Shown piece by piece: positions 1-64,000 of a stretch of 64,000 nucleotides of DNA. This DNA is from an uncultured Christensenella sp. (lineage in GTDB: Bacteria > Bacillota > Clostridia > Christensenellales > UBA3700). Location: positions 23,631 to 87,630 of the forward strand of contig CAYZGK010000001.1 of NCBI GenBank assembly GCA_964478025.1, in the 5' to 3' direction. Numbering within the stretch: the first letter of the stretch is position 1; every line of letters starts with the position of its first letter. Below the pieces are notes generated by a model. The model was not told the DNA's origin. It saw only the letters and a list, made by a program, of their open reading frames with translations, and ran no database searches. Both the position numbers and the translations under genes were made by a program.

Positions 1-1
1 A

Positions 2-865
2 GAAAATGATGTAAAGCCAGTAAATATAGACCCTGAACTAAATACAGGTATACAAGACATGATTTGTTTAGGTTCTATGTTAATGCAAGGTTTAATTGAA
101 GGAAAGACTGAAGATAGTGCATTCTTTAATGAATCTAATATGGACTCTAAGGATAAGGAAGAGAAAGAAAAGGAAAAAGAAAAACAAGAAATAACGGAAC
201 AAACGCCAGAAAGTGAAGAAGAGCCTAAGGAGGATGAGGAAGAGAAAAAAGAAACTCCAAAAGAGGCAATTGACCAAGATGTTGTTCCTGATGATGTAGA
301 TAAAGTTGAAGAAAAGAATGAGGAGCCTAAAGAGGATGAGGAAGAAATTCCACCAATTGAGGAGCCTGAAGTAGACGATGATGAGGATGAAGAGGACGAA
401 GACGAAGACGAGGATGATGATGAGGATGAAGAGGACGAAATCCAAGATGTAGGCCTTATTGAAGAGACTCGTGATATGTTCCAAAGAACTGCAGATGAGG
501 TTGCTTTAACTAAAGCTGAAATGACCAGAATAAATAAGGCCATAGATAGAGTACTTGAAAAGGTTAAAATGGAAAATGCAGCCGCCTCAACATCAGCGGT
601 TTTAGATAAGATAGATAATAAGGAAGTGCTAGCTGAAAGATTAATTGCACAAATAGAAAAGGAAAGGGCTATGATTATGCGTGCAAAGAAAAAGAGAGAA
701 GAAGCATTTAAGCGTGAACAAGCAGCACTTTTAAAGATAGAAGAAAGAGAAACGCAAAGACTAGCTCAGCTTGATGAGCAAATAGCAAAACATGAAGCTG
801 GAGAAACAATGGATGAAAGCATTGTTTATGCTGGCTTAAGTGAGACAAATAATGGGGCAAGCTAA
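2..865 (+). CDS. hypothetical acidic coiled-coil protein, 5' end outside the window
   Basis: The frame is open from nt 2, with no stop before the ATG at 59 that the ORF track uses. Stop TAA at 863-865. The translation has a long D/E tract (EVDDDEDEEDEDEDEDDDEDEEDE, about nt 365-440, GAN-codon low complexity) and then a K/E/R/A-rich, heptad-like C-terminus. No family recognised. Confidence 0.5.
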   Translation, partial: ENDVKPVNIDPELNTGIQDMICLGSMLMQGLIEGKTEDSAFFNESNMDSKDKEEKEKEKEKQEITEQTPESEEEPKEDEEEKKETPKEAIDQDVVPDDVDKVEEKNEEPKEDEEEIPPIEEPEVDDDEDEEDEDEDEDDDEDEEDEIQDVGLIEETRDMFQRTADEVALTKAEMTRINKAIDRVLEKVKMENAAASTSAVLDKIDNKEVLAERLIAQIEKERAMIMRAKKKREEAFKREQAALLKIEERETQRLAQLDEQIAKHEAGETMDESIVYAGLSETNNGAS

Positions 866-1607
866 GAAAACAAAAGTCCCAAAGTGGCTTTCTATAACAC
901 TTAAGATTATAGAATGGACCTTAATACTTTTAATAGTTGGTTGTATGCTAAAGCTTATAGCCCAAAGAATAGTAGGTGATACGCCTTCGCTTTTTGGCTA
1001 TACAACATATACCGTGGTTTCAGATTCTATGGATCCAACATATAAAGTTGGAGACGTAGTAATTTGCAAGAACATAAAAAATCCTAAGCCTGAGGATTTT
1101 ATAGTTGAAGATGGTGAGGAAAAACCAGTAATTGCATTCATTGCTCCTGAGGGCTTTGACTATAAAGGACTGCTTACAGGGCAAACGGTAACACATAGAA
1201 TATATGGAGAACCGTATGAAGAGGATGGTATTTGGTACGTGCATACAAAAGGAGATAATGAAATAGCAGTCTTAGATAGCGTGCCAGTGCCACTAGATAA
1301 CATAAAGGGTATAATAGTAGGTAAGAGCAGTGTTATTGCCTTTCTTATTAAAATCTTGCAAAAATGGTATGGATTTGCTTGTATTATAGTAATACCACTC
1401 CTTGCGATACTTATTTGGCAAGTTATAATACTAGCAAAGGCTGGAACAGATAAAAAGGCACAAAAACTTGAAGAAGAAAAACAAGAAGAGATTAAAAAGC
1501 TTCAAGAAAAGGCAGTACAAAACGTGCTAGATAACGAAGAAGAAATAAAGAAAAAAGCAATAGAAGAATATATAAAGAAAAATGGAGATATAGATGGCTC
1601 TAAGTAG
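852..1607 (+). CDS. signal peptidase I, SipW/Sec11 (ER-archaeal) type, paralog 1
   Basis: N-terminal TM (WTLILLIVGCMLKLI), catalytic Ser box VVSDSMDPTYKVGDVV, His box VTHRIYG, a second C-terminal TM (FACIIVIPLLAILIWQVIIL), then a K/E-rich tail. The ORF-track start at 840 is GTG. I chose the in-frame ATG at 852, but either is possible. The gene overlaps the upstream stop and the downstream start (1594). Confidence 0.8.
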   Translation: MGQAKKTKVPKWLSITLKIIEWTLILLIVGCMLKLIAQRIVGDTPSLFGYTTYTVVSDSMDPTYKVGDVVICKNIKNPKPEDFIVEDGEEKPVIAFIAPEGFDYKGLLTGQTVTHRIYGEPYEEDGIWYVHTKGDNEIAVLDSVPVPLDNIKGIIVGKSSVIAFLIKILQKWYGFACIIVIPLLAILIWQVIILAKAGTDKKAQKLEEEKQEEIKKLQEKAVQNVLDNEEEIKKKAIEEYIKKNGDIDGSK

Positions 1608-2466
1608 TAAAGAACAAGAAAACATCATAAAAAACAAAACAATAAGAGCGGCTTCAAATAGAAGAACCGCAACAAAGATTATTGTTATTGTTCTTATTGC
1701 GGCTCTTTTAATAACAGGAGGCGCCTATGGTGTTATGACATATATTGATGCAAATACTATGCTTATATCTATATCTGACGCAAAGGATGGTTTAGCACTT
1801 TGTGAAACTTCAGACTTTTTAGAATATACAAATAACCTAGATATGAATGCACCAAGTTCAATTGATGCATATACATATCCTTGGTTTAATATACAAAGTA
1901 ATATCTTAGGTCAAGATGGTGCCCATCATGGTGCGGCGTATGTAGCGTATAGTTTTTATGTTAAAAACATTAGTAAAACATCGACATGTAAGTACAATAT
2001 GGGTATAAGAATTATTCGTGATACAAAAAATATCTCATCAGCGCTAAGAGTGCTAGTAATTGAAAGTGATGAAAATAACTTAAATGAGGTAAGCTCATCA
2101 CAAGTTTATGGTAAGGCAAAGAGTGATGGAACGAGCGAGTATGTATCTTATGATAAATGTGAAAAAGATCAACTTGGAGTGTCGCTTGAAGAACTTAACG
2201 CCTCATATGCGCTTTTAAATACAAATATGGCAACACCATTTTATGGAGAGCTTTACGATGATGATACAAATGAGGACCTTGGTTATTATATAATGTTTGA
2301 AAAGGACAAGCGCTTAACTTATAGCGCCTATAAAAAATATACAATTGTAGTTTGGCTAGAAGGAACTGATTTACAATGCGTAAATGACATAGTAGGTGGA
2401 AAGTGTTCAATATCTACAATATTTACAGTAACAGAATATGAAGAGCCAGAATACTATGGAGCGTAG
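1594..2466 (+). CDS. exported protein, candidate SipW substrate (TasA/camelysin-like by context)
   Basis: 290 aa. GGAG lies 6 nt upstream of the ATG. Basic N-terminus, one hydrophobic segment (IIVIVLIAALLITGGAYGV), then a beta-rich S/T/N/Y ectodomain. It sits between the two sipW-type genes. The family assignment comes from context and the N-terminal motif only. Confidence 0.5.
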   Translation: MALSSKEQENIIKNKTIRAASNRRTATKIIVIVLIAALLITGGAYGVMTYIDANTMLISISDAKDGLALCETSDFLEYTNNLDMNAPSSIDAYTYPWFNIQSNILGQDGAHHGAAYVAYSFYVKNISKTSTCKYNMGIRIIRDTKNISSALRVLVIESDENNLNEVSSSQVYGKAKSDGTSEYVSYDKCEKDQLGVSLEELNASYALLNTNMATPFYGELYDDDTNEDLGYYIMFEKDKRLTYSAYKKYTIVVWLEGTDLQCVNDIVGGKCSISTIFTVTEYEEPEYYGA

Positions 2467-2472
2467 AACTAA

Positions 2473-3498
2473 ATGAGTAAAAATAAGGAAGAGTCTAAAG
2501 TAAAAAGAATAGTAAATATTGTTGTAATGGTAGTTGAAATAATTGTCATAATTTTAGCAATTGTTCTTGCCGTTTCAGTAATATTTGGTTCTAAAAAGAC
2601 TGAAGAAGATTTAAGTAAAGGATATAACTTAACGGTAGTTTTATCTGACTCTATGAATGGTAACATGACAAAAGATCAAATAAAGACCATTTATAGCGAA
2701 TCAACACATCCAATAGGTTCATTTAATATAAAGGATTTACTTATAGTAAAGGCCGTATCAAGTGAGGAAGACTACAAATCTTTACGAATTGGCGATGTTA
2801 TAACCTACATAGGAAATGTTAATGGTCAACAAGCTTTAATTACCCACAGAATTATACAAATAGATAAAGTTGTTGATGGAAATCTATATACCCTTGCATA
2901 TTCTGATGAGAACAATGTTATTCATAAACATGAAAACTATGAAGAGCTACAAAATGCAGATGGTTATTATAACTATTTAACACTAGGAGACTTACAAAGA
3001 AACGATGATGGAACATTTGAGCCATCTCAAGGAATATTATATGAAGAATCTCAAGTTCAAGGTGTAGTTCTATCCGTTATTCCAAAGGTGGGCGGTATAA
3101 TTTATTGGTTCTTAGATTCAAAGCATTTCTTATGGTCTGTTGTAATACCACTTGCGGCCCTTCTTGCGTATAATTTGTACTTACTTGTAAAACTTATAAT
3201 AAGTGCAAGATTTAAAAAGCTTGAACAACAAAAACAAGAAGAAATTGAAGCTTTAAAGAATTCTATTATGGCTAATCAAAATCCAGTAAATACTGAGGCA
3301 AACTCTCTTGAGGAAGAAATAAAGAAAAAAGCCATTGAAGAGTATTTAGCAAAAATAGCACAAGAGGCTGTAGAAAAGGAAAGGGCTAAGGCGCTATCGG
3401 GGGCGGATAATACAACTATTTCTAGTGAAAAAATAGAGGATAGCGCAAAGGATACAAACAAACAAGACACTGCGCTTGAGGATAAAAAACAAGAGTAA
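2473..3498 (+). CDS. signal peptidase I, SipW/Sec11 type, paralog 2
   Basis: TM (IVNIVVMVVEIIVIILAIVLAVSVI), Ser box VVLSDSMNGNM, His box ITHRIIQ, C-terminal TM (LWSVVIPLAALLAYNLYLLV). The K/E-rich tail shares KLE(E/Q)(E/Q)KQEEI and EEEIKKKAIEEY with paralog 1. There is a larger insert between the Ser and His boxes. Confidence 0.8.
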   Translation: MSKNKEESKVKRIVNIVVMVVEIIVIILAIVLAVSVIFGSKKTEEDLSKGYNLTVVLSDSMNGNMTKDQIKTIYSESTHPIGSFNIKDLLIVKAVSSEEDYKSLRIGDVITYIGNVNGQQALITHRIIQIDKVVDGNLYTLAYSDENNVIHKHENYEELQNADGYYNYLTLGDLQRNDDGTFEPSQGILYEESQVQGVVLSVIPKVGGIIYWFLDSKHFLWSVVIPLAALLAYNLYLLVKLIISARFKKLEQQKQEEIEALKNSIMANQNPVNTEANSLEEEIKKKAIEEYLAKIAQEAVEKERAKALSGADNTTISSEKIEDSAKDTNKQDTALEDKKQE

Positions 3499-3507
3499 GG
3501 AACATGT

Positions 3508-4329
3508 ATGAAGGCGGAAAAGATAATAACACCAATACTTCTTATAGTCGTGTCATTTGTGGCTCTAATGGCCACATTTGCATGGTTTGCGTCTAAAACT
3601 ACGCAAACGGTTAAAGGTGTTATTAAATCTGGCGATGTTACGTCCTTTTCAATTGCGGCAGGCAATGAATATATGGATGGAGATTGTATAAAATATCCAA
3701 CTCCATATGAAGGTCAAAAAGGATATGACTCAAATGGTAATATTTATACCACGTCAGATAAGCCTTATGAAATGAAATATAATTTAAGTTTCGTTATGAA
3801 ATCTAGTAGTGATTGCGTAATGAAAATTTCAATAGCAAAAGTTATTGTTAATTTAACAGATAAATACCCATATACTTTAGCTCAAACAATTGAAAATGTA
3901 TTAGGCGTAAGTGGAATTTTAGAGAGTGATTATACTAAGTATTACTCCTCGTCCGTAGATTCACTGCCAACAGGTGAGGGAGCTTCGCCTTTTTATTGCG
4001 TATATAATGAAAAGACACAGAAGGTTACAAGTATAGTTATAACTGGGGGTTATGTAGATAGATATTTTTGCTTTGATTATTGGAAAAGTGCTGAAGAGAT
4101 GATAGAGAGAGGAGACACAGATTCACGGTATGAATCGGCATTATCTAGTGGTATGAATTATACATATGGCGTAGATGTATCGGCTTCTGGTATAACAAAC
4201 TATATAGGTTTATATATAGGCTTTTATGGATATAACCAAGAAAGAAGTACGTACAGCGAGGAGTTTAGATTTTCAGATCAAACAACATTCTTAAACTCGT
4301 CATTTAAGTTTATATTCTCAGTGGGGTAA
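3508..4329 (+). CDS. exported protein, candidate SipW substrate
   Basis: 273 aa. N-terminus MKAEKIITPILLIVVSFVALMATFAWFASKT: a basic n-region, an h-region, then the T-F-A-W-F motif typical of TasA/camelysin-class signal peptides. AAGGAA lies upstream of the ATG. Confidence 0.55.
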   Translation: MKAEKIITPILLIVVSFVALMATFAWFASKTTQTVKGVIKSGDVTSFSIAAGNEYMDGDCIKYPTPYEGQKGYDSNGNIYTTSDKPYEMKYNLSFVMKSSSDCVMKISIAKVIVNLTDKYPYTLAQTIENVLGVSGILESDYTKYYSSSVDSLPTGEGASPFYCVYNEKTQKVTSIVITGGYVDRYFCFDYWKSAEEMIERGDTDSRYESALSSGMNYTYGVDVSASGITNYIGLYIGFYGYNQERSTYSEEFRFSDQTTFLNSSFKFIFSVG

Positions 4330-4332
4330 TAA

Positions 4333-4992
4333 ATGGGTAAAACAAAATTAGCAATTTTAATAAGTTCAATAGCTATAATTGTTTTAGTAGTAGCGTCAGT
4401 TACTGCCTATGCCTTTTGGGGCGGAAATCCATCGCTTACTATTCCTGATGAAAATTCAGCTAATATAGACAACACTACAAATGTTACATATAAATATATG
4501 GTCTTTGCACCAAATGGAACATATACTAAAGACTATAGATTGTTTTTTGATGAAGATACGCAAAAGTTTAAATTATACGAAATCAGCACTGATGGATCGT
4601 CAAAGAGTTTAAGTAGTGACACTATAACCTATACAAATGTAGCATTAATTGGGTATATAGGTTCGTTAGGAGAGTATGAAAAGGCGATTATTCCTGAAAG
4701 TATAACGGTTGGAGATAGCAGCTTTAGCGTAACTAAAATAAATCTTTACATGACAGATTATGATGATTTAAAAAATATTACGAAAGTGAGTGTGCCAAGT
4801 GCTGTAACAAGCATTGAAGGGGCCTCATTTTCAGGATGTGGAAACTTAAGTGAAGTTTATTTTGAAAATGAAACTTCGCTTCCTTCTATTTCTAAATGGA
4901 GCTTTATTGGAGTTAGTGGCAATATTAAATATTACCAAAAAAGTGGAGACACATACACGGAACTTGGAGGAATAACAAAACTTGAAGAATAA
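4333..4992 (+). CDS. exported protein with BspA-type leucine-rich repeat (LRR_5-like) C-terminus, candidate SipW substrate
   Basis: 219 aa. N-terminus MGKTKLAILISSIAIIVLVVASVTAYAFWGGN. The C-terminal part (VSVPSAVTSIEGASFSGCGNLSEVYFENETSLPSISKWSFIG) matches the BspA/LRR_5 repeat pattern that also occurs in the S8 protease at 44810. Confidence 0.6.
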   Translation: MGKTKLAILISSIAIIVLVVASVTAYAFWGGNPSLTIPDENSANIDNTTNVTYKYMVFAPNGTYTKDYRLFFDEDTQKFKLYEISTDGSSKSLSSDTITYTNVALIGYIGSLGEYEKAIIPESITVGDSSFSVTKINLYMTDYDDLKNITKVSVPSAVTSIEGASFSGCGNLSEVYFENETSLPSISKWSFIGVSGNIKYYQKSGDTYTELGGITKLEE

Positions 4993-5587
4993 GGCACTTA
5001 TAGCTAGTATTATAATTTTAATTATAGTTACTGCAATTATTGCAGTATCTGTAAGCTACGCCTTTTTCTCAGTTGGAAACTCTGAGTTTTCTCTTGAAAT
5101 TTCATCTGCAACAAGCGCTGAGATTGCCTTAACGCTAGAGATGTCTAATACTACGCTTACGCCAAATTCGACGCATTCAGGTGTTGGAAATTATACAAAA
5201 TCTAGTGTAGTTAATGATGAAAAATATGCAGTTTATGCTATTAAATATAACTGCTTATCTACTGTAAATGTTGGGTGGTATGTAACTAAAGCTTCATATA
5301 TAGATGGGGATAATAACAGTTTAAGTGATGGCAAATCTACATACTTAGATAAACATCTAAATTATAGCTTTATAAGGGTAGACTCTTATGATGCAAGTAA
5401 TTTACCAGAGGCAACATCGTGGGTTACAAAAAGCACAACATATACGATAAATGATACTCCACAAGGTGAAGGGTATATGCTTGTTTATGTTAAATTTGAT
5501 GTATCTCAAGAACTTGTTCCAGAGTTTTTTGATGATGTAAAAATCTCATTCACAATAGCAACTGAAATTGAGAATACTCAAAGTTAG
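4982..5587 (+). CDS. exported protein, candidate SipW substrate (TTG start)
   Basis: 201 aa. TTG start at 4982, with GGAGG at 4966-4970 (11-nt spacing). It overlaps the upstream stop by 11 nt. N-terminus (M)KNKALIASIIILIIVTAIIAVSVSYAFFSVGN carries the same motif class. Confidence 0.5.
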   Translation: MKNKALIASIIILIIVTAIIAVSVSYAFFSVGNSEFSLEISSATSAEIALTLEMSNTTLTPNSTHSGVGNYTKSSVVNDEKYAVYAIKYNCLSTVNVGWYVTKASYIDGDNNSLSDGKSTYLDKHLNYSFIRVDSYDASNLPEATSWVTKSTTYTINDTPQGEGYMLVYVKFDVSQELVPEFFDDVKISFTIATEIENTQS

Positions 5588-5759
5588 AAAAGCCCTTAAA
5601 ATATACTTTGCCAAAAAATAGACAAAATATGCCAAACATTCGATGGCTGCTAATATTTAAAGAAAATTTTACATTAAGAATTTTTTAAGAAAAGTTTAAG
5701 GTTTTATGTAAAATAATAATTAAATTTTTAATAATTTTACCATTTTAAGTTTTGTTTTA

Positions 5760-5788
5760 TTGAATCTTTAATTGCGCCTATATATATT
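5760..5788 (+). promoter_or_regulatory. putative sigma-A-type promoter of the giant gene
   Basis: TTGAAT (5760-5765), a 17-nt spacer, then TATATT (5783-5788), inside a 235-bp AT-rich gap. The RBS AAAGGAG lies upstream of the ATG at 5823. Sequence match only. Confidence 0.3.
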
Positions 5789-5822
5789 ATATATAAATAT
5801 ATAATAAATAAAGGAGCGACAA

Positions 5823-8800
5823 ATGCTTAAAGAGAAAAAATCCAGCATATTAGTTATAGGCATTATATGTATAGTCATAGCTATGCTTGTCGTTTCTTTT
5901 ATGTTTAATCAAGGCCATGAAGAAGTAAAAATTTTATCTACAAATGAAATTTCTTCTGCAAACACTTCTACTTGGTCAAATGGTTATGGACTTGCTTCAA
6001 ATGGTGATGGGCTAGAGGATGGTCAAGTACCAAGTGGTTATAGTAATACATCTGGTAGTTCTAACTATACATCAAGCACTGGGCAACTTAAAGGTTCAAC
6101 AAATTATTATATGTCTTCTGATGTAACATTAAATGTTTCTTCCTATATTGAGGATCAAACCGCATATAGTGGAATTTTTGATGGTTGTGGTCATACTTTG
6201 ACAATAATTAATAGTGATAGAGATGTTTCCTCTGATATTAAAGGTGATACGAGCTATTATAGAGGAATTTTATGTGGCGTTTTGTCTGGAACTATAAAGA
6301 ATGTAACAATTGTTATACCTTCTAATTCTTATGGACTTCATATAGTTAGTAAGTGGATACAATCTGGCAGTGGACATTGGGGGAATCAATCTAAAGGTGC
6401 AGCAAAACTTTATTTTGGTTATATTGGTCATACAATAAGTGGCGGAACTGTAAATAATGTTAAGATAGTTTATAAGTCAAGTGATAAACTGATAAAATTA
6501 AATGTAGGATATGGTACAAATACGTTTTGTGATGCTCTTATGTTTGGCCTATCTAATGGTGGTACAATATCTAATACAACACTAAGACTAGAGTCTAATG
6601 TGGATTTGCATACATGGGTTCAATATGGCACAGATTATTTTGGTCATGCACTATTTGTAGGTTATACAAATAGCGGTACAACTACCAATATAAATGGCTG
6701 TTCTATAGAAGGTAGTGGTTCATTATCTAATTCTAAATGGGGTGGCTCAGGTGTTCGTGCTAGATTTGGGCTTCTTGGTGGTATTATAACTAACGGAACT
6801 TTTAATGTTAATGGACTAGACTGCGGTGGCTGGACAGGAGGCTTTAGTTGGACTGACGCTGCTTTTCAAAGTGGAGATTACCATGCCGGCACTTTTGTTG
6901 GTGAAACATCTTCAAGTACTGGTGGAGATATAACTAATATTTTTTATTCAGCAACCGACAGTGGTATAAAAAAATTGGATAATTCTCAATCAGCATGGCG
7001 TAGTGGTTCCCAACAAAATAAATATGCGACAGCAAATTTTCAACAATACACGATATCTTACTCAAATATAGGATTTTGCCATTCAAATACAAGCAATATG
7101 TGGGTTGGTGAGTTGACTTCATACTCTGGAAGTGGAAATTCGACAACAGGTTCATTTGTAAATAGTATAACAATGAATAGTACTATATATGAAACAGGTT
7201 CATTTATTGCATATAGAGGAATTAGTAATAGAGCGGTACCTATAATTGCAGTATCTTCTATAACAAGTGTAATTTCCGCATATACAAAAGGTAGTTATGC
7301 TTATGCTAATCCTGATATGGTAAATACAATCTCTGGTGGTCCTACATTTACAAAGACTTCATCAAATAATTCTACAAATGTTTATTCAGGAACATATAAT
7401 GGAACTGCAGTATCATCAGTAAGCTCTGTTGTAAATATTTATAGAGCAGGCAATAAAGTAAAAGAATATTCTATTCCTTCTTGGAATTCAACACCTAGTG
7501 GCAACAAAAAAGATGTAGGAACTTATACTTATTTATATAATTATTCAAGTATAAGTAAATATAATAGTTCTGAGGCTCAAGGTTTCTATCTAGAAGCAAA
7601 TAAGGAAGTTTCAGACTATTATGTTCTTTTACCATCAGGAAGCGCATTTAGCGTTCAATTAAATATAACTCGTGCGCCACTTACTATATCATCAAGTAGC
7701 TACACGGGTACATATGATGGAAATTCACATAATATAACAATAAATGGCTTATTTAGTAATAGTGGTTATGTAAATGGTGAAACATTAAGTAGTTTATTAT
7801 CTTCGGGATACGCAACGGTTTCTGTTGGTTCTTTAAGTGGGACAAGTGTAACTGAAAGTAATTTTAATAATTTAGCAATTACATCAGTTTCAGATAGTGT
7901 AAAGAGTATTCCAATTTCCATTTCATTTACAAACTATTCTATAAATAACGCTAATAGTTATAGCAAAACTGAAACTATAACAATAAATCCTGTTAATTTA
8001 ACTATAACTACAAGTGATTATAGCAATTCTTATGATGGAGCTATTCATGGCATTCAAACAACAGGAAATATAATTTTAAATAATGAGATTCAATCATCAG
8101 GTTATGTAAATGGTGAAACGCTAGCATCAATTATACAAAACGGAAAAGGAAGTTTTTCTGTTTTATACAACTCCGTTGCTGACACAACACCTAATACAAC
8201 AATATCGGGTGTTGATGCAGTAAATGGGTATTCATCTCTTGCAATATCTCATGTAAAAGATAGTGTAAGAACTATACAAATAAACTTAAGTTTAGTTGAC
8301 TATATAATTAATTCAACATCTCATGATTTTACATCAACAAATACTATAACAATTACTCCAGCATCATTAACTCTTGATGAAACTATAGTTAAAGATTATG
8401 AGTATTCTGGATATTCTTTATATGAAAATTCGGCAATAACTGATAGGGGTTATGAGTTTTATAATAGTGTTTTGCAAGCAGCACAAACAAGTGGATCTCC
8501 AGGCCTATCTCTTTTAAATTATGACCAAATGATTCAAAATAGAGAATTAACATTTACATCAAGTGCTACAACTGTTTTAGACGTTAATTCTTATACATTC
8601 ACTGTTCAAGCATCTTCTTCATCTACAGGCTCAGCTGAGGCTGACTTTACGCTTCAAGGTGAGCATACATTTAGTTATAACATTACAAAAGGAACAACAA
8701 TTTTAAGTATAACCTTAATTGGAAATAGTGATGTATCAACATACACTGGTACAAGTAATACAGCCTCAGGTAGTAAAGTTTATAACGATCAAAATGAACC

Positions 8801-11800
8801 AATTCCTACAGCAAATATTACACTAAATAATGGTGGTAAGTCATTAGGAGAAGCAACAAAAACCATTTTAAAAGATAATTCAACTTATTATCTTGAGAAT
8901 GCAAAGAAAGCTGGCGTATATAAAGTTACTTATAATTTCTCAGGTACAAATAATTATGAAGCCGTTAAACTTGTGTACACATACACAATAGATAAGGCTA
9001 CAACATATATAGAATTTACAACAATTGGAGATAAACTAGGAGCAGGTGTTTCTAAGCAAGTAACTTCAGGTAGTTTTAGTGAGAGTAAAATGTTTGACTT
9101 TGATGCTGTTACAATTCCTACAGCTTATGTTAGATGGTATACAGGAAATGATGGCTCAACAGGTGTTAGAGAAGAAACTATATCATATACATCAACTGCT
9201 TCAATACAACCAGGCTCTAATGTATCTGATGCTGGTGTTTATGATATAACCTGGTCGTATAGCGGCGGAGATAATTTAACCGCATGTTCTTGTATTTATA
9301 CTTATACAATTGAAAAGAATACAATTACTTTTGGTTTTGCAAACTCTACAGGTTCTCAACAATTACAAAGTTGTGCGTTATCTGTTTCTACTCTTTTAGG
9401 TTCAAGTTATGGTAACTTAAATGCAACACTTAAAAATTCAAAAGGACAAACTATTCAAGTTATAACTGCGGGTGTTTCACAAAAATCTAAAGTATCTTTA
9501 ACATCAAGTAGTACATATACATCACTATATCCAGGAGAAGAAACGTCATTTACAGGAACTGAAGTTCAAGATTGTGGAACTTATAAATTGATTTATTCAA
9601 TGACAACAAGTGACACAAACTATACTGTTACAACAAATCCTGCAACATATACATTTACTATATCTCAAAGAAGAATGTATCTTTTATTTGATGATACAAA
9701 AGATCTATATGATTCAATTATAGATACAACTGGCAACTATTATGATTTCATATTCGTAAGTGGCGCCGATAACATTTCTAAGATAAACTCTGTTGCTCAA
9801 GATTATTCAAGCTATTTTACAAAAATCGTTGAATGGGGAAGCGGAGTAGGAAGTGGTCATAACTTTAAAGATTATTTAACACTAACCGCAGGGGTAACAG
9901 ACAAAACACCTGTTGGTAATTATTACTTTAGTGTTGAATGGAATGAAAGTGCTACAAATAAGACAATTTTAAATAGATTAAGAAATAACTATAAAGCAGG
10001 CGTTTTAGATTCAAGTAATGTTGTTATAGGAACAACAGGAAGTGGATACTCTGCTGGTTATACAAGTTACTGCGAATCAGCTAAAAATACAAATGGATTT
10101 AATGCAGCAGCTGCAGATTCTAGCTATGAAATAAGAATTAGAATCGTAAGTAATGTTGACAAAACTTTATCATATACAGACAGCCAAGATAATTGGTCAA
10201 TTTTAGATACCGGTTCTGCTTCAGATGTTATAACATTCATAAATGGTCACTATTATGACTCAGATGAATACGCATCCGCTACATCTGCTACAATAACTTC
10301 TCAAGTTTGGATTAATAGAGCTTTTGATGGTTCTAGAATAATGGCTTCATATAAGACATTAAATGGGAATAGTCAAACTTGCGAAATAAAGATGTGGCAT
10401 GATGTAGAAAATAATACTGATGATTTTAATAATGGTACCGGTGTTACAGCACAAATTACAAGTAAAGGCGTATATACACATGCCTCAGATGCTTCAACAA
10501 GTGAAACTGGTTATACAGGAACTTATGATCAAGGATACCCAGCATATACAACAATAGATGGAGAAAAATATTATGCAGGAGCCTCTTTAGTTGCATTAAA
10601 TTATGGTGTAATAAAAGGTTTTAATTTTAAGTGGTATGTTGAAAATATACAAAGTTGTGGTAGTTATAGATCTCCTAGAATAACAATACAAGGACATCAT
10701 AATAGAAACTCTGCAGTTGGCACAATTTCTGGAATAAACTGCGGATATATAACTGGATGTAAGATTTACTATCAAAGACTATTAACATTTGAAGGAACAT
10801 CATCAAGTTATAACTTTGCTGCAGGCTTAGTTGTTGGTATAAATAATGGTTATATGGCTAACGAAACATTTGAGTTAGTAAAAGACATGGAAAATTATAG
10901 ATCGAGTACTGTATACGCAAGCCATATTTATAGAAGTTTTATAAATGTGTCAGGTACCGCAAAAAGCATATATGCAGGTTTAATTTGTGGAACAAATGCT
11001 GCAGATGGAACTATAGAAAGTATATCTCGTTCAGGGCAAGTCCCATTTAGTGTTGAAAGTTTAACCGGTAGTGTTGATGTTTATGGTGGTGGTTTTGTTG
11101 GAAAAAATACAGGAAATTTAAATAACTTAATATACAACAACACAATGTCTACTATAACATCTACAAATGATTCTCGTTGGTATAATGGTAATTATAATGG
11201 AGATGGAGGAAAAACCTATTATTATAAAAATTATGAGTTAAGATTCTATGCCTCAGCTAATGTTTACGCTGGAGGTATTGTAGGATATTCAACAGGAGAG
11301 ATTAATAATTGTCAATATAACTCAGGAACAAGTACATCAGATGGTGGAAACTTACTTGCTACAGCAGGCTCTGGTAATACTATAGCTCTTGGCGGTATTG
11401 CTGGATATATCGGGGGCGGCGGCAAAATTATCGCATGTTCTGTTAAAAACTATGGCTGCATATATGCAGGCAGTGATTCAGTTATAGTTAATGCTTACGC
11501 TCTTGGTGGAGTTGTTGGTGTATCTTCAGGTGGAGAGATAGATGGCTCTTCTATTTCAAATTATGGAACAATTTTTGGTAGAGCAAGTGGGGCTGGCAAT
11601 AACTATGCTGGATGTTTCTTAGGCATAGGATGTGAAGATGGTAATGGAACAACCTCTGCAGCTACTTATACGTCAAGTAATAGAGTTAAATTTGGCACAA
11701 CAAATGTTGAGCCTGGTGTATTTACTGCATCAACTTCGTTTAACTATGGAACAATTGGTGCAAATTATGGTTCTTGGGGTTATATAACAGGAAAATATAA

Positions 11801-14800
11801 CACAATACTATCTGACTCAATATCTGATGGTTATGATTATGCTCACACTTATGGTGGTTTAATTTGGTATACAAATAATACGCCAACAAATCATACAAAG
11901 TGTTTGTTTGGATCAGTTGCTTCAATTCTTGGAGATAATAGTGTTACAGATAGCAGCTCTTCAACTGGAAGAAGAACGCTTACTTCTACAAATGTATATA
12001 TAACAGGTATCGCTGGTATAAATATTGGAGATTGTGGCGATGGAACGTTAGGAAATCAACTTTTAGATGATGTATCACTAAATACAGAAACTGGTGAAAT
12101 AAATATATCATATAATTCAATAAGTAATATAACTCAAACAAATGCAGGTTCAGCATCTTTCTATTATGGTATGGATGCGTCTGTTAATGGAAATACTGTT
12201 TATATAACACCAAATGGTGGTAGTAAAGTAGCATATACAGATGACCTTGGTGCTGGCGTATTTACAATGTCTACTGCCGATGCAAATGCAATTATTACTG
12301 ATACAACAGTTGAAGCTACCATTTCTACTGTAAGAGTAAGAACTTATTTATATATAGGTTCTTATGAAGAATATAAAGATTTCGTTCAAAATACTGGTTC
12401 ATCAAATTATTCTGTATATAGATATTGTGCAGGTTATGGTACACTTTCAACAAGTATGGAAACAGGTAGCATAGTTTGGTCAGGAGTTTTAAATGAGTAT
12501 AAAACTTTTGATGGTGCTAATAAAACTATTACATATACAACAAATGCAGCCGTATCTGTTTCGGCTGTAAGTGGAAACTGGAATGGTAAAAATATTTATG
12601 TATTAGGAACGCTTCTTGGTGCTAATAATGGTTATGTTAAGAGCGTTAATATTGTTGTAACAACTTCAGCCGATACTTCTTACTTTATATTTGATACAGT
12701 ATCTGGAGCAAACATGGTATATGGTGTTGTAGCAGGAGCAAACTCAGGAACTATTGACTGGTGTTCTGTAACGCTAAAAGGTGGCGGAAAAGTAGGATTA
12801 ACAGCCTCTTCATCTACAAGTGGAAATAGATACTCTATAGGTGGAATTGCAGGCGTTAGTAGTAGTTCAATTACTCATTGTAATGTTAAGTTTGAAAACA
12901 ATACAAGACTTGGATTAATGTCAGGCACTTATACAAATGGCTCTTATGCAGCAGTCGGTGGAATTGTAGGAGCTCAGTTTGGAAGTGAAGTATCTAATTG
13001 TGCAGTTGTTGGTAAAGGTTATATATTAACAGAAAATTCAACAAGCTCAGATATTGTATCAAATCCAAACGGTTATGTTGGTGGTATAGGTGGATATCTT
13101 CTTGTAGCTAAAGATGGTAGAGATTTAACCTATATGGGACTAAACGTTGGAGTATGTAAAGTATATAATGTTGTAGTTGCTTTGTTTGGAGGTATTGAAA
13201 GTGCTAGCACCTCATACGTAGATGGTAGTACGGCTGCAGGTGTTGGTGGAACTGGTTATATTTCAGGTAAAGGCACTGCATTTGAAAATTCATCATCATA
13301 CGATACTTTAAAGACGCTTAATTTAGGTGCATGCTTTATTATAGGTACCGGAGAGCCAACAGCTGTTGATTGGAAAGCAGCTGCTGTTCAAAATACAATA
13401 TTTGGTGGTGTAGTATATAACGAACATGCAACAGATAAAAAAGCAGCAAACAAAGAAGCTTATGTTGAAATGTATTGGTATGATATTCCAGGCATAGCAT
13501 TCTTATCTTTAAACGATTATTCAATTCGTGGAAAGGGTGTTGCTGAAATGGTTAGCTCAGCTTCAATTTATGTAACATTCCCAACAACCTTCTTTGAATC
13601 AAATATAAGTGCAGGTGGAATAACTATATATTTCTATAACCAAAGTAATGGTAAAGTTAAATTGAGTTTAACTTCACTTTCTTTAACAGTAAACTCAAAT
13701 GCAACATATATTAATACAGTTATTACAAATATATCTAAAGATGGAGAAGGAACTCCAACTTCATCAGATCAAGGAACAAGTACCTCTACATCGCTTGGTG
13801 GCTATACAGCAGTTGAAGGCACATCCGTAATGCTTAAACTTAAAGTTAGTTATTCTGTATCTATTGCGGGAGAAAATATTAAATATGATAGTGCAACATC
13901 GCTAGTTCAAAGTCCATTCTATTGCTTTATTTCAGGAAGAGGAAATAGAATCGTATACGCAGGTGCCAAGGAGGCAACACTTACTGACAATATAACTTAT
14001 GATAAGAAAGTTTCTGCAGCTATTGAGTTTGCAGAAGGTAAAGTTTTAAATGGAAATGGTAATACATTCTATTCATATTGGTCAGGAAGAAATGAAAGCG
14101 AAGGTGGTAACTATGTTGCCGGTTTAACAGATGGTCTTCCAAGTGGAACTTGGGCTGATAATGGCTATGATACTGTCGGTGGCAATAGAAGAGAGTCTAA
14201 AGACTATCCTTATTGGTATGAACTAAATGGTAAAGATTTTTATGGTGTTTCAGATTTAATTTCTATAAATAGAGGAACAATTAAAAATTTAAATGTAAGC
14301 TATAGACAAGAAGAAGGTAAAACTCATGATTATGCCGGCATGAATGCCGACACCGCTTATGGTGCTATTGCTGGAATTAACTTAGGTACAATAGAAAATT
14401 GTACAATAACATATAATTGTACATCTGTTTACATTGGTGGTGGTGCAGATTATACGCTAGTTATGGGAGCCGCTGTTGGTATAAATAAAGGTACAATAAA
14501 TGGCCTTACTGTGAATATGGCTTCTTCATTTACTTTATCTGGCTCTATTGGTAATAACTTATTCTCAAGTGGTGTTGGTATAAACTATGGAGATATATAT
14601 AACATTGATATAGTAAATACAGCAGGTGTTTACTTAACGGCCACCTCTGATGGTAATTCAAGTACAGTTGCTGGGGGTATTGTTGCAATTAATAATGGCG
14701 GTTCTATAAAGTATGCAAGAATTTCAGGAGAAGGCCAATTTAAGATTGGAACATATACAAAAAATACAACAGAAACTCCAACAGAGGTTGAAGTTACTGA

Positions 14801-17800
14801 TGAAAATGGTAATAAGACAACAGTAACTACAACAGTAACTACAACAAGTTATACATATAGTACAAAGTACCTATACTTTGCAGTAGGTATTGCTATATCT
14901 AATAATGGAAGTGAAGAAGAAACTCTTCCAGGACTTGTAGCTTCAGTTGCAAGTTGTATAAAGAATAACGATAACCCGGTTGACCATATAATTATAGACT
15001 ATGGTGGCGATATATATGCTTATGCTCAAAACTATATGACAGGAATAGCCTTTGCTCATGCTGGTTCTTCAACAACAGCAGAAGGTGATTTAAGATATGG
15101 CAATATTTTCTGGAATAGCGATTATAATACAAATATAGCTCTTGCGGTTGAATCAACGGGTGGTACAAACTTGTTCCAAGAAGGAACTATTGCATCCGCT
15201 GGTTTCCCATTAATGGGCTACACTGGAAATACAAATAAAGGAGATTTCTCTTTTGTTAAGGGTGCTCAAATTTATTCTAATGTTGAAGAAAACTTAAGTT
15301 GGGATCTAAATACTGGTAATTTAATATTCTCTTCAACAAATTATGCAATGTCTAATTCAAAGACATTTGAAAGTTTTGAATCTTTATATATGCCATCGCT
15401 TGATAGACAATATGATTTTGTTGGTTCAAATAATACAAGCGACTACTATACATTTACAAAGGGAAGTTCTTCTTCAAACACAACAATATCTATAACAGAA
15501 AAAATGATGGATATGCTTGTTGTAGATGCTACTTCTAACTATAGCGGCGGAGCGCTTAGAGTTAATATAGAGTTCTTCTTCCCATATGTAGAGATAAATG
15601 ATATTTATCAACTAGTTCAATATATTTGGTTTACAAGTGATGATACGGGTTCAGATAAGATATTTAATTATTATTTAAGAACTTATGAAACTCAAATAAA
15701 ACAATTAATAGATGCAGGAGAAAAGCAAGCATCAACAGCAACTCCTGTTGATGGAGATTATTCTGGTGCTTGGTGTACAGAGGCGGATTGGGGCAGTGTT
15801 TCGCGTAACTGGGGCTATACAGCCGATACATCCGATACAGCCGATACAGCCGATTTTGATGCACGTTGGATTACTTATAATGGTGCAAATTACTATATAT
15901 TACTTGAAAAATATTGCTCTAATGGAGATATTCTTCCAATATATTCTTCAAATAATGCAAGATTAACAAGTGATATTGTATTAGATAAATATACATACGC
16001 TGATGGCGCTACTACAATGAGCGTTGATTTTGGATTTAATTGTACTTCTTGGAAGGAGTACGCATCATCAAAGAAATTAGATGGACAAAAATATTCAATT
16101 ACAATTGTTGCAAGTGATTATAACCATAATAGTGGAAGTTCTCTTGGTTCATATTCTAAGTGGGCATATGTTAAAACTAGAGCTGAACATTCTGGAAGTA
16201 TGTACTCAATGACATCAGCTACAAATTATGCTAATAATTATAGTGTTAACTATGTGCCTTTACAAGATATAGCAAATACTCCAGGTAAAGGATCATCAGG
16301 CGTATATATCTATGGTGGTTTCTTAGGTATTATAAGAGGCGAAATTTCAAATGTTAATTTTATTTTACAAGAATATTCATTAATTAACATTGTAAAAGAT
16401 ACAGTTAATACCGTTTCTTATGAAGATGGCGATAATAAAGGAAATAGCGAGTTTAATACTTATGAAGCCAGTTATTCGGATAGTTCTTTAGACTCAATAG
16501 CTTTACCAAGATCAGTGTTTGCTGGAGTTGTTGCAGGTTATATAACTGGCAAGATGGATAGTTGCTCTTTAACTATGGGACAATATTCTCAAATTTATGT
16601 TAATAAGTTTGGTGCAATTGATGATGATAATTCAATTTACCACGCAGCATTAGTTGGTGGTTATTGTGGTCTTTTAGGTAATGACGCACAAATTTCTAAC
16701 TCAACTTTAACTATGGGAGAAGGTGTAAATATAGGTGTTAAAAATACCGGTATAAGAATGGCTTCTGGTTTAATAGCTTATAGAAAAGGAACAGTTAGAG
16801 CTTATGCAGGTGGCTTTGCGGGAATGATGGTATCAGGAAGCTTAATGTATAACCTTGTGTTAGAAGGTGTTTCAACATCTAAGATATTTGCATTTACAGA
16901 TGGCCGAACATGGGGACTTAATTGGAACTATTACGCATCCTTTGACACATTTGCATCTACTGCAGGTGGCATAGTTGGTTGTAATACAAATAACTCATAT
17001 TGGAATAAATCTGGTTTAGGTCATGGTTTAGTTGATGGTGTTATATTTAACTGGGCAGGTGCATCAATTTCAATGTTTAATAGTAGTACATCAACAAGTT
17101 ATGCTGCAAAACAAGATATGAGTATTTACTACATAGGTGGTAATATTGCGGGTGTTGTTGGCAATGGAGATAATTTAAATTTCTCAATTTCAGGTAATGC
17201 AGAAACAAATGAATATGTAAGAAATCTATATTATGTTTATGAATTATCTTCATATAAAACATTGTATCAAGAGCATGGAGATATATATAGTTATTCTCAT
17301 AATAGTTCTCAAAGTTATATAGCAAAAGGAAACATTTACATTTATGGACCTAGTGCGGGAAGTGCTGGATTAAACTTCTGTACATTAAATAACTATAAAT
17401 CTTCATATATAAGAAATAGCGATGGATCATATAGTTTAGGTAGCGGAGACGGCTCTGTAATATTCTCTGGAGATAGTGATCATCCAGGAACAATAGTTGA
17501 TGGAAACCTTGTTTGTGTATCTGAAGCTATGAGTGGAAGTACTATTATAACTGCAAGAACTCTAACACTTTGGGAATTAGAGACTGAATCAGTTATAGGT
17601 ACTGGTATAAGTTATACTGGTGCAACATCAACAAAGAGCGGAAATAATTATATTTATGAATCTACCTCATATAATGATACTAGCTTTAAGCCATCAAGTA
17701 TTGGATATAAGCAAATAACAACAGGACTTTCAAATATTATGTCTTGGGCAGATACTTCAAGAAACTCAAATGTTAAGTTCTCATTTGAAGTAGATGATGA

Positions 17801-20800
17801 AGATACAAGTAGCGTAATGTGGGCTATAGATATCTATAAAGGAGTAATTGATGGAAACTCATTGCGTAGTGCTGAAAATACAATATCTGAAATTCCAGTA
17901 TATGCGTTTGCAACAAGTTTACAAGATTCTTTAACCTATAAGAAACAAGAATATACAATTATAAGAGGACAAGGCGATGGCATGAAAATTATGTATTGTA
18001 CAGGAAGTGCCGCATCTCTTAGCCCTAATAAAACTTATTATACAAACGAAGTCTCTGTAGATAAGGCAGCATATTATGCTACAGCTGCAATTATGTATGA
18101 TGGTTCAACTGATGCAGCAAATGAAGCATTAACAATTTATGATAGTAATGGAAATAACATAGAAAGGTTAGAAGATAATATAAAGGATAGCATTGTAACA
18201 ACCGCTAAAAACGATGGAGATATCCTAAGAACGGTATATAAACAATCTGGAAATGCCTGGAATGAGGTAGATTCAGAGGCAGATCTAACCGCAGTCGGTT
18301 ATTACAAAGTTATTTATGAGGTTCTAGCAAATGAAGACTCGTATGGTGTTATAAACCCTAATGCTTATGTAAATAGAGATTATAGAACACAATTCTTCTC
18401 ATCAGATGGTTCAACTTCAACATATTTTAAAGACACTGGAAATTATCTAGTTGAAACATATACCTTATATGTTGCAATAGCTCCAGTATATTTAAATATT
18501 ACAGAAATAAAGAAAGTTTATGATGGTTCAACAGATTTTATCTATAAGGGAAGCGATGACACTAACTATTCTTCAGTAACAGCTCAAGTTGATCAAAATT
18601 TTGCTTATGCAAAAGATGGTACAATTCCATCAGTTTCATGCAGTAATGGTGTTATTAAATCTAGCGTTGGAACAAATGTTCAAATTACATTAGATGCAAC
18701 ATATGATAATGCAGATATTGGTGATAGGTCTATAACATTAAAGACAGAAGGTACTGTATCTTATGTTTATTGGCAAAAAAATAGCGAAGGTAAATGGATT
18801 GAATGTAGCGTTGAATCGCCACTTCTAAAGTCAAGTAATTCAAGTGAAAGAAAAGCATACTTCTCTCTAACTATATTAAATAGCGAATTGTCTTCAACTG
18901 ATGGTGCAAAAACTTATGGATATAAAGATAGCCTAGCTAGTGGTTATACAATAACAAACGGCTCAACTGTTACAAGTTTTGATACATCACTTACTTGTAA
19001 AGTACATATAGTTAAAGCTAACGCTCCAACAATTACGGTTACTGATCCTACTTTAAGTTATGTATATACAGGAAAGAGTATAGAGTATGGCGTTGAGTGG
19101 GCTAGTCATATTACAATTACTGACCAATTTGGATCAGTACTTGACCCAGAAAGTATGATAAATAATAAAGAATTAACAATAACTGGAGATGGAACAGCTG
19201 TTAAAGATGTAAAAGCCTCTGGTTATACAATTAAGTTTACTATAGCATACACGGGCACGAAGTATGGAAATACAACAACAGAATCAGAGGTAACTATTTT
19301 TGTTACTCCAGCACTACTTACAATAACAAAAGCAGTAAAGGAATATGATGGTAAAAATGATGTATCAGTAGCTTCATTTGCTTATAAGGCAGATGGTAAG
19401 ACGTCTGGTCTTTATGAGCAAGATAAGATAACCTTTGCAGGCACTTATGCATCAAGTGATGTAGCTTCTAGTTTAAATGTTAAAATAACAACATCACAAA
19501 CAACTATAAATGGAACACAATATAAGATCGTTGGAGATAATTATTATCTTGAAAATGATACAATAAACGGAATTGGTGTAATTTATCCAACAAGTGCAGA
19601 GATTGTTCTTGCAAATAAGGATTATGATAAAACAAATACAGTAACTTATACTGGCTCTGGGGATATAAACAAGACATCGATATTAATTAAGACAACATCT
19701 TCATCTATCCTTGGTGTTACAGTTGTTAACATTCAGCCTACTGCAACTTATTCAAATAGCAATGTAGGTAATTGTAATTTACAAGTATCTTTAAATACAT
19801 TTACATATGTAAATGAAAAGGGAGCTTCAGTTGCATTATATAGACTAGAAGATAGTAATTATTGCATAGAAGATGCAACATCTACTTCATATACAGCAAC
19901 AGGTAAGGCTTATATAATTCCAGTTAATATGACTATAAGTTATATTTATAAGACATATGATGGAACAACTGCATTCCCTGATGATGATGCAAATTATATG
20001 CTATCTAATAATAACAACGAATTTACTAAAGTTGATGGTTCATTCTCTGATGCAAATGTTAAATATGAAAATAACAAGTATAATGATATTAATGTAAGCG
20101 CTGTTGCATATACTTATATGTATGTATCTAATGGCACTACAGCATCAAATACTGTTTATAGAGTTCAAAGTTCAGGTAGTGCAACTAACTATACGCTTGA
20201 TGCAACATTATCTGGTTCAACATATGTAGTTGAAGGAATAGGCGTAATTATTCCTAAACTTGTTACTATAAAGAATGTAACAAAATTATATGATGGTAAA
20301 AACACATTTGATACAGTTAATTTTTATGCAGATAAAGGTGAGAAATGGGAAATTGTTGATGAAAGTGGTGCCTCTGTTAATTATCACCTAGTTGGAACAA
20401 TGGGTACATCTTCATCTGATGGTAAAAATGCAACAAATGGTAAGAACTTATATCAAGTTAACTTAAATGGTTCTTCAGCTACAACTCCTTGCGTAGCAAC
20501 ATTTACATTTAATGGTGTAGATTATATTTGGCTTCATTATATGTATAATACAAATAATAACTATTATGTAACAAGTACAACAATTGCAGGAATTGGTGAT
20601 GTATTACAAAGAACAATTAATGTAGCACCATCAGGTACTGGAACATTAAGTTCGCTTTCATTTACAGTAAACTCAAAAGTAAATACTTCAGGAAAGGTTA
20701 ATATACAAAGTGGAAGTGCATCAGCTACTTATCTATTTGGTCAATATTATAGTATTGATAACTTAACAGCTACATTTAACTGGAGCGGTTCAAGTCCAAA

Positions 20801-23800
20801 ATTAAGTAATGGTAAATTAACAGTAGATGGTAGTACATTAACATTTAAGTTAAAATATAATGGTTCAGATGCAAATGTAACAAATGCAAGAAGTTATACA
20901 TTTACATTATCCTTAGTAACAACAAGTTCTAACTTTGCATTTAATGATTACACAATAAGACTTACAATTAATAAGCGTGCATTAAGTCAATCAGAAATAA
21001 CAGTTACACTTGGTGCAATTACTAAGGTTTATGATGGTACTGACTCAACAGATAATATTGAGGTAGGAACTCCATCTATTAAAGCAGTAGCTCAAGGCGT
21101 AAGTTCAACAGAAAATGTAACATTAAGTGGCACTCCAACTGTTTCTTCTCTAACTGCTACTGACATGATAAATGTTAAAGCAGATAAGAATGGTGAGATT
21201 CAAAGTTATGATGCAACAGCTGTTGTAACACTTTCTAACTTTACAAGTACTAACTATACATTTAGTGGTTCTATAACAACATCTGTTAAATATAAGATTA
21301 CACCTTATGAGTTAACTTTAACTGGTGCGTACGAAAAAGAATTTAATGGAACAAGCACTGGAATTACATTAAATGGTATAAATAGTGAAATTGTAGAAAT
21401 TTCATATAGTGGAATTGGAACTCTTCCTGGCACATATTCTCAAGTAACTCCAACTGAAGCTATTGCAGTAAATGTTGATTCAAGTGCAAGTGAAAATAAT
21501 AAAGATAATTCTATTCCTGCAAACTATACAATAAACGTTGGTGTTATTGATTTAACTATAAAACCAGCAACAATTATTGCTGAAAGACAATATGGCACTG
21601 ATTCATTTAATGTAGCTGTTGCAATAACAAACTTAGAAGGTTTTGATTTCTTAAAAGAATATAAAGACGCTCAGGATGCTGCAATACTTAGCGATACTAT
21701 TGTTTCAGATATTGCAAGTAACTTAAATAGCACAACATACAAGACTGAATTAAAATCAGCATTAATTGCCGCCTTTGCTATAAGATGTAATAATGCTGCA
21801 TGGACTAACTTTGAGACTTCTAATATATCTAGCATAAATATCTATTCAGACACATTAGAGTTTATATTTACAGGTCTTAGTGAATTAGATACTACATCTC
21901 TTACAGATAGATACAGCTTTGCAATGTATAATAATGAAAAGAAGACAAGTGGATCAAATATTGCTATCTCATCAAGCGAACTAAGCGATGGTCAATATAC
22001 GGGAACTTATACAACAACTGGAACAGCTGTATCTACAGCAGAAGAATTAGTCGCATTAATAAATGGTGGAAATGATGGATATTTAACAAATAATATCTAT
22101 GGATTTGATGCAACAAGTTTAACTACAACTACATACTCAGGAACACTTTATGGTAATGGTTATTCAATAGTACTTTCTGGAAACTTTAATATAAGTGAAA
22201 CATCTGCAGCATTATTTATCCCAACACTTCAAGGTAATTTATATGATATTAACTTTAAGTATGCAACAAATGCTGAAATTAATGAAGAATTAACAAGTGT
22301 AGGTCTTGTTGTTAATACAAATAATGGTACGATTAGCAATTGTTCATTAGAATTATTAAAAGATTTAACATTGGTTAAAGATGAAGAAGGAACTTTATTA
22401 ACAAAAGCAACAGTTGGTGGTTTTGCTAATACATCAACAGGAACATTAACAAATGTAACTATAGTTTATAGCGCGAGTGAAACGTATAGCTTATTTGCAG
22501 GATTAGCATATACAGCATCAGGTACAATAAATTATGTATCTGCAAGAAATAGCATATATACAACAAGTGTTGCAGGAAAGACAATGTTTAATACATTATC
22601 CGTAACTGTTGATTATGCAATTGATGCAATTACATTTGCTCATACGTCTCTTAATAGTGGTAGTATAACAACTATCTACGATACATCTTCAACTTATCTT
22701 GCGTTCTATGAAAATAACTACACTGATGGATATTTAGATTACTACTTCACATTAGAGAGTAAATATACAACAGATAATGCTAAGCATAATGAATATGTAA
22801 ATGGTGGCTCAGATAATACTAATACAACATATTATAAGGATTATAGAACTACAACTTCTCAAACTCCTATCTTAGCAATTGAAGTTATTGCTCCACTTGG
22901 AGATTTCATTTGGGCAGCATTTGGTGTAGATTATACAGAATATAAGACAAATCTAAATAGAGCTGTAGGAATGTTTAATACTCAAGATGAATTAACAAGT
23001 ATTACATCATACACAGAGGCTAATAATATAAGCTACACAATATTTAAGCCTATTATAGGTGCTGTAGCTGGAGTTAAGATTGCAGCAGGAATCGATACAA
23101 TAATTGAAAAAGAATACTCAGGCTCAGTTCAAAAGGCAGAGTTTGCTTCAGAAGATAATACAAAGACATTTGTAATTTCAGGAACAGAGGTTGGAACATA
23201 TACAACATATCTTGACGGTGCTTCGTCAGAGGGCGGTACAGCCGTATCTGGATATGATGTTGAAAGATTTATAGCTGAGATTGTAACAGGTGAATCTGGT
23301 GAAGAAAAGATTATGTTAATTATTACTCCAAAACAATTAACAGATACACCTACAATTACAAAGGAATATGATTCAACAACTATTGCTGAAACTGAATTAA
23401 AAGCTAAAGATACAGATGCTGCTGCTTCATTATATGCAGTAGGTGAATATAGCGAATCTAAAGTTGGCATAGGATACAACGTTTCATATTACTCAACATC
23501 AAAAGCAGTTGCTGCAGTAAATGTAAGTGGTACTTATAAGTTTATTACATATAGAGCTTATAACACAGACGAAAACGGAAATATTGTATATATTGTAGAG
23601 TTTATAGATATTGATGGTGCTAACTTTACAAGCGCAACAAATGTTACAACAGCAAATGTTCAATCTCTTGCTAGAGCTTACTATCAATTAGTAACAGTTG
23701 ATCAAATCAATTCACTTGCATACAAGACTTATGAAGCTGGTATTACACAAGATAACATAACAAGCGTTTATGTATATGACTTAACATTTAGTCATACAGT

Positions 23801-25202
23801 AGATAGCACTAAATCAAATGCTGAAAGTAGCGTTGTATATGGGACAGAGATCTACTATACAAATACTGTTTATAACATAGGAGCTCAAGGTGAGAAAGTT
23901 TATAACAAGAATTATAACTATCTTGCAAGTACTTCAAATACATTTACAGGTGTAAGTATAATGGCATCAACTACAGAAAGTACTTCTACTTCATTTGTAG
24001 TATCAAACGAGGGAAGTATAACAAAGAGAACTATTAACGCTAACTTTAGTAATCTAGATCAATCATATAGAACAGAGCTTTCATCAATTGGAGTTGAAAT
24101 AGGTGAGGTAAGCAGTCTTACAAATATTCCTCATTCTCTATCTAGTGATGATTTACAAACTTTAATTAGCAATATTAATACTGAACTTGAATCTGCTGAG
24201 TTTACTGAAGATATCTTAGCAACAGTAAGTGCAGATTATGTAACAAAAGATAATGGTAAGTATTATGCAACACAAGCAAATACATATGTTAAAGTAAAAC
24301 TTGAAAATCCAACAACTCCTATTTCAGTTTCTAACAACTTAGCTGTAACAATTACTGGAGATAATTACTTAACATTAAGATACTTTGCATTTGATAAAGA
24401 ATCTAATAGATTCATAATAGATACATTTGAAGCTTTACTTATGATAGACAACTTATCTGATGGCAATAATGGAGAGTATCAAACTCTTGACTATATTGTA
24501 ACTAACGATTTATATGGAAGATCACAATTAGTTACTACATTTACAAATGAATTTAGTGGAACAATTGATGGTAATAGTAAGACTATAAAGAACTTTGTAT
24601 TAGTAGGAAACACATCAACTGGATTATTTGGAACATTATCTAATACTGCAAGTATTGAAAAGTTAACATTTGCACAAGTATTAGTTATTGCAAGTGATGT
24701 TGCTTCAATGAGCGTTGTATCTACAAATAATAACGGAAGTCTAGATAATATTAAAGTTGAAGCTGAGTTTGTATCTGATAAAAACGCAACAGTAAAAGTT
24801 GTTGCAAATAACAATAGTGGTACGACAACAAATTCAACAGCATTTGTTCAAACTTCAATGGTATCTTATTCAGTAGAAGCAGAAAGTTCTTCAACAAACG
24901 ATATAGTTGTATTAGAAAGAACATATAATGTAAAGAACTTAGATAATATTATTACTAAAGTAACAATAAATGGCTTAGATACAAACTCTACAACATCAAG
25001 TGCTTACACATTATCCGATATCTCTGAAAATGTTATAAATTTAGCAATTTTAGGATTAAATAACACAGGTCTTACAATTGAAAATAAAGTTGTAAAGATA
25101 AATAACTTCCGTGAATACTGGGCTTATGTAAATATCTGTCCATTCTTAAGTGTAAGTGCAGAAGACTTAGCAGGATTTATTGGAGTAGAGTTTGAAATAT
25201 AA
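5823..25202 (+). CDS. giant (6459 aa) cell-surface repeat protein with GLUG-like and YDG/MBG-like modules; putative adhesin
   Basis: One uninterrupted 19,380-nt ORF with a strong RBS. N-terminal anchor or signal MLKEKKSSILVIGIICIVIAMLVVSFMFNQG. There are six or more modules that open with F-x-G-x-(F/I/L)DG-x-G-x-T-I (for example YSGIFDGCGHTLTI, YSGTLYGNGYSIVL, FSGTIDGNSKTIKN) and continue with GLUG-like beta-helix repeats (YAGGIVGYSTGEINNC, LGGIAGYIGGGGKIIACSV, IGGIAGVSSSSITHCNV). These lie at about nt 10590-11650, 12590-13300, 14270-14720, 16310-17200, 22060-22560 and 24430-24850. More than 12 Ig-like repeats of the form I-x-P-x-x-L-T-I...K-x-YDG-(T/K/S) lie at about nt 7660-8420, 18470-21610 and 23320-23390. 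The composition is S/T/N/G/Y-rich. I saw no LPXTG or other C-terminal sorting signal. Confidence 0.85.
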   Translation: MLKEKKSSILVIGIICIVIAMLVVSFMFNQGHEEVKILSTNEISSANTSTWSNGYGLASNGDGLEDGQVPSGYSNTSGSSNYTSSTGQLKGSTNYYMSSDVTLNVSSYIEDQTAYSGIFDGCGHTLTIINSDRDVSSDIKGDTSYYRGILCGVLSGTIKNVTIVIPSNSYGLHIVSKWIQSGSGHWGNQSKGAAKLYFGYIGHTISGGTVNNVKIVYKSSDKLIKLNVGYGTNTFCDALMFGLSNGGTISNTTLRLESNVDLHTWVQYGTDYFGHALFVGYTNSGTTTNINGCSIEGSGSLSNSKWGGSGVRARFGLLGGIITNGTFNVNGLDCGGWTGGFSWTDAAFQSGDYHAGTFVGETSSSTGGDITNIFYSATDSGIKKLDNSQSAWRSGSQQNKYATANFQQYTISYSNIGFCHSNTSNMWVGELTSYSGSGNSTTGSFVNSITMNSTIYETGSFIAYRGISNRAVPIIAVSSITSVISAYTKGSYAYANPDMVNTISGGPTFTKTSSNNSTNVYSGTYNGTAVSSVSSVVNIYRAGNKVKEYSIPSWNSTPSGNKKDVGTYTYLYNYSSISKYNSSEAQGFYLEANKEVSDYYVLLPSGSAFSVQLNITRAPLTISSSSYTGTYDGNSHNITINGLFSNSGYVNGETLSSLLSSGYATVSVGSLSGTSVTESNFNNLAITSVSDSVKSIPISISFTNYSINNANSYSKTETITINPVNLTITTSDYSNSYDGAIHGIQTTGNIILNNEIQSSGYVNGETLASIIQNGKGSFSVLYNSVADTTPNTTISGVDAVNGYSSLAISHVKDSVRTIQINLSLVDYIINSTSHDFTSTNTITITPASLTLDETIVKDYEYSGYSLYENSAITDRGYEFYNSVLQAAQTSGSPGLSLLNYDQMIQNRELTFTSSATTVLDVNSYTFTVQASSSSTGSAEADFTLQGEHTFSYNITKGTTILSITLIGNSDVSTYTGTSNTASGSKVYNDQNEPIPTANITLNNGGKSLGEATKTILKDNSTYYLENAKKAGVYKVTYNFSGTNNYEAVKLVYTYTIDKATTYIEFTTIGDKLGAGVSKQVTSGSFSESKMFDFDAVTIPTAYVRWYTGNDGSTGVREETISYTSTASIQPGSNVSDAGVYDITWSYSGGDNLTACSCIYTYTIEKNTITFGFANSTGSQQLQSCALSVSTLLGSSYGNLNATLKNSKGQTIQVITAGVSQKSKVSLTSSSTYTSLYPGEETSFTGTEVQDCGTYKLIYSMTTSDTNYTVTTNPATYTFTISQRRMYLLFDDTKDLYDSIIDTTGNYYDFIFVSGADNISKINSVAQDYSSYFTKIVEWGSGVGSGHNFKDYLTLTAGVTDKTPVGNYYFSVEWNESATNKTILNRLRNNYKAGVLDSSNVVIGTTGSGYSAGYTSYCESAKNTNGFNAAAADSSYEIRIRIVSNVDKTLSYTDSQDNWSILDTGSASDVITFINGHYYDSDEYASATSATITSQVWINRAFDGSRIMASYKTLNGNSQTCEIKMWHDVENNTDDFNNGTGVTAQITSKGVYTHASDASTSETGYTGTYDQGYPAYTTIDGEKYYAGASLVALNYGVIKGFNFKWYVENIQSCGSYRSPRITIQGHHNRNSAVGTISGINCGYITGCKIYYQRLLTFEGTSSSYNFAAGLVVGINNGYMANETFELVKDMENYRSSTVYASHIYRSFINVSGTAKSIYAGLICGTNAADGTIESISRSGQVPFSVESLTGSVDVYGGGFVGKNTGNLNNLIYNNTMSTITSTNDSRWYNGNYNGDGGKTYYYKNYELRFYASANVYAGGIVGYSTGEINNCQYNSGTSTSDGGNLLATAGSGNTIALGGIAGYIGGGGKIIACSVKNYGCIYAGSDSVIVNAYALGGVVGVSSGGEIDGSSISNYGTIFGRASGAGNNYAGCFLGIGCEDGNGTTSAATYTSSNRVKFGTTNVEPGVFTASTSFNYGTIGANYGSWGYITGKYNTILSDSISDGYDYAHTYGGLIWYTNNTPTNHTKCLFGSVASILGDNSVTDSSSSTGRRTLTSTNVYITGIAGINIGDCGDGTLGNQLLDDVSLNTETGEINISYNSISNITQTNAGSASFYYGMDASVNGNTVYITPNGGSKVAYTDDLGAGVFTMSTADANAIITDTTVEATISTVRVRTYLYIGSYEEYKDFVQNTGSSNYSVYRYCAGYGTLSTSMETGSIVWSGVLNEYKTFDGANKTITYTTNAAVSVSAVSGNWNGKNIYVLGTLLGANNGYVKSVNIVVTTSADTSYFIFDTVSGANMVYGVVAGANSGTIDWCSVTLKGGGKVGLTASSSTSGNRYSIGGIAGVSSSSITHCNVKFENNTRLGLMSGTYTNGSYAAVGGIVGAQFGSEVSNCAVVGKGYILTENSTSSDIVSNPNGYVGGIGGYLLVAKDGRDLTYMGLNVGVCKVYNVVVALFGGIESASTSYVDGSTAAGVGGTGYISGKGTAFENSSSYDTLKTLNLGACFIIGTGEPTAVDWKAAAVQNTIFGGVVYNEHATDKKAANKEAYVEMYWYDIPGIAFLSLNDYSIRGKGVAEMVSSASIYVTFPTTFFESNISAGGITIYFYNQSNGKVKLSLTSLSLTVNSNATYINTVITNISKDGEGTPTSSDQGTSTSTSLGGYTAVEGTSVMLKLKVSYSVSIAGENIKYDSATSLVQSPFYCFISGRGNRIVYAGAKEATLTDNITYDKKVSAAIEFAEGKVLNGNGNTFYSYWSGRNESEGGNYVAGLTDGLPSGTWADNGYDTVGGNRRESKDYPYWYELNGKDFYGVSDLISINRGTIKNLNVSYRQEEGKTHDYAGMNADTAYGAIAGINLGTIENCTITYNCTSVYIGGGADYTLVMGAAVGINKGTINGLTVNMASSFTLSGSIGNNLFSSGVGINYGDIYNIDIVNTAGVYLTATSDGNSSTVAGGIVAINNGGSIKYARISGEGQFKIGTYTKNTTETPTEVEVTDENGNKTTVTTTVTTTSYTYSTKYLYFAVGIAISNNGSEEETLPGLVASVASCIKNNDNPVDHIIIDYGGDIYAYAQNYMTGIAFAHAGSSTTAEGDLRYGNIFWNSDYNTNIALAVESTGGTNLFQEGTIASAGFPLMGYTGNTNKGDFSFVKGAQIYSNVEENLSWDLNTGNLIFSSTNYAMSNSKTFESFESLYMPSLDRQYDFVGSNNTSDYYTFTKGSSSSNTTISITEKMMDMLVVDATSNYSGGALRVNIEFFFPYVEINDIYQLVQYIWFTSDDTGSDKIFNYYLRTYETQIKQLIDAGEKQASTATPVDGDYSGAWCTEADWGSVSRNWGYTADTSDTADTADFDARWITYNGANYYILLEKYCSNGDILPIYSSNNARLTSDIVLDKYTYADGATTMSVDFGFNCTSWKEYASSKKLDGQKYSITIVASDYNHNSGSSLGSYSKWAYVKTRAEHSGSMYSMTSATNYANNYSVNYVPLQDIANTPGKGSSGVYIYGGFLGIIRGEISNVNFILQEYSLINIVKDTVNTVSYEDGDNKGNSEFNTYEASYSDSSLDSIALPRSVFAGVVAGYITGKMDSCSLTMGQYSQIYVNKFGAIDDDNSIYHAALVGGYCGLLGNDAQISNSTLTMGEGVNIGVKNTGIRMASGLIAYRKGTVRAYAGGFAGMMVSGSLMYNLVLEGVSTSKIFAFTDGRTWGLNWNYYASFDTFASTAGGIVGCNTNNSYWNKSGLGHGLVDGVIFNWAGASISMFNSSTSTSYAAKQDMSIYYIGGNIAGVVGNGDNLNFSISGNAETNEYVRNLYYVYELSSYKTLYQEHGDIYSYSHNSSQSYIAKGNIYIYGPSAGSAGLNFCTLNNYKSSYIRNSDGSYSLGSGDGSVIFSGDSDHPGTIVDGNLVCVSEAMSGSTIITARTLTLWELETESVIGTGISYTGATSTKSGNNYIYESTSYNDTSFKPSSIGYKQITTGLSNIMSWADTSRNSNVKFSFEVDDEDTSSVMWAIDIYKGVIDGNSLRSAENTISEIPVYAFATSLQDSLTYKKQEYTIIRGQGDGMKIMYCTGSAASLSPNKTYYTNEVSVDKAAYYATAAIMYDGSTDAANEALTIYDSNGNNIERLEDNIKDSIVTTAKNDGDILRTVYKQSGNAWNEVDSEADLTAVGYYKVIYEVLANEDSYGVINPNAYVNRDYRTQFFSSDGSTSTYFKDTGNYLVETYTLYVAIAPVYLNITEIKKVYDGSTDFIYKGSDDTNYSSVTAQVDQNFAYAKDGTIPSVSCSNGVIKSSVGTNVQITLDATYDNADIGDRSITLKTEGTVSYVYWQKNSEGKWIECSVESPLLKSSNSSERKAYFSLTILNSELSSTDGAKTYGYKDSLASGYTITNGSTVTSFDTSLTCKVHIVKANAPTITVTDPTLSYVYTGKSIEYGVEWASHITITDQFGSVLDPESMINNKELTITGDGTAVKDVKASGYTIKFTIAYTGTKYGNTTTESEVTIFVTPALLTITKAVKEYDGKNDVSVASFAYKADGKTSGLYEQDKITFAGTYASSDVASSLNVKITTSQTTINGTQYKIVGDNYYLENDTINGIGVIYPTSAEIVLANKDYDKTNTVTYTGSGDINKTSILIKTTSSSILGVTVVNIQPTATYSNSNVGNCNLQVSLNTFTYVNEKGASVALYRLEDSNYCIEDATSTSYTATGKAYIIPVNMTISYIYKTYDGTTAFPDDDANYMLSNNNNEFTKVDGSFSDANVKYENNKYNDINVSAVAYTYMYVSNGTTASNTVYRVQSSGSATNYTLDATLSGSTYVVEGIGVIIPKLVTIKNVTKLYDGKNTFDTVNFYADKGEKWEIVDESGASVNYHLVGTMGTSSSDGKNATNGKNLYQVNLNGSSATTPCVATFTFNGVDYIWLHYMYNTNNNYYVTSTTIAGIGDVLQRTINVAPSGTGTLSSLSFTVNSKVNTSGKVNIQSGSASATYLFGQYYSIDNLTATFNWSGSSPKLSNGKLTVDGSTLTFKLKYNGSDANVTNARSYTFTLSLVTTSSNFAFNDYTIRLTINKRALSQSEITVTLGAITKVYDGTDSTDNIEVGTPSIKAVAQGVSSTENVTLSGTPTVSSLTATDMINVKADKNGEIQSYDATAVVTLSNFTSTNYTFSGSITTSVKYKITPYELTLTGAYEKEFNGTSTGITLNGINSEIVEISYSGIGTLPGTYSQVTPTEAIAVNVDSSASENNKDNSIPANYTINVGVIDLTIKPATIIAERQYGTDSFNVAVAITNLEGFDFLKEYKDAQDAAILSDTIVSDIASNLNSTTYKTELKSALIAAFAIRCNNAAWTNFETSNISSINIYSDTLEFIFTGLSELDTTSLTDRYSFAMYNNEKKTSGSNIAISSSELSDGQYTGTYTTTGTAVSTAEELVALINGGNDGYLTNNIYGFDATSLTTTTYSGTLYGNGYSIVLSGNFNISETSAALFIPTLQGNLYDINFKYATNAEINEELTSVGLVVNTNNGTISNCSLELLKDLTLVKDEEGTLLTKATVGGFANTSTGTLTNVTIVYSASETYSLFAGLAYTASGTINYVSARNSIYTTSVAGKTMFNTLSVTVDYAIDAITFAHTSLNSGSITTIYDTSSTYLAFYENNYTDGYLDYYFTLESKYTTDNAKHNEYVNGGSDNTNTTYYKDYRTTTSQTPILAIEVIAPLGDFIWAAFGVDYTEYKTNLNRAVGMFNTQDELTSITSYTEANNISYTIFKPIIGAVAGVKIAAGIDTIIEKEYSGSVQKAEFASEDNTKTFVISGTEVGTYTTYLDGASSEGGTAVSGYDVERFIAEIVTGESGEEKIMLIITPKQLTDTPTITKEYDSTTIAETELKAKDTDAAASLYAVGEYSESKVGIGYNVSYYSTSKAVAAVNVSGTYKFITYRAYNTDENGNIVYIVEFIDIDGANFTSATNVTTANVQSLARAYYQLVTVDQINSLAYKTYEAGITQDNITSVYVYDLTFSHTVDSTKSNAESSVVYGTEIYYTNTVYNIGAQGEKVYNKNYNYLASTSNTFTGVSIMASTTESTSTSFVVSNEGSITKRTINANFSNLDQSYRTELSSIGVEIGEVSSLTNIPHSLSSDDLQTLISNINTELESAEFTEDILATVSADYVTKDNGKYYATQANTYVKVKLENPTTPISVSNNLAVTITGDNYLTLRYFAFDKESNRFIIDTFEALLMIDNLSDGNNGEYQTLDYIVTNDLYGRSQLVTTFTNEFSGTIDGNSKTIKNFVLVGNTSTGLFGTLSNTASIEKLTFAQVLVIASDVASMSVVSTNNNGSLDNIKVEAEFVSDKNATVKVVANNNSGTTTNSTAFVQTSMVSYSVEAESSSTNDIVVLERTYNVKNLDNIITKVTINGLDTNSTTSSAYTLSDISENVINLAILGLNNTGLTIENKVVKINNFREYWAYVNICPFLSVSAEDLAGFIGVEFEI
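15817..15852 (+). repeat. in-frame 9-bp tandem repeat x4 inside the giant gene
   Basis: ATACAGCCG ATACATCCG ATACAGCCG ATACAGCCG, which encodes ..YTADTSDTADTADF... It is locally GC-rich and produces the spurious antisense and alternate-frame ORFs at 15664-15966. Confidence 0.85.
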
Positions 25203-25204
25203 TT

Positions 25205-26188
25205 ATGTCTACAAAAAGTGAAGTTCTTAAAATATTAGAGAATAATAAAAATAAAGCGATATCTGGAAATGATATCGCTAAAACTTTAAATATAACTAGA
25301 ACTAGTATTTGGAAAGCAATAAATGAATTAAAACAAGAAGGCTATATAATAGATTCATCAACTAAAAAAGGTTATATTTTTTCTGGAAACAATAACAAAT
25401 TATCTTTAGAGGGTGTTGAGAGACTTTTAAATAAGAAATTAGGTGATTTTAAAGTTGTTTATAAGAAAGAAACGGAATCTACAAATAAAGACCTATTAGA
25501 GCTTGCGGATAAAGGAAAGAGGGATCTTATTGTTGAAATTGCTGAAAAACAAACATCAGGAAGGGGAAGAATTGGAAGAAAATTTGAATCCCCAGAGGGT
25601 GGAATTTATTTTAGTATTTTATTAGATTTAAAGGGTATAGAAATATCTAAAATTACAATATTAACTCCAATGGCAGCCGTTGCTGTTGCAAGATCGATTG
25701 AAAAATTAACTAATAAAAAAGTTGGAATTAAATGGGTAAATGATATTTTCTTAAAAGATAAAAAAATATGTGGAATTTTAACTCAAGCTTCGCTTGATTT
25801 GGAAACTAATACTATAGGAAGTTGTGTTGTTGGAATAGGAATTGACTATAAGTTAGATATAGAAAAATTGCCAGAAAATTTAAAGGATATTGTAGGAACT
25901 ATTTTTAATAAAGATGAAATTCCATCAGTAACACAAAATGAATTAGTAGCAAATATACTAAATGAGTTAGTTTCCATGTATAGAAATTTAGATAATAAAG
26001 AGTTTTTAAAAGAATATATTTCTCATAGTATTGTTTTAGGGAAAAATATAGAGTTTATGTTAAATAATGAAAAATTAGAAGGTAAAGCTTTATCAATTGA
26101 TGAAAATGCAGCTTTAGTTGTTGAGTGCAATAATGGCCAAACTATAAAACTTAATAGTGGAGAAGTTTCTATTAAATTACCTAAATAA
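25205..26188 (+). CDS. birA: bifunctional biotin--[acetyl-CoA-carboxylase] ligase / biotin operon repressor
   Basis: N-terminal HTH (ISGNDIAKTLNITRTSIWKAINELKQEGYII). Biotin-ligase signature QTSGRGRIGRKFESPEGGIYFSI, followed by KWVNDI...KICGIL. The ATG lies 2 nt after the giant-gene stop. Confidence 0.9.
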   Translation: MSTKSEVLKILENNKNKAISGNDIAKTLNITRTSIWKAINELKQEGYIIDSSTKKGYIFSGNNNKLSLEGVERLLNKKLGDFKVVYKKETESTNKDLLELADKGKRDLIVEIAEKQTSGRGRIGRKFESPEGGIYFSILLDLKGIEISKITILTPMAAVAVARSIEKLTNKKVGIKWVNDIFLKDKKICGILTQASLDLETNTIGSCVVGIGIDYKLDIEKLPENLKDIVGTIFNKDEIPSVTQNELVANILNELVSMYRNLDNKEFLKEYISHSIVLGKNIEFMLNNEKLEGKALSIDENAALVVECNNGQTIKLNSGEVSIKLPK

Positions 26189-26240
26189 ATAAGCAATTTT
26201 TACAAAATATTAAATTTAATCACGAATTTTGAAAAAATAA

Positions 26241-27422
26241 TTATAATTCTTCCATTTGTAAAAAGTCTGCTAGTTTTATATGTCGTACGGTAGAAGTAGA
26301 ATAATCCACAGCATCGTTTGTAATGAGTATTTTTTGATTTAGATTATCTAAATCTTTAAAAGCATTGAATTCCCTATCATAGGCTTTTTCATCAACAACC
26401 GAATAAGCTACTTGTATAAAATATGTTTTGCCGTTTTTGGTGGCTACAAAATCTATTTCTTTTCCTTTATTATCAAAAACTTTCAAGTTATAGCCCATAT
26501 AAATAAGTTCGTTATAAACTATATTTTCTAGATTGTGATCAAAATCATAACGGTTATTATCTATTTTTAATGAGTTAAAACAAACATCAGAATCGTAAAG
26601 TTTAGAATTAAAATTTAGTTCTCTTTTTACTTTAGTAGAGTATTGAGCGAGTTCTTCGACAACATAAGCTTCTTTTAAATAGTGCATATAATAAAGTATT
26701 GTATTAGAAGAACACTCAATGTCTTGTCCCTTTAAATATTTATAAATTGAACGAGCGGATAAAATTCTTGAATTATTTCTCAATACAAAATTAACACATT
26801 TTCTAAACAATTCAGGTTTCCTTATTTTGTATCTCTTAATTAAGTCTTTTATAACAATTGTATCTTCTAAGTCCTGCAAATATCTTATAGCATCGTTCTC
26901 GCTTGGCATATCAAATCTTTTAGGAAAACCTCCCCAAATAAGATAATCTGTAATATCAGCTTGTTTTCCGATTTCCTTTGTGTAAGCTTGTATTTCTTTA
27001 TACACAAAGGGTCTTATTCTAAAAGATACATATCTTCCGGAAAGTTCAGTGGCAAACTCTTTTGATAACAATTTAGAGTTTGAACCAGATATAAAAACAG
27101 AATTATTGTGAAGTCGTAGTGTCCTTACGGCAACTGCCCAGTTTTTTATATTTTGAACTTCATCTAAAAAAATATAACATTTTCCATCTTTTTGATTATC
27201 GTTCACGTAATTTAACAATTTTTCTACGCTTCCCGTTTTTTTTAATGTAAGTGCATCTTCAAAGTCTAGGAAAATTGTGTTAGTTGTTTTTGTCGTTATT
27301 TCATCATAAATACTTTTTAATATAACCGACTTTCCACATCTTCTAATGCCAGTAATTATTTTTATTAAATCACTATCGTAAAATGGTCTAATTTCATTTA
27401 AGTATTTTTCGCGTATAATCAT
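26241..27422 (-). CDS. AAA_14/DUF4143-family ATPase
   Basis: Walker A GIRRCGKS and Walker B YIFLDEVQ. The overall layout matches the paralog at 54304. The ORF-track start at 27431 is GTG. I preferred the ATG at 27422 (MIIREKYLNEI), which has GGAG 8 nt upstream. Confidence 0.85.
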   Translation of the reverse strand: MIIREKYLNEIRPFYDSDLIKIITGIRRCGKSVILKSIYDEITTKTTNTIFLDFEDALTLKKTGSVEKLLNYVNDNQKDGKCYIFLDEVQNIKNWAVAVRTLRLHNNSVFISGSNSKLLSKEFATELSGRYVSFRIRPFVYKEIQAYTKEIGKQADITDYLIWGGFPKRFDMPSENDAIRYLQDLEDTIVIKDLIKRYKIRKPELFRKCVNFVLRNNSRILSARSIYKYLKGQDIECSSNTILYYMHYLKEAYVVEELAQYSTKVKRELNFNSKLYDSDVCFNSLKIDNNRYDFDHNLENIVYNELIYMGYNLKVFDNKGKEIDFVATKNGKTYFIQVAYSVVDEKAYDREFNAFKDLDNLNQKILITNDAVDYSTSTVRHIKLADFLQMEEL

Positions 27423-27457
27423 TATTAACACTCCAATAATCTATTTATCTATATTAT

Positions 27458-27585
27458 ACTGCGCAGTTTTTAGTTTATCAATAAAATTGCGCAGTTTAAA
27501 CACTCTTTTGCTGAAAAAAGAGAAGTAAAGTAACTTTTATATACTGCGCAGTTAAATATGTTTTGATAAAACTGCGCAGTTTAAA
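27458..27585. promoter_or_regulatory. array of four CTGCGCAG-core words in the divergent promoter region
   Basis: ACTGCGCAGTTTT (27458-27470), TTGCGCAGTTTAAA (27487-27500), ACTGCGCAGTTAAA (27543-27556), ACTGCGCAGTTTAAA (27571-27585). The core CTGCGCAG is palindromic. The words form two pairs 28-29 bp apart, and the pairs are 85 bp apart. They lie 36-160 bp upstream of the minus-strand ATPase start. Confidence 0.6.
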
Positions 27586-27722
27586 TGCCTTTTTACTTAA
27601 TAAATGTGTTCAAAAACATTCCATAATTTTAAAAAAGTTAATTGAAAAAGCAAATTATAGTAATAAATTCCGATTTGTATAATATTTAAAAGTTATAAGC
27701 GATTTTTTTAGACAAATAGTGT

Positions 27723-27762
27723 AGAAAGTAGTATCATATAACTAAGAAAGAAGTATTATATA
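27723..27762 (+). promoter_or_regulatory. 18-bp direct repeat x2 just upstream of the abiEi-like RBS (operator candidate)
   Basis: AGAAAGTAGTATCATATA (27723-27740) and AGAAAGAAGTATTATATA (27745-27762). 16 of 18 positions are identical and the period is 22 bp. GGAG at 27766-27769, ATG at 27778. Confidence 0.4.
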
Positions 27763-27777
27763 AACGGAGATGTAGTT

Positions 27778-28404
27778 ATGTTTATTGAAAGATTATCTAA
27801 GAAATTCAATGTTAACGAGCCAATTCTTACTGAAGAAATTCTTGGTTTGTTTCCTGAATATTCTCGTGCGCAAGTTTTTCGATATATTGAAAAGGCAAAA
27901 AGGAGCAATGTAATAGTGCAGTTTGCTAAAGGTGTTTATTATATTCCAACCATAACATTTTGGGGCGAATTTTCGACGATAACTGCAGATTCTGTAATTG
28001 AAAAGAAATATCTACGATATGCTGATCAAACTTATGGTATTTACAGTGGAATTAAATTGCTAAATAATTTTTCAATCACAACACAAATGGCAGCCGTTAT
28101 TGAGATTGTTACAAATAATGAAACTACGCGTTGTAGAGAAATAAACATAGGTGGCAGGAAATTTATTTTAAGAAAATCACGTTGTGAAATTAATAAGAAT
28201 AATTATGCAGTATATACAATTTTACAATTGTTTAATGATTTTACGCAACAAGACTGCCTTGATGAATCCTCTCGAAGAATATTGTTAGAATACATAAGAA
28301 ATTATAAAGTAACCCAAAAGCAATTGTTGAAATTGTCAACGCAATTTCCAGCACAAACAACTAAAAAATTAATAAGGAGTGGGATTATTAATGAAATTGC
28401 ATAA
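27778..28404 (+). CDS. AbiEi-family antitoxin/transcriptional regulator (type IV TA)
   Basis: 208 aa. The N-terminal wHTH-like segment (FPEYSRAQVFRYIEKAKRSNVIVQFAKGVYYIP) fits the AbiEi_4 pattern. The gene overlaps the downstream AbiEii-like gene by 14 nt. Confidence 0.65.
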   Translation: MFIERLSKKFNVNEPILTEEILGLFPEYSRAQVFRYIEKAKRSNVIVQFAKGVYYIPTITFWGEFSTITADSVIEKKYLRYADQTYGIYSGIKLLNNFSITTQMAAVIEIVTNNETTRCREINIGGRKFILRKSRCEINKNNYAVYTILQLFNDFTQQDCLDESSRRILLEYIRNYKVTQKQLLKLSTQFPAQTTKKLIRSGIINEIA

Positions 28405-29311
28405 TGATAAAGAACGTTTTGTGGAAGCGGTAATAGCTACAAGTGAAATGCTTGGTATGGATCCTGTATTGGTAGAAAAAGATTATTTTGTTACCTTATT
28501 TTTGAAAAAAGCTGTAGAGAGAATACCGGGGCTTGTTTTTAAAGGTGGGACCTCTTTGTCGAAATGTTATAATCTAATAGATAGGTTTTCTGAAGATATA
28601 GACCTTACGCTTGATAATGAACATTTTACGCAAAGTAAAAAGCGAAATTCTATAAAGGAATTAATCGCAGTATGTGATGAATTAGGACTTGAACTGATAA
28701 ACAAAGAATCAATAGAAAAGCACACTCATGGAAATTATAATTGTTATAACATACATTATCCAATAATTTTTCCTTCAAAGGATGTTAAAAATGAGTTAAA
28801 AGTTGAAATGACATATATTCAGAAATGCTATCCACATGAACAAATTAAAGCCATTTCTTATATAGGAGAATTCTTTGAAAGAAAAGGAAATAATCGGGTT
28901 GTTAATGAGTATGAATTAGATGCATTTACTGTACAGGTACAATCTTTAGAAAGAACATTAGTGGATAAGGTCTTTGCTATATGTGATTATTATCTAAGCA
29001 AAAACACAGTGCGAAATTCAAGGCATATTTATGATATATCGAAATTGTTGACAAAGGTAGATATTTTCGAGCCAAACTTGAAGATGTTGGTTGAGAATGT
29101 AAGAAATGATCGTAAATCAAATAAAACTTGTTTGTCAGCACAGGATGGAATAAAGGTTACTGAACTTTTAAAGAAGATTATTGCAACCAAATTTTTTAAG
29201 CAGGATTATGATGAAATAACTTCAAAGTTGTTGATTAAAGCAGTAAGTTATGATGAAGCAGTTCGGTCATTACAAACGATAATTGATAGTGGCTTGTTTG
29301 AGACAAAATAG
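28391..29311 (+). CDS. AbiEii/AbiGii-family nucleotidyltransferase toxin
   Basis: Signature FKGGTSLSKCYNLIDRFSEDIDL (GGT..L...R.S.D(I/L)D of the DUF1814/AbiEii family). ATG at 28391, in frame with the ORF-track GTG at 28379. GGAG at 28376-28379. Confidence 0.8.
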   Translation: MKLHNDKERFVEAVIATSEMLGMDPVLVEKDYFVTLFLKKAVERIPGLVFKGGTSLSKCYNLIDRFSEDIDLTLDNEHFTQSKKRNSIKELIAVCDELGLELINKESIEKHTHGNYNCYNIHYPIIFPSKDVKNELKVEMTYIQKCYPHEQIKAISYIGEFFERKGNNRVVNEYELDAFTVQVQSLERTLVDKVFAICDYYLSKNTVRNSRHIYDISKLLTKVDIFEPNLKMLVENVRNDRKSNKTCLSAQDGIKVTELLKKIIATKFFKQDYDEITSKLLIKAVSYDEAVRSLQTIIDSGLFETK

Positions 29312-29673
29312 TATAAAAGGGACGTTAATCAAATCATTCTTTTTATAGCAATAACATACTAAAATCATGTGAGTAACAAAGGTTTTGGTGTAAAGCCTGT
29401 GTTTAAATTTATTCAATTGAGTGTACTAGGATAATAGGACTTTTAAATAAAATAAATGGATTAAATGATATTATCTATGTGCAAATAAATAGAAAATCTC
29501 ACATATAAAATATCATAAATTAAGTAATTAATAATGATAATTATTCAATATACTAATAAATATGTTAGAAAAATTTGAATAAAAAACAGTTTGCAATCTT
29601 GGCAAAGCTTTAATGGATAATATAGTAAAAGTTTTTATTGTTATGGTAATTTATAATGTGTTAAAATGTTTTT

Positions 29674-32211
29674 ATGAAAGAAATATCCCAGGAAAAAATA
29701 AATAAAAAACTTTCAAAGAAGAAAGATAGTTTTAAATTAAGAAAGGCCGATCGTATAAATACATCAGTTTTAGAGGGATTAACTTTAGAGCAAGTTGAAG
29801 AAAGAAAAAAAGATAATTTAACTAATAAAAAAGTAAATGATAAAACAAAATCAATAGCAAAGATTTTTGTAGAAAATATTTTTAATTTTTGTAATTCTCT
29901 AATTATTATTTTATGCATAATTTTAATATGTTTAGGTAAAGCTAATCAGACATTATCTTCATGTATTATTGTTGTAAATATTGCAATAGGAATATACCAA
30001 GAAGTAAAAGCTAAAAGAACTGTTCAAAAGCTTTCAATCGTGAAGGAAGCAAAGGTTGATGTAGTTCGTGGTGGTCAAACATATAACATACCAACAGAAG
30101 AAATTGTTTTAGATGATGTTTTTATTTTATCTGCAGGTCAACAGGTTCCAGTAGATGGTGTTATCTTAGATGGCGCACTTGAAATAGATGAATCAATCCT
30201 AACAGGTGAATCAGAAGGCGTAAAAAAGGATAAAGATAAAAAGATAATGGCAGGTTCAGTTGTTTTGGCTGGCGAGGCTGCAATTCGAGCAGAAAGAGTT
30301 GGAAAGGATTGCTATATTGAAGCAATAGCTAATATTGCAAAAAAAGTAAATAAGCCAGAATCTAGATTGTTTAATGTTATAGATAAAATCATAAAAGTAT
30401 TTAGTTGTATATTAGTATTTTTAGCAATAATATTAGCAATAGCAAATATAGTGGCAGGAAACTCATGGCAAGAGGCTGTTCCTATGGTAATTTATACTAT
30501 GCTTGGGATGGTTCCTTGTGGAATGTTTGTTGTCACATCTACTGCGCTTGCTCAATCTGTTTTAAAACTAGCAAAAACAAATGCTCTTCCTCAAGATATA
30601 TATTCAGTTGAAATGATTGCGATGGTAGATACATTACTTTTAGATAAAACAGGAACTATAACCGATGGAAATTTGGAAGTTTTAGAAGAGTATGATTTAA
30701 GTGAACTATCAAAACAAGATGTAGCAGACATAGTAATAACTTTATCTGAAAGCAATAGAGATAAAAAGCCTACTGCGATAGCTTTAAATAAATATTGTGA
30801 AAGTGGAAAAGAACTGCCATATATAGATAATTTACCTTTTTCTTCTCAAAGAAAATATAGTGCAGTTCAATTAGAAAACGGAAAGACTTATATTATGGGC
30901 GCACCAGACTTAATATGCCCTGATGACAAAAACGTTGAAGAATATTGCCATAATAAAGCGCTAGAGGGGAAAAGAACAATACTTTTAGGAGAGTTTGATG
31001 GTTCTATTGATGATATCGATCCAAGTATGGTTAAACCTATTTGTATATTTGCAATAGAGGAAGAATTAAAAAAGAATATAAAAGATATTTTGGCTTGGTT
31101 TAGTAATAATGACGTGGATATTAAAATTATATCAGGAGATAATCCATTAACAGTTTCTGCAATTGCTAAAAAAGCAGGTGTTTTAAATGCCGATAAAGTT
31201 GTTAATTGTAGCGAACTAACGGACGAAGAATTAAAAGAAGTTTGTAGTGAAGTGGTAGTTTTTGGAAGAGTATCTCCTGAGCAAAAAGTTTTAATAGTAG
31301 AAGAACTTAAAAAGAAGAAACATATTGTTGGCATGGTAGGGGATGGTGTTAATGATGTAAAAGCATTAAAGGCCAGCAATTGTTCAATTTCTTTTGGCAA
31401 TGCAAATGAGGTTGCAAGAAATATATCGCGTATAGTTTTACTTGATAATGATTTCCAATCAATGCCTAAAATTGTAGAAGAAGGAAGAAGAGTTATTGGA
31501 AATATAGAAAAGGTGTCATCTTTGTTTATAATGAAAAATATATTTATAATGACAATGACATTTATATTTTCAATAGTATTAATGGTTACAAAGACTATAG
31601 GCTATCCTTTCTCTTCAGCAAACATGCTATTATTTGAGTTCTTTGTGGTTGGAATTCCGCCATTTTTATTTGCTTTAATGCCAAATCAGGAAAGAATAAA
31701 AGGAAATTTCTTAAGAAATGTAATAAAAGTAAGTATTCCGGCTGCTTTATCTATAATTATAGCAACATGTTTTATATTTATATTAAATGCTGCAAATATA
31801 ATAGAAGGGGAAGTTTATGAGGGAAGTTATGTAGTGTCCTTAGGAGCATTAAGTATGACGCTTGCTGCTTTTATTTGTGCATTTTTCGTTGCATTGCCTT
31901 GGAATAAAATTAGAGTAGGTATTTTAGTAGCTGCGATGTTGCTTGCGATATTCTGTGTTTATGGTGATGGGGCTTGGTTTGATGGTAATTTCTTACAAGT
32001 TCAATGGCCAACTAACATAATGCATGTTGTTTATGTTTTAATATCTGGAGTTATAGCTCTTGTTGTTAATTTAGTATTTAGACAAATTTTCAAAGTTTTA
32101 GATAAAAAATACGGGGATGTAGCGGCTGAAAAATTTTCTAATAGTATAGGTAAAACTAAGGAAAACTTTGAAAAAATTCAATCTTCAATAAAAACAAAAT
32201 TTGAAAAATAG
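29674..32211 (+). CDS. cation-translocating P-type ATPase (P2-like, substrate unknown)
   Basis: 845 aa. TGES actuator motif (ILTGESEGV), phosphorylation site LLLDKTGTITDG, hinge MVGDGVNDVKALK, about 10 TM segments. The TM4 motif reads VPCGMF where P2 pumps have PEGL. Confidence 0.9.
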   Translation: MKEISQEKINKKLSKKKDSFKLRKADRINTSVLEGLTLEQVEERKKDNLTNKKVNDKTKSIAKIFVENIFNFCNSLIIILCIILICLGKANQTLSSCIIVVNIAIGIYQEVKAKRTVQKLSIVKEAKVDVVRGGQTYNIPTEEIVLDDVFILSAGQQVPVDGVILDGALEIDESILTGESEGVKKDKDKKIMAGSVVLAGEAAIRAERVGKDCYIEAIANIAKKVNKPESRLFNVIDKIIKVFSCILVFLAIILAIANIVAGNSWQEAVPMVIYTMLGMVPCGMFVVTSTALAQSVLKLAKTNALPQDIYSVEMIAMVDTLLLDKTGTITDGNLEVLEEYDLSELSKQDVADIVITLSESNRDKKPTAIALNKYCESGKELPYIDNLPFSSQRKYSAVQLENGKTYIMGAPDLICPDDKNVEEYCHNKALEGKRTILLGEFDGSIDDIDPSMVKPICIFAIEEELKKNIKDILAWFSNNDVDIKIISGDNPLTVSAIAKKAGVLNADKVVNCSELTDEELKEVCSEVVVFGRVSPEQKVLIVEELKKKKHIVGMVGDGVNDVKALKASNCSISFGNANEVARNISRIVLLDNDFQSMPKIVEEGRRVIGNIEKVSSLFIMKNIFIMTMTFIFSIVLMVTKTIGYPFSSANMLLFEFFVVGIPPFLFALMPNQERIKGNFLRNVIKVSIPAALSIIIATCFIFILNAANIIEGEVYEGSYVVSLGALSMTLAAFICAFFVALPWNKIRVGILVAAMLLAIFCVYGDGAWFDGNFLQVQWPTNIMHVVYVLISGVIALVVNLVFRQIFKVLDKKYGDVAAEKFSNSIGKTKENFEKIQSSIKTKFEK

Positions 32212-32222
32212 GTTTTTAAAAT

Positions 32223-32395
32223 CAGTTCACAAGATTAAGTGCTTATAAGAATTTTATTGGAAAAGTGTAAAAAATACTGCTTTTTCTTTTGGAAAAGTGT
32301 AATTTTAGTTTAAAATTTTATTGGAAAAGTGTAATTTTATTGTATGGTATTGTTGAAAATAAACATATTTAAGGAAAAATTGATGTTTTATAAGA
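32223..32395 (+). repeat. about 170-bp direct repeat, copy 1 (promoter/operator region of the DUF4143 pseudogene)
   Basis: Near-identical to 34519-34690: GTTCAC(A/G)AGATTA..AGTG(C/T)TTATAAGAATTTTATTGGAAAAGTG(T/C)AAAAAATACT...TTTTGGAAAAGTG(T/C)AATTTT...ATTATT(G/A)GAAAAGTGTAATTTTATTGTAT. It holds three ATTGGAAAAGTGTAA words (32256-32270, 32291-32306, 32321-32338) at a 32-33 bp period. Confidence 0.85.
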
Positions 32396-32736
32396 AAATA
32401 GAAATAAAGTTAAATCAATGACTATGGTATTAATTTAGGAAGTATATATGAAACAGTTTGTGCAAGTGAATTAATCTCACATGGCCATGAACTTTACTAT
32501 TTTGATAGCAAAAAAGTAGGAGAAGTTGTTTATCTTATAAGCGATTATGATACATTATCGATTTTGCCAATTGAAATCAAATCAAAAAAAGATCAAAATA
32601 ATTTTAGAGCAATCCTTAAGCTAGTAAAGGAGCCATATAATTTAAAAAAAAAGTTATATTTTTTGGTAACGAAAATATTATAAAAGAGGAATATAATCTT
32701 ATAACTTTTCCCATTTATATGATTATGTTTGTATAA
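32383..32736 (+). pseudogene. decayed AAA_14/DUF4143 ATPase (internal deletion plus frameshifts)
   Basis: The ATG at 32383 gives MFYKKIEIKLNQ*, compared with MFERKIEVDLKEY of the 54304 gene. Another frame, from 32414, gives INDYGINLGSIYETVCASELISHGHELYYFDSKKVGEVVYLISDYDTLSILPIEIKSKKDQNNFRAILKLVKEPYNLKKK, which matches the last ~100 aa of the 54304 protein (LDNDKGINLGSVYETVCAMELIAHGHTLYYFDSKKVGEVDFLINDYNSLQVVPIEIKSGNDKNNFRAIPKLV). A further shift at the A9/T6 runs (32644-32664) gives GNENIIKEEYNLITFPIYMIMFV* (stop at 32734-32736). About 330 central codons, including the whole ATPase core, are missing. Confidence 0.85.
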
Positions 32737-32807
32737 TACACTTGGCAAAAAAATGGTTCTTTTTGTAAAATAAATGTTAATTCATATAAAATCAGTAGGG
32801 TTACATT

Positions 32808-32855
32808 TAATGTTGCAAATAATGTTGCAAATAATGTTGCAAATAATGTTGCAAG
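32808..32855 (+). repeat. perfect 12-bp tandem repeat x4 upstream of the AlbA_2 gene
   Basis: TAATGTTGCAAA x3 followed by TAATGTTGCAAG, contiguous. Each unit contains the palindromic hexamer TTGCAA. The array ends 22 nt before GGAGG (32878-32882) and 35 nt before the ATG at 32891. Confidence 0.9.
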
Positions 32856-32890
32856 ATGATACAATAAAATCATAATTGGAGGTCCCGAGT

Positions 32891-34207
32891 ATGTATGAAT
32901 GCAATAACATTGAGTTTAAAAGTGAAGTTAACGAAAAATTAGAAAAAGAAGTTGTGGGGTTCTTAAATAGTAATGGTGGACATATTTATTTGGGAATAGA
33001 AGATGATGGAGAAACTGTTATTGGCTTTGAAGATATTGATCAAGCCCAATTGCTTGTTAAAGATAGAATCAAAGATAAGATAGATCCTTCGCCTGTTGGA
33101 TTTTTTGAAATTATTGTAGAAGAAAGAGAAAATAAAAAAATAATACATGTAATCGTTGCTAGAGGAAATGAAAAACCTTATTATTTAAAGAAATATGGCA
33201 TGTGCCCCCTTGGTGCATTTGTAAGAGTCGGAAGTTCTCTTTCTCAATTAACAGAAAAACAAATTTTTGACATGTATTCTAAAAGAACGAGAACTTCATT
33301 AATTAATATTGTTTCGCCAATTAAAAACTTGACTTTTACTCAATTAAAAATATATTACGAAGAAATAGGATATGAAATAAATCCTAATTTATATAATCAA
33401 TTAAATTTCAAGATGAATGGTGGTGAATTTAATTATTTAGCATACTTACTATCTGACCAAAATAGTTTAGTAATTAATGTAGGAAAATTTAAGGGGAATG
33501 ATGTTTATGATTTAGAAGAATTAAAATCATATTCAAATCAGTCTCTTATTAAAACTACACATGAAATTGTAGATTATATTGAAAGTTTAAATAAAACATT
33601 TACTAAAATAACTTCCTCAAAAAGAATTGAAGAGAAATTGTTTGATAGTTTGGCAATGAGAGAAGCTGTTATAAATGCTATAGTCCATTCTGATTATAGT
33701 TATGAAAACTCTCCTACATTTAGAATATTTGATAATCATATTGAAATCATATCCGTTGGTGGTCTACCTGAAGGCATAGAAAAAGAAGAATTTTTAAATG
33801 GATATATGTCTCCTAAAAATCCTCAATTAATGAAAATATTTAGGGATTTAGGATTTGTTGAACATATGGGAACTGGAATAATTAGAATCCTTAAAAAGTA
33901 TGATAAATCGGTTTTTAATTTTAGTACTAATTTTATAAAGGTATCTATTCCCTATAAGAGTGCTTTAACAGTATCAGTCTTTAATAAAACATTGAGTCAA
34001 AGTACAACAAACATTGATATAACCAATAGGCAAAGAGAGATAATTGATTTAATTAATCGGTTTAAGAATATTACACAGGAAGAATTAGCATCCAAATTGA
34101 ATGTATCTAGATATACAATAATAAGAGATTTAAAATCTTTAGAAGAAAAAAATATTATATTTCGTGAAGGATCAAATAAAACTGGCTACTGGAAAGTTAA
34201 TAATTAA
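32891..34207 (+). CDS. AlbA_2 (Schlafen-like) domain / ATPase-like / C-terminal wHTH protein (often annotated as RecG-like putative transcriptional regulator)
   Basis: N-terminus ECNNIEFKSEVNEKLEKEVVGFLNSNGGHIYLGIEDDGE..EKPYYLKK fits the AlbA_2 domain. The central part REAVINAIVHSDYS...GGLPEG...RNPQLMKIFRDLGFVEHMGTGI fits the HATPase_c_4-like region. The C-terminal HTH is ITQEELASKLNVSRYTIIRDLKSLEEKNII. I chose the ATG at 32891 over the ORF-track TTG at 32876, because that TTG overlaps the GGAGG. Confidence 0.8.
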   Translation: MYECNNIEFKSEVNEKLEKEVVGFLNSNGGHIYLGIEDDGETVIGFEDIDQAQLLVKDRIKDKIDPSPVGFFEIIVEERENKKIIHVIVARGNEKPYYLKKYGMCPLGAFVRVGSSLSQLTEKQIFDMYSKRTRTSLINIVSPIKNLTFTQLKIYYEEIGYEINPNLYNQLNFKMNGGEFNYLAYLLSDQNSLVINVGKFKGNDVYDLEELKSYSNQSLIKTTHEIVDYIESLNKTFTKITSSKRIEEKLFDSLAMREAVINAIVHSDYSYENSPTFRIFDNHIEIISVGGLPEGIEKEEFLNGYMSPKNPQLMKIFRDLGFVEHMGTGIIRILKKYDKSVFNFSTNFIKVSIPYKSALTVSVFNKTLSQSTTNIDITNRQREIIDLINRFKNITQEELASKLNVSRYTIIRDLKSLEEKNIIFREGSNKTGYWKVNN

Positions 34208-34417
34208 AATTTTCTTTAAATATGTGTATATTGCAAGTGAATGAAATATATCATATTTCTATAAAAGTTTATCTATAGGTTTGGATGGACAATATAGAAT
34301 TTAAAATATTAGTGGTTTATCCACAAAATTTTACAAAAAAAGTATTATAAAAAGGTTTTTAATTTTTATGACATAAAACAATTAATAGAGAAAAATGCGG
34401 AGTGAAGTTAATGGAGG

Positions 34418-34483
34418 ATATAAAAAGATAATTTGCTTTTTCAATTAATTTTAATTGTACCAGTAATATCTAAAATTGACTTA
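34418..34483 (+). repeat. 66-bp direct repeat, copy B
   Basis: ATATAAAAAGATAATTTGCTTTTTCAATTAATTTTAATTGTACCAGTAATATCTAAAATTGACTTA. 63 of 66 positions are identical to 36183-36248. The 21-nt core ATAATTTGCTTTTTCAATTAA also occurs inverted at 27638-27658. Confidence 0.85.
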
Positions 34484-34518
34484 ATCCAAATTTTTAGGTG
34501 GTTAAACTCCAAATATTG

Positions 34519-34690
34519 GGTTCACGAGATTATTGAGTGTTTATAAGAATTTTATTGGAAAAGTGCAAAAAATACTATTTTTTCTTTTGGAAAAGTGCAA
34601 TTTTGGTTTAAAATATTATTAGAAAAGTGTAATTTTATTGTATATTATTATTGAAAATAAGCATATTTGAGGAAATGTTTGGAAACTTTA
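34519..34690 (+). repeat. about 170-bp direct repeat, copy 2 (orphan promoter/operator remnant)
   Basis: It matches 32223-32395, including three (A/T)TT(G/A)GAAAAGTG(C/T)AA words at a 32-bp period (34554-34635). Only a 20-codon ORF follows it, so the ATPase gene that belongs here appears to be deleted. Confidence 0.8.
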
Positions 34691-35016
34691 TGCATAATTC
34701 ATACATTGTTAATAGCAAAATGGGCATAAGATAAAATCTTTGCTCACTTTTTTGCTCGCTTTTTAAAACTATATAGTATAATTGTTAATGGTAAACTGAA
34801 AATGCTGTAAAATGGCCAACTTAAAATGCTGTTTTATAGAAGTTTTAGTATAATCTCAGTATAAGCCCTAGCGGTTCACGAAAAGTGAAGGTTATACAAA
34901 ATAAGAAAAGACATTATAATCGTGTAAGTCAAAATGGCTATCGTTTTTATTTAACTAAATGTTTACAAAGAGTATGAACTTGGATCCTTTGAATTGGAAT
35001 TGCTCAAATTATATGT

Positions 35017-35083
35017 AATTTGCCCAATTTTAATCGAATTTGTGCGTTTAATCGCCCAAATCTATTGACAATCGCCCAATTTG
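35017..35083 (+). promoter_or_regulatory. AAT(C/T)GCCCAA word array upstream of the fic-like gene
   Basis: AATTTGCCCAATTT (35017-35030), AATCGCCCAAAT (35050-35062) and CAATCGCCCAATTT (35069-35083). Looser relatives are AATTGCTCAAATT (about 34998-35010), AATTTGTGCGTTT (35037-35049) and AATTGTGCAAAAA (about 35091-35103). ATG at 35121. Confidence 0.5.
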
Positions 35084-35120
35084 CTGGTAGAATTGTGCAA
35101 AAAGATAAGGGATTAGGCGC

Positions 35121-36167
35121 ATGAGAAACTTTGATTACAAAAAGCTAAAGGATATTAAGTGGGATAGTGAGATATTGGGATTGGTTGCTCAAATACATGA
35201 ATTTAAAGGGAAGCAGATGTTATTTTTAAAACAAAAGCCAGCAACGCTTGATAAACTTGTAGAGATAGCGAAAATACAAAGCACCGAGGCTTCCAATAAA
35301 ATAGAGGGCATTGTAACTACGGCTACTCGTATTAAGCAGTTATGCGACCAAAAGACTACACCGAGAAATAGAGACGAAGAAGAAATTTCTGGGTATCGAG
35401 ATGCTCTGTCGCTAATTCACGAGAGTTATGAGTATATTCCGATAAAATCTTCATATATTTTGCAATTGCATCAGGTATTATATCGTTATTCTGAAAGGGG
35501 TATCGGTGGTAGATTTAAGAATGCGCAAAACTATATTGCAGAAATCAAAGAAACCGGCGAACAAATTGTGCGTTTTATGCCACTTGATCCATTTGAAACC
35601 CCGATGGCAATAGAGGCAATATGTGAAAGCTTTAATCGTGAAATGGATTTTTGCGAAATTGATCCGCTTATTCTCATTCCGGCGTTTATTATTGATTTCT
35701 TATGTATTCATCCATTCAATGACGGCAATGGAAGAATGTCGCGTTTGCTTACGACTTTGCTTTTATATCGTGCGGGGTATGTTGTAGGTAAATATGTGAG
35801 TCTGGAGAGCAAAATTGAAAAAACAAAAGCAAGTTATTATGAAACGCTCGAAAAAAGTGATATTGGTTGGAACAGCGAAGAAAACGATATAATTCCTTTT
35901 ATAAAATATATGCTCGGAACAATTTTGGCTGCTTATAGAGATTTCGAGGAAAGAGTAACTTTGGTGGAAGGTAAATCATTGGCAATCGATTTAGTGAGAA
36001 ATGCAGTAAATAATACAATTGGCAAGTTTACTAAGAGCAATATAATGGAACTTGTACCATCCGTAGGCAAAACATCTATTGAAAATTCTTTAAAAACTTT
36101 AATCGACGAAGGAGTTATAGGAAGAGAAGGCAAAGGAAAGGCAACGTTTTACTTTAGAAAAAATTGA
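35121..36167 (+). CDS. Fic-family protein (class II, N-terminal inhibitory helix) with C-terminal wHTH
   Basis: Fic active-site motif HPFNDGNGRMSR. N-terminal inhibitory motif SNKIEG, which fits (S/T)xxxE(G/N). The C-terminal segment KSNIMELVPSVGKTSIENSLKTLIDEGVIGREGKGKATFY is wHTH-like. TGA stop. GC content is higher than in the neighbours: 23/60 in line 35521, against 15/60 in line 36301. Confidence 0.9.
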   Translation: MRNFDYKKLKDIKWDSEILGLVAQIHEFKGKQMLFLKQKPATLDKLVEIAKIQSTEASNKIEGIVTTATRIKQLCDQKTTPRNRDEEEISGYRDALSLIHESYEYIPIKSSYILQLHQVLYRYSERGIGGRFKNAQNYIAEIKETGEQIVRFMPLDPFETPMAIEAICESFNREMDFCEIDPLILIPAFIIDFLCIHPFNDGNGRMSRLLTTLLLYRAGYVVGKYVSLESKIEKTKASYYETLEKSDIGWNSEENDIIPFIKYMLGTILAAYRDFEERVTLVEGKSLAIDLVRNAVNNTIGKFTKSNIMELVPSVGKTSIENSLKTLIDEGVIGREGKGKATFYFRKN

Positions 36168-36182
36168 CGAGATTAATATAGA

Positions 36183-36248
36183 ATATAAAAAGATAATTTA
36201 CTTTTTCAATTAACTTTAATTGTACCATTAATATCTAAAATTGACTTA
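36183..36248 (+). repeat. 66-bp direct repeat, copy C (supplies the -35 box of the FkbH operon promoter)
   Basis: ATATAAAAAGATAATTTACTTTTTCAATTAACTTTAATTGTACCATTAATATCTAAAATTGACTTA. It differs from copy B at 3 positions. Confidence 0.85.
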
Positions 36249-36269
36249 GATTTCCTATATATTTATAAT
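36241..36269 (+). promoter_or_regulatory. sigma-A-type promoter of the FkbH-ACP-MBOAT operon
   Basis: TTGACT (36241-36246), a 17-nt spacer, then TATAAT (36264-36269). The -10 box ends 8 nt before the ATG at 36277, so the transcript has a very short leader or is leaderless. Confidence 0.5.
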
Positions 36270-36276
36270 ATATTAT

Positions 36277-38001
36277 ATGAAAGAAATATCTTACTTAGAA
36301 TTAAAAAGAAATTGTAAAAAGGAAGTTTCGGAAAATTTCTTAAAGTATTCTTTAGCCGTAGTAGGTACATCATCAACTCAACATTTATCTACTGCAATTA
36401 AAGGCTATGCTTATGAAAAAAATATTAATCTTAATGTTTTAGATGTAGATTATAATCAATTAAATTCTCAATTTTTAGATCCAGAATCTGAGGTTTTTAA
36501 TTTTAATCCTAATGCAATTTTAATTTATATAAGTACAGAATCTTTGTTTAATGAATTTATAGAAACTCCATTGAATAAAAGAAATAGTTTTGCGCAAGAT
36601 AAAATAAATCTTATTAGATTATACTGGGATTCTATAATTAAAAATTCAAAAGCTAAAATTTTACAATACAATTTTGTTTGCTTCAATACAGAAGTTTTTG
36701 GTTCGTTTGCATACAATGTTGAAACTTCATTTGAATATCAAATTCAATTATTAAATATGAAATTGTATGAATATTCTAAAGAAAAAAATGTATCAATAAT
36801 AGATTTAAATGATATTCAATCAAAAATGGGGAGAGATGTATTTTTTGATGATAAAATGTTTTATATGGCCAAAATGCCAATTTCTTTACAAGCTCTTCCA
36901 AAAGTTGCACAAAATACAGTGTCAATTATTGAGGCCGCATTAGGTAAAATAAAAAAATGTATAATTTTAGATTTAGATAACACTCTTTGGGGTGGAGTTA
37001 TTGGGGACGATGGCTTAGAAAACATACAAATAGGGGAATTAGGTATCGGTCAAGCATTTACTCAATTCCAAAGATGGTTAAAACTATTAAAAGAAAGAGG
37101 AATTTTACTAGCAGTATGCAGTAAAAACAATGAAGATGTTGCAAAACTACCTTTTGAAAAACATCCAGAGATGATTTTAAAATTAGATGATTTTACAATG
37201 TTTGTTGCTAATTGGGAAGATAAAGCTTCAAATATAAGATATATTCAAAAAGTTTTAAATATAGGAATGGATAGTATGGTCTTTATCGATGATAATCCAT
37301 TTGAGAGAAATCAGGTAAAATCTTCAATACCAGAAATTTGTGTTCCTGATATGCCACAAGATCCAGCTCTTTATTTAAAATACTTAGAAGATTTAAATTT
37401 ATTTGAAACTCTAAGTTTTTCTAAAGAGGATTTAAATAGAAGCGAACTTTATAAAGTAGAGTCAAAGAGAATGGAATTACAACAAAAAAGTTCTAATTAT
37501 GATGAGTTCTTAAAAAGTTTAAACATGGTAGCACAAGCTAAACCTTTTGATGAATTTTATGTTCCACGTATCTCTCAATTAACACAAAGATCAAATCAAT
37601 TTAACTTAAGAACTAAAAGATATGATGTTGAAGATATAGAGAAAATAAGTAAAGATAATAATTACATAACAAGATATTTTACCCTAAAAGATGATATGGG
37701 AGAGTATGGTCTTATAAGTGTATTAATTTTAGAGAAAAGAAAAGATTATTTATTTGTAGATACTCTTTTGATGAGTTGTAGAGTTTTAAAAAGAGGAATG
37801 GAAGAGTTTATTTTTAATGAAATAACTAAAATTGCAAAAAATAATGGCTATAAGAAAGTAGTAGGTGAATATATAAAAACAGAAAAAAATGCTATGGTTA
37901 AAGATTTATATAAAACCATGGGATATAAAGATGTAGGAAATGGACTATTTGAACTTGTTGTTAACGAATATAAAAATAAAGAAGTTTATATAAAGGAATA
38001 A
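36277..38001 (+). CDS. FkbH-like HAD-IIIC phosphatase / acyltransferase-domain protein
   Basis: 574 aa. HAD motif I ILDLDNTLWGGVIGDDG, motif II LAVCSKNNEDVA, motif IV VFIDDNPFERNQV. The C-terminal GNAT-like part has LLMSCRVLKRGMEEFIFNEI, as seen in FkbH/OzmB-type proteins. Confidence 0.8.
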   Translation: MKEISYLELKRNCKKEVSENFLKYSLAVVGTSSTQHLSTAIKGYAYEKNINLNVLDVDYNQLNSQFLDPESEVFNFNPNAILIYISTESLFNEFIETPLNKRNSFAQDKINLIRLYWDSIIKNSKAKILQYNFVCFNTEVFGSFAYNVETSFEYQIQLLNMKLYEYSKEKNVSIIDLNDIQSKMGRDVFFDDKMFYMAKMPISLQALPKVAQNTVSIIEAALGKIKKCIILDLDNTLWGGVIGDDGLENIQIGELGIGQAFTQFQRWLKLLKERGILLAVCSKNNEDVAKLPFEKHPEMILKLDDFTMFVANWEDKASNIRYIQKVLNIGMDSMVFIDDNPFERNQVKSSIPEICVPDMPQDPALYLKYLEDLNLFETLSFSKEDLNRSELYKVESKRMELQQKSSNYDEFLKSLNMVAQAKPFDEFYVPRISQLTQRSNQFNLRTKRYDVEDIEKISKDNNYITRYFTLKDDMGEYGLISVLILEKRKDYLFVDTLLMSCRVLKRGMEEFIFNEITKIAKNNGYKKVVGEYIKTEKNAMVKDLYKTMGYKDVGNGLFELVVNEYKNKEVYIKE

Positions 38002-38004
38002 AAA

Positions 38005-38241
38005 ATGGAAAGAGAAGAAGTTTTTAATAAGTTAAAAGAAATTTTTAATGATGTTTTTGATAGAGATATAGAATTAAATGAATCTACTCAAGCAAAAGAT
38101 GTCGATGGTTGGGATTCATTGACTCATATAACTTTAATTGCTCAAATTGAGGAAGAGTTTGATATGAAGTTTACAATGAAGGAAGTTTTAGGCATGAAAA
38201 ATGTTGGAGAAATGGTAGATATAATCCTTAGAGAGGCTTAA
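38005..38241 (+). CDS. acyl/peptidyl carrier protein
   Basis: 78 aa. Phosphopantetheine attachment motif DVDGWDSLTHITLI, followed by the acidic helix EEEFDMKF. Confidence 0.85.
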   Translation: MEREEVFNKLKEIFNDVFDRDIELNESTQAKDVDGWDSLTHITLIAQIEEEFDMKFTMKEVLGMKNVGEMVDIILREA

Positions 38242-38242
38242 T

Positions 38243-38599
38243 TTGATAGGAAATATAGCAAATTTAGTAATTCTTAATAATTATCCATATTTAGCACTAG
38301 TATTTGTGGTAATTATGTTTAGTGTTTTTTCAATGCTTTCTAGACAACTTAGAATTGTTTTAAGATTTTTTGCTGTATTTTTCTGGATAATACAATTTAT
38401 ATGGCAAATATGCTGGGGTTGTACCATCCAAGAACTTATTATTGTATGGGCTGTAGAATTGTTAGTATTTTGGTGTACTACAAAAAAGCCTTCAAAAATT
38501 ACAACACAGAGTAAGGATAACTTAGTTCCACCAAATTTTAATGAGGAAGATGAAAAATCTTTAGAATCAATACTAAATAAAAAGGAGGATGAAAAATAA
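38243..38599 (+). CDS. small polytopic membrane protein, unknown function
   Basis: 118 aa from the TTG at 38243 (start uncertain; an internal ATG gives about 97 aa). Three hydrophobic segments (LALVFVVIMFSVFSML, FFAVFFWIIQFIWQICWG, LIIVWAVELLVFWCT) and then a charged tail. The stop overlaps the MBOAT start (TAATG). Confidence 0.5.
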   Translation: MIGNIANLVILNNYPYLALVFVVIMFSVFSMLSRQLRIVLRFFAVFFWIIQFIWQICWGCTIQELIIVWAVELLVFWCTTKKPSKITTQSKDNLVPPNFNEEDEKSLESILNKKEDEK

Positions 38600-40203
38600 T
38601 GAGCTTTACATCCGCTTGGTACCTACTTTTTATTGCTATAGTATTTGTCTTATATTACGCACTTCCTAAAAAATATCAATGGGGTGTTTTACTTGCATCA
38701 TCCTTAGTTTTTTATCTAATAGCAGGTTTTACTTATTTTATTTATTTAGTTGCATCCATCTTAATAACATATTTTGTTGGCCTATTTATTGACTTAATGA
38801 ATAAAAAACAGGAAAAGGAAATATCCTTAAAAGAGAATATAACAAAAGAAGAAAAGAAGAGTATAAAGAAAGCATATAATACTAAAAAAAGTTGGATTTT
38901 AGCAGCTGGAATTATTTTAAATTTAGGAATTCTTTTAGTTGTTAAATATATAGATTTTATTTGTGGAAATGTTGTTTCACTTTTAAATTTAATGGGAGTT
39001 AATCTTTCTTGGAATGAATTAAACTTTGTTCTTCCACTTGGTTTATCTTTCTATACATTCCAGTCAATTGGCTATTGTATAGATGTTTATCGTGGAACAA
39101 TAGAAGCAGAAAAAGACTTATTTAAATATGCATTGTTTATATCATTCTTTCCGCAAATACTTCAAGGTCCAATTGGTAGATATAACACACTATCTCCACA
39201 ATTATTACAGGAACATAAATTAAATTATGATAATGTTTTTGAAGGAACTCAAAGAATAATTTTAGGATATTTTAAAAAGATAGCAATTGCAGACTTTGTT
39301 GGAATATTTGTTAATGATGTTTTTGCAAATTCAGCAAATGCATTTGGTATAGTTGGCGTCTTAGGTGCAATAGGTTATGCAATTCAATTATTTGCCGATT
39401 TTTCAGGTTTCATGGACATTGCTTTAGGCTCAGCTAAATTGTTAGGAATAAATCTTGATGAAAACTTTGATAGACCATATCTATCAAAAACAATTCCAGA
39501 ATATTGGAGAAGATGGCATATCTCTTTAGGTGCTTTCTTTAGAGACTATGTATACTACCCACTTCTTAGATCAAAATTATGTACTAAACTTTTAAAGAGT
39601 AAACATAAAAAACTTGGTTCAATTATTGCTACTTCTTTAAGTTTATTTGTAACATGGTTTTTAATTGGCCTTTGGCATGGAGCAAGTTGGACATATGTTT
39701 TCCATGGAATATTCTACGGTTTAATTATTATAAGTGGACTTATACTAGAGCCTATTTATAAGAAAATAAAAGAAGTATTACATATATCAAATACAAACAA
39801 AGTATTTAATTGCTTCCAGGTTCTTAGAACAATGACAATTGTTTGCTTTGGATATATTTTATTTAGATCAACAAGTTTAAGTAATTTTGCAAGTTATATA
39901 ACTGCTGTGTTTAGTGGTAGTGGTATTAATGAATTTGTAAGCTTTAAAACTATCTTTAATTCTGAAATAGTAAATATCTATATTTACTGGGCTCAAATAA
40001 TTATTTTATGTGTTGTTTGGGGAGTTATGAATCACCAATTTATAGATTCTAAGAGTTTACCTGTGGATGATGTAAGAGTTTCTATTTGGAGAAAACAAGC
40101 TACACTAAATTGTATAATCATGATAGTAATAACAATTGCTTCATTTATCCTTGTAAAATCACTAGGTGGTCAAACAGGAGGATTTATTTACTTCGATTTT
40201 TAG
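38599..40203 (+). CDS. MBOAT-family membrane O-acyltransferase (DltB/AlgI-like)
   Basis: 534 aa and polytopic. Conserved blocks LGLSFYTFQSIGYCIDVYRG, YWRRWHISLGAFFRDYVYYPL and FLIGLWHGASWTYVFHG (the MBOAT histidines). Confidence 0.9.
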   Translation: MSFTSAWYLLFIAIVFVLYYALPKKYQWGVLLASSLVFYLIAGFTYFIYLVASILITYFVGLFIDLMNKKQEKEISLKENITKEEKKSIKKAYNTKKSWILAAGIILNLGILLVVKYIDFICGNVVSLLNLMGVNLSWNELNFVLPLGLSFYTFQSIGYCIDVYRGTIEAEKDLFKYALFISFFPQILQGPIGRYNTLSPQLLQEHKLNYDNVFEGTQRIILGYFKKIAIADFVGIFVNDVFANSANAFGIVGVLGAIGYAIQLFADFSGFMDIALGSAKLLGINLDENFDRPYLSKTIPEYWRRWHISLGAFFRDYVYYPLLRSKLCTKLLKSKHKKLGSIIATSLSLFVTWFLIGLWHGASWTYVFHGIFYGLIIISGLILEPIYKKIKEVLHISNTNKVFNCFQVLRTMTIVCFGYILFRSTSLSNFASYITAVFSGSGINEFVSFKTIFNSEIVNIYIYWAQIIILCVVWGVMNHQFIDSKSLPVDDVRVSIWRKQATLNCIIMIVITIASFILVKSLGGQTGGFIYFDF

Positions 40204-40204
40204 C

Positions 40205-41218
40205 ATGAAAAAAGTAGTTAGTTATTTGTTAATAATATTTTTAGCTATTTTAATTCCGTTTACTGCAATAACAGGAATCGTCTTATTATATCCAGATTAC
40301 TATCAAAATTCTTACGCAAGATCCTTAGCCCTTCAATACAATTATTTAAAAGAAACACAAAATACTCAAAGAATAGTGTTTGTTGGTACATCATCTTTAG
40401 TTTTCGGAATCGATGTAGATATGATTGAAAAAGAGTTTAAAAATAAAGGTTACAATGCTGTTGTATTATTTGGTTCATATGGCGCAATAGGTAATGAATG
40501 TATTTTAGATTGGACAAGAAAATATATAACACCAGGTGATCTAGTAATTTATATGTACGATATGTACGATTATGCTATGAATCCATATTTTTCTTCAACT
40601 TTAACAATTGAAGGAACATTTAGAAACTATGAAATGTTTTCAGATTTAAACTCAAGAGATAAGTGTCAATACCTAGCTCATCTTCCTACTTATATGAAGG
40701 ATAATATTTATTCATATAATCAAGCTAAAAGACCAAGACAGTATAGAACTTGTTATACAATCACTTCATTTGACGAAAAGGGAAGGCTAACATATTTTAG
40801 AGAATCAAATACTATGGGTGGTATTAATAAGGAAGAACAAACTATATGTTATATAAGTCCTAGTATGATAAATCCGGAGTGGACTTCTTATATAAACGAC
40901 TGGGCAGATGAATTAAGAGAAAATAGAGCTGTTGTATATTTTAGTTATGGACCTATGGATAAGGATTTGTGTATGCATAAGGATACAACTAAAGAAAGCG
41001 TTGAATCGTTTTGTAGTGAATGGGAAGAACAAATAGGGATAGAATCTATTAATAATATGTGGGATTGCTATCTTCCAGATTCTTATTTTTATGATAGCGT
41101 TTATCACTTAAATTCATATGGGGCTCAATATTTTACTTCTTATATGATAAGAAATATAGAAATGCAAATATATGGTGAAACAAATTATGAAATTGTAATT
41201 CCAAGTGAGATAGCATAA
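40205..41218 (+). CDS. membrane-anchored extracytoplasmic protein, DltD/SGNH-like candidate, paralog 1
   Basis: 337 aa from the ATG at 40205, 1 nt after the MBOAT stop (the ORF-track start at 40166 would overlap the MBOAT gene). One N-terminal TM (VVSYLLIIFLAILIPFTAITGIVLL). Motifs RIVFVGTSSLVFGID (DltD-like GSS Ser block) and VYHLNSYGAQYF near the C-terminus. The fold assignment is inference. Confidence 0.5.
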   Translation: MKKVVSYLLIIFLAILIPFTAITGIVLLYPDYYQNSYARSLALQYNYLKETQNTQRIVFVGTSSLVFGIDVDMIEKEFKNKGYNAVVLFGSYGAIGNECILDWTRKYITPGDLVIYMYDMYDYAMNPYFSSTLTIEGTFRNYEMFSDLNSRDKCQYLAHLPTYMKDNIYSYNQAKRPRQYRTCYTITSFDEKGRLTYFRESNTMGGINKEEQTICYISPSMINPEWTSYINDWADELRENRAVVYFSYGPMDKDLCMHKDTTKESVESFCSEWEEQIGIESINNMWDCYLPDSYFYDSVYHLNSYGAQYFTSYMIRNIEMQIYGETNYEIVIPSEIA

Positions 41219-42265
41219 ATGACAAAAAAAACGAAAGCCATAATTTATATAACTTGTCTTATTCTATTAGTTTTAATACCAATAGGTGGAATGGCTTGTT
41301 TTATAATGTGTGCCGATGTATATAGTGATTCCTATGAAAGAGGATTACAAATACAATATAACTACCTAAAAAACACAAAGGGTGAAGAAAGAATAGTATT
41401 TGTTGGAAGTTCGTCGCTTCTTTTTGGAATTAATGCAGAGGATATAGAAAAAGAATTTAATAAAAAAGTAGTAATATTTGGCTCATATGGAGCTGTTGGA
41501 AATACAGTTATGCTAGATTGGGTAGAGCCTTATGTAACTAGTAAAGATATTGTTATTTTTATGTATGATATCTATAGAGGTTCTATGCCAATATATTTTA
41601 CGCCAGATATTGCAATTAAAGCTTCTATAAATTCTCCATCAATGTTTAAAGATTTAAGTGAAAAAAATAAGGCCAATTATATTGCTGGTCTTACTGAATA
41701 TTTAAAAGATGTTTGTGCAAGACTATACAATCATTCTTCTATAAACTATGAAAATACAGTTTATTCTATTAGATCTTTTGACGAAAAAGGCCGACTTAAT
41801 TATTTTAGAGAAGCTAATATAATGGAAGGAAAAACAAATAAAGAGACAACTTATATAGGCCCTAGTATTATAAAAGAAGAACTTACTTCTTATATAAAAG
41901 ACTGGGCTAATAAATTAAGACAAAAAGGAGCAAAAATTTTATTTGCTTATGGCCCTTATAATGATATTTCAAAAAATTTATTAACAACAACATCAAGCAT
42001 AAAAGCCTTTGAAGAAAAATGGGAAGAGCAAATAGATATAGAGGCAATAAATAGCCTTGTAGATACAAAACTATCTTATAGATTATTCTACAATGAGGAT
42101 TTTCACTTAAATTCTTATGGGGCTGATTTCTTTACTCAAATAATCATAAAAGACATTTATGAAAGTTCCTTGTATAATATATTTACTTATTCAATAAAAA
42201 TATCGGATAATGTGCCAGGTTCAATGAAGAAGGATATGGAAAATTATGTTGCCTCAAGATTTTAA
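41219..42265 (+). CDS. membrane-anchored extracytoplasmic protein, DltD/SGNH-like candidate, paralog 2
   Basis: 348 aa. The ATG directly follows the upstream TAA. Collinear with paralog 1 (SYERGLQIQYNYLKNT..RIVFVGSSSLLFGIN..FGSYGAVGN..SFDEKGRLNYFREAN..FHLNSYGADFF). Confidence 0.5.
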   Translation: MTKKTKAIIYITCLILLVLIPIGGMACFIMCADVYSDSYERGLQIQYNYLKNTKGEERIVFVGSSSLLFGINAEDIEKEFNKKVVIFGSYGAVGNTVMLDWVEPYVTSKDIVIFMYDIYRGSMPIYFTPDIAIKASINSPSMFKDLSEKNKANYIAGLTEYLKDVCARLYNHSSINYENTVYSIRSFDEKGRLNYFREANIMEGKTNKETTYIGPSIIKEELTSYIKDWANKLRQKGAKILFAYGPYNDISKNLLTTTSSIKAFEEKWEEQIDIEAINSLVDTKLSYRLFYNEDFHLNSYGADFFTQIIIKDIYESSLYNIFTYSIKISDNVPGSMKKDMENYVASRF

Positions 42266-43514
42266 AGAAGATATAAAATTAATTTTAAATAATGAGTATG
42301 ATGACTTTATATCTACCTATAATGAAGAAAGTTTTAAAGGATTAAGAATAAATACTTTAAAGCTTAAAAATAAAGACATATTGCCATTTTCATTAACTAG
42401 TATTCCATGGTGTAATGAGGGTTTTTATTATACAAGTAAGGATACACCTGGTAAGCATGTATACCATGAAATGGGGCTTTATTATATCCAAGAACCAAGT
42501 GCAATGATGGTTGCAAAAAATCTTGAAATAAATGAAGGAGATTTTGTTTTAGATATGTGCGCAGCACCTGGTGGAAAAAGTACACAAGCTGCAGCATATT
42601 TAAATAATCAAGGTTTAATAGTATCAAACGAAATAATTCCAAATAGAGCTAAAGTACTTTCCTCTAATATTGAAAGAATGGGAATTAAAAATGCAGTAGT
42701 TGTTAGCGAAGATACATCAAAATTAAAAAAGAGATTTAAAAATTTTTTCAATAAAATAATTGTAGATGCGCCATGCTCTGGAGAAGGTATGTTTAGAAAA
42801 ATACCTGAGGCTGTTAATGAGTGGTCTAGAGAAAATGTTTTAATGTGCGCAGAAAGACAAAAAGAAATTCTAAAAAATGCAGTGGAACTATTGCAAGAAA
42901 ACGGAAGAATAATCTATTCAACTTGTACTTTTTCATTGCAAGAAGATGAAAATATTGTAGAGTGGTTTTTAAGCGAATATACCGATTTTAAATTAGTAAA
43001 ATCACATAAGCTTTGGCCTCATAAAGAAAAAGGTGAGGGGCACTTCTTTGCTTTATTTGAAAGGGGAGATTTAAGTAAATCAAATTTAAATTTACCAATA
43101 AAAAAGGTAAAGCAAAATCCAGATTTTGTTAAATTTGTAAAAGAATTTTTAAATGTAAATATAGAATATAATACACAATTTGGAGATAATCTATACCTAT
43201 CTCCTATAGATAAATTAGATGGCCTAAAAGTCTTAAGATGTGGTCTTCATTTAGGCGAATTAAAGAAAAATAGATTTGAGCCATCTCACTCTCTTGCTCT
43301 TGCATTAAAAAGAGAAGATTTTAAAAATGTAATAGATTTAAACTCTCAAGATAAAGAAGTTTATAAATTCTTACAAGGAGAAGCAATAGAAACATCTATA
43401 AAAGGATGGGGAGTTGTGTGCGTGGATGGTTATCCTCTTGGCTGGTTTAAGGGAGATGGCACTTTAGCAAAAAATCATTATCCAAAGGGGTTAAGGAAAG
43501 AGATTGAATACTAA
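42246..43514 (+). CDS. RsmB/RsmF-family rRNA (cytosine-C5)-methyltransferase with C-terminal PUA-like domain
   Basis: N-terminus MLPQDFKEDIKLILNNEYDDF (RsmF-like). SAM motif LDMCAAPGGKST. Catalytic blocks IVDAPCSGEGMFRK and IIYSTCTF. It overlaps the upstream gene by 20 nt. Confidence 0.8.
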   Translation: MLPQDFKEDIKLILNNEYDDFISTYNEESFKGLRINTLKLKNKDILPFSLTSIPWCNEGFYYTSKDTPGKHVYHEMGLYYIQEPSAMMVAKNLEINEGDFVLDMCAAPGGKSTQAAAYLNNQGLIVSNEIIPNRAKVLSSNIERMGIKNAVVVSEDTSKLKKRFKNFFNKIIVDAPCSGEGMFRKIPEAVNEWSRENVLMCAERQKEILKNAVELLQENGRIIYSTCTFSLQEDENIVEWFLSEYTDFKLVKSHKLWPHKEKGEGHFFALFERGDLSKSNLNLPIKKVKQNPDFVKFVKEFLNVNIEYNTQFGDNLYLSPIDKLDGLKVLRCGLHLGELKKNRFEPSHSLALALKREDFKNVIDLNSQDKEVYKFLQGEAIETSIKGWGVVCVDGYPLGWFKGDGTLAKNHYPKGLRKEIEY

Positions 43515-43611
43515 ATATTATAAATGTATAATATTTAATTGACGAAAAACAAAAATAAGAATTTTAAGTATTCTTTAGTTAATAAAAATATAATTTTAGT
43601 GAGGTTGAAAA

Positions 43612-44802
43612 ATGATTTCAAAAAAGATGGTAGGTTTAGTAAAAGGCTCTTCAGTTATTAGAGCAATGTTTGAAGAAGGAAAACAAATGGCTGCAAAATA
43701 TGGTGCAGAAAATGTTTTCGACTTTTCTTTAGGCAATCCAAATGTTGCTGCTCCAAAGGCAGTTAATGAAAATATAAAGAAGATAGTTGACTTAGTTGAT
43801 CCAGTTGTTCTTCATGGATATATGAGCAATTCTGGATATGAAGATGTAAGAAGCGCTATTGCAAACTCTATCAATAAAAGATTTAGTACAAACTTTAATG
43901 AAAACAATATTGTTATGACAGTTGGAGCTGCAGGTGGCTTAAATGTTATCTTTAAAACACTTTTAGATCCAGATGATGAAGTTATAACTTTTGCTCCATT
44001 TTTTGGTGAATATAAAAATTATGTATCAAATTTTGATGCAAATTTAGTTGTAGTAAATCCAAACCCTCCAACATTTGAACCAAATTATGAGGATTTTGAA
44101 AATAAAATTACTAGCAAGACAAAAGCTATCATTATAAATAACCCTAATAACCCAACAGGTATTATTTATAAAAAAGAATGGATTGAAAAAATTGCTGCAA
44201 TTCTTGAGAAAAAACAAAAAGAATATAAAACAAGTATTTACCTAATTTCAGATGAACCATATAGAGAACTAGTTTATTCAGATATAGAAGTTCCATATTT
44301 AACAAAGTATTATAGAAATACTATTGTAGGTTATTCTTATTCTAAATCTTTATCTCTACCTGGCGAGAGAATTGGTTATCTTGTAATTCCAAATGAAATT
44401 GATGATTATAAAGATGTTTTTGCAGCAGCAGGTGTTGCTACAAGAATATTAGGATTTGTTAATGCTCCATCTTTACAACAAAAATTAATTAAAGAGTGTT
44501 TAAATGAAAAAACAGATGTCGAAGCATATAACAAAAATAGAGTAGAACTATATAATGGTTTAACAAAACTTGGATTCGAGTGCGTTGAACCTGAAGGAGC
44601 TTTCTATTTATTTATGAAAACTCCAACTGAGGACGACTTTGAATTTGTAAATGAGGCAAAAAAATATAATATCTTAGTAGTTCCAGCTTCTTCCTTTGGA
44701 TGTAAAGGCTATGTAAGAATTGCATATTGTGTGTCTTATAAAACAATAGTAAATTCTCTTCCTCAATTTGAAAAACTAGCAAAATTTTATAATTTAAAGT
44801 AG
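43612..44802 (+). CDS. pyridoxal-phosphate-dependent aminotransferase, class I (aspartate/alanine type)
   Basis: 396 aa. NPNNPTG block, PLP-lysine block GYSYSKSLSLPGERIGY, and the C-terminal RIAY motif. Confidence 0.85.
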   Translation: MISKKMVGLVKGSSVIRAMFEEGKQMAAKYGAENVFDFSLGNPNVAAPKAVNENIKKIVDLVDPVVLHGYMSNSGYEDVRSAIANSINKRFSTNFNENNIVMTVGAAGGLNVIFKTLLDPDDEVITFAPFFGEYKNYVSNFDANLVVVNPNPPTFEPNYEDFENKITSKTKAIIINNPNNPTGIIYKKEWIEKIAAILEKKQKEYKTSIYLISDEPYRELVYSDIEVPYLTKYYRNTIVGYSYSKSLSLPGERIGYLVIPNEIDDYKDVFAAAGVATRILGFVNAPSLQQKLIKECLNEKTDVEAYNKNRVELYNGLTKLGFECVEPEGAFYLFMKTPTEDDFEFVNEAKKYNILVVPASSFGCKGYVRIAYCVSYKTIVNSLPQFEKLAKFYNLK

Positions 44803-44809
44803 AGGAAAA

Positions 44810-47800
44810 ATGAAAAAGAAATTATCAGTATTATTAATAATTGTATTAGCAATTGTACTTATATGTACAACGTCTGTTTGTTTTGCAGATAGTGAAGAAG
44901 CTTCAAGCGTTTCTTCAACAACTCTAACCTCGCTTGCCGGAGAGGAGATAGATATTAGTAATATTGAAAATTACTTAACTGAAAATATATTAAATGCTTC
45001 ATTAGACGAAACGGTTAGAGTAATTGTTAAATATAACGATGAAAAGAGCCATAATATAGTTGATGATCTAAAAACACTTGGATGTGAGGTAACACTAAAT
45101 TATACATATTCAAAATTCTTTACCGGAAGTTCAATAACTATACTTTCACAAGATATATTAAGCTTATCTAATTTATCTTATGTAAAGAGCGTTTCGATAT
45201 GTCCACAATATACTGTTTTATCAACCTATTCATCATCCTCTGGTACAAATGAAGGTATTATAGATAATACTACATCATATCAAGGAGACGGAATGGTAGT
45301 TGCTGTTATTGATGGATCGTTTGATGTAACTCATGAGGCTTTTTCTAATATATCTTCAACATCTTTAACTATTACAAAAGATACTTATTCCCAAAGTTTA
45401 ATTAAGAGTTTAAATTCATACTCATTATCAGGTGCTACGGCTGCTGATTTATATTTATCAGATAAAATTGTATACGCTTATGATTATGGTGAATACGATG
45501 TTGATGTATATGACGCAACTTTATCTCATGGTACTCATGTAGCTGGAATTTTAGCAGGAAATTCATCTACCTTTAAAGGAGTAGTTCCAAATGCACAATT
45601 AGCATTAATGAAGGTTGCTGATTCTGAAGGCATAATGTATGATGATTCAATTATTTCAGCACTTGAGGATTGTCTAACTTTAAATGTTGATGTAGTTAAT
45701 ATGTCACTAGGATCTAATGGCGGATTTAGTTATAAAGATGATGACGGAATGATGCTAGCTATAGATAAACTAGAAAGCCAAGGAATAACAGTTGTTTGTG
45801 CTGCTGGTAACGCAACAACAAGTGCTGTTGGGGGTGAGAGTGGAGATTTGGCCGATGAGGCAAACATAGATAATAGTGCAGTTTGTTCTCCAGCTACATA
45901 TGCTTCTTCTTATTCTATAGGTAGTGCTGCTGAAATAAAATATATGATGGTAGGCTCTTCAAAAATAGAATACAATGATGTTTATTACTATAAAACCTCA
46001 TCAGATGGTGATTTTTATAATGATTTTGTATCTTCAGGTTCACTAGATTACATCATCTTAAAAAATAGCGATGATATAGCATATGGCAAAGAGAGTGATT
46101 ACGAGGGATTAGATGTAACAAATAAAATAGTAGTTGTACAAAGATCTGCCGATATGACAGTAACTGAAAAAATAGCAATAGCTAAAGAAAAAGGTGCAGA
46201 AGGTGTAATTATTGTTAATAATACTGAAGGCTCAGTAAATTTTGGAGTTCAAGGCTCAGATACCGTACCAACTATTTCAGTAACATCAAGCGTAGGTAAA
46301 ATATTAATACAAAACGCTATTTCAAATGAAGGTACTCTTACATTAGATTCATCATATTATTATTCTGGAATTTCAAGTTTTTCTTCAAGAGGAGTAAATG
46401 ACGATTTAACTTTAGGTATAGATGTTGTTGCATATGGAACAGGGATTTACTCTTTAGGATTAGATCAAAGTTATATGACAAACTCTGGAACATCAATGGC
46501 CTCACCAAATGCGGCTGGTGCATTTACTGTTATAAAACAATATGTAAAAGCAAATGCTTCAACATTCGGCATAGATGCTACAAATAAAATTGAAATATCG
46601 ACAGTTGCCTCACGACTTTTAATGTCAAATACAACACTTCTTACAGACATTAATGGAGTGTTATATTCACCACGTTCACAAGGTGCAGGACTTGTAGATA
46701 TAAATAAGGCAACAAGTACATTATCTTACATTACAACTTTTGATAGTGATGGTAATGAAATAGATAAAACAAAAATTGAACTTGGAGATAACGTAAGTAA
46801 TTCATTTGTATTAAAACTAAAGGTTTCTAACTTTAGTACAACAAGTGAGACTTATGAAATTTCAGCAAACGTATTAACAGAAGCTCTAACAGAAGATAAT
46901 AAAATGAGCGGACTTGATGAAGAGTTAACTTTTGCAATTATAAACGTTAAAAATGGAAACTTTAGCAATAATAAATGGACTGTAACTGTTGATGCTGGGT
47001 CAAGTGCTGAAATTGAAATTACAATTGCATTAGATAGCAGTGCAATGCTTATTCTAGATAAATTCACAAACGGAACATATGTTGAAGGTTATGTTTATCT
47101 AAATGGAATTAATAATACATTAACTTGTCCATTTATTGGATTCTATGGCGACTGGGACGATGCTTCTATGTTAGATATAACAGCATACGATGAGGCAAAT
47201 GGAAGTGAAGCAGCAATGAGAGCTTCTACATCTTATGGTATATATGCAGGAAGTTATTACATCCCTATGGGTGAGTATGCATATGAAGTTGCAGAAGGTT
47301 ATGAAAAACCAACAGCTAACGAAGAATATTCAGCTCTATCAATTTATTCTTCTTCAATGTATGCTCTTGGTTATATCCAACTTGGATTACTTAGAAATGC
47401 AGAGAGAATTGAACTTGTTGTGTCTGATTCAGTAACAGGAAGCGTTTTAACTACTGGAACAATAGATTATGCAACTAAGACAATGTATTTTTCAGCTTAT
47501 GGCATGCTTTATGGTGGAGATTTAACATTAACAATTTCTCCATATAAGTTAGGGTTAAGCAATAACGGAAAATATAATGTTACATTAAACATTTATAGAA
47601 CATATGATGAGGAAAGTGAAAAAAATACAATTTCAGACACATATACACAAAACTTCTATGTAGATTATGAATTACCTGAAATTACAGATATAAAATATAC
47701 AACAGAAAATGGAAAGGTTTATGCAAATATTGAAATGTATGATAACCACTACATTCAAGCAATAGGAATTTGTACAGGTAAAGGAACAAGTGCTACAAAT

Positions 47801-50800
47801 GTAACGCTAACAGCACAAGATTTCTATCCTGTAGCAACAAGTGCAGATGGTGTTGGACAAACAAAGAGCTTAAAGATAGATATAACTGACGCTATATCTA
47901 AAGCTTCAAATGGTTATATTTATTTCTATGTTGTAGATTATGCTTTTAATGCTAATATCTATTACGATTCTATCTCTAATATGGGAAATCAAACATCTAC
48001 AAGTAAAAAGGGAGATACATCAGATTCTAAAGGACCAACAGCTCAAACTGATTTAACTGAATCTAAATTTGAATTTGTAAGTAGCGAGATAGAAATTGCA
48101 GTTGATCAAGAAATAGATTTAGCTCAAACAAAATATTTAACAGGATATAACGTTGAAGATACATTTACATGGACTGCCTCAAAAGGAACTATTTTAGCAA
48201 TGTCAAATGGTAAAATTACTGGTTTATCTGAAGGTATGGCAGTAGTTAGCGTAACTAATAAGAATAATGTTACTACAAGTTTAATTGTTAATGTTGTTGC
48301 AGATTCTAATAATGAATATGAGTCAGCTACATTTGAAAAGGCTTATATAAGTGGCTATTCAATGAAAAACACTATAACCGAAGATGGCGATTCTTTCTTT
48401 GATATAAATGTTGAAAATAATGAAATAAAACTTGCTCCAAATGAGTCATTAAGATTTGAATATGGTTATACTCCTTATAATTATAACTATGTAGAAAATC
48501 CTATAACTATTTATATAAATATTGCGGATACTAATATTGTTTCACTAACAAATGGAACATTAAAGGCGGTAAGCGAAGGAACAACAACAGTTACAATAAA
48601 GGTTAATGGAGCAACAGGAACAACAATTGCAGAGTATAGTGTAACTGTATCTCCAGAGATTTATATAAATGAAAATAAGGTACTTTTAGCTTGCTTTAGT
48701 TTAGATACAAATATTGACTTATCTTCAAAAGATATAGTTGCAATAAGTTCAAAGGCATTTACTTATGCTAAAAATGCAGAAACTATTACGCTTCCAGCCA
48801 CATGTACAACAATAAGTGAGTATGCTTTTGCAAAGAACGCATCAATTAAAAATGTAGTGTTTACAAATAATAAAGTAACCTATATTAAAGATCATGCATT
48901 CTCAGGCGATGTATGTTTAGAGAGTATTGATTTAACAGGAGTTGCTCAAGTGGGTGATTATGCATTTGAGAATTGTTCAAACTTAAATGAAATAATTTTA
49001 GACTCTCAAACAGTATCAGATATTTCAATTTCTATGCTTGCTTTTGATGGTTGCAGTAAACTTGAAAATTTCACAATTGATGGAAATAAAACTCCAAATA
49101 TAATTATTGATGGCATGCTTGTAATGTCGCTAGATTATGAGTCAATACTAACAGATTCAACTATAAAGAGCATTGGCAAAAATGTATTTAGTAACTTAAA
49201 GAATGAAGATACTATTGATTTAACAGGAACATCTATTGAAAGAATAGAAAATGGGGCCTTTGAGGGCAATAGTGAGATTAAATACGTTTACTTGCCTTCA
49301 AGTATAAATTACATTGGTTCTAACGCCTTTAGTGACTGTGAGAGTTTATGTACATTAAATATTGCATCTGGTAGGGGAGATTTATATATAGGCTCATATG
49401 CTTTTGCTAACACTGCTATTGATATAATCAATATAAAGGATAAGACAACAACACTTGGTGATTATGTATTTATGGGAGACACATCGCTTGTTGGTGCAAT
49501 GCTTGGTTCTGTTCAAAAGATAGGAAAGTATACTTTTGCAAAGTGTACAAGTTTACAAAAAGTTGTACTTGCTGATGGCTCTAAAGATTTAGGAACATAT
49601 ACTTTTGCTCCAATTACTGAAAATAATAAGACATATTATTTAAGTAAATTAAGCACTGTTACTATTCCAAATACAATAACAAGTATTAAGGAGTACGTAT
49701 TTGCTTATTGTACTTCATTAAAGACTTTAGAAACTTCAAATATTGAAAGTGTTGGTGATTATTCATTCTATGGTTGTACATCACTTAATAGTCTTGCATT
49801 TAATAAGGCAAGTAGTATTGGATACGCTGCCTTTGCAAACTCATCAATTCAATCTATTGAAATAGGAAACTCACTAACAAGTGGAACAATTGATATAGAT
49901 GGTGTTGCCTTCTATGGATGTGAAAACTTATCTACTGTAAAGTGGCCAACAAGTGAAGGAATTTCAATAAAGGTAGGTTATGGTTCTTTCTATAAATGTA
50001 CAAGTCTAGCTACAAGTAACTCATTTGTAATAGGTGGTTTTAAACCTACAACAAGTAGTGGAATTAATTTATCAAGAGTAGAAAGTGTAGAAGATTATGG
50101 TTTTGCATACTGCGAAGCTTTAAATAGAATTGACTTAACTAATTGTAAAGAAATTGGTTATGCAGCCTTTGCAGAATGTTCAAAGTTAACATCTGTAACA
50201 TTAGGAAGCGTTGAGTCTATAGAAGATTTAGCATTTATAAATACAAAGATTACAAAAATAACATTGCCAAGCAGCCTAACATATCTTGGTATGGCAGTAT
50301 TTGGTGGAACATCAGCAGTTGTAAGTGTAGAAGATAATAATAATTTAGTTGTAGATGCTACAAGCGATGGATATTCTGTAATTTATACAAAATTAGATAA
50401 TGGAAGTTTAATGCTTGCATATTACCCAATATCTTCAACATCAACATCATACTCAATTAAAGCTAATACAAGTTATATCTCAAGTTATGCATTCTATAAT
50501 GCTCAATCATTAAAGAGTATAACAATACCTGCTACTGTTAAATATATAGGACATGCAGCATTCTATGGTTGTTCATCATTAAGTAGTGTTTACTTTAGTG
50601 GAACATCAGCTCCAGCGTTACTTGCTGAATATAATTCTGATGAAGATGACTTATATTGTAATTTCGTAAATTATGTATCAGAAGTTGAGGGCTTAACATT
50701 ATACGTTGGTTCTAATAGTGTAAAAGAAACATTTAACAACAATCCAACTTGGTCTTCTTTCTTTAGCAGTATAAGAGTTTCTTCTTCGATTGATATTGTT

Positions 50801-51265
50801 GATGATGTTGATTTAGATACATTTAAAAATAGTTTAAATAACTTTGGCAGTGAAGTTACTGCGAAAAACTATAAGCAATTTGAAAAAATTGTAACAATGT
50901 ATAGTAATTTATCAACTGAAGATATAGAAGAATTAAGAAGCACTACAGATGGGGAAATGTTATATAATAAGTATAATACACTTCTTGCTCAATACAACGA
51001 GTTAAATACAGGCTCTAGTGATGATACTACAACAAATTCGGATAGTATTCCTAAGTGGGCAATTATCTTACTTGTGGTAGGTGGTGCATTAGTCATTCTA
51101 GGCTTAACAGGATTTGTATTTGTATATCTATCTAAAGGAATGTTAAGAAAAAATAATGTCGTAGTTAAGAATTCTGAAGATGATATAGAAAATGTAGAGA
51201 AAAAGAAAGAGACGAAAAAAGAAAAGAAAAAAGATGATTTTAATGACATCTTTAAGGACAATTAA
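44810..51265 (+). CDS. cell-surface subtilisin-like serine protease (S8, lactocepin/C5a-peptidase-like) with PA domain, Big_2-like domains, BspA-type LRR region and C-terminal TM anchor
   Basis: Sec signal MKKKLSVLLIIVLAIVLICTTSVCFA. Catalytic triad blocks VVAVIDGSFD, HGTHVAGI and SGTSMASPNAAG. PA-domain insert KIVVVQRSADMT..EKGAEGVIIVNN. Big_2-like segments (ILAMSNGKITGLSEGMAVVSVTN, LTNGTLKAVSEGTTTVTIKV). About 1.9 kb of LRR_5 repeats (ISEYAFAKNASIKNVVF.., VGDYAFENCSNLNEIIL.., IGYAAFAECSKLTSVTL..). C-terminal TM WAIILLVVGGALVILGLTGFVFVYL and a K/E tail. No LPXTG. Confidence 0.9.
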   Translation: MKKKLSVLLIIVLAIVLICTTSVCFADSEEASSVSSTTLTSLAGEEIDISNIENYLTENILNASLDETVRVIVKYNDEKSHNIVDDLKTLGCEVTLNYTYSKFFTGSSITILSQDILSLSNLSYVKSVSICPQYTVLSTYSSSSGTNEGIIDNTTSYQGDGMVVAVIDGSFDVTHEAFSNISSTSLTITKDTYSQSLIKSLNSYSLSGATAADLYLSDKIVYAYDYGEYDVDVYDATLSHGTHVAGILAGNSSTFKGVVPNAQLALMKVADSEGIMYDDSIISALEDCLTLNVDVVNMSLGSNGGFSYKDDDGMMLAIDKLESQGITVVCAAGNATTSAVGGESGDLADEANIDNSAVCSPATYASSYSIGSAAEIKYMMVGSSKIEYNDVYYYKTSSDGDFYNDFVSSGSLDYIILKNSDDIAYGKESDYEGLDVTNKIVVVQRSADMTVTEKIAIAKEKGAEGVIIVNNTEGSVNFGVQGSDTVPTISVTSSVGKILIQNAISNEGTLTLDSSYYYSGISSFSSRGVNDDLTLGIDVVAYGTGIYSLGLDQSYMTNSGTSMASPNAAGAFTVIKQYVKANASTFGIDATNKIEISTVASRLLMSNTTLLTDINGVLYSPRSQGAGLVDINKATSTLSYITTFDSDGNEIDKTKIELGDNVSNSFVLKLKVSNFSTTSETYEISANVLTEALTEDNKMSGLDEELTFAIINVKNGNFSNNKWTVTVDAGSSAEIEITIALDSSAMLILDKFTNGTYVEGYVYLNGINNTLTCPFIGFYGDWDDASMLDITAYDEANGSEAAMRASTSYGIYAGSYYIPMGEYAYEVAEGYEKPTANEEYSALSIYSSSMYALGYIQLGLLRNAERIELVVSDSVTGSVLTTGTIDYATKTMYFSAYGMLYGGDLTLTISPYKLGLSNNGKYNVTLNIYRTYDEESEKNTISDTYTQNFYVDYELPEITDIKYTTENGKVYANIEMYDNHYIQAIGICTGKGTSATNVTLTAQDFYPVATSADGVGQTKSLKIDITDAISKASNGYIYFYVVDYAFNANIYYDSISNMGNQTSTSKKGDTSDSKGPTAQTDLTESKFEFVSSEIEIAVDQEIDLAQTKYLTGYNVEDTFTWTASKGTILAMSNGKITGLSEGMAVVSVTNKNNVTTSLIVNVVADSNNEYESATFEKAYISGYSMKNTITEDGDSFFDINVENNEIKLAPNESLRFEYGYTPYNYNYVENPITIYINIADTNIVSLTNGTLKAVSEGTTTVTIKVNGATGTTIAEYSVTVSPEIYINENKVLLACFSLDTNIDLSSKDIVAISSKAFTYAKNAETITLPATCTTISEYAFAKNASIKNVVFTNNKVTYIKDHAFSGDVCLESIDLTGVAQVGDYAFENCSNLNEIILDSQTVSDISISMLAFDGCSKLENFTIDGNKTPNIIIDGMLVMSLDYESILTDSTIKSIGKNVFSNLKNEDTIDLTGTSIERIENGAFEGNSEIKYVYLPSSINYIGSNAFSDCESLCTLNIASGRGDLYIGSYAFANTAIDIINIKDKTTTLGDYVFMGDTSLVGAMLGSVQKIGKYTFAKCTSLQKVVLADGSKDLGTYTFAPITENNKTYYLSKLSTVTIPNTITSIKEYVFAYCTSLKTLETSNIESVGDYSFYGCTSLNSLAFNKASSIGYAAFANSSIQSIEIGNSLTSGTIDIDGVAFYGCENLSTVKWPTSEGISIKVGYGSFYKCTSLATSNSFVIGGFKPTTSSGINLSRVESVEDYGFAYCEALNRIDLTNCKEIGYAAFAECSKLTSVTLGSVESIEDLAFINTKITKITLPSSLTYLGMAVFGGTSAVVSVEDNNNLVVDATSDGYSVIYTKLDNGSLMLAYYPISSTSTSYSIKANTSYISSYAFYNAQSLKSITIPATVKYIGHAAFYGCSSLSSVYFSGTSAPALLAEYNSDEDDLYCNFVNYVSEVEGLTLYVGSNSVKETFNNNPTWSSFFSSIRVSSSIDIVDDVDLDTFKNSLNNFGSEVTAKNYKQFEKIVTMYSNLSTEDIEELRSTTDGEMLYNKYNTLLAQYNELNTGSSDDTTTNSDSIPKWAIILLVVGGALVILGLTGFVFVYLSKGMLRKNNVVVKNSEDDIENVEKKKETKKEKKKDDFNDIFKDN

Positions 51266-51267
51266 AT

Positions 51268-52137
51268 ATGATAACGATTCAAAATGAACATTTAAAGGTA
51301 AATATTAATGAGCATGGCGGCTCCATGACATCTATACAAAAAGATGGAATTGAATATCAATGGCAAGGAGATAAGGACAGCTGGCTTGGACAAGATGTTG
51401 TAATATTTCCATTTGTAGCAAGACTAAAAGATCAAATTTATACTGTAGATGGAGTTACATATTCCATGAAAAACCATGGATTATGTAGATATTCAACGCT
51501 TAATGTTGAGGCAAAGAAAGAAGATATGGTAATACTATCTTTAACCTGGAGTGAAAACACACTACTTCAATATCCTTATAAGTTTAATTTCTTTGTAACT
51601 TATGAACTTATAGATAACGAGTTAAAAGTTTCATATAAAGTTGTTAATGTTGATGAAAAGCCTATTTATTTTGGAATAGGTGGACATCCTGCATTAAAGT
51701 TGCCTTTAAAAAGAGAATATGGCGAGGATAATATTGATGGAAACTCTATTGAGTTTGAATATGAAATAGAGCCAAATAATTATTCCTTAAATAAAGATGG
51801 TTGCTTTATTACAGGCAAAGAAAAATTTGGAAAAATAAAGAAGATAGATTTAAGTAAGGATCTATTTAGAAAATATAAAACGCTATTATTAACAGATGCT
51901 TATATGAATAATTTAACATTACATAGATGTGATGGCGTTGATATAAAAATGAAAGTTAATAATCCAAAAGTTTTGGCAATTTGGTCAAATGAAAACTATG
52001 GTGCATATGTATGCATTGAACCATGGCATGGAATACCAGATTTAGAAGAGAGAAATCTTGAACTTAAAGATAAAGAACTTATAAATAAATTAGATAAAAA
52101 TATGGAATTTGATATGTCTTATTCTATAATAATATAG
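51268..52137 (+). CDS. aldose 1-epimerase (mutarotase)-family protein
   Basis: 289 aa. The pattern ..VIFPFVARL..., FGIGGHPALKL and IEPWHG is typical of the LacX/YihR-like mutarotase fold family. Confidence 0.65.
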   Translation: MITIQNEHLKVNINEHGGSMTSIQKDGIEYQWQGDKDSWLGQDVVIFPFVARLKDQIYTVDGVTYSMKNHGLCRYSTLNVEAKKEDMVILSLTWSENTLLQYPYKFNFFVTYELIDNELKVSYKVVNVDEKPIYFGIGGHPALKLPLKREYGEDNIDGNSIEFEYEIEPNNYSLNKDGCFITGKEKFGKIKKIDLSKDLFRKYKTLLLTDAYMNNLTLHRCDGVDIKMKVNNPKVLAIWSNENYGAYVCIEPWHGIPDLEERNLELKDKELINKLDKNMEFDMSYSIII

Positions 52138-52159
52138 GATATAAAAAGGAGTTAAGGGT

Positions 52160-52969
52160 ATGTCGGATTGTAATCATGATTGTTCTTCTTGCAATGAAAA
52201 ATGCGCTTCTAGGATAGAGAAGTTTAAAGTAGAAGATCATTCAAAAGTAAAGAAAGTTTACGCAGTTGTTTCTGGAAAAGGTGGAGTTGGAAAGAGTATG
52301 GTTACATCTCTTTTATCAACTTTAACAAGACGTGAAGGTTATAATGTAGCTGTTCTTGATGCAGATATTACAGGACCTTCTATGTGTAAAGAATTTGGAT
52401 TAACAGGGCTTACTGAGGGAAGTAAATATGGAATTCTTCCTATGGAAACGATGACTGGAATAAAGGTTGTTAGTATGAATATGTTCTTGGAAAATCCATC
52501 TGATCCAGTTGTTTGGAGGAGCTCTCTTATAAATAGTGCAGTAAGACAATTTTTTACAGAAACTTACTGGGGCGATGTAGACTATATGTATGTTGATATG
52601 CCACCAGGAACAGGTGATGTTACATTAACAGTATTTCAATCTCTTCCAATTGATGGAATTATTATAGTAACTTCTCCTCAAGATTTAGTTTCTATGATTG
52701 TTGAAAAAGCTGTTAAAATGGCTAAAATGATGAACGTTCCAATTATTGGAATAGTTCAAAATATGTCGTACTTTGTTTGCCCAAATTGTAAAGAAAAGCA
52801 CTTTATATTTGGAAAAAATAAAGTAGATGAAATTGCTCAAGAGTTTGATATTAAAGTATCGGCATCACTTCCAATTGATCCAAAACTAAGTGAAATGACA
52901 GACTTAGGACTTGTTGAGCAATATGAAGGAAACGATTTAGATCCTTTAATTAAAGAATTAACAAAATAA
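52160..52969 (+). CDS. Mrp/NBP35/ApbC-family iron-sulfur cluster carrier ATPase
   Basis: Cys-rich N-terminus CNHDCSSCNEKC, deviant Walker A VVSGKGGVGKS, DMPPGTGD, and the CPNCKEKH (CxxC) motif. Confidence 0.9.
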   Translation: MSDCNHDCSSCNEKCASRIEKFKVEDHSKVKKVYAVVSGKGGVGKSMVTSLLSTLTRREGYNVAVLDADITGPSMCKEFGLTGLTEGSKYGILPMETMTGIKVVSMNMFLENPSDPVVWRSSLINSAVRQFFTETYWGDVDYMYVDMPPGTGDVTLTVFQSLPIDGIIIVTSPQDLVSMIVEKAVKMAKMMNVPIIGIVQNMSYFVCPNCKEKHFIFGKNKVDEIAQEFDIKVSASLPIDPKLSEMTDLGLVEQYEGNDLDPLIKELTK

Positions 52970-52976
52970 ATAATAA

Positions 52977-52998
52977 AAGGCCCTTAATTTAGGGCCTT
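52977..52998 (+). terminator. stem-loop downstream of the mrp-like gene
   Basis: AAGGCCC-ttaattta-GGGCCTT, a 7-bp stem. No clear U-tract follows, so the terminator call is weak. Confidence 0.35.
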
Positions 52999-53018
52999 AA
53001 TCTATATTAGGATTAAGT

Positions 53019-53885
53019 ATGCAGTGTGATTTATGCCCAAGAAATTGTAAAATTAACAGAGATGTAAGCAATGGTTATTGCGGAGTTTCTAATAATATAA
53101 AAATTGCAAGGGCAGCACTTCATTTTTGGGAGGAGCCAATTATATCTGGAGATAAAGGCTCTGGCACAATATTTTTCTCTGGTTGTACACTAAAGTGTGT
53201 TTATTGTCAAAATTTTGAAATTTCTCGTGGTTTTGGAAAAGAGATAAGTGTAGATAGATTAGTTGAGATAATGAAAGAGCTTGAGGAGAAAGGTGCAAAT
53301 AATATTAATTTAGTTACTCCAACTCATTTTGTTAATCAAATAATAAAAGCATTAGATATTTATAGACCTAATGTCCCAATTGTATATAACACCTCAGGTT
53401 ATGAAAAAATAGAAACTTTAAAAAAATTAGAAGGATATGTAGATGTATATCTTCCTGATTTAAAATATTCAGATAATAATTTATCTCAAAAATATTCAAA
53501 AGTTAGTGACTATTTTGAAGTGGCAACAAAAGCTATTCTTGAAATGAAAAGACAACAACCTAAAGATGTTATAGAAGATGGACTTATGAAAAAGGGAGTT
53601 ATTGTAAGACATTTAGTTTTACCAAATGCTATTCAAAATACATTAGGTGTTTTACAGTGGATAACAAATAATCTAGATAAAGATAGCTATATATCTTTAA
53701 TGGGACAATTTATTCCATATGGAGAGGCCAAAAATATTTCTGAACTTAATAGAAAAATAAAACCAGTTGAATATAAACTGGCTATTAATAAACTTCTTGA
53801 AAAAGACTTTAATAATTCCTTTATTCAAGACATAGAAAGCGCAAGTGAAGACTTTATACCTTCTTTTGATTTAGAGGGCGTCTAA
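53019..53885 (+). CDS. radical SAM protein (PflX/pyruvate formate-lyase-activase-like family)
   Basis: N-terminal CDLCPRNCKINR..GYCG cluster and the radical SAM CxxxCxxC block GCTLKCVYCQNFEIS. Confidence 0.8.
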   Translation: MQCDLCPRNCKINRDVSNGYCGVSNNIKIARAALHFWEEPIISGDKGSGTIFFSGCTLKCVYCQNFEISRGFGKEISVDRLVEIMKELEEKGANNINLVTPTHFVNQIIKALDIYRPNVPIVYNTSGYEKIETLKKLEGYVDVYLPDLKYSDNNLSQKYSKVSDYFEVATKAILEMKRQQPKDVIEDGLMKKGVIVRHLVLPNAIQNTLGVLQWITNNLDKDSYISLMGQFIPYGEAKNISELNRKIKPVEYKLAINKLLEKDFNNSFIQDIESASEDFIPSFDLEGV

Positions 53886-53901
53886 GGCTTAATTTAAGCC
53901 T
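53885..53901. terminator. AT-rich palindrome between convergent genes
   Basis: AGGCTTAA-T-TTAAGCCT. It overlaps the stop codons of both the radical SAM gene and the small minus-strand ORF. Confidence 0.3.
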
Positions 53902-54025
53902 CTAAGGCGTCTATGTCCTCTAATTCTAATTCTTCAGAATCGATTTCTTCAATATCTTCAAGTTCATCAATGTTGATATCGATTTCTTCTAACTCTTCTG
54001 GACCATTTAAAATAACATTTTCCAT
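53894..54025 (-). CDS. 43-aa hyper-acidic small protein (absent from the ORF track because it is under 60 aa)
   Basis: My translation of the minus strand is MENVILNGPEELEEIDINIDELEDIEEIDSEELELEDIDALEA*, with 20 D/E residues and no K/R/H. RBS AAGGGGA lies 8 nt upstream of the ATG (54025). A near-consensus promoter lies upstream. Confidence 0.5.
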   Translation of the reverse strand: MENVILNGPEELEEIDINIDELEDIEEIDSEELELEDIDALEA

Positions 54026-54054
54026 AAGTAAATTCCCCTTATAACCTTTTCTTT

Positions 54055-54083
54055 ATTATAAAAAATTAAAAAAGCAAAATCAA
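54055..54083 (-). promoter_or_regulatory. sigma-A-type promoter for the small acidic ORF
   Basis: On the minus strand: TTGATT (54083-54078), a 17-nt spacer, then TATAAT (54060-54055). Confidence 0.5.
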
Positions 54084-54143
54084 TATGCGTAAAATTTGTT
54101 AAAATCCAATAAATTTCACCAAAAAGTTTTGTTTATAAAAGTG

Positions 54144-54296
54144 AAATTATTAGAAAAACCGATGAAATGATATGAAAAAATATTGGAAAAACCATAATTA
54201 TATTGCTAAAAAATATTGGAAAAGCCATAATTTTATTAATAAAAAATATTGGAAAAACTGATAATATAATGTAAAATAATATTAGAAAAGGAGAGA
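54144..54296 (+). repeat. 33-bp-period direct repeat array upstream of a DUF4143 ATPase
   Basis: Three strong units start at 54175, 54208 and 54241: AAAAAATATTGGAAAAACCATAATTATATTGCT, AAAAAATATTGGAAAAGCCATAATTTTATTAAT, AAAAAATATTGGAAAAACTGATAATATAATGTA. Degenerate units flank them (AAATTATTAGAAAAACCGATGAAATGATATG at 54144, AAAATAATATTAGAAAAGGAGAG at 54274). The last unit runs into the RBS. Confidence 0.85.
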
Positions 54297-54303
54297 GCAT
54301 CGC

Positions 54304-55620
54304 ATGTTTGAGAGAAAAATAGAAGTAGATTTAAAAGAATACTATGACAATAAAGATGATAAAATTGTTATTGTTGATGGTGCAAGACAAATTGGGAAAA
54401 GCTTTATTATTAGAGAAACGGCATCAAAAAAATTTAAAAATTACATTGAAATAGATTTAAAAAGTGATTATGAAGGTGAGCAAAATTTCTTAAAAGTTAA
54501 AACTACGAAAGCTTTTTATTTACTTCTTGGGTCTTTGTATGGAGATAAATTAAATTCTTTAGATGATACAATTATTTTCTTAGATGAAATACAATATTAT
54601 CCTCATCTTATAACAATGCTTAAAGACTTGAAAAAAGAAAATAGATATCGTTATATTGCAAGTGGATCTTTACTTGGTGTTACATTAAAACATATTTTTA
54701 TTCCAATGGGTTCGATTAATGAAATTAAAATGTATCCAATGGATTTTGAAGAATTTTTATGGGCTAATTGTGTTAGTAAAGAAATTGTTTCCTATTTAAA
54801 AGAATGTTTTACTAATAAAACTCAAGTTGATGAAGTTGTTCATAATCAGATTTTATCATTATTTAAAGATTATCTTATAAGTGGTGGTTTGCCTGATGCA
54901 GTGACTGAGTATGTTAAAAATATGAACGTTATTAAGACTAGAAATATCCAATCTCAAACATTTAATTATTATCGTGATGATTGTGCAAAATATGATTTAG
55001 ATAAAAGACTAAAAATTTCAAAAGTATATGATATGTTAATATCTAATATGCAAAATAAAGTTAAGAGAATTCAATTTAGAAAAATTGAATCTTTGGAAAA
55101 TAGTTCATTAGAAAAATATGAAGAAGAATTTGATTATTTAGTTGCATCAGGTGTTTCTTTATCCGTAAGAGCAATAGGTAATCCTAAATTTCCTTTAAAT
55201 GAAACAATATGTAAAAATCTAGTTAAACTATATTACAACGATGTTGGTATATTAACTAATTTATTATATAAAAATAATATTAGTGCAATACTTGATAATG
55301 ACAAAGGAATAAATCTTGGATCGGTATATGAAACAGTTTGTGCAATGGAATTAATCGCGCATGGACATACATTATATTATTTTGATAGTAAAAAGGTAGG
55401 GGAAGTAGATTTTTTAATAAACGATTATAATTCACTTCAAGTTGTGCCTATTGAAATTAAATCTGGTAATGATAAAAACAATTTTAGAGCGATTCCTAAA
55501 TTGGTAGATAAAAATGGTAATTATAAATTGCCTATAGGTTATGTATTTGGAAATAAAAATAAATGTGAAATTAAAGATAATTTAATAACAATGCCAATTT
55601 ATATGATAATGTTTGTTTAA
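54304..55620 (+). CDS. AAA_14/DUF4143-family ATPase with PD-(D/E)XK-like C-terminal motif
   Basis: Walker A GARQIGKS and Walker B IIFLDEIQ. The C-terminal GEVDFLINDYNSLQVVPIEIKSG shows a D...E-x-K pattern. RBS AAAGGAGAG. Confidence 0.85.
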   Translation: MFERKIEVDLKEYYDNKDDKIVIVDGARQIGKSFIIRETASKKFKNYIEIDLKSDYEGEQNFLKVKTTKAFYLLLGSLYGDKLNSLDDTIIFLDEIQYYPHLITMLKDLKKENRYRYIASGSLLGVTLKHIFIPMGSINEIKMYPMDFEEFLWANCVSKEIVSYLKECFTNKTQVDEVVHNQILSLFKDYLISGGLPDAVTEYVKNMNVIKTRNIQSQTFNYYRDDCAKYDLDKRLKISKVYDMLISNMQNKVKRIQFRKIESLENSSLEKYEEEFDYLVASGVSLSVRAIGNPKFPLNETICKNLVKLYYNDVGILTNLLYKNNISAILDNDKGINLGSVYETVCAMELIAHGHTLYYFDSKKVGEVDFLINDYNSLQVVPIEIKSGNDKNNFRAIPKLVDKNGNYKLPIGYVFGNKNKCEIKDNLITMPIYMIMFV

Positions 55621-55712
55621 TTTTTTTCAAATGACAAATACACTCTAAAGAGGTGTTTAAGTTGTTAGAAGTTGCATATATGTGATAAAATAACGAAGCG
55701 AAGAGATTTAAT

Positions 55713-56390
55713 ATGGAACTAAAATATATTTTTTTAATATGCATAGCTGCTTACTTAATAGGTTCTATTAATTTTGCAACAGTTATAGCAAGAATAAAAA
55801 ATAAAGATATAAAAAAATTGGGTAGTGGAAACCCTGGAACAATGAATGTTTTGCGCTCTGTAGGAAAAGGCTGGGGCGTTTTAGTCTTTGTCTTAGATGC
55901 TCTAAAAGGACTAGGATTTGCGCTTATTGGAAAATTTGCAACTGCTAATCCTTATGTATTTGCAGTAGTTATGGGCTTTTGTGTTGTCCTTGGACACATA
56001 TTTCCTATATTTGATAAATTCAGAGGTGGAAAAGGTGTTGCAACAACAATGGGTGTGTATATAGCAATTTCTCCAATTGCTGGTATAATTACACTTGTAG
56101 TGCTAATAATTTTCCTATTTGTAATAAAATACGGATTTATAGGTTCATTTTTAGCAGTATCTGTTTTTGCAGGACATGCAATATACTTATGTAGAAACAC
56201 ATGGTGGGCAATAGTTATAATAGCAATATGGTGGGCACTTGTAATTATTGCTCATAGAGGAAATATAAAAAGATTAATAAAAGGTGAAGAAAATACCTTG
56301 AGTTTATCTGGAGAGAATAAGGTTAAAGTCCTTGATGTAAAAGAAGAAAAAGACGATATTATAGAAGAAGATATATTAAAGAGGAAATAA
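55713..56390 (+). CDS. plsY: acyl-phosphate:glycerol-3-phosphate acyltransferase
   Basis: Motifs GSGNPGTMNV, LDALKG and FRGGKGVAT. Polytopic. It has an extra charged C-terminal tail. Confidence 0.9.
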   Translation: MELKYIFLICIAAYLIGSINFATVIARIKNKDIKKLGSGNPGTMNVLRSVGKGWGVLVFVLDALKGLGFALIGKFATANPYVFAVVMGFCVVLGHIFPIFDKFRGGKGVATTMGVYIAISPIAGIITLVVLIIFLFVIKYGFIGSFLAVSVFAGHAIYLCRNTWWAIVIIAIWWALVIIAHRGNIKRLIKGEENTLSLSGENKVKVLDVKEEKDDIIEEDILKRK

Positions 56391-56391
56391 A

Positions 56392-57483
56392 ATGAAACTA
56401 GGAGTAGTAGGATTACCAAACGTAGGTAAATCAACATTATTTAATGCAATTACACAAGCAGGAGCAGAATGCGCAAATTATCCATTCTGTACAATTGAGC
56501 CAAATGTAGGAATTGTTGCAGTTCCTGATGAAAGACTAGATAAATTAGCAGCCCTTTATAACTCAAAAAAGATTACACCAACAGTATTAGAGTTCGTGGA
56601 TATAGCAGGACTTGTAAAGGGTGCTTCAAAAGGTGAAGGACTAGGTAATAAGTTCTTATCTCATATAAGAGAGGTTGATGCGATAGTTCATGTAGTAAGA
56701 TGCTTTGAAGATGCAAATATTACTCACGTAGATGGTTCTATAGATCCACTTAGAGATATAGAAACTATTGAATATGAATTAATCTTTGCTGATATGGAAA
56801 CTATAGAAAAAAGAGCTGGTAGAGTTAGAAATGCAGCAAAAAGCGGAGATAAAAAATTCCAAGTTGAGATTGATTTATTAGATAAAATACAAAAGAATTT
56901 AGAAGATGGCATTCCTGTTAGATTAATGAATCTTACTGATGATGAAAAAGCCATTATAAAGGATTCTTGTTTATTAACAGAAAAGCCAGTTATATATGCC
57001 GCTAATATCTCAGATATGGAATTAGGCCAACCTGATTCAAAGCATGTTCTTGCGGTTAAAGAATATGCAAAAGCAAGAAATTCTGAGGTTATAGTCCTTT
57101 GTGCAAAAGCAGAAGAAGAAATAGCTTCTCTTCCAAAGGAAGAAAAGGAAATGTTCCAAAAGGATTTAGGAATAGATAAATCTGGATTAGATAAATTAGT
57201 TTCAGCTTGTTATTCACTTTTAGGGTTAATAAGTTACCTAACTGCTGGTGAGAAAGAAACAAGAGCTTGGACTGTAACTAAAGGAACTAAAGCTCCTCAA
57301 GCTGCAGGTAAGATTCATACCGACTTTGAAAAAGGCTTTATAAGAGCAGAAATTGTTGATTGGCAAGTATTGCTTGAATGTGGCTCATTTAATGCTGCAA
57401 AAGAAAAAGGTAAAGTAAGATCCGAAGGAAAGGATTATGTAATAAAAGATGGAGATGTGGTTTTATTCCGCTTTAATGTATAA
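56392..57483 (+). CDS. ychF: redox-regulated ribosome-binding ATPase YchF
   Basis: MKLGVVGLPNVGKSTLFNA, FCTIEPN, DIAGLVKGAS, and the C-terminal TGS-like block GKIHTDFEKGFIRAE. Confidence 0.95.
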   Translation: MKLGVVGLPNVGKSTLFNAITQAGAECANYPFCTIEPNVGIVAVPDERLDKLAALYNSKKITPTVLEFVDIAGLVKGASKGEGLGNKFLSHIREVDAIVHVVRCFEDANITHVDGSIDPLRDIETIEYELIFADMETIEKRAGRVRNAAKSGDKKFQVEIDLLDKIQKNLEDGIPVRLMNLTDDEKAIIKDSCLLTEKPVIYAANISDMELGQPDSKHVLAVKEYAKARNSEVIVLCAKAEEEIASLPKEEKEMFQKDLGIDKSGLDKLVSACYSLLGLISYLTAGEKETRAWTVTKGTKAPQAAGKIHTDFEKGFIRAEIVDWQVLLECGSFNAAKEKGKVRSEGKDYVIKDGDVVLFRFNV

Positions 57484-57485
57484 TT

Positions 57486-59168
57486 ATGGATTATAAGAAA
57501 AGTATTAGTGAATTAATAAAAATAGAAGGAGTTTCTCAAGAAGAAATTTATAATTTACTTGCATTGCCAAAAGACTCTAGTATGGGAGATTACGCTCTTC
57601 CTTGTTTTAAGTTTGCAAAAATATTTAGAAAAGCTCCTAATGTAATTGCGGATGAATTAAAAAATAGTATTTCTTGCGATTTTGCTACAGTTGAATCTGT
57701 AGCTGGATATCTAAACTTTAAGTTAAATAAAGAAACATTATCTAAACAAACTTTGCAAGAGATAATGGATAAAAAAGAAAAATATGGTTCATCAAATATT
57801 GGAAATAATAAAACTATATGTATTGATTTTTCTTCAGTTAATATAGCTAAACCTTTCCATATGGGTCATATGCTAAATACTTCAATTGGCTCAGCTTTAT
57901 ATAAGTTATATAAATACCTTGGTTACAATGTTGTTGGAATAAACCATTTAGGAGATTGGGGCACACAATTTGGAAAGTTAATTGTTGCATATAAATTATG
58001 GGGTGACAAACAAGATATAGAAAACAGAGGTGTAAGAGGCCTTTTAGATATCTATGTTAGGTTCCATAAAGAAGCAGAGGTAAAACCTGAACTTGATGAT
58101 GAGGCAAGAGCTTGGTTTAAAAAGATAGAAGATGGCAATAAAGAAGCTTTAGACTTATTCTACTGGTTTAAGGAAATAACATTAAAAGAAGTTGATAAAA
58201 TTTACAAAAGATTAGATGTTACTTTTGATTCTTATAACGGCGAAAGCTTCTATAATGATAAGATGCAACCTGTTTTAGATGAATTAAAACAAAAAGGTTT
58301 GCTTGTCGAATCAGAGGGCGCTCAAGTAGTTAAATTTGAAGATGATAAAATGCCACCATCTCTGCTTGTTAGATCGGATGGTGCAACATTATATGCAACT
58401 CGTGATTTAGCAGCAGCTTTTTATAGAAAGAAAACCTATGATTTTTATAAGTGTTTGTATGTTGTTGCTTATCAACAAGATTTACATTTTAAGCAATTAT
58501 TCAAGATTATAGAAATGATGGGATATCCTTGGGCAAAAGATATGGTACACGTAGCTCATGGAATGGTATCGCTAGAAGATGGTGCTTTATCTACAAGAGA
58601 AGGTCATGTAGTATTCTTAGAGGATGTATTAAACACTGCAGTTAGTAAAGCATTAAAGGTAATTGAAGATAAAAATCCTAGTCTTGAAAATAAAGATGTA
58701 GTTGCAGAGCAAGTAGGCGTTGGGGCTGTAATATTTGCAATGCTTTATAATAGTAGAATAAAGGATATAACTTTTAGTTATGATAAAGTTTTAAGTTTTG
58801 AAGGAGAAACTGGTCCATATATTCAATATACTTACGCAAGATGTAACTCTCTTTTAGAAAAGTGCGGAGATATAGTAGGCGATATTGATTATAACGGAAT
58901 AAATAATGAATCTGCATATCAAGTTGTTAGAACATTAGGAAAATTTGAAGATACATTACTTGATGCTGCAAATAAGTATGAACCATGCCTAATTGCAAGA
59001 TATGCAATTTCGCTAGCACAAGACTTTAATAGATTTTATTTTGATTGCAATATAGCAAACGCAGAAAGTGGTGTTAAGAATGCAAGGCTTCTTTTAACGA
59101 AGGCTGTAAAACAAGTGCTTTCTAATGCATTAAAGATCTTAGGTATTGCAACACCAAAGAAAATGTAA
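57486..59168 (+). CDS. argS: arginine--tRNA ligase
   Basis: Class I HIGH-type block SVNIAKPFHMGHMLNT. A central block typical of ArgS, including YATRDLAAA. The C-terminal anticodon-binding (DALR) region ends in PKKM. Confidence 0.9.
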   Translation: MDYKKSISELIKIEGVSQEEIYNLLALPKDSSMGDYALPCFKFAKIFRKAPNVIADELKNSISCDFATVESVAGYLNFKLNKETLSKQTLQEIMDKKEKYGSSNIGNNKTICIDFSSVNIAKPFHMGHMLNTSIGSALYKLYKYLGYNVVGINHLGDWGTQFGKLIVAYKLWGDKQDIENRGVRGLLDIYVRFHKEAEVKPELDDEARAWFKKIEDGNKEALDLFYWFKEITLKEVDKIYKRLDVTFDSYNGESFYNDKMQPVLDELKQKGLLVESEGAQVVKFEDDKMPPSLLVRSDGATLYATRDLAAAFYRKKTYDFYKCLYVVAYQQDLHFKQLFKIIEMMGYPWAKDMVHVAHGMVSLEDGALSTREGHVVFLEDVLNTAVSKALKVIEDKNPSLENKDVVAEQVGVGAVIFAMLYNSRIKDITFSYDKVLSFEGETGPYIQYTYARCNSLLEKCGDIVGDIDYNGINNESAYQVVRTLGKFEDTLLDAANKYEPCLIARYAISLAQDFNRFYFDCNIANAESGVKNARLLLTKAVKQVLSNALKILGIATPKKM

Positions 59169-59180
59169 TTTTTTCTTTAC

Positions 59181-59209
59181 TTGACAAAAATGAAGTCTAT
59201 CATATAATA
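59181..59209 (+). promoter_or_regulatory. sigma-A-type promoter of the cysE-cysS T-box leader
   Basis: TTGACA (59181-59186), a 17-nt spacer, then TATAAT (59204-59209). Confidence 0.65.
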
Positions 59210-59215
59210 TAGACT

Positions 59216-59446
59216 TACTGATATAAAGGCTATAACTTAATAAGAGTAGTTTTAGATGTACTATAAAGAGAGGATGGTCACCGGCTGAAAGCCATCTTGG
59301 GAGATACAAAATGAAGTGCGATTAAGTTGCTCACAAAGGAAATGTTGTGCGTGAAATGCTACGTAAATGCAAAAATGAGGGGCAATATGCCTGAATCAAA
59401 GTGGAACCACGAGTCATCGTCTTTGAATAGAGGATGACTTTTTTTA
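59216..59446 (+). ncRNA. T-box riboswitch leader (probable Cys specifier)
   Basis: AGAGA-type stem I element (AAAGAGAGG, about 59264-59272). Candidate specifier UGC at 59317-59319, in the context AUGAAGUGCGAUUAAG. Conserved T-box sequence AAUCAAAGUGGAACCACGAG (59394-59413). An intrinsic terminator follows. The genes downstream are cysE-cysS. Confidence 0.8.
59411..59446 (+). terminator. T-box attenuator terminator
   Basis: AGTCATC (59412-59418), a 14-nt loop, GATGACT (59433-59439), then a T-run to 59445. The 5' arm overlaps the T-box sequence, as the antiterminator/terminator switch requires. Confidence 0.75.
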
Positions 59447-59458
59447 TTGGAGAGAATA

Positions 59459-60133
59459 ATGGGAAAGATAAAACAAGATTTAGAAGTAGCTATGCAAAAA
59501 GACCCAGCAGCTAGATCAAAAGCTGAGGTGTTTTTTACATATGGTGGATTTAAAGCCTTATTTAGATATAGAATTGCACATTGGTTTTATAATCATCACA
59601 TGAAAACAATTGCAACAATAATTTCTGCAGGCTCTCGTAGAAAATATGGTGTAGATATACATCCAGCTGCACAAATTGCGGGTGGAGTTTTTATTGATCA
59701 TGCAGTTGGTGTAGTTATAGGAGAAACAGCAGTTATTGGAACTAATGTTTTACTATATCAGGGAGTAACACTTGGAGGAACTGGAAAAGAAGAAGGAAAG
59801 CGTCATCCAACAATTGAGGATAATGTTATGATTTCTGCAGGTGCTAAAGTTTTAGGAAATATTACAATTGGGCATGATTCAAAAATAGGTGCAGGTTCAG
59901 TTGTACTAAAGAGTATCCCACCTCATTGTACGGTTGTGGGCGTTCCTGGTAAGGTGGTTAGAATGAATAATGAAAAAGTAGATGATGTTGATCAACAATT
60001 GCCAGATCCAGTTCTTGAAGAGTTCCAAAGAATAAATAAAAGATTAGAAATAATAGAAGAAAAGTTGGGAATTAAATCTTGCAAGTATTCTATTACAATG
60101 GAAAATAATGAAGATAAATTGGAGGATAAATAG
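59459..60133 (+). CDS. cysE: serine O-acetyltransferase
   Basis: Hexapeptide-repeat acyltransferase with IHPAAQIAGGVFIDHAVGVVIGETAVIG...GGTGKEEGKRHPTIEDNV. I chose the ATG at 59459, with GGAGAG at 59449-59454. The ORF-track TTG at 59447 lies inside the terminator U-tract. Confidence 0.9.
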   Translation: MGKIKQDLEVAMQKDPAARSKAEVFFTYGGFKALFRYRIAHWFYNHHMKTIATIISAGSRRKYGVDIHPAAQIAGGVFIDHAVGVVIGETAVIGTNVLLYQGVTLGGTGKEEGKRHPTIEDNVMISAGAKVLGNITIGHDSKIGAGSVVLKSIPPHCTVVGVPGKVVRMNNEKVDDVDQQLPDPVLEEFQRINKRLEIIEEKLGIKSCKYSITMENNEDKLEDK

Positions 60134-60134
60134 T

Positions 60135-61526
60135 ATGTTAAAAATATTTAATACATTATCAAGAGAAAAAGAAGAATTTAAACCAATAGATGAAAAATGC
60201 GTTCGTATGTATAGCTGCGGACCAACAGTATATAATTATGCACATATTGGAAATTTAAGAACATATGTGTTTATGGATTTATTTAGAAGAGTTTTAAAGT
60301 ACGATGGATATAAAATTAAGGGTGTTATGAATATTACTGATGTTGGACACTTACTTTCAGATGGAGATGATGGCGAAGATAAGATGGAAAAAGCTTCAAG
60401 AGAACAAAAGAAATCTCCAATGGAAATTGCAGATTTTTATTCAAAAGTATTCTTTGAAGATTTAGCAAAGTTAAATATTGGAAGACCAGAAATTATTGCT
60501 AAAGCAACAGATCATATTGAGGATATGATTAAGTATGTTCAAGCATTAGTAGATAAAGGTTATGGTTATGAAATTGATGATGGAATTTACTTTGATATTT
60601 CAAAGTTCCCATCATATGGAAAACTTTCTAGATTAAATCTTGATGAACAACAAGCCGGTGCAAGAGTAGAAATTAATGAACAAAAACATGGTCCATATGA
60701 TTTTGCTCTATGGAAAAAGGCAGAACCTAATCATATTATGCAATGGCCATCTCCTTGGGGAATGGGATATCCAGGTTGGCATATAGAGTGCTCTGCTATG
60801 TCAAGAAAATATCTTGGAGAAACTTTTGATATTCATACAGGTGGTGTAGATCATATTCCAGTTCACCATGAAAATGAAATTGCACAAAATGAAGCGCTAT
60901 CTGGCAAAAAGTCTGTTAATTACTGGGTTCATGGTGAGTTTATGCTTGTAAACAATGGCAAGATGTCAAAGAGTTTAGGAAATACTTATAGAATATCTCA
61001 ATTAGAAGAGATGGGATATGCTCCTATAGTATTTAGATATTTCTGTGAAAATGCACATTATAGAAAGAAATTAAACTTTACTTTTGAAGGAATGGACGCT
61101 GCTAAAGTTTCATATAATAGATTACTATCTTCTTTATACCAACATAAAATTTCACAAGCACAAACAAGTGAAGAAGTTTTAGCTAAATATAAGAAAGAAT
61201 TTGAAGATGCAATTAATGACGATTTAAATATTCCATTAGCTTTAGGTGTATTATTTACAATGTTAAAAGAACCAAAGAGTAAAGATATATTTAATCTTGC
61301 ATTAGAGTTTGATAAGGTATTTGGATTAAACTTAAAAGATGCTCATGAAGACTTATCTAATGTTAATAATGATGCTCCAAAAGAAATTATAGAGTTAGCT
61401 GAAGAAAGACTTAATGCTAAAAAGAATAAGGATTTTGCAAAGGCTGATGAATTAAGAAATAAGATAAAAGAATTGGGTTATAGCATCCTAGATAGTAAAG
61501 AAGGTTATAGAATAGTAAAAGATTAA
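60135..61526 (+). CDS. cysS: cysteine--tRNA ligase
   Basis: [15 protein letters not shown].., HIGN block [15 protein letters not shown], Zn-binding WHIECS, and the KMSKS loop. ATG at 60135, with GGAGG at 60121-60125. Confidence 0.95.
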
Positions 61527-62332
61527 TGGCAAAGTTATATTTAGTAGGAACACCTATAGGTAATTTAAAAGATATTACACTAAGAGCAATTGAAACATTG
61601 AACAATGTTGATGTTATTGCATGTGAAGACACAAGACACTCATTAGGCCTTTTAAATTACTATAATATAAAAAAGCAATTAATTGCCTGTCATAAGTTTA
61701 ATGAAAGAGATAGCATTGAAAAAATAGCAAAATTCTTAGATGAAGATAAGAATGTGGCTTTAATTACAGATGCTGGGATGCCAGCTATTTCAGATCCGGG
61801 AGCTATCTTGGTTAATGGACTTAAAAATATGGGATATAACATTGAAGTTGTTCCTGGGCCTACTGCCGTAACATCGGCTGTTGCATTGAGTGGAATTTTA
61901 AACCCTGTTTTTACTTTTATAGGGTTTTTACCTCCACAAAAAAGAGAAAGAAATGCTTTAATTGAACAATATAAAAATATAGATACATCGCTAGTTATAT
62001 ATTCTTCTCCATATGATATAAATAAGGATTGTGAATACTTATTTAAAATATTAGGGGATAGAGAAGTGTATGTAGTAAAAGAATTAACTAAAATACACGA
62101 AAGTTCAGTAAAGTATAATTTAAAAGATTTTAAAATAGAAGATCCAAAAGGTGAATATGTTCTAATTGTGCTTCCTGGAGAAAAAGTAGAAATAAAACCA
62201 GAAGGAAGCATAAAAGAACAACTTGAGGAATTATTAAAAAGTGGAATTAATAAAAAAGAAGCTATAAAAGAAGTTGCTAAGAGAAACAATCTTCCAAAAG
62301 ATGATGTTTATAAAGTAGCAATGGAAATCTAA
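61526..62332 (+). CDS. rsmI: 16S rRNA (cytidine1402-2'-O)-methyltransferase
   Basis: LYLVGTPIGNLKDITLRAIETL..VDVIACEDTR and TDAGMPAISDPG, which are tetrapyrrole-methylase-fold RsmI blocks. TAATG overlap with cysS. Confidence 0.9.
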   Translation: MAKLYLVGTPIGNLKDITLRAIETLNNVDVIACEDTRHSLGLLNYYNIKKQLIACHKFNERDSIEKIAKFLDEDKNVALITDAGMPAISDPGAILVNGLKNMGYNIEVVPGPTAVTSAVALSGILNPVFTFIGFLPPQKRERNALIEQYKNIDTSLVIYSSPYDINKDCEYLFKILGDREVYVVKELTKIHESSVKYNLKDFKIEDPKGEYVLIVLPGEKVEIKPEGSIKEQLEELLKSGINKKEAIKEVAKRNNLPKDDVYKVAMEI

Positions 62333-62402
62333 AAATCAATAAATTTATAAAATTTAAGCATTTAATTTTTACAAGTATCATTAAAGTATCATTATTTTTG
62401 CG

Positions 62403-62690
62403 ATGATTGTGTTTTTAGTGTCATATATTGCTATGTTACTTCAAATTTATTATCACTTTATATATATAGTAAGATATGGAAGTAATTATTATAATACTTA
62501 TTATTTATTTCCAGGCATTTTAATAATTCAAAGATGTGTGGAAAATGTATATTATTCTAGACTTGGCTCTGGTAGTACTATATTGTTGTTAAATTATTAT
62601 TTTGTTTGGTTTTTTATTATATTTGATTTTGCGAGTATTTTATTTTATAAAAATAACAAAGTTCAAAAATTGAGAAAAACAGAAAATTAA
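62403..62690 (+). CDS. hypothetical small hydrophobic protein (doubtful)
   Basis: 95-aa ORF, Y/I/F-rich, in very AT-rich DNA. No recognisable RBS and no family. Confidence 0.25.
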   Translation: MIVFLVSYIAMLLQIYYHFIYIVRYGSNYYNTYYLFPGILIIQRCVENVYYSRLGSGSTILLLNYYFVWFFIIFDFASILFYKNNKVQKLRKTEN

Positions 62691-62698
62691 AAATAAAA

Positions 62699-62718
62699 AA
62701 CCACGATACTTGTCGTGG
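62699..62718 (-). terminator. intrinsic terminator downstream of tRNA-Val (minus strand)
   Basis: CCACGA-tacttg-TCGTGG hairpin. On the minus strand a T-rich run (TTTTTTATTTTTAATTTT) follows it. Confidence 0.6.
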
Positions 62719-62725
62719 CTACAAA

Positions 62726-62801
62726 TGGTGGAAACAATAGGGATCGAACCTATGACCCTCTGCTTGTAAGGCAGATGCTCTCCCAGCTGAGCTATGCTTC
62801 C
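62726..62801 (-). tRNA. tRNA-Val (anticodon UAC), CCA encoded
   Basis: The minus-strand read is GGAAGCA-TA-GCTC-AGCTGGGA-GAGC-A-TCTGC-CTTACAA-GCAGA-GGGTC-ATAGG-TTCGATC-CCTAT-TGTTTCC-A-CCA. It folds into a full 76-nt cloverleaf with one G-U pair in the acceptor stem. The anticodon loop is CT-TAC-AA. Confidence 0.95.
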
Positions 62802-62894
62802 AAAGTGTTATTATTTTAACATGCACTATTTATGGTGTCAATTCAAAAAAGCGTATTGTTGACCTTTGAGTGCTTAATAAAATATAATAAATAT

Positions 62895-63188
62895 ATGAAT
62901 AAAACTGGTAGTTCATGTTGTGGATGTTTAATAGCGTTTGTGCTAATTGCTTTGTTATTAGTTTTAATAGCAGCGTTTGCTTTCAGTAAAATTTTTACAA
63001 TAAACGAAATGGATTCTAAGTTTGGAACTACTATGGCTGACCAAGAGGGAATCTTATATAATTTTGATGCAACAAAATATAAAGAGACAGACACGTTTAG
63101 ATCCATAGGATTAGACAACTGGAAACTATGGGATGTTTTTGTTTGGATAATAAAAAGTGGTAATTACTCTCCAAGTTACGCAAATTAA
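62895..63188 (+). CDS. small membrane-anchored protein, unknown function
   Basis: 97 aa from the ATG at 62895: MNKTGSSCCGCLIAFVLIALLLVLIAAFAFSKIF. This is a Cys-rich N-terminus and one TM, followed by a soluble domain. The ORF-track start at 62832 would add 21 non-hydrophobic residues. Confidence 0.4.
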   Translation: MNKTGSSCCGCLIAFVLIALLLVLIAAFAFSKIFTINEMDSKFGTTMADQEGILYNFDATKYKETDTFRSIGLDNWKLWDVFVWIIKSGNYSPSYAN

Positions 63189-63325
63189 TATTTTTTATTA
63201 AAATTTTATTCAATTTATTTAAGGATATGCCATTATATTATTAATTATTTATGGTAAAGAGAACAATAATTGCTATTGTTGTAACTAGCAGTTTCGGGTG
63301 TTTTTTTATAAGTTTTAGAAATTGT

Positions 63326-63395
63326 GCCGATTGCAATCGGCATAATTTCCGGTTTACAATCGGCATAATTTGCCGATTCCGTTCGGCATAATTTT
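63326..63395 (+). repeat. AATCGGCATAATTT word array with GCCGA..TCGGC palindromes
   Basis: CAATCGGCATAATTT at 63334-63348 and 63357-63371, and GTTCGGCATAATTTT at 63381-63395 (period 23-24 bp). The first word is the right arm of a perfect 16-bp palindrome, GCCGATTGCAATCGGC (63326-63341). The third is the right arm of an imperfect one (63372-63387). Confidence 0.8.
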
Positions 63396-63434
63396 ATTTT
63401 CTGTGTTTAAATTATAGAATGATTTTATAAAATC

Positions 63435-63521
63435 TATATGCGTTTTTTGTAGTTTTTGCACAAATCCGTATATGCGTTTTTTGTAGTTTTTTGTTATTTT
63501 TCGATTGCGTTTTTTGTTTTT
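63435..63521 (+). repeat. 23-bp direct repeat, 33-34 bp period, upstream of a DUF4143 ATPase
   Basis: TATATGCGTTTTTTGTAGTTTTT at 63435-63457 and, identically, at 63469-63491. A partial third copy TGCGTTTTTTGTTTTT is at 63506-63521. ATG at 63570. Confidence 0.85.
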
Positions 63522-63569
63522 ATATTGTATACTCAAACTATAAAAAAATAAAAAAAGGTTATTTAATTT

Positions 63570-64000
63570 ATGATTTTTAAGCGAAAAATATATTCAAAGT
63601 TGTTAGGTTGGAAGTCAGATTCAAAGGGGACAAAAGCACTTCTTATTGAAGGTGCAAGACGAATAGGTAAGTCGACTATTGTCGAAGAATTTGCAAAAAA
63701 TGAATATAAAAGTTATATTCTAGTCGATTTCAATGATGTAAGTGATGTAGTAATAGATGCTTTCAATAGATATTTAAATGATCTTGATACTTTTTTTATG
63801 ATTCTTTCAACTGAATATGGAGTTACATTACACAAGAGAGAATCTCTCATTATATTTGATGAAATACAAAAATTTCCAAAAGCAAGGCAATCTATAAAAA
63901 AACTAGTAAAAGATGGAAGATATGATTATCTTGAAACGGGTTCTCTTATTTCAATAAAAGAGAATGTTAAAAACATAACTATTCCTTCAGAAGAGAGACA
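63570..64000 (+). CDS. AAA_14/DUF4143-family ATPase, 3' end outside the window (absent from the ORF track)
   Basis: My translation from the ATG at 63570 is MIFKRKIYSKLLGWKSDSKGTKALLIEGARRIGKSTIVEEFAKNEYKSYILVDFND...ESLIIFDEIQKFPKARQSIKKLVKDGRYDYLETGSLISIKE... It has Walker A GARRIGKS and Walker B LIIFDEIQ. The frame stays open to the window end. Confidence 0.8.
   Translation, partial: MIFKRKIYSKLLGWKSDSKGTKALLIEGARRIGKSTIVEEFAKNEYKSYILVDFNDVSDVVIDAFNRYLNDLDTFFMILSTEYGVTLHKRESLIIFDEIQKFPKARQSIKKLVKDGRYDYLETGSLISIKENVKNITIPSEER

Follow-up and report, generated by a model that had tools for sequence, protein, structure and literature searches.

A conserved gut-Clostridia gene cluster with SipW-type signal peptidases and their putative exported substrates beside an McrBC-like GTPase pair

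What might two signal peptidases be doing among a run of small exported proteins, immediately before the gene for a giant protein? The question is raised by one end of the window, a 64,000-nt stretch of a contig from an uncultured Christensenella sp., for which a preliminary description proposed seven tightly packed genes, a SipW-dependent fibre with four small subunits and a layout other than the canonical tapA-sipW-tasA. As observation this was partly confirmed and as interpretation partly supported. We agree on the layout, and the packing at 852–5587 stands, with overlaps of at most 14 nt and gaps of at most 9 nt (successive spacings of −14, −14, +6, +9, +3, and −11 nt from the window start to P4), though the first “gene” is only the C-terminal part of a protein cut by the window start (Table 1). 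Between P4 and the giant gene lie 235 nt, to which neither a terminator nor a promoter could be assigned. Positions 1–25202 form the distal part of a larger cluster, the 5′ genes of which are visible in L001, a contig 98% identical to the window that extends the gene map upstream. There, the order runs from a degenerate EAL protein, a 385-aa exported protein, an McrB-like GTPase, and the McrC-like DUF2357 protein to SP1, P1, SP2, P2, P3, P4, and the giant protein; the EAL, 385-aa, McrB-like, and McrC N-terminal genes lie outside the window and are read from this near-identical contig.

Table 1 Features of the cluster within the window.
Feature	Description	Position	Strand	Remark
McrC-like	DUF2357 protein, C-terminal 287 aa (acidic tract + coiled coil) of 559 aa	1..865	+	14-nt overlap with SP1
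SP1	251 aa, ER/archaeal-type (SipW-like, S26B) signal peptidase	852..1607	+	
P1	290 aa, TM helix + extracellular beta-sandwich	1594..2466	+	
SP2	341 aa, more divergent SipW-like peptidase with insertions	2473..3498	+	
P2	273 aa, exported, beta-rich mature domain	3508..4329	+	
P3	219 aa, exported, C-terminal BspA-type LRR_5	4333..4992	+	
P4	201 aa, exported, TTG start, without known domain	4982..5587	+	
Giant protein	Ser/Thr/Gly/Asn-rich, 6459 aa	5823..25202	+	

The upstream genes, which the preliminary description missed because they are not visible within the window, indicate the class to which the locus belongs. The McrB-like GTPase (E 2.6e-7 against E. coli McrB) is membrane-anchored through a TM segment with a coiled coil and carries an NxD-D motif, with Walker A and N-x-D-D-S-T present in 71 of 71 homologues, and the full McrC-like gene (L001 5679–7358) encodes a PF09823 DUF2357 domain (43.2 bits, aa 41–163). 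A membrane-tethered McrB-like GTPase in an operon with an McrC-like DUF2357 protein points to the CoCoPALM class. That class was named in two sentences, with its analysis deferred (Bell et al., eLife 2024; PMC11090510), that paper makes no mention, for CoCoPALM, of substrates, an anchored paralogue, c-di-GMP genes, or a giant protein, and no later characterisation was found in the literature searched. Gene order is conserved in relatives, the same parts being syntenic in 79 Clostridia genomes, plus two divergent loci, and about 80 Clostridia species combine the peptidases, motif-bearing proteins, and anchored paralogue with an exported protein of very large size. The cluster is a conserved gut-Clostridia type that matches CoCoPALM, and its related loci include EAL domains at 146–165 bits (L057 and L020) and a PilZ domain (L086).

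Judged by their sequences, SP1 and SP2 are dedicated S26B (SipW-type) peptidases with intact catalytic residues, which bears out their initial reading as ER/archaeal-type enzymes. SP1 has SDSM at aa 57–60 (1020–1031, Ser59), THRI at 114–117 (1191–1202, His115), and GDN at 134–136 (1251–1262, Asp135); SP2 has SDSM at aa 58–61 (2644–2655), THRI at 124–127 (2842–2853), and GD at 172–173; and both have hydrophobic segments at their N- and C-terminal ends. Against TIGR02228 (archaeal-type signal peptidase I), SP1 scores 52.4 bits, above the curated cut-off of 51.85, and SP2, which shares 26% identity with SP1 (E 4e-16), falls below it at 27.1 bits; against the SipW equivalog, SP1 reaches 67.5/190. 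Across the peptidases of related loci, SP2 included, the catalytic columns hold Ser in 118/118, His in 117/118, and Asp in ~108/118, and peptidase pairs occur in 23 of 41 full loci. A cytoplasmic tail motif, EEEIKKKAIEEYI in SP1 (1536–1574) and EEEIKKKAIEEYL in SP2 (3310–3348), recurs in 94 of 119 peptidases.

The candidate substrates of these peptidases are marked by their signal ends. An aromatic motif had been proposed for all five exported proteins, and it stood for three of them, as a small residue, any residue, and Ala followed by two aromatics: M-A-T-F-A25|W26-F27 in P2 (3571–3588), where T23, A25, W26, and F27 are invariant, T-A-Y-A27|F28-W29 in P3 (4402–4419), and V-S-Y-A27|F28-F29 in P4 (5051–5068). 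In orthologues at 38–39% identity the motif is retained. It fell for P1, where “GGAYGVMTY” is a degenerate counterpart only (A-Y-G-V-M aligned to T-Y-A-W-F) behind a basic 27-aa cytoplasmic N-terminus, and for the giant protein, where “VVSFMF” lacks a small −1 residue and is absent from the L007 orthologue. The 385-aa protein upstream has the motif as well (…TATYA|WFSS), so that P2, P3, P4, and this protein share a conserved, predicted signal end of T/S-[YF]-A plus two aromatics. Across related loci, 86 non-redundant N-termini yield the consensus T(−3) Y/F(−2) A(−1) W(+1) F(+2), with T/S at −3 in 81/86 and Ala at −1 preset by the search pattern; only 4 of 121 control ORFs matched even a looser pattern. 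When aligned to TasA by hhalign, the sole aligned stretch pairs T-Y-A-W-F with TasA T-W-A|A-F, and the predicted cut register is that of TasA's experimentally known cleavage site. SipW-dependent export of the motif-bearing proteins is a prediction that we regard as well supported.

The four small proteins do not form a set of similar subunits. P1 represents a large family as its anchored paralogue; P2, P3, and P4 are restricted to the genus and show no relation to one another. In P1, the basic N-terminus leads through a single TM helix to a beta-sandwich on the extracellular side that bears the signature W254-x-E-G-x-D-x-x-C262 (2353–2379), and the protein is probably an uncleaved type II anchor, a membrane-bound paralogue of the exported subunits. 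Its family HMM recovers 180 ORFs across 78 loci, the 385-aa protein (M385) aligns to it by hhalign at 91.5% probability, and at E ≤ 1e-3 the superfamily spans 9446 representative clusters. Both P1 and the 385-aa protein belong to one large unannotated beta-sandwich family that bears this signature. Exactly one member per locus is motif-less in 38/41 loci, next to one or two motif-bearing members per related locus, and the 385-aa protein is likely the major subunit. The remaining three are of narrower distribution. P2 homologues fill only nine clusters, with the mature domain limited to a few close relatives, and hhalign found no relation of P2 to the P1 family. P3 carries the BspA-type LRR that had been assigned to one subunit (LRR_5, 29.0 versus 27.7 bits), has orthologues in L007, L008, L009, L015, and L016, and may be an accessory with adhesive function or a tip protein. 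The P4 gene, called identically in L001, has orthologues in L007 and L009 that retain T-F-A|F-Y, and its product was without match in Pfam, NCBIfam, and PDB searches.

Is the product a TasA-like fibre? Of the proposed SipW-dependent fibre, the SipW-type peptidases with cognate exported proteins stand, and TasA membership by HMM does not: none of the small proteins is a member by the Peptidase_M73/TasA HMM, and none matches the SipW-cognate signal model TIGR04088. The A2 profile found nothing among PDB sequences and aligned to TasA by hhalign at a non-significant probability of 0.7%. Structurally, the AF2 model of P1 (pLDDT 86, pTM 0.78) placed the TasA fibre 8aur at rank 2 (E 3.4e-3) and AbpA 7ueg at rank 4 (E 7.6e-3, probability 0.91, TM-score 0.27/0.39) in Foldseek searches of the PDB, and the best two matches of the medium-confidence P2 model (pLDDT 69.5) were TasA 5of1 (E 0.04–0.06, probability 0.16), so the suggested jelly-roll TasA fold surfaces only weakly, no TasA match reaching E ≤ 1e-3 and TM ranging from 0.18 to 0.39. 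We counted in favor of a TasA-like reading that two independent models place TasA among their top matches, and against it the missing HMM match, the hhalign result, the weak Foldseek scores, and the confidence of the P2 model; we take a donor-strand fibre of the TasA type to be plausible rather than proven.

With moderate confidence, we posit that the locus is a CoCoPALM-type cluster exporting SipW-processed subunits into a TasA-like fibre or matrix that the GTPase pair may gate or drive. Motif-bearing proteins would be exported by Sec and cut after Ala by SP1 or SP2 in a TasA-like register, exposing a W-F... N-terminus, and the freed beta-sandwich subunits could then assemble at the external surface of the membrane, the N-terminal strand acting as donor. 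P1 would stay behind in the membrane and serve, much like TapA, as the base or nucleator; P2, P3 (LRR), and P4 may be lineage-specific accessory or adhesive components, and the giant protein might be displayed on, or held by, the fibre or matrix. On the side of the cytoplasm, the McrB-like GTPase, as a membrane-tethered ring, and the McrC-like protein that accompanies it are likely to dock to the conserved AIEEY(L/I) tails of SP1 and SP2 and to the basic N-terminal helix of P1. They would gate assembly or drive it, and c-di-GMP signals may enter through EAL or PilZ proteins. Two points weigh against this reading as a whole: giants of different lineages are not homologous, and four of the genes it relies on are read from L001 and not from the window.

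The giant protein itself permits another view. It has a single N-terminal hydrophobic segment, no LPxTG, and no Pfam match at 1e-3; the GLUG identity once assigned to it falls short of the threshold (Glug 15.8 bits against 20.5). As a giant exported partner it proved positionally linked across lineages, in that 54 of 62 evaluable loci have a protein of at least 1000 aa after the core, and its likely role is that of a surface adhesin, tied to the system by its position. Conceivably, the cluster could be a machinery devoted to processing and anchoring the giant protein that builds no fibre. P1 and the small exported proteins would then make up a non-filamentous complex that spans the envelope or associates with the wall, with the peptidases processing the small proteins and perhaps the giant too, and the GTPase aiding export or retention of the long polypeptide. 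This we consider unlikely, albeit with real points in its favor: the giant ORF keeps its place even though giants of different lineages share no homology, P1 is an anchored protein whose cytoplasmic N-terminus is conserved, and support for the TasA fold is weak. Against it, most giants carry ordinary Sec-type signal ends (…VYA|NQE, …VFA|ETY), not T-Y-A-W-F, the giant ORF is missing from the other eight evaluable loci, and among the exported parts conservation is strongest in the motif-bearing beta-sandwich paralogues.

It is less likely still that the N-termini of P2–P4 are uncleaved anchors with an interfacial aromatic motif, the peptidase homologues acting elsewhere or as scaffolds, as the unmatched TIGR04088 and the existence of an anchored form, P1, within the same family might suggest. 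The −3/−1 small-residue rule is kept, with W-F at +1/+2, in the register of the known TasA cut, the catalytic residues of the peptidases are conserved, and the anchored P1 type is exactly the type that lost the motif. Highly improbable is an McrBC-derived membrane conflict (defence) system in which the GTPase pair acts as sensor of invaders, with the exported proteins as effectors or as a protective surface layer, for although the GTPase/DUF2357 pair falls in the NxD branch of McrBC, other members of which (CoCoNuTs) are predicted to act in defence (PMC11090510), and AbiE, Fic, and Schlafen-like genes also occur in the window, the McrC-like protein and five homologues (six checked) lack a nuclease domain, the cluster genes scanned hold no Pfam/NCBIfam nuclease, methyltransferase, or nucleic-acid-binding domain, and the cluster is kept in about 80 species beside adhesin-like LRR/Flg_new proteins and c-di-GMP domains.

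Among known systems, tapA-sipW-tasA of Bacillus subtilis, in which TasA forms fibres via donor-strand exchange (PMC9674648, PMC10151520), resembles the locus in that a dedicated S26B peptidase adjoins its substrates, the signal ends correspond (T-[YF]-A|W-F here, T-W-A|A-F in TasA), a beta-sandwich subunit is joined by a second anchoring or nucleating, paralogue-like partner, and both P1 and P2 have TasA structures near the top of their fold matches. It differs in that here there is no Peptidase_M73/TIGR04088 match and the hhalign alignment is non-significant, there are two peptidases, with cytoplasmic tails that are long and conserved, subunit and anchored partner are true paralogues, and the cluster includes an McrBC-like GTPase pair, a c-di-GMP protein, and the giant protein. 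The Clostridium perfringens sipW-bsaA-bsaB-bsaC operon (PMC11580942) is comparable in gene content: it too is a SipW operon of a clostridial species, and it encodes several exported matrix proteins of only remote TasA likeness as well as an adhesive-domain protein (vWA in Bsa; LRR plus giant protein here). In the Bsa system, secretion relies on type IV pilus proteins and locking on isopeptide bonds, whereas no T4P genes were seen at the locus here. AbpA of archaeal bundling pili, a TasA-like beta-sandwich subunit undetectable by sequence methods (PMC9245690), is similar as a fold match of P1, and differs in being archaeal, without an McrBC-like module, and in its low TM-score. With the type IV restriction enzyme McrBC of E. 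coli (6hz4, 6ut6), the locus shares the AAA+ GTPase domain and DUF2357 activator partner; it lacks the DNA-binding N-terminal domain and PD-(D/E)xK nuclease, and has instead a membrane anchor and coiled coils, and NxD in place of NxxD. CoCoPALM is matched in the NxD plus second Asp of the GTPase, its fused N-terminal TM and coiled-coil (“FtsB-like”) extension, the McrC homologue with DUF2357 and a coiled coil, and the adjoining signal-peptidase-family genes; in this lineage, however, the peptidase/subunit block lies downstream of McrC rather than upstream, and three genus-specific exported proteins, P2–P4, have been gained.

The ORF listing and junction analysis confirmed a tightly packed, same-strand gene set at the window start, in which two SipW-like signal peptidases (SP1 and SP2) lie beside four small proteins (P1 to P4), with junctions from the first ORF to P4 of −14, −14, +6, +9, +3 and −11 nt and then 235 nt to the gene of the 6459-aa protein downstream (hereafter the giant). 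No terminator was found after P4 in a scan of positions 1-6200, where promoter-like sites were rarer than in shuffles. The preliminary description of the locus was largely right, and key context lies just beyond the window edge: an McrBC-like module, together with the protein that is probably the major subunit. P2 has two close homologue clusters only, whose contigs led to the upstream genes; one contig, L001 (98% identical), carries four extra same-strand genes 5′ of the window's set, encoding a degenerate EAL protein, an exported protein of 385 aa, an McrB-like protein and a DUF2357 (McrC-like) protein, and the window's first ORF is the acidic, coiled-coil C-terminus of the last of these. 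The remaining window is ordinary ~30% G+C chromosome of a Clostridia-type organism. It includes a patch of conflict-type genes (an AAA_14/DUF4143 ATPase on the minus strand, a DUF6088 and AbiEii toxin-antitoxin pair, a Schlafen/AlbA_2-HATPase_c_4-HTH protein and a Fic protein), a second AAA_14/DUF4143 gene, and a row comprising an FkbH-like protein, a small ORF, an MBOAT acyltransferase and two unannotated ~350-aa proteins, which may be a surface-polymer acylation cluster.

Genes and segments of the cluster and of related loci (window positions unless a locus is named)
Feature	Position	Length	Remarks
Degenerate EAL protein	L001 1528-2655	375 aa	EAL 27.8 bits, under cut-off
Exported protein	L001	385 aa	N-terminus MKKSTLITTIAMIVVVVVALSTATYAWFSS
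McrB-like protein	L001 4121-5659	512 aa	hydrophobic N-terminus, one TM, coiled-coil-like helix, McrB-type AAA+ domain
DUF2357 (McrC N-terminal domain) protein	L001	559 aa	43.2 bits, without nuclease
First ORF	to 865	287 aa within window	truncated by window start
C-terminus of DUF2357 protein	59-865	270 aa	acidic tract and long charged helices
SP1	852-1607	251 aa	peptidase
SP1 tail motif	1536-1574
P1	1594-2466	290 aa
P1 C-terminal signature	2353-2379		P1 aa 254-262
SP2	2473-3498	341 aa	peptidase
SP2 tail motif	3310-3348
P2	3508-4329	273 aa
P3	4333-4992	219 aa
P4	4982-5587	201 aa	TTG start
Giant gene	5823-25202	6459 aa
Conflict-type patch	26241-29311 and 32876-36167
FkbH-like to ~350-aa proteins	36277-42265
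Subtilase/LRR_5 protein	44810-51265	2151 aa
Second AAA_14/DUF4143 gene	54304-55620
EAL genes of related loci	L057 4178-4972; L020 5062-5808		146-165 bits
PilZ protein	L086 7958-8638
Second blocks	L030 15804-19975; L023 14295-18498; L062 12710-16038

Functionally, SP1 and SP2 carry exactly the SDSM and THRI motifs first named for them. Taking an ER/archaeal-type signal peptidase I (S26B) to be one that reaches the TIGR02228 curated cut-off (51.85 bits) and has Ser-His-Asp with no Lys base, SP1 belongs to the class at 52.4 bits; SP2 is more divergent (27.1 bits, under the cut-off), its Ser, His and Asp columns nonetheless being conserved. Neither reaches the SipW equivalog NF046067 (cut-off 190 bits; SP1 67.5, SP2 35 bits), and by their sequences both are SipW-like enzymes rather than SipW orthologues; a PDB sequence search with SP1 gave no meaningful match. 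When 118 homologous peptidases of related loci were aligned, every one had the catalytic Ser and 117 had the His; the two Asp were found in 109 and 107 of them. SP1 and SP2 each keep all of these columns. Their prediction as active-type S26B enzymes is well supported. Behind the C-terminal TM of each, a charged cytoplasmic tail bears a conserved motif reading EEEIKKKAIEEY(I/L), with the consensus (E/D)(E/D)IK(K/R)xA(I/V)EEY(L/I)A(K/Q)Q, which a loose pattern recovered in 94 of 119 homologues (loci L005-L084), at times in 2-3 copies. Coiled-coil McrB- or McrC-like proteins may dock at this motif.

Across the related loci, the hydrophobic region of the exported proteins closes in a sharply conserved motif. 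Among 86 non-redundant N-termini, gathered by a pattern that demanded Ala at −1 and aromatics at +1/+2 and hence fixed the −1 column (A in all 86), position −3 is T in 69 and S in 12, −2 is Y in 46 and F in 30, +1 is W in 74, and +2 is F in 68 and Y in 14; the same loose signal pattern matched 4 of 121 control ORFs. Variants occur in P2 (ATFA↓WF), P3 (TAYA↓FW) and P4 (VSYA↓FF), and orthologues of these three at 38-39% identity retain the aromatic motif. When the family profile was compared with TasA by hhalign, the sole aligned stretch was this motif, TYAWF against TWAAF; since the TasA fibre chain in the PDB begins at residue 28, TasA is cut behind the motif Ala, and we therefore predict cleavage at T-[YF]-A↓W-F. 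The SipW-cognate signal model TIGR04088 matched none of P1-P4 at E≤1, nor the 385-aa protein at E≤0.1, so by HMM the motif is not a member of that model but a related variant, whose likeness to G-T-[WF]-A-x-F was judged by eye and from the register of the hhalign alignment. A type IV pilin-like (class III) signal was rejected: there is no G↓F-T-L-I-E-type leader, the hydrophobic stretch lies ahead of the motif, and none of the cluster genes was recognised as encoding a prepilin peptidase. The original reading of SipW-dependent exported proteins is supported, and P2, P3, P4 and the 385-aa protein are well supported as likely substrates of SP1/SP2. The giant, to whose N-terminus the aromatic motif had also been ascribed, does not fit it, and giants of other lineages close in ordinary Sec-like sites.

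Evolutionarily, P1 and the 385-aa protein belong to one large family (L008 orthologue of the latter, hmmsearch E 3e-20; hhalign probability 91.5%). An iterative HMM, seeded with the P1 mature domain and with signals masked, gathered 180 ORFs from 78 loci, 105 of them motif-bearing and 72 P1-type, that is, with a long basic cytoplasmic N-terminus and a TM segment, without the aromatic pair. A stricter count gave exactly one motif-less P1-type member for 38 of the 41 full loci, along with one or two members that bear the motif; in the alignment A-Y-G-V-M of P1 sits in the T-Y-A-W-F columns. The assignment of P1 as a predicted anchored paralogue of the main exported family is well supported. This superfamily shares a near-invariant C-terminal signature, W-x-E-G-x-D-x-x-C, and spans 9446 representative clusters at E≤1e-3 (4739 at E≤1e-10), with no Pfam domain and members named only 'hypothetical'. 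In these strict anaerobes, the signature Cys is present in 116 of 117 aligned sequences. P2, P3 and P4 were found in few close relatives only, and hhalign gave probabilities <1% for these three against the P1 family and against one another, for which reason P1-P4 were no longer regarded as four paralogous subunits; blastp alignments among P1-P4 were confined to TM regions. The BspA-type LRR reported earlier is borne out as an LRR_5 segment at the C-terminus of P3. The same repeat type is common to large proteins of related clusters and to a 2151-aa protein elsewhere in the window, which combines S8 subtilase, PA and Fn3-like domains with five BspA-type LRR_5 stretches.

The TasA-like fibre proposed in the preliminary description finds weak support in predicted folds and none in family models or profile comparison. 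Pfam and NCBIfam searches of P1-P4 and the 385-aa protein against Peptidase_M73/TasA and TIGR04088 gave no match; Peptidase_M73 (PF12389) was likewise absent among 73 P1-family members, TIGR04088/NCBIfam scans of family members returned nothing, PDB sequence searches with P1, P2, P4 and the superfamily profile gave nothing meaningful, and hhalign of the superfamily with TasA was not significant (probability 0.7%). Structurally, the P1 model (117-sequence alignment, pLDDT 86, pTM 0.78) consists of a helix at residues 5-45 and a beta-sandwich, and its PDB matches include the TasA fibre 8aur at rank 2 (E 3.4e-3, probability 0.89) and the TasA-like archaeal pilin 7ueg (AbpA) at rank 4 (E 7.6e-3), with TM-scores of 0.27-0.39 and none at E≤1e-3. 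The beta-rich P2 model (10-sequence alignment, pLDDT 69.5) places the TasA crystal structure 5of1 at ranks 1-2 (E 0.04-0.06, probability 0.16); for the two proteins together, TM-scores are 0.18-0.39, again with no match at E≤1e-3. That P1 and P2, unrelated in sequence, both point to TasA is suggestive, neither match being significant alone.

A genome scan with the McrB-like protein recovered 79 loci at 46-99% identity (at least 53% in all but two), all from uncultured Clostridia (Christensenellaceae-like, Acutalibacteraceae and Ruminococcaceae/Oscillospiraceae). By our own ORF calling and phmmer, 78 loci hold the McrB-like protein, 77 DUF2357, 79 SipW-like peptidases and 68, in a first pass, P1 homologues. 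In Acutalibacteraceae the genes usually run EAL, P1-type, exported, peptidase, exported, peptidase, McrB-like, DUF2357 and a very large exported protein, whereas in the window's lineage the peptidase/exported-protein block is placed 3′ of the DUF2357 gene; among 41 loci with full flanks, 23 have two peptidases and 17 have one. In some loci a second block lies 3′ of the McrC-like gene; it interleaves small exported proteins with additional small peptidases, of which L030 has as many as 4, and resembles the window's SP/P2-P4 block. Of 62 evaluable loci, 54 have a large ORF 3′ of the core, counted from 1000 aa upwards, or from 500 aa where the locus end truncates it. Giants of different lineages share no homology; the reading of a conserved cargo protein was therefore discarded, and we favour a conserved place in the locus at which a large exported protein is encoded. 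Giants annotated in related loci bear LRR_5, Flg_new or M26_N-like repeats. The window's own giant has no Pfam hit at E≤1e-3 (a Glug match is sub-threshold) and no LPxTG, and its sole hydrophobic segment is N-terminal. The divergent loci L085 and L086 have the same parts, with a PilZ protein in place of EAL in L086; the EAL gene, first of the cluster, is strong in Acutalibacteraceae and degenerate in the window's lineage. These EAL and PilZ genes suggest c-di-GMP control. Across ~80 gut and rumen Clostridia species, the SipW/TasA-like module is a constant companion of a membrane-bound McrBC-type GTPase pair, c-di-GMP domain proteins and giant adhesin-like proteins.

In their census of McrBC systems, Bell et al. 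(eLife 2024, PMC11090510) described a clade in which NxD-motif GTPases carry a fused FtsB-like TM/coiled-coil domain, the NxD being as a rule followed by E or another D. They named the class CoCoPALM, deferring its analysis; coiled-coil McrC homologues (DUF2357) and neighbouring signal-peptidase-family genes are further marks of it. All 71 McrB-like homologues here contain GT(I/A)N(N/I)DDST (N-x-D-D-S-T), with Walker A GISGTGKT. The AAA+ domain aligns with E. coli McrB 6hz4 at E 2.6e-7 (NF008457, 30.6 bits), and inspection of the N-terminus places a TM at ~aa 52-80 and, behind it, a charged helix of heptad-like pattern at 88-116. The partner is a coiled-coil McrC homologue (PF09823, DUF2357, 43.2 bits), and signal peptidases are associated with the pair, the SP1 and McrC-like genes overlapping by 14 nt and peptidases lying beside the GTPase in 79 loci. 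Assignment as a CoCoPALM cluster is well supported.

TasA-class fibres are thought to assemble extracellularly, with no energy source. Here it is plausible that the cleaved beta-sandwich proteins would polymerise TasA-style with P1 as the base, that P2-P4 would be accessory or adhesive parts, and that the giant would be shown on or with the structure; more speculatively, the McrBC-like GTPase pair might dock to the peptidase tails and the P1 cytoplasmic helix, gating or driving assembly under c-di-GMP control. We posit, as a tentative and rather unlikely reading, that a new Gram-positive surface-fibre machine has taken over an McrBC-derived GTPase ring as its membrane-tethered engine or gate on the cytoplasmic side, the ring docking to the AIEEYL tails of two SipW-type peptidases and the anchored paralogue and controlling a c-di-GMP-regulated, Sec/SipW-dependent TasA-like fibre with giant adhesins. 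The likeliest alternative is a non-fibre apparatus for anchoring or processing the giant, which would suit the large ORF's recurrent position and the weakness of the TasA fold matches of P1 and P2. A defence system, to which the McrBC ancestry lends itself, is the least likely: in contrast to McrBC type IV restriction, the McrC homologues are DUF2357 only, with no PD-(D/E)xK nuclease found, and the GTPase N-terminus is a TM plus coiled coil rather than a DNA-binding domain, which places the cluster outside that group. Also unlikely is the view of the exported proteins as uncleaved anchors, apt for P1 and hard to square with the intact peptidases and conserved signal ends. If the GTPase-engine reading is true, no TasA-class assembly system coupled to an NTPase would precede this one; if the parts cooperate, they would offer Gram-positive anaerobes a new route to make and regulate surface fibres, and a clear case of restriction-enzyme motor reuse in cell-surface biology.

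Studied comparators are the B. subtilis tapA-sipW-tasA operon (PMC9674648, PMC10151520), the C. perfringens sipW-bsaABC genes (PMC11580942) and the archaeal bundling pili (PMC9245690); one C. perfringens paper mentions both 'SipW' and 'McrB', though only incidentally. In the library searched, the name CoCoPALM recurs in no later paper, and the supplementary files of PMC11090510 hold no text on it. The class is already named and uncharacterised, and this cluster adds a member to it, newly supplying the predicted cleavage motif T-[YF]-A↓W-F, a subunit family of ~9400 representative clusters with the W-x-E-G-x-D-x-x-C signature, one anchored paralogue per locus and a conserved cytoplasmic peptidase tail motif.

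Follow-up and report, generated by a model that had tools for sequence, protein, structure and literature searches.

A predicted trans-membrane O-acylation operon that joins an FkbH-type loader and carrier protein to an MBOAT/SGNH module

In the 64-kb window (the whole stretch of DNA analyzed; Table 1), which comes from an uncultured Clostridia bacterium of the gut, an FkbH-type loader and a stand-alone carrier protein (ACP) share an operon with an MBOAT and two anchored SGNH/DltD-fold proteins. This raises the question of which acyl group such an operon would load and where it would be delivered. An earlier note had described a Dlt-like operon for which no characterized system of the same composition was known. 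Full-text literature searches bore out the latter statement, as no description of this system was found in them; according to a 2025 mechanistic paper, MBOAT/SGNH pathways other than Dlt have no carrier protein. The composition given in the earlier note (loader, carrier, MBOAT, and anchored DltD-fold proteins) holds, but the core is not of the Dlt type because the FxYxxF motif is fused to the MBOAT. The reading we favor, with reasonable though limited confidence, is a trans-membrane O-acylation machine of the MBOAT/SGNH kind in which the FkbH-type enzyme makes a carrier-protein thioester that serves as acyl donor, in place of acetyl-CoA or D-Ala. The operon thus points to a widespread, unstudied route for placing hydroxy-acid esters on bacterial surface polymers.

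Table 1. Features of the operon and its borders (all on the + strand)
Feature	Position	Length	Remarks
Promoter-like site	36241..36269		TTGACT-17-TATAAT; 11/12 match; candidate only
Gene 1, FkbH-type loader	36277..38001	574 aa	FkbH_N, HAD-IIIC, TIGR01686 matches; three domains; D232xD234xT236 at nt 36970-36996; S-C-R motif at nt 37771-37806
Gene 2, stand-alone ACP	38005..38241	78 aa	PP-binding E = 3e-7; phosphopantetheine-site motif GWDSLTH at nt 38107-38127
Gene 3, small membrane protein	38243..38599	118 aa	TTG start; no family matched; about 3 TM; GCTIQE at nt 38417-38434
Gene 4, MBOAT	38599..40203	534 aa	PF03062 E = 1.3e-16; both conserved His motifs, WRRWHISL at nt 39505-39528 and GLWHGASW at nt 39667-39690
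FIYFDF, FxYxxF acyl-shuttle motif	40183..40200		MBOAT C-terminus
Gene 5, SGNH/DltD-fold paralog 1	40205..41218	337 aa	N-terminal TM anchor; VFVGTSSL at nt 40376-40399; FYDSVYHLNSYGA at nt 41087-41125
Gene 6, anchored SGNH/DltD-fold paralog 2	41219..42265	348 aa	VFVGSSSL at nt 41396-41419; FYNEDFHLNSYGA at nt 42086-42124
RsmF-type 16S rRNA methyltransferase	42246..43514		Co-directional seventh gene; 20-nt overlap with gene 6

Organization of the Operon

An ORF check placed all six genes on the + strand where the earlier note had put them, co-directional and tightly packed; the gaps from gene 1 to gene 6 (3, 1, -1, 1, and 0 nt) agree with its claim of 3 nt or less. Each motif that it quoted was also located (DLDNTLWGG, CSKN, FIDDNPFER, MSCRVLKRGMEE, GWDSLTH, GLWHGASW, VFVG(T/S)SSL, and HLNSYGA). 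The start of gene 5 was taken as the ATG at 40205, where a mechanical ORF list gives the GTG at 40166; homologs are 337 aa long. The proposed promoter is present as sequence, but such sites are not enriched in this AT-rich window (49 observed versus 51.8 expected from shuffles). The end of its -10 box lies 7 nt before the FkbH ATG, upstream of which no Shine-Dalgarno sequence was found, so the mRNA would be leaderless if this candidate is used.

The overlap with the RsmF gene, and the lack of a terminator-like site before 43691, suggest that the transcription unit may extend beyond 42265. The RsmF gene is probably co-transcribed with gene 6 and is not considered part of the acylation system; its synteny is limited to the lineage of the window (L001 and L089 share the order) and is missing in other FkbH cassettes. 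Two genes farther downstream is a 2,151-aa S8/BspA-LRR surface protease, whose synteny is likewise seen only in this lineage and not near other FkbH cassettes. Domain searches identified no KS, FabH, or cytoplasmic transferase within the operon that could provide another acyl-ACP consumer, and no polysaccharide, teichoic-acid, or glycopolymer biosynthesis genes flank it.

The FkbH-Type Loader and Its Carrier Protein

Profile scores upheld the domain identities assigned earlier (FkbH, HAD-IIIC, carrier, and MBOAT). The loader consists of an N-terminal FkbH_N domain (E = 4.6e-56), a HAD-IIIC phosphatase (72.5 bits, cutoff 35.75), and a C-terminal GNAT-fold acyltransferase, and scored 314.8 bits against the TIGR01686 FkbH model (cutoff 146.65). 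Its HAD motifs (D232xD234xT236, S282-K283, and D338-D339) and the S500-C501-R motif of the C-terminal domain are invariant in 22 homologs. In the predicted structure (pLDDT 81.6), the C-terminal domain matches GNATs with TM values of 0.6-0.73. Residues 5-383 match BF1531 (PDB 3slr; E = 3e-114), the only solved relative of this subfamily; BF1531 is labeled uncharacterized and the subfamily has no assayed member, so the loader substrate could be another phospho-acid. Thousands of relatives share about 55% identity and, judged from these sequences, an FkbH-bearing system is not rare. The ACP fell below the cutoffs of generic ACP models and, at 16.4 bits, well below that of the DltC equivalog model (68 bits).

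An MBOAT with a Fused Shuttle Motif

The closest solved relative of the MBOAT is DltB (6bug; E = 2e-31, residues 139-383), and the alignment stops at residue 383 of 534 in the MBOAT and 355 of 425 in DltB. The tail beyond the second His motif is about 170 residues long, compared with about 80 residues in DltB. This tail ends in FIYFDF, a feature missed in the earlier note and the sole FxYxxF-type C-terminus within the window. A DltB-type identity was therefore rejected, on the basis of the fused motif and a DltB equivalog score (181 bits) well under the cutoff of 375. Motifs of the FIYFQF type end 58 of 59 related MBOATs, and all four other FkbH-linked MBOATs that were read to the end finish in FxYxxF (FIYYDF, FIYAGF, FLYFQF, and FIYYSF). 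The acyl-Tyr shuttle chemistry of this motif is established in DltX and PatA (PMC12148441), and Tyr531 is the predicted acyl-Tyr carrier here.

In Dlt systems the FxYxxF motif is on a separate protein, DltX, and in a Dlt-like reading the three-TM gene 3 product would be its counterpart. That assignment failed: FxYxxF is absent from the gene 3 product and from the small TM proteins of the surveyed loci, and the family is tied to an SGNH subtype. No DltX-like ORF was found anywhere in the window. The gene 3 product has an acidic C-terminal tail and a weak G-x-x-x-x-E signature (GCTIQE), and profile searches matched it to no known family. In 39/58 SG-type loci versus 4/35 others, the gene immediately before the MBOAT encodes a small TM protein, and the gene 3 family occurs mostly in loader-free operons of this SGNH subtype; from this distribution, it appears to belong to the SG-type MBOAT/SGNH module as an accessory, loader present or not. 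Fusion of FxYxxF to the MBOAT is the arrangement of PatA/AlgI-type acetyltransferases, while the likeness to Dlt would be in the carrier-protein donor arm, DltB being an MBOAT that takes a carrier-protein donor. The fused FIYFDF, together with a gene 3 product lacking the motif, suggests a hybrid in which a Dlt-like carrier-protein donor arm is placed on a PatAB-like fused-shuttle core.

Two Anchored SGNH/DltD-Fold Paralogs

The products of genes 5 and 6 are 44% identical (E = 2e-95) and had been proposed to be DltD-like. This is correct for the fold only. Foldseek placed DltD (6o93) as the top match of the gene 6 model (pLDDT 77, pTM 0.80; E = 8e-5, prob 1.00), with rhamnogalacturonan acetylesterase and PatB among other matches; TM values of 0.36-0.40 limit the DltD likeness to fold level, and a profile search with the family retrieved no DltD by sequence. 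In an hhalign comparison, gene 5 matched the proteins encoded after the MBOAT in other FkbH cassettes (98.1%, E = 7e-14). Across the SGNH-like family the Ser, Asp, and His residues are near-invariant, with Asp at -4 from His (DxxxH) and not in the canonical DxxH position. Gene 5 keeps this Asp and gene 6 has Asn in its place. Identity to the single copy of L089 is 44.8% for gene 5 versus 38.2% for gene 6, and by sequence the one copy that relatives have is probably orthologous to gene 5, with gene 6 the diverged duplicate. Lacking the conserved Asp, gene 6 may act on another acceptor, serve in hydrolysis or editing, or have no catalytic function. Most members of the SGNH-like family elsewhere bear a BspA-type LRR domain, a protein- or ligand-binding module.

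Linkage of Loader, Carrier, and MBOAT across Loci

The survey covered 41 diverse metagenome FkbH loci whose downstream flank reached at least 3.5 kb. An ACP was found near FkbH in 30 of these, usually immediately downstream, and an MBOAT within about 6 kb in 21. In L001, L012, L086, L087, and L089, the ACP comes directly after FkbH. Those of the 282-375-aa proteins downstream that were read are anchored at the N-terminus and contain G-x-S and a DxxH-type motif. The order FkbH-ACP-MBOAT-anchored SGNH recurs in L001, L012, L086, L087, L089, L091, L099, L104, L106, L108, L123, L126, L142, and others, so the co-occurrence anticipated in the earlier note is conserved across lineages.

This linkage bears on whether the operon might hold two separate functions side by side, namely an acetyl-CoA-dependent O-acetyltransferase (PatAB/AlgIJ-like) and an FkbH/ACP pair making glyceryl-ACP for a lipid, nucleotide-sugar N-acylation, or a small metabolite. 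Loader-free loci are the majority for this MBOAT/SGNH module (FkbH in 3/85 SG-sampled loci) and share the fused FxYxxF known from acetyl-CoA users; their MBOAT lineage can evidently work without a carrier protein, presumably using acyl-CoA. In addition, 20 of the 41 FkbH loci have no MBOAT nearby, indicating that FkbH/ACP pairs also serve other consumers. Against such a division, FkbH-ACP lies directly upstream of MBOAT-SGNH, with 0-3 nt gaps, in numerous unrelated lineages and next to SGNH proteins of different subtypes, and the 51% linkage is far above chance for a gene with few copies per genome (the background being a general estimate). The window operon has no other possible acyl-ACP consumer, and tailoring enzymes in other loci sit between ACP and MBOAT. 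Furthermore, the FkbH-linked MBOATs cluster together, that of the window being nearer the L087 MBOAT than any loader-free one, although this grouping is partly confounded by different sampling routes for the two classes. Two separate functions are thus considered very unlikely.

The tailoring enzymes are also informative about the acyl group. MaoC dehydratase and SDR genes are inserted between ACP and MBOAT in 13/34 loci, and L012 has a 2-hydroxyacyl dehydratase and its activator there. These enzymes act on hydroxyacyl thioesters, which fits a 2,3-dihydroxyacyl-S-ACP handed to the MBOAT, and the acyl group is probably glyceroyl. The same machinery might carry other chemistry, with phospholactate, phosphoglycolate, or another acyl phosphate loaded and an ester other than glyceroyl formed. 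The distance of this subfamily, with its uncharacterized solved relative, from the assayed polyketide FkbH enzymes leaves room for that, as do the large N-terminal domain of the loader, which has no assigned role, and the window operon itself, which has no tailoring enzymes that might reveal the intermediate. It is nevertheless unlikely, given that the loader far exceeds the cutoff of an FkbH model spanning the HAD and transferase halves, that all catalytic motifs are invariant, and that the sister cassettes carry MaoC (3-hydroxyacyl), HGD-type (2-hydroxyacyl), and SDR enzymes as expected for a 2,3-dihydroxyacyl thioester.

Proposed Pathway and Acceptor

In the proposed pathway, the FkbH-like protein would take a phosphorylated C3 acid in the cytoplasm, most likely 1,3-bisphosphoglycerate, and its HAD domain would remove the phosphate. 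The acyl group would be held on Cys501 of the GNAT-fold domain and then passed to the phosphopantetheine arm of the ACP, giving glyceryl-S-ACP, which may dock on the MBOAT from the cytoplasm in the way that DltC docks on DltB. The conserved His of the MBOAT would catalyze transfer to its own Tyr531 at the outer face, as in PatA, from which the group would move to the block-I Ser of an anchored SGNH/DltD-fold protein (gene 5, perhaps gene 6). That protein would transfer it as an ester onto a hydroxyl group of an acceptor outside the cytoplasm, probably a glycopolymer of the wall or one linked to the membrane.

The acceptor could instead be a glycolipid of the membrane or a protein at the surface, such as the S8/BspA-LRR neighbor, or genes 5 and 6 could encode esterases that take the modification off. 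Most SGNH folds are hydrolases (PMC12148441), and the missing Asp of gene 6 would agree with such a role. The lack of flanking glycopolymer genes, the giant LRR protease downstream, and the BspA-type LRR domains borne by SGNH-like relatives point the same way. These possibilities are judged quite unlikely: glycopolymers are acylated by all characterized bacterial MBOAT/SGNH pairs, and the S8/LRR synteny does not extend to other FkbH cassettes. To our knowledge, the anchored SGNH protein that immediately follows the MBOAT acts as the transferase in every known system.

Organization of the operon

The operon comprises six genes on one strand, and their positions agreed exactly with those in the earlier note, as did the spacing of 3 nt or less (successive intergenic distances of 3, 1, -1, 1, and 0 nt); all of the protein motifs quoted there were found as well (Table). 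A TTGACT-17-TATAAT promoter had also been proposed. The site is present, but promoter-like sites were no commoner in the window than in shuffled sequence. The -10 box ends 7 nt upstream of the FkbH ATG, which has no Shine-Dalgarno sequence, so transcription from this promoter would imply a leaderless mRNA. At the other end of the operon, the gene for RsmF may be co-transcribed with gene 6.

Table. Positions of the operon genes, neighboring features, and related loci; positions refer to the window unless a locus in another genome (L handle) is named
Feature	Position	Strand	Description
Gene 1, FkbH-like protein	36277-38001	+	574 aa
Gene 2, ACP	38005-38241	+	78 aa
Gene 3, small membrane protein	38243-38599	+	118 aa, TTG start
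Gene 4, MBOAT	38599-40203	+	534 aa
FIYFDF terminus of gene 4	40183-40200		last six residues (...GGFIYFDF)
Gene 5, paralog 1	40205-41218	+	337 aa
Gene 6, paralog 2	41219-42265	+	348 aa
RsmF	42246-43514	+	20-nt overlap with gene 6
Seven co-directional genes	59-5587	+	upstream of the 6,459-aa ORF
6,459-aa ORF	5823-25202	+	N-terminal TM anchor; S/T/G/N-rich
AAA_14/DUF4143 ATPase	26241-27431	-	
AbiEii-type toxin and DUF6088 genes	27778-29311	+	
P-type ATPase	29674-32211		
SLFN/AlbA_2-HATPase_c_4-HTH and Fic/DOC genes	32876-36167	+	between P-type ATPase and FkbH
2,151-aa surface protein	44810-51265	+	S8 subtilase + PA + Fn3 + five BspA-type LRR_5 regions
AAA_14/DUF4143 ATPase	54304-55620	+	
Small TM family examples	L018:7279-7539; L009:7175-7537		directly upstream of MBOAT
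L012 cassette	L012:2089-12148		Bacilli MAG JBAXZU010000001.1; FkbH-ACP-BcrAD/BadFG activator-HGD-D dehydratase subunits-small TM protein-MBOAT-two SGNH-like genes
L040 locus	L040:5445-9942		Christensenellaceae MAG CAJUKR010000008.1; AMP-binding enzyme + ACP, then 586-aa MBOAT, then gene 5/6-family protein
L086 cassette			FkbH-ACP-MaoC-MBOAT-anchored 370-aa protein-aldo/keto reductase
L087/L088 cassette			GCA_002449785.1; MaoC-SDR-anchored 323-aa protein-FkbH-ACP-MBOAT-Lipase_GDSL

The MBOAT Carries a Predicted Fused Acyl Shuttle

In MBOAT/SGNH systems, two donor logics are recognized: either acetyl-CoA is the donor and the Tyr shuttle is fused to the MBOAT, or D-Ala is supplied on DltC and DltX provides the shuttle. 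The shuttle is the six-residue motif FxYxxF, in which a Tyr takes the acyl group from the MBOAT on to the SGNH protein; the Dlt pathway has this motif on the microprotein DltX (PMC12148441). The product of gene 4 matched PF03062 (E = 1.3e-16), and its WRRWHISL and GLWHGASW sequences align with the His motifs of DltB, with both motifs conserved, in agreement with its identification as an MBOAT. Its closest solved relative is DltB (6bug; E = 2e-31). It scored 181 bits against the DltB equivalog TIGR04091 (cutoff 375) and possesses ~90 additional C-terminal residues, with hydrophobic stretches. The extreme C terminus, FIYFDF, was overlooked in the earlier note. Endings of the FIYFQF type were found in 58 of the 59 full-length MBOATs adjoining gene 5/6 relatives, and the MBOATs of other FkbH cassettes likewise end in this type of motif. 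When the window was scanned in six frames for a DltX-like ORF, an FxYxxF C terminus was found nowhere except in the MBOAT, so the window contains no DltX. By sequence, the window MBOAT is of the fused-shuttle type, not the DltB type.

Gene 3 was considered as a DltX analogue and rejected by motif, topology, and its distribution in loader-free operons (MBOAT/SGNH operons without FkbH). The protein has approximately three TM segments and no FxYxxF. A similar small protein is encoded just ahead of the MBOAT in 39 of 58 SG-type loci (those in which the MBOAT/SGNH module has a gene 5/6-family partner) vs. 4 of 35 other loci. Members of this family (70-120 aa) share a weak, membrane-embedded G-x-x-x-x-E signature, lack FxYxxF, are found chiefly with this MBOAT/SGNH subtype, and matched no database family. 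Their occurrence with this SGNH subtype identifies gene 3 as an accessory of the MBOAT/SGNH module, independent of the carrier-protein arm.

The Anchored Partners Resemble SGNH Proteins in Fold

The products of genes 5 and 6 are 44% identical, consistent with their earlier description as paralogs. Neither had a sequence match in Pfam, NCBIfam, or the PDB (phmmer, and a family profile searched against PDB sequences), and sequence-level membership of the DltD/SGNH families was rejected on these empty searches. For the AlphaFold model of gene 6 (pLDDT 77, pTM 0.80), Foldseek ranked Enterococcus faecalis DltD first (6o93; E = 8e-5, prob 1.00, TM 0.40/0.36), followed by a rhamnogalacturonan acetylesterase, another DltD, and PatB. 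Given the modest TM-scores (0.36-0.40), the DltD match counts as fold-level evidence only, and it is at this level that the modeled gene 6 protein would be DltD/SGNH-like. The DltD/SGNH character on which the earlier note had made its proposal depend thus had support from the fold search but not from HMM or sequence searches, and the link of genes 5 and 6 to these proteins is one of fold and motif conservation only.

Genes 5 and 6 initially resembled a very rare orphan family, with 8 word-indexed matches; this view was discarded after an exhaustive profile search returned 3,438 representative clusters, of which 330 reached E <= 1e-30. The family occurs in genomes of at least 520 species, mainly from gut and rumen, with Clostridia, Bacilli, Anaeroplasmatales, and Erysipelotrichaceae as the main hosts. 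Most members are ~475 aa long and have a BspA-type LRR domain at the C terminus. One family position, G63, never varies, and three others (S65, D292, and H296) are conserved in at least 90% of members (consensus GGSS ... YFYDxNFHLN). The block-I Ser and block-V His typical of SGNH proteins are therefore present (S65 and H296); the Asp-His spacing is DxxxH, and the family has no Pfam model. The Asp four residues ahead of the conserved His is retained in gene 5 and in the six closest relatives compared, and is replaced by Asn in gene 6 (residue 292), which is also less similar than gene 5 to the single copy of the nearest relative. On these sequence differences, gene 6 looks like a diverged tandem duplicate, in which catalysis may be changed or lost.

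The Loader and Its Probable Acyl Group

A family scan identified an FkbH_N domain in the product of gene 1 (E = 4.6e-56), and the protein exceeded the curated cutoffs of both TIGR01686 (314.8 bits; cutoff 146.65) and the HAD-IIIC model TIGR01681 (72.5 bits; cutoff 35.75), confirming its assignment as an FkbH-like HAD-IIIC protein. The HAD motifs (DxDxT, S/K, K, and DD) and an S500-C501-R sequence were invariant in 22 homologs. In the structural model (pLDDT 81.6), an N-terminal domain and a HAD phosphatase are followed by a C-terminal GNAT-fold domain bearing Cys501, the acyl acceptor predicted by analogy with OzmB. The first two domains equal PDB 3slr, BF1531 from Bacteroides fragilis (E = 3e-114 for residues 5-383, with 47% of residues identical when the structures are aligned), a structural-genomics target annotated as an uncharacterized protein. 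Unlike the window loader, the crystallized BF1531 fragment is without the GNAT-fold transferase domain. The carrier-protein identity of gene 2 was upheld by a PP-binding match in the family scan (E = 3e-7). The ACP is a stand-alone protein that starts 3 nt past the FkbH stop codon, and its score against the DltC equivalog NF003464 (16.4 bits; cutoff 68) indicates a carrier protein but not DltC.

An FkbH domain, made up of HAD-IIIC and a transferase with a Cys, paired with a stand-alone ACP is also found in polyketide and tetronate pathways (FkbH, OzmB, Mad7/Mad8, Mad14/Mad12), and characterized FkbH/ACP pairs convert 1,3-bisphosphoglycerate to glyceryl-ACP (PMC7489565). Tailoring enzymes in sister cassettes hint that the ACP-bound unit of the present systems is a hydroxyacyl thioester, which would fit, indirectly, the formation of glyceryl-S-ACP from 1,3-bisphosphoglycerate. 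A MaoC dehydratase and/or SDR was found in 13 of 34 MBOAT-linked loci, and in L012, a Bacilli locus, the genes between ACP and MBOAT encode a BcrAD/BadFG activator and HGD-D subunits, constituting a 2-hydroxyacyl dehydratase system. Tailoring of the ACP-bound unit by a dehydratase and a reductase is shared with the polyketide systems and resembles that of FkbH-DH-KR loading modules, which make lactyl starters. No MaoC, SDR, or HGD-type tailoring genes were found in the window, so the predicted product there is an untailored glyceroyl group. The L012 system apparently applies a radical-type 2-hydroxyacyl dehydratase to the ACP-bound unit before MBOAT export, which would be unusual chemistry if true; the L012 MBOAT is itself split, apparently by a frameshift.

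The polyketide systems differ in what consumes the acyl-ACP. The window system has no ketosynthase, FabH-like, dehydrogenase, or O-methyltransferase partners, and no polyketide or tetronate consumers (KS, FabH-like, or methoxymalonyl enzymes) were found in the operon or its flanks. Here, the acyl-ACP would be consumed by an MBOAT in the membrane that works with an SGNH partner outside the cytoplasm, which implies that the product would be exported as an ester of a surface molecule and not built into a polyketide. The only non-polyketide mention of FkbH found in the literature searched was cj1302, in the flagellar-glycan island of Campylobacter.

Conservation of the Cassette

The earlier note had expected FkbH, ACP, MBOAT, and the paralogs to co-occur, and this was the case when viewed from the FkbH side but not from the gene 5/6 side. 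In a sample of 85 loci collected with the gene 5/6 family, an adjacent MBOAT was found in 77, FkbH in 3, and ACP in 4, and FkbH/ACP was consequently rejected as a constant partner of that family. The usual operon in this sample consists of an ~800-aa lipoprotein-like LRR/SGNH-like paralog, a small TM protein, an MBOAT, and an SGNH-like-LRR protein; as it has no loader, it is presumably a PatAB-like, CoA-dependent system. The cultured strain Blautia schinkii DSM 10518 (L082) has the loader-free module alone. The linkage of FkbH to MBOAT is visible from the FkbH side. The ~575-aa FkbH subfamily has thousands of relatives at ~55% identity, and FkbH-ACP-MBOAT-SGNH cassettes headed by it occur in unrelated genomes (e.g., L086 and L087/L088; Table). 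A second sample comprised 80 diverse metagenomic FkbH loci from many biomes (33-58% identity), 41 of which had at least 3.5 kb of downstream sequence; among these 41, an ACP was nearby in 30 and an MBOAT in 21. The cassette is widespread rather than rare. Closer to the window, the order FkbH-ACP-small TM-MBOAT-SGNH and the same downstream synteny are kept in the related loci L001/L002 (~40% identity) and L089/L090 (67% for FkbH).

The proteins of ~300-370 aa that follow the MBOAT in FkbH loci had no Pfam match. They share an architecture of TM anchor, G-x-S, and a DxxH-type motif, and their profile matched the gene 5/6 family with 98.1% probability (E = 7e-14, 292 columns). Identity of the window MBOAT to that of L087 is 40.5%, whereas for no loader-free MBOAT does it exceed 36.8%. 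The nearest neighbor of 25 of 26 FkbH-linked MBOATs was in the same class (Fitch score of 4 vs. a random mean of 22.5), in a comparison where the loader-free and FkbH-linked sets were not gathered in the same way and the loader-free MBOATs form a tight clade. A different arrangement was observed in L040, a Christensenellaceae locus, where an AMP-binding enzyme and ACP precede an MBOAT ending in FIYFQF, a fused shuttle. L040 thus places a Dlt-style adenylating loader on a fused-shuttle MBOAT, which makes it a second type of variant fed by a carrier protein; evidently, more than one kind of carrier-protein loader can be recruited by the module.

A Probable Hybrid of Dlt-Like and PatAB-Like Systems

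The description of the operon as Dlt-like held for the donor arm (loader, carrier protein, and MBOAT) but not for the core, in which the shuttle is fused and DltX is missing. As in Dlt, a tight operon encodes, beside the MBOAT, a small carrier protein of the phosphopantetheinyl type that a cytoplasmic loader would charge, the closest solved MBOAT homolog is DltB, and the N-terminally anchored extracytoplasmic partner has DltD as its best structural match. In contrast to Dlt, the window loader is an FkbH-type HAD phosphatase/acyltransferase, which points to a hydroxy acid derived from an acyl phosphate as the acyl group, not an ATP-activated amino acid; family scans found no DltA-type AMP-binding domain in the six operon proteins. 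The MBOAT, ACP, and SGNH protein all fall below Dlt equivalog or Pfam thresholds, and the operon adds a three-TM protein and a second SGNH paralog. Absence of DltA and DltX, together with the sub-threshold DltB and DltC matches, excludes the system from Dlt.

The alternative affiliation is with the PatAB class (PatAB, PatA1B1, AlgIJFX, WssHIFG, and CcsHI), which shares an MBOAT with an extended C terminus ending in FxYxxF and, encoded by the next gene downstream, an SGNH-fold partner that is a separate protein anchored in the membrane. This arrangement is exactly what loader-free relatives of the operon show (small TM protein, MBOAT, and SGNH-like paralogs). PatAB-type systems are acyl-CoA users without a carrier protein (PMC12148441, a 2025 mechanistic paper). 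The window operon departs from them because it encodes a dedicated ACP and loader, conserved with the MBOAT in many lineages, whereas absence of a carrier protein is said to be common to the class. Its SGNH partner also comes from a family with no Pfam model and with DxxxH spacing. No description of a carrier-protein-fed FkbH/ACP and MBOAT/SGNH system was found in the literature searched, whose coverage was incomplete, in keeping with the earlier note, to which no experimentally characterized system of this composition was known.

The best-supported reading is a hybrid system, in which a Dlt-like donor arm supplies an acyl group from FkbH chemistry to a PatAB-like core. In the donor arm, the acyl group would pass from the loader to the carrier protein and then to the MBOAT. 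In the core, His-catalyzed transfer to the C-terminal Tyr of the MBOAT itself would be followed by transfer from acyl-Tyr to the Ser of the anchored SGNH-fold protein and on to an extracytoplasmic acceptor.

A broader and more tentative reading, to which we lend a little less than even weight, is that FkbH-ACP-MBOAT-SGNH cassettes form a third, unrecognized class of envelope acylation system, in which a hydroxy acid would be donated by a carrier protein and passed over a fused Tyr shuttle, so that glyceroyl, lactoyl, or other C3 esters are placed on surface polymers. The esters would be glyceroyl, or lactoyl or another C3 hydroxyacyl where MaoC, SDR, or HGD genes are present, and the carriers would be many gut commensals and environmental bacteria. 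How well a cell withstands lysozyme and cationic peptides, how its biofilms behave, and how hosts recognize it are controlled by the acylation of envelope polymers, which takes in D-alanylation as well as the O-acetylation of peptidoglycan, alginate, cellulose, and wall polysaccharides. From sequence, this operon and its numerous relatives appear to hold a third combination, an ACP with a glycolysis-tapping FkbH loader and a fused-shuttle MBOAT. If true, surface modifications of a new family would draw their donor straight from glycolysis, which could tie envelope properties to central carbon flux and may be relevant to host and phage recognition. Confirmation would predict undescribed hydroxy-acid ester decorations on abundant gut Firmicutes and environmental bacteria, and would mean a cell-envelope role for FkbH chemistry, which is otherwise associated with polyketide/tetronate biosynthesis in the literature searched. 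It would also offer a natural experiment on how MBOATs choose between carrier-protein and CoA donors.

Surroundings of the Operon

The window is ordinary chromosome, with genes for ArgRS, CysRS, YchF, BirA, and RsmF and toxin-antitoxin or defense inserts. No glycopolymer biosynthesis genes were found near the operon in the window. ArgRS homologs put the host among uncultured Clostridia, with 77% to a "Clostridiales bacterium" MAG and 67% to Christensenellales; the host wall is likely of the Gram-positive type. Two genes downstream of the operon, and syntenic in L001 and L089, is the gene for the 2,151-aa surface protein, which has a C-terminal hydrophobic stretch that, read by eye, resembles a membrane anchor. 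Its LRR_5 type occurs in most gene 5/6-family members elsewhere and is absent from the window copies; a functional link between this protein and the gene 5/6 family is speculative. No Pfam domain was detected in either half of the 6,459-aa ORF, and none in the four scanned of the seven genes upstream of it, which encode small N-terminally anchored proteins. Together, they resemble an orphan surface protein of giant size and a gene cluster that accompanies it. The SLFN/AlbA_2 and Fic/DOC genes look like a lineage-specific insertion, since the P-type ATPase directly precedes FkbH in L001 and L089. The gene for an AbiEii-type nucleotidyltransferase toxin, behind a weakly matching DUF6088 gene, and the two AAA_14/DUF4143 ATPases suggest defense or toxin-antitoxin islands among the housekeeping genes.

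Follow-up and report, generated by a model that had tools for sequence, protein, structure and literature searches.

The PADLOC phage-defence candidate PDC-S01 combines AAA_14 with DUF4143 (COG1373), and DUF4143 has been assigned to the PD-(D/E)XK superfamily (PMC3424549). PDC-S01 is listed as the fourth most common 'defence' in prokaryotes, validation pending (PMC12988326); about 39,000 occurrences were counted in one survey, and it had the top single-system locus count in rumen genomes (PMC12988326, PMC13356809). The single PDC-S01 representative tried in E. coli B did not figure in the set of systems that protected against T4, T5 or T7 (bioRxiv 10.1101/2024.09.26.614923). By their profile matches, the AAA_14/DUF4143 proteins of the window (the whole 64-kb stretch of DNA that was analysed) are members of this already catalogued candidate and carry the same ATPase-PD-(D/E)xK fusion (PMC12988326, PMC3424549). 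The published descriptions of PDC-S01 that were consulted concern the protein family only and mention neither DNA-binding specificity nor autoregulation nor upstream repeats. The first-pass annotation of this DNA had proposed an undescribed system; the family proved to be catalogued, and it is for the arrays that no description was found in the literature on DUF4143, COG1373, PF13173, PF13635 and PDC-S01.

DnaA represses its own promoter via DnaA boxes, and the iterons of RepA, pi and TrfA are direct repeats beside the gene of a winged-helix protein, bound and autoregulated by that same protein. For AbiEi of AbiE, BrxR and CapW, repeats in the promoter of a defence-type gene are bound sequence-specifically, and the gene is thereby restrained.

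Comparison with these systems indicated both likenesses and differences. As with archaeal Orc1/Cdc6 and its ORB elements, or the DnaA boxes of the dnaA promoter, several copies of a word that an AAA+ protein binds, or in the present case would bind, lie immediately upstream of its own gene; unlike those of Orc1/Cdc6 and DnaA, the arrays described here are centred on the promoter, keep a strict 32-33 bp period, use words private to each paralog and occur in many copies per genome. The initiators are without a nuclease domain, whereas the PDC-S01 protein is predicted to carry one, and the present arrays show no sign of an unwinding element or of origin function. Plasmid and phage iterons resemble the arrays in having three to seven direct repeats of a word of ~17-22 bp, in fixed helical phase and adjacent to a gene, but the period here is 33 bp (three turns) and not about 22 bp, the loci are chromosomal and multicopy, the gene encodes an AAA+ ATPase-nuclease and not Rep, and the array lies on the promoter and not beside an AT-rich origin. 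Identity with plasmid or phage iterons was rejected, since fixed-period repeats are present but the adjoining gene is not Rep and the loci are chromosomal. AbiEi, BrxR and CapW are separate small regulators acting as dimers on inverted repeats; in PDC-S01 the effector itself would regulate, and a polar oligomer is implied because the 3-5 sites repeat in direct orientation.

Word arrays in the window

Upstream word arrays were present for all four AAA_14/DUF4143 copies of the window and at one orphan promoter remnant. That every family copy has an array had been claimed in the first-pass annotation, and TRF and word searches recovered each of them in place. The features are as follows.

26241..27422, minus strand: intact AAA_14/DUF4143 paralog (Pfam; PADLOC PDC-S01)
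27457..27581, minus strand: array of the 26241 gene, four near-palindromic words (A/T)A(C/T)TGCGCAGTT (sequence, word search, orthologs)
32257..32334, plus strand: pseudogene array, three TTGGAAAAGTGTAA words, period 32 bp (word search)
32384..32736, plus strand: decayed AAA_14/DUF4143 copy (tblastn, sequence)
34555..34632, plus strand: orphan array, three TT(G/A)GAAAAGTG(C/T)AA words, period 32 bp (sequence, word search)
54146..54296, plus strand: array of the 54304 gene, five 33-bp units (TRF, word search, units in register)
54249..54277, plus strand: predicted core promoter within the 54304 array (consensus scan with comparative support)
54304..55620, plus strand: intact AAA_14/DUF4143 gene, 438 aa (Pfam, PADLOC, AlphaFold2, Foldseek)
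63326..63394, plus strand: possible second or remnant array, CAATCGGCATAATTT x3, period 23 bp (TRF)
63435..63533, plus strand: array of the 63570 gene, three TATATGCGTTTTTTGTAG-type words (sequence, ortholog comparison)
63570..64000, plus strand: fourth AAA_14 paralog, N-terminal 143 codons, at the window end (Pfam AAA_14, E = 7e-20)

TRF delimited a 33-bp period array at 54144-54289 (3.5-4.4 copies). The exact 33-bp period reported earlier for the 54304 gene was borne out by the word cores, which follow one another at exactly 33 bp (TTAGAAAA at 54150 and 54282; TTGGAAAA at 54183, 54216 and 54249) and are followed, in order, by the tails ACCGAT, ACCATA, GCCATA, ACTGAT and GGAGAG. ATTGGAAAARYY occurs three times in the whole window against 0.33 expected, always inside this array. 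The core of the penultimate word coincides with a predicted -35 element, TTGGAA (54249-54254), separated by a 17-bp spacer from a predicted -10 element, TAAAAT (54272-54277), and the final word (54282-54295) spans the predicted transcription start and continues into the ribosome-binding site GGAGAG. The consensus promoter scan was not significant alone (17 sites against 15.7 expected in shuffled sequence) and is uninformative by itself in this AT-rich DNA.

In the decayed copy an internal deletion has brought a short N-terminal fragment into fusion with the last ~107 codons of the gene, and tblastn matched residues 332-438 to 32417-32733 at 67-71% identity. Its word TTGGAAAAGTGTAA was located at 32257, 32289 and 32321 and again at 34555, 34587 and 34619, i.e. 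six matches in the window against 0.19 expected; the second set belongs to the orphan, where positions 34540-34680 are ~90% identical to the pseudogene's upstream region and no gene follows.

In the promoter of the 26241 gene, whose start codon is likely the ATG at 27422 with GGAG ahead, A/TACTGCGCAGTT words are located at 27457, 27485, 27542 and 27570. With up to two mismatches the 26241-type word had eight matches in the window against 1.6 expected, and with up to one mismatch the four array sites and one site at 27132 inside the gene. The word at 27457-27468 occupies the 17-bp spacer between a predicted -35 element, TTGATA (27476-27481), and a predicted -10 element, TATAAT (27453-27458), on the minus strand; orthologs L060-L062 retain TGCGCA words adjoining TATAAT. 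At the 63570 gene the (T)GCGTTTTTTGT words have their GCG at 63440, 63474 and 63507, which gives spacings of 34 and 33 bp, and the third of them provides a predicted -35 element, TTGCGT (63505-63510), a 17-bp spacer away from the -10 element TGTATACT (63526-63533); orthologs L114 and L115 carry AAATTGCGATTTTG x3 at 33 bp. The CAATCGGCATAATTT array, 180-245 bp before the 63570 start codon, is similar to the CTGCGCATAATGG words that L112 and L113, the closest orthologs, carry, and may be a second or remnant array. The proposed 32-34 bp spacing therefore holds for three of the four paralogs and fails for the 26241 gene (28/57/28 bp). Apart from the orphan copy and weaker matches to the 26241 word, the 54304, 26241 and pseudogene words were found in the 64-kb window only at their own promoters.

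Arrays across the family

The 54304 subfamily was sampled with 71 relatives whose identity was 25-79% and whose hosts were Mollicutes-like Bacilli, Lachnospiraceae and Bacteroidales, an array being scored when at least three copies of a 10-mer, with up to one mismatch, lay in the 220 bp upstream. Arrays were detected at 58 of the 71 genes (82%) and at 10 of 358 other genes from the same loci used as controls (2.8%; Fisher p = 3e-48), at least one of the ten being a divergent AAA_14/DUF4143 gene. The 26241 subfamily was positive in 6 of 22 cases (27%; p = 1e-4) and the 63570 subfamily in 6 of 11 (p = 1e-6), both against the same controls, and an independent exact-9-mer score gave 64% versus 3% in controls. 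Such arrays are thus not equally common upstream of unrelated genes.

Across phyla, 82-97% of relatives carry arrays. Between two and five units, each made of [T]ATTGGAAAA and a tail, are present in all 25 of the close relatives (L001-L026, at 50-78% identity), the exceptions being decayed copies or arrays reduced to one or two units. Arrays were also identified at 29-39% identity (Lachnospiraceae, Clostridia, Bacteroidales) and at 25-49% identity in IMG/VR contigs, where a scan with the single 54304 protein gave no match and an alignment-based scan gave the relatives. Orthologs down to 25% identity do carry upstream repeats, and the array phenomenon is far more general than the 64-kb window alone.

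In 48 loci the distance from one unit to the next was measured 105 times; it was 33 bp in 72 cases, 32 bp in 20 and 31 bp in four, and a chain of at least three units at 31-35 bp spacing was present in 62 of the 71 loci. Within the 54304 subfamily the conserved word comprises ~16 nt, namely TTGGAAAA and a gene-specific tail of 5-6 nt; a core TTGGAAAA/TTTGAAAA is common to most arrays. Identity within arrays is 0.65-1.0 across the word and 0.3-0.4 in the spacers, and since words are conserved where spacers have diverged, selection appears to act on the words and not on whole units. A/T tracts are phased at ~11 bp inside each unit (positions 5-8, 15-18 and 26-29). The 26241 subfamily is less regular, with words that are often palindromic and a spacing of 28 bp.

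Paralogs residing together always differ in word, as seen for the four in the window and in L006, L019, L021, L040 and L047, and mixed tails occur within the single arrays of L030 and L137. The statement that distant paralogs share nothing was too strong: words of the GAAAAGTGTA type are retained by proteins only 25-62% identical, so that co-divergence of word and protein is not universal, and TGCGCA cores occur in two subfamilies.

Sequence comparison predicted that array sites overlap the core promoter or the transcription start of the gene. In Bacillota the core of the word also serves as -35 element in a predicted promoter, TTGGAA-N17-TATAAT/TAAAAT, at the penultimate unit only; a TAnnnT hexamer lies 16-18 nt past TTGGAA in 63% of penultimate units and in 8-12% of upstream units. 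In Bacteroidales the core becomes TTTG, the predicted -33 element, exactly 19 nt ahead of TAnnTTTG. Between the last unit, which coincides with the predicted start of transcription, and the ATG lie 29-60 nt.

No conserved partner gene was found: no neighbouring ORF family occurred in more than 4 of 48 loci, and the family common to four of them was an artefact in which the array itself had been read as an ORF. The ATPase gene is the only component travelling with the array in these 48 loci. The possibility of a CRISPR array was rejected, the conserved word being only ~16 nt, the units numbering 3-5 and cas genes being absent; the ~17-nt 'spacers' are moreover A/T-rich and partly conserved, and the array ends in a ribosome-binding site and ATG.

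Protein architecture and covariation with the word

Pfam searches identified AAA_14 (PF13173) in the three coding copies (E = 3e-22, 1.5e-29 and 7e-20), including the one at the window end, and DUF4143 (PF13635) in the two intact genes (E = 3.6e-23 and 2.6e-14). Full-length PADLOC matches to PDC-S01 were obtained for both intact genes (PDLC04792, E = 6e-150, for 54304; PDLC04787, E = 1.4e-115, for 26241). In the predicted layout of the 54304 protein an AAA+ ATPase is followed by a helical lid, then by a winged-helix-like segment and last by a PD-(D/E)xK nuclease-like domain. Two of its segments are located as follows.

55051..55131, plus strand: residues 250-276, tail-covarying segment (partial Mantel scan)
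55318..55596, plus strand: PD-(D/E)xK nuclease-like domain, residues 339-431 (E343, D369, E384 and K386 conserved, 38 sequences)

The Walker A and B motifs and the nuclease pattern noted earlier were confirmed by alignment of 38 homologs. Little or no variation was seen at Walker A (G26-S33), at Walker B (D94, E95) and in E343...D369...E384-x-K386, GxRQxGKS and hhhhDE being invariant. The AlphaFold2 model of the 54304 protein had a pLDDT of 85.9, falling below 50 at residues 251-268. Foldseek matched this model to Orc1/Cdc6, ORC, RFC and STAND proteins, and also to MuB; the Orc1/Cdc6-DNA complexes 2qby_A and 2v1u_A were among the best matches (E ~ 2e-5), with TM-scores of only ~0.3. Residues 238-311 were weakly assigned as a winged-helix-like segment from a helix-loop-helix-hairpin topology in the model, the loop being of low confidence. 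AlphaFold2 on isolated residues 232-330 yielded an unusable model (pLDDT 46), profile searches with the isolated segment, Pfam included, returned DUF4143 only, and neither the single protein nor the full or the domain alignment had a relevant match in sequence searches of the PDB.

A partial Mantel scan, controlled for whole-protein distance, suggested that the word tail covaries modestly with residues 250-276. The peak (r = 0.24) was reached by none of 500 permutations, which do not preserve phylogeny, and the 99th percentile of the permutation maximum was r = 0.15; an earlier scan of 43 sequences had peaked at residues 238-297. The co-divergence of protein and word that had been suggested for the window is supported to this extent. 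Residues 250-276 cover the loop and the N-terminus of helix 269-281 within the winged-helix-like segment 238-311 (55015-55236), with columns D266, L269 and E273 singled out. In alignments sorted by tail, E[DE][ST]NL accompanies ACCG, GKTF accompanies GTCA versus GK[KR][FYM] with GTGT, and F-ER-Y accompanies ACGGCA versus SR/KR with ACGGACA.

Proposed mechanism and alternative explanations

The reading that we favour starts from what was observed, namely the arrays with their period, conserved as they are across phyla and overlapping with predicted promoters, together with the absence of a partner gene and the covariation of tail and protein. It appears reasonably probable to us that the PDC-S01 ATPase binds the words of its own promoter head-to-tail and represses it, private words insulating the paralogs. 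Each AAA_14/DUF4143 (PDC-S01) gene would form a self-contained, self-regulated module, its product being an AAA+ ATPase of Orc1/Cdc6-like fold in which a winged-helix-like segment would read the DNA, with a PD-(D/E)xK nuclease domain besides. The ATPase would bind a gene-specific word of ~16 bp, present in the 54304 subfamily as three to five direct repeats exactly three helical turns (32-33 bp) apart, which would span about -100 to +20 of its own promoter, the penultimate word holding the putative -35 (Bacillota) or -33 (Bacteroidales) element and the last covering the presumed transcription start. Several protomers, lined up head-to-tail on one face of AT-tract-phased and probably bent DNA, would then occlude RNA polymerase. 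Negative autoregulation of this kind would hold a potentially toxic ATPase-nuclease at a constant level, and the private words would stop cross-regulation between co-resident paralogs.

The asymmetric head-to-tail interface of AAA+ oligomers is one that direct repeats would suit. We infer from the sequences that it is the ATPase which binds, cooperatively and with a need for ATP, and that it thereby represses; the argument for repression over activation is where the words are placed. Autoregulation is favoured over assembly or self-marking because the words sit on the -35/-33 element and the predicted start, and plain negative autoregulation is the most likely reading, beside which an extra role in assembly or sensing may exist. 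If it were negative autoregulation only, the biology would be conventional, yet the three-turn direct-repeat operator shared across phyla would be unusual and useful. The family thereby gains its first concrete molecular prediction, that of sequence-specific DNA binders assembling head-to-tail every 33 bp, and each individual gene gains a predicted cognate DNA word, with residues 250-276 as the candidate specificity-determining segment. In defence assays, cloning with the 'native promoter' would carry along a probable autorepressor site, and a foreign promoter would remove this control.

It is unlikely, on our assessment, that the ATPase binds the array mainly as a platform or sensor, that is, as the nucleation site of an ATP-dependent oligomer or as a decoy out-titrated by invading DNA; an invader with the same word would then draw the protein off the array, the gene would be derepressed and the nuclease directed to the invader. 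Intact and conserved ATPase and nuclease motifs, the enrichment of the family in defence contexts as PDC-S01 (PMC12988326) and the diversification of words between paralogs, like that of specificity determinants, are consistent with such a role, as is phage contig L185, in which seven iteron-like TTTTGGAAAAACCG(G/A) units at 33-36 bp adjoin a replication helicase gene and carry the very word that L005 and L007 have as their ACCGG type. L185 is, however, the only phage match and came from a search biased towards it: TTGGAAAA x3 at 32-34 bp in IMG/VR returned 36 stretches, in the main coding 11-residue repeats of giant viruses and phages, and besides them one true ATPase promoter and this one phage iteron region. 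Repeats of GGAAAAACCG are frequent in phage contigs for unrelated reasons, and a search for GGAAAAACCG x2 was uninformative (more than 120 stretches, mostly unrelated, with a 30-bp period or coding). The restriction of the window words to their own promoters and the absence of the E. coli B representative from the protective systems (bioRxiv 10.1101/2024.09.26.614923) also argue against a platform or sensor.

A wider version, to which we give a little less credence still, would make PDC-S01 a vast set of hypervariable word-reading AAA+ nucleases, each kept as a repressing sub-threshold oligomer on its promoter until an invader with arrays of the same word, such as the origin iterons of a phage or plasmid (e.g. 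L185 with TTTTGGAAAAACCGG), titrates or nucleates the protein and so triggers derepression and assembly of the active ATPase-nuclease on the invading DNA. If word-reading were true, genome sequence would directly reveal the specificities of uncharacterised immune genes in their tens of thousands.

The words might instead be sites for another DNA-binding protein, such as a global regulator or nucleoid protein, or reiterated -35 or UP-like elements in which the ATPase is uninvolved. The core TTGGAAAA/TTTGAAAA of most arrays does coincide with the host -35/-33 element and the units hold phased A-tracts, but the tail of 5-6 nt differs between paralogs of one genome and between orthologs in related hosts, and it covaries with the ATPase sequence. 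The architecture is kept in Bacillota and Bacteroidota despite their differing sigma factors and regulators, the upstream units are without a -10 element, and only the ATPase gene travels with the array; we regard this explanation as very unlikely.

That the arrays are neutral by-products of tandem duplication or slippage of the promoter, homogenised by unequal recombination, is largely refuted by the conservation pattern and retains slight probability. Copy number does vary in close relatives (1-2 in L001 and 3 in L020; 4 in L005 and 2 in L006) and L028 has three units identical over their entire length, but in most arrays the words are kept between spacers of near-random identity, the 32-33 bp period is fixed across phyla, and arrays occur in 82% of the family against 2.8% of controls. 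Equally slight is the chance that the words are iterons of a replication origin or end sites of a mobile element, with the ATPase as an initiator or a TnsC/MuB-type transposition regulator. The Orc1/Cdc6-like fold, the Foldseek match to MuB, the likeness of gene-adjacent direct repeats to iterons or ORB elements, and the scattered copies, pseudogenes and orphan array would suit it, but the words sit on the gene's own promoter, several copies occupy one chromosome segment among housekeeping genes, the sequence past the gene has no inverted copy of the words, and the loci were found to be free of transposase, integrase and Rep genes. An origin role is unlikely because four copies lie within 64 kb of one chromosome. 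Action of the repeats in RNA, as a structured or protein-bound 5' leader, is scarcely credible and an RNA element was rejected: the last unit does lie at the predicted mRNA 5' end and the 63570 orthologs L112 and L113 have all words downstream of the predicted promoter, but the repeats are direct and not inverted, most units are upstream of the predicted -10, the array and leader fold no more stably than shuffled sequence (z = -1.7; 15 of 200 shuffles as stable), and no Rfam family matched in the window, in the array scanned at a permissive E-value or in 13 related loci, save for one tRNA and one glycine riboswitch elsewhere.

Relatives of the AlbA_2 and Fic genes were not found in IMG/VR; the tentative extension of the array logic to AlbA_2 and Fic genes draws on the window and one incidental locus. 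An AbiEi/AbiEii pair adjoins one of the window ATPases.

Arrays upstream of the ATPase genes in the window

The window DNA is AT-rich and chromosomal, and its host was taken to be a Mollicutes-like member of the Bacilli. Pfam searches identified three coding genes of the AAA_14/DUF4143 ATPase family, named here by window coordinate, and tblastn revealed a decayed fourth copy (the pseudogene).

54304-55620, plus strand: AAA_14/DUF4143 gene (Pfam)
26241-27422/27431, minus strand: AAA_14/DUF4143 gene (Pfam)
63570 to beyond the window end, plus strand: AAA_14/DUF4143 gene (Pfam)
32384-32736: decayed AAA_14/DUF4143 copy (tblastn)

The copies are dispersed between housekeeping genes (e.g. radical SAM, plsY, ychF, argS and cysS), and an AbiEi/AbiEii pair, an AlbA_2-HATPase_c_4-HTH gene and a Fic gene lie near them. 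Anaeroplasmataceae and 'Candidatus Caccosoma' MAGs supplied the nearest homologs of the 54304 protein.

The first-pass annotation had assigned a private repeat array to each ATPase copy, and all the arrays that it listed were found. The array of the 54304 gene has a 33-bp period at 54144-54289 (TRF), with word cores at exactly 33 bp: TTAGAAAA at 54150, TTGGAAAA at 54183, 54216 and 54249, and TTAGAAAA at 54282. The pseudogene array consists of three TTGGAAAAGTGTAA words with a 32-bp period, and an orphan copy of the pseudogene promoter region, about 90% identical and followed by no gene, occurs at 34540-34680. The 26241 array carries four near-palindromic (A/T)ACTGCGCAGTT words spaced by 28, 57 and 28 bp, and the 63570 array three (T)GCGTTTTTTGT words spaced by 34 and 33 bp; a second, separate array with a 23-bp period lies farther upstream of the 63570 gene. 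Every word family was strongly over-represented relative to shuffled sequence. The 54304 and pseudogene words occur nowhere else within the 64 kb, and the 26241 word, exact or with one mismatch, is confined to its own promoter save one copy inside the gene at 27132. Co-resident paralogs carry different words, four in the window, and this was also found at the comparison loci L006, L019, L021, L040 and L047.

The 23-bp-period array (63326-63394, 180-245 bp upstream of the 63570 gene) is made of three CAATCGGCATAATTT words, similar to CTGCGCATAATGG, the word of the closest 63570 orthologs (L112 and L113), and may be a remnant or a second array; a 23-bp period is used by another paralog family too (L040, 2847-4127). 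A DUF6088 (AbiEi-like) and AbiEii toxin-antitoxin pair (27778-29311, plus strand) is divergent from the 26241 gene. Within the intergenic region common to both, the TGCGCA words are found on the ATPase side, and 26241 orthologs without AbiE keep them.

Conservation of the arrays and anatomy of a unit

Relatives of the 54304 gene were collected from one genome per species (59 loci) and, by alignment-based search, from IMG/VR contigs (42 loci); those of the 26241 and 63570 genes were taken from metagenome and IMG/VR contigs. Essentially every intact 54304 relative, from 79% down to 25% identity, showed the same array architecture, so that the presence of arrays at orthologs held across phyla. 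Hosts included Anaeroplasma-like Bacilli, Erysipelotrichaceae, Roseburia, Agathobacter, Dorea and other Lachnospiraceae, and further Alistipes, Muribaculaceae, Prevotellaceae and Porphyromonadaceae. In the 48 loci in register, 72 of the 105 inter-unit intervals measured 33 bp, 20 measured 32 bp and four 31 bp, and most loci had three (20 loci) or four (20 loci) units. A word-agnostic detector found at least three units chained at 31-35 bp spacing in 62 of 71 loci.

Some 10-mer (at most one mismatch, complexity-filtered) recurred in at least three copies in the 220 bp upstream of 58/71 genes of the 54304 family compared with 10/358 other genes of the same loci (Fisher p = 3e-48), which bears out the expectation that arrays are commoner at ATPase genes than at unrelated genes; these counts ignore phylogenetic non-independence and include a few near-duplicate loci, and the effect is far too large for kinship or near-duplicates to matter. 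An independent exact-9-mer score gave 64% of the family and 3% of the controls. The few high-scoring controls include an AlbA_2-like gene, a divergent AAA_14/DUF4143 gene missed by BLAST, and genes that have their array in common with a divergently transcribed ATPase gene. By the same 10-mer count, arrays were found at 6/22 genes of the 26241 subfamily (p = 1e-4), which is less regular and whose words are often palindromic, and at 6/11 of the 63570 subfamily (p = 1e-6).

Alignment of units within arrays revealed a conserved block of about 16 nt (pairwise identity 0.65-1.0), the next 10 nt or so being at the background of 0.3-0.4, which indicates that the words are under selection and the units are not recent copies. 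The core common to nearly the whole 54304 subfamily is TTGGAAAA, with the variants TTAGAAAA, TAGGAAAA, ATTGAAAA and TTTGAAAA. The tail of 5-6 nt is uniform inside one array and different from gene to gene (e.g. ACCGAT/ACCGGT, GTTATA, GTGTAA, GTGGAA, GTCCCA, CTCCCA, GTCAGA, GTTGCA, ATAACA, ATCACA, ATTGAA, ACGGCA and ACGGAC). The phased A-tracts first seen at the 54304 gene extend to the whole 54304 subfamily: among 185 units, A/T maxima fall at unit positions 5-8, 15-18 and 26-29, about one per helical turn, and the informative G/C positions sit between them. Such phasing is what would mark DNA that is touched on a single face, and the array DNA is probably bent.

Unit number varies even between very closely related loci with matching genomic surroundings (4 versus 2 in L005/L006; 3 versus 1-2 in L020/L001). 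Whole 33-bp units are therefore added and removed quickly, which could tune expression.

Promoter position, the covarying segment and putative autoregulation

In Bacillota loci TTGGAA is followed 16-18 nt later by TAnnnT, mostly TATAAT or TAAAAT and often TG-preceded. This pairing was found in 63% of penultimate units compared with 8-12% of units farther upstream, a concentration that points to a single promoter per locus. Judged from sequence, the word core is the -35 element of the predicted promoter and the upstream units are not additional promoters. The last unit starts approximately where transcription is expected to begin, and 29-60 nt separate its end from the ATG. The predicted promoters in the window are as follows.

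54304 gene: TTGGAA at 54249, N17, TAAAAT at 54272-54277
26241 gene: TTGATA, 17 bp including ACTGCGCAG, TATAAT; word on the core promoter
63570 gene: TTGCGT, 17 bp, TGTATACT; word on the core promoter

The Bacteroidales core is TTTG, exactly 19 nt ahead of TAnnTTTG (e.g. TTTG-N19-TATTTTTG in L037 and CTTG-N19-TATATTTG in L145), which is the known -33/-7 promoter of the phylum. The core has thus tracked the promoter grammar of the host, while period and array were kept.

No neighbouring ORF family was shared by more than four of 48 loci, and the one present in four was a spurious reading of the array; across phyla the ATPase gene is the sole thing travelling with the array. The AlphaFold2 model of the 54304 protein (pLDDT 85.9, pTM 0.86) comprises the following parts.

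Residues 1-155: AAA+ module
Residues 159-234: helical lid
Residues 238-311: helix, low-confidence loop (pLDDT below 50), helix and beta-hairpin
Residues 339-431: PD-(D/E)xK-type alpha/beta domain

The best Foldseek PDB matches were AAA+ proteins of initiator, clamp-loader and STAND type, including Orc1/Cdc6 on origin DNA (2qby_A, 2v1u_A), ORC subunits, RFC, Avs/NLR and MuB. Protein and word had been proposed to co-diverge, and a sliding-window partial Mantel analysis of 55 sequences, with whole-protein distance controlled, showed that the tail tracks residues 250-276 (peak r = 0.24; 0/500 label permutations as high in any window). An earlier scan of 43 sequences peaked at residues 238-297. In the alignment sorted by tail, ACCG tails pair with ...ENK[ED]D[ST]NLEKY..., GTCA with ...K[KR]GKTF.DY... 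as opposed to GTGT with ...KGK[KR][FYM]S.Y..., ACGGCA with ...KFERY... as opposed to ACGGACA with ...K[FL][SK]R[YL]..., and ATAACA with ...YDRTEN... as opposed to GTTGCA with ...YDRVAN.... Columns D266 (altered in 6/6), L269 and E273 are kept in the ACCG group and altered in its GT-tail relatives. Tentatively, the covarying segment is assigned to the loop and the N-terminus of a would-be recognition helix in a winged helix; no in silico fold was obtained for the isolated domain holding residues 238-311, and profile searches returned nothing except DUF4143.

We propose that the ATPase would read its word through the 238-311 segment and that protomers on neighbouring words would contact each other via the polar AAA+ interface, which would explain the direct orientation and fixed spacing of the repeats. 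By covering the start site as well as the -35/-33 element, the 3-5-mer so formed would repress the gene. Negative autoregulation by the ATPase bound to its own promoter array is the reading we moderately favour, and it would fit a protein that has intact ATPase and nuclease motifs and whose gene passes from host to host on its own. The interpretation of the first-pass annotation is supported to the extent that sequence can show.

The main alternative, compatible with autoregulation and in our estimate rather unlikely, is that the array is also a working site, either a nucleation platform or a decoy out-competed by word-bearing invader DNA. At 1700-1960 of phage contig L185 (IMG/VR), an AAA_25 helicase gene is separated from rusA by seven TTTTGGAAAAACCG(G/A) units spaced 33-36 bp apart, after which come an AT-rich stretch and an inverted repeat. 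The layout is typical of an origin, and the region is probably that of the phage, with the units as iterons; the ATPase promoters L005, L007 and L011 have the identical word, of ACCGG type. This is, however, a single, search-biased observation and a lead only, and a wider search for such phage word arrays was swamped by unrelated repeats.

If negative autoregulation applies, the nearest counterparts in mode of action are Orc1/Cdc6, whose gene has ORB boxes next to it, the DnaA boxes of the dnaA promoter, and plasmid iterons whose Rep proteins regulate themselves. The array is not a member of these classes, since an origin function is unlikely and the adjoining gene is not a Rep gene. Regulators of defence systems with a wHTH domain include AbiEi, BrxR and CapW; in contrast to these, the effector would here do its own regulating, at sites that are direct repeats. 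The element appears to be an autoregulatory operator or iteron-like array of unusually rigid and deeply conserved architecture.

COG1373 (AAA_14 + DUF4143) was placed in the PD-(D/E)XK superfamily with function unknown (PMC3424549), and the family has been the phage-defence candidate PDC-S01 since PADLOC-DB v2. PDC-S01 is described as fourth in frequency among the defence types of prokaryotes, its validation being pending (PMC12988326), and was the single locus type seen most often in rumen genomes (PMC13356809); one representative did not protect E. coli B from T4, T5 or T7 (bioRxiv 10.1101/2024.09.26.614923). The papers searched make no mention of DNA-binding specificity, autoregulation or upstream repeats of PDC-S01, and Rfam has no model for the array region. 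The array is attached to a gene family that ranks among the most abundant uncharacterised ones of prokaryotes, and its main value is that PDC-S01 specificity and mechanism become directly testable.

Other repeats and reading frames in the window

An exact 12-bp tandem array of four TAATGTTGCAAA copies (32808-32854) lies directly upstream of the AlbA_2/HATPase_c_4/HTH gene (32876-34207). This gene, too, is solitary, encodes a DNA-binding domain and has a private word; repeated ATGTCACTTTG words occur upstream of an AlbA_2-like gene in L026. Ahead of the Fic gene (35121-36167), about three AATCGCCCAA-type words (35006-35090) flank a TTGACA hexamer; the gene is a match to PADLOC SoFic, and no relatives were retrieved for it. 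The 900-bp non-coding stretch between these genes (34208-35120) contains the orphan ATPase-type array (34555-34632), two copies of TTTGCTCACTTT (34739-34764) and two of a 24-bp unit (34787-34832), and looks like a graveyard of lost genes' promoters.

Just past the 54304 array, a hyper-acidic 43-aa ORF (MENVILNGPEELEEIDINIDELEDIEEIDSEELELEDIDALEA; 53894-54025, minus strand) is divergent from the 54304 gene; it is not conserved beside 54304 orthologs. It may not be a real gene, or it may encode a small DNA-mimic-like protein. Two giant ORFs, of 6459 aa (5823-25202, plus strand) and 2151 aa (44810-51265, plus strand), presumably encode surface or adhesin-type proteins.
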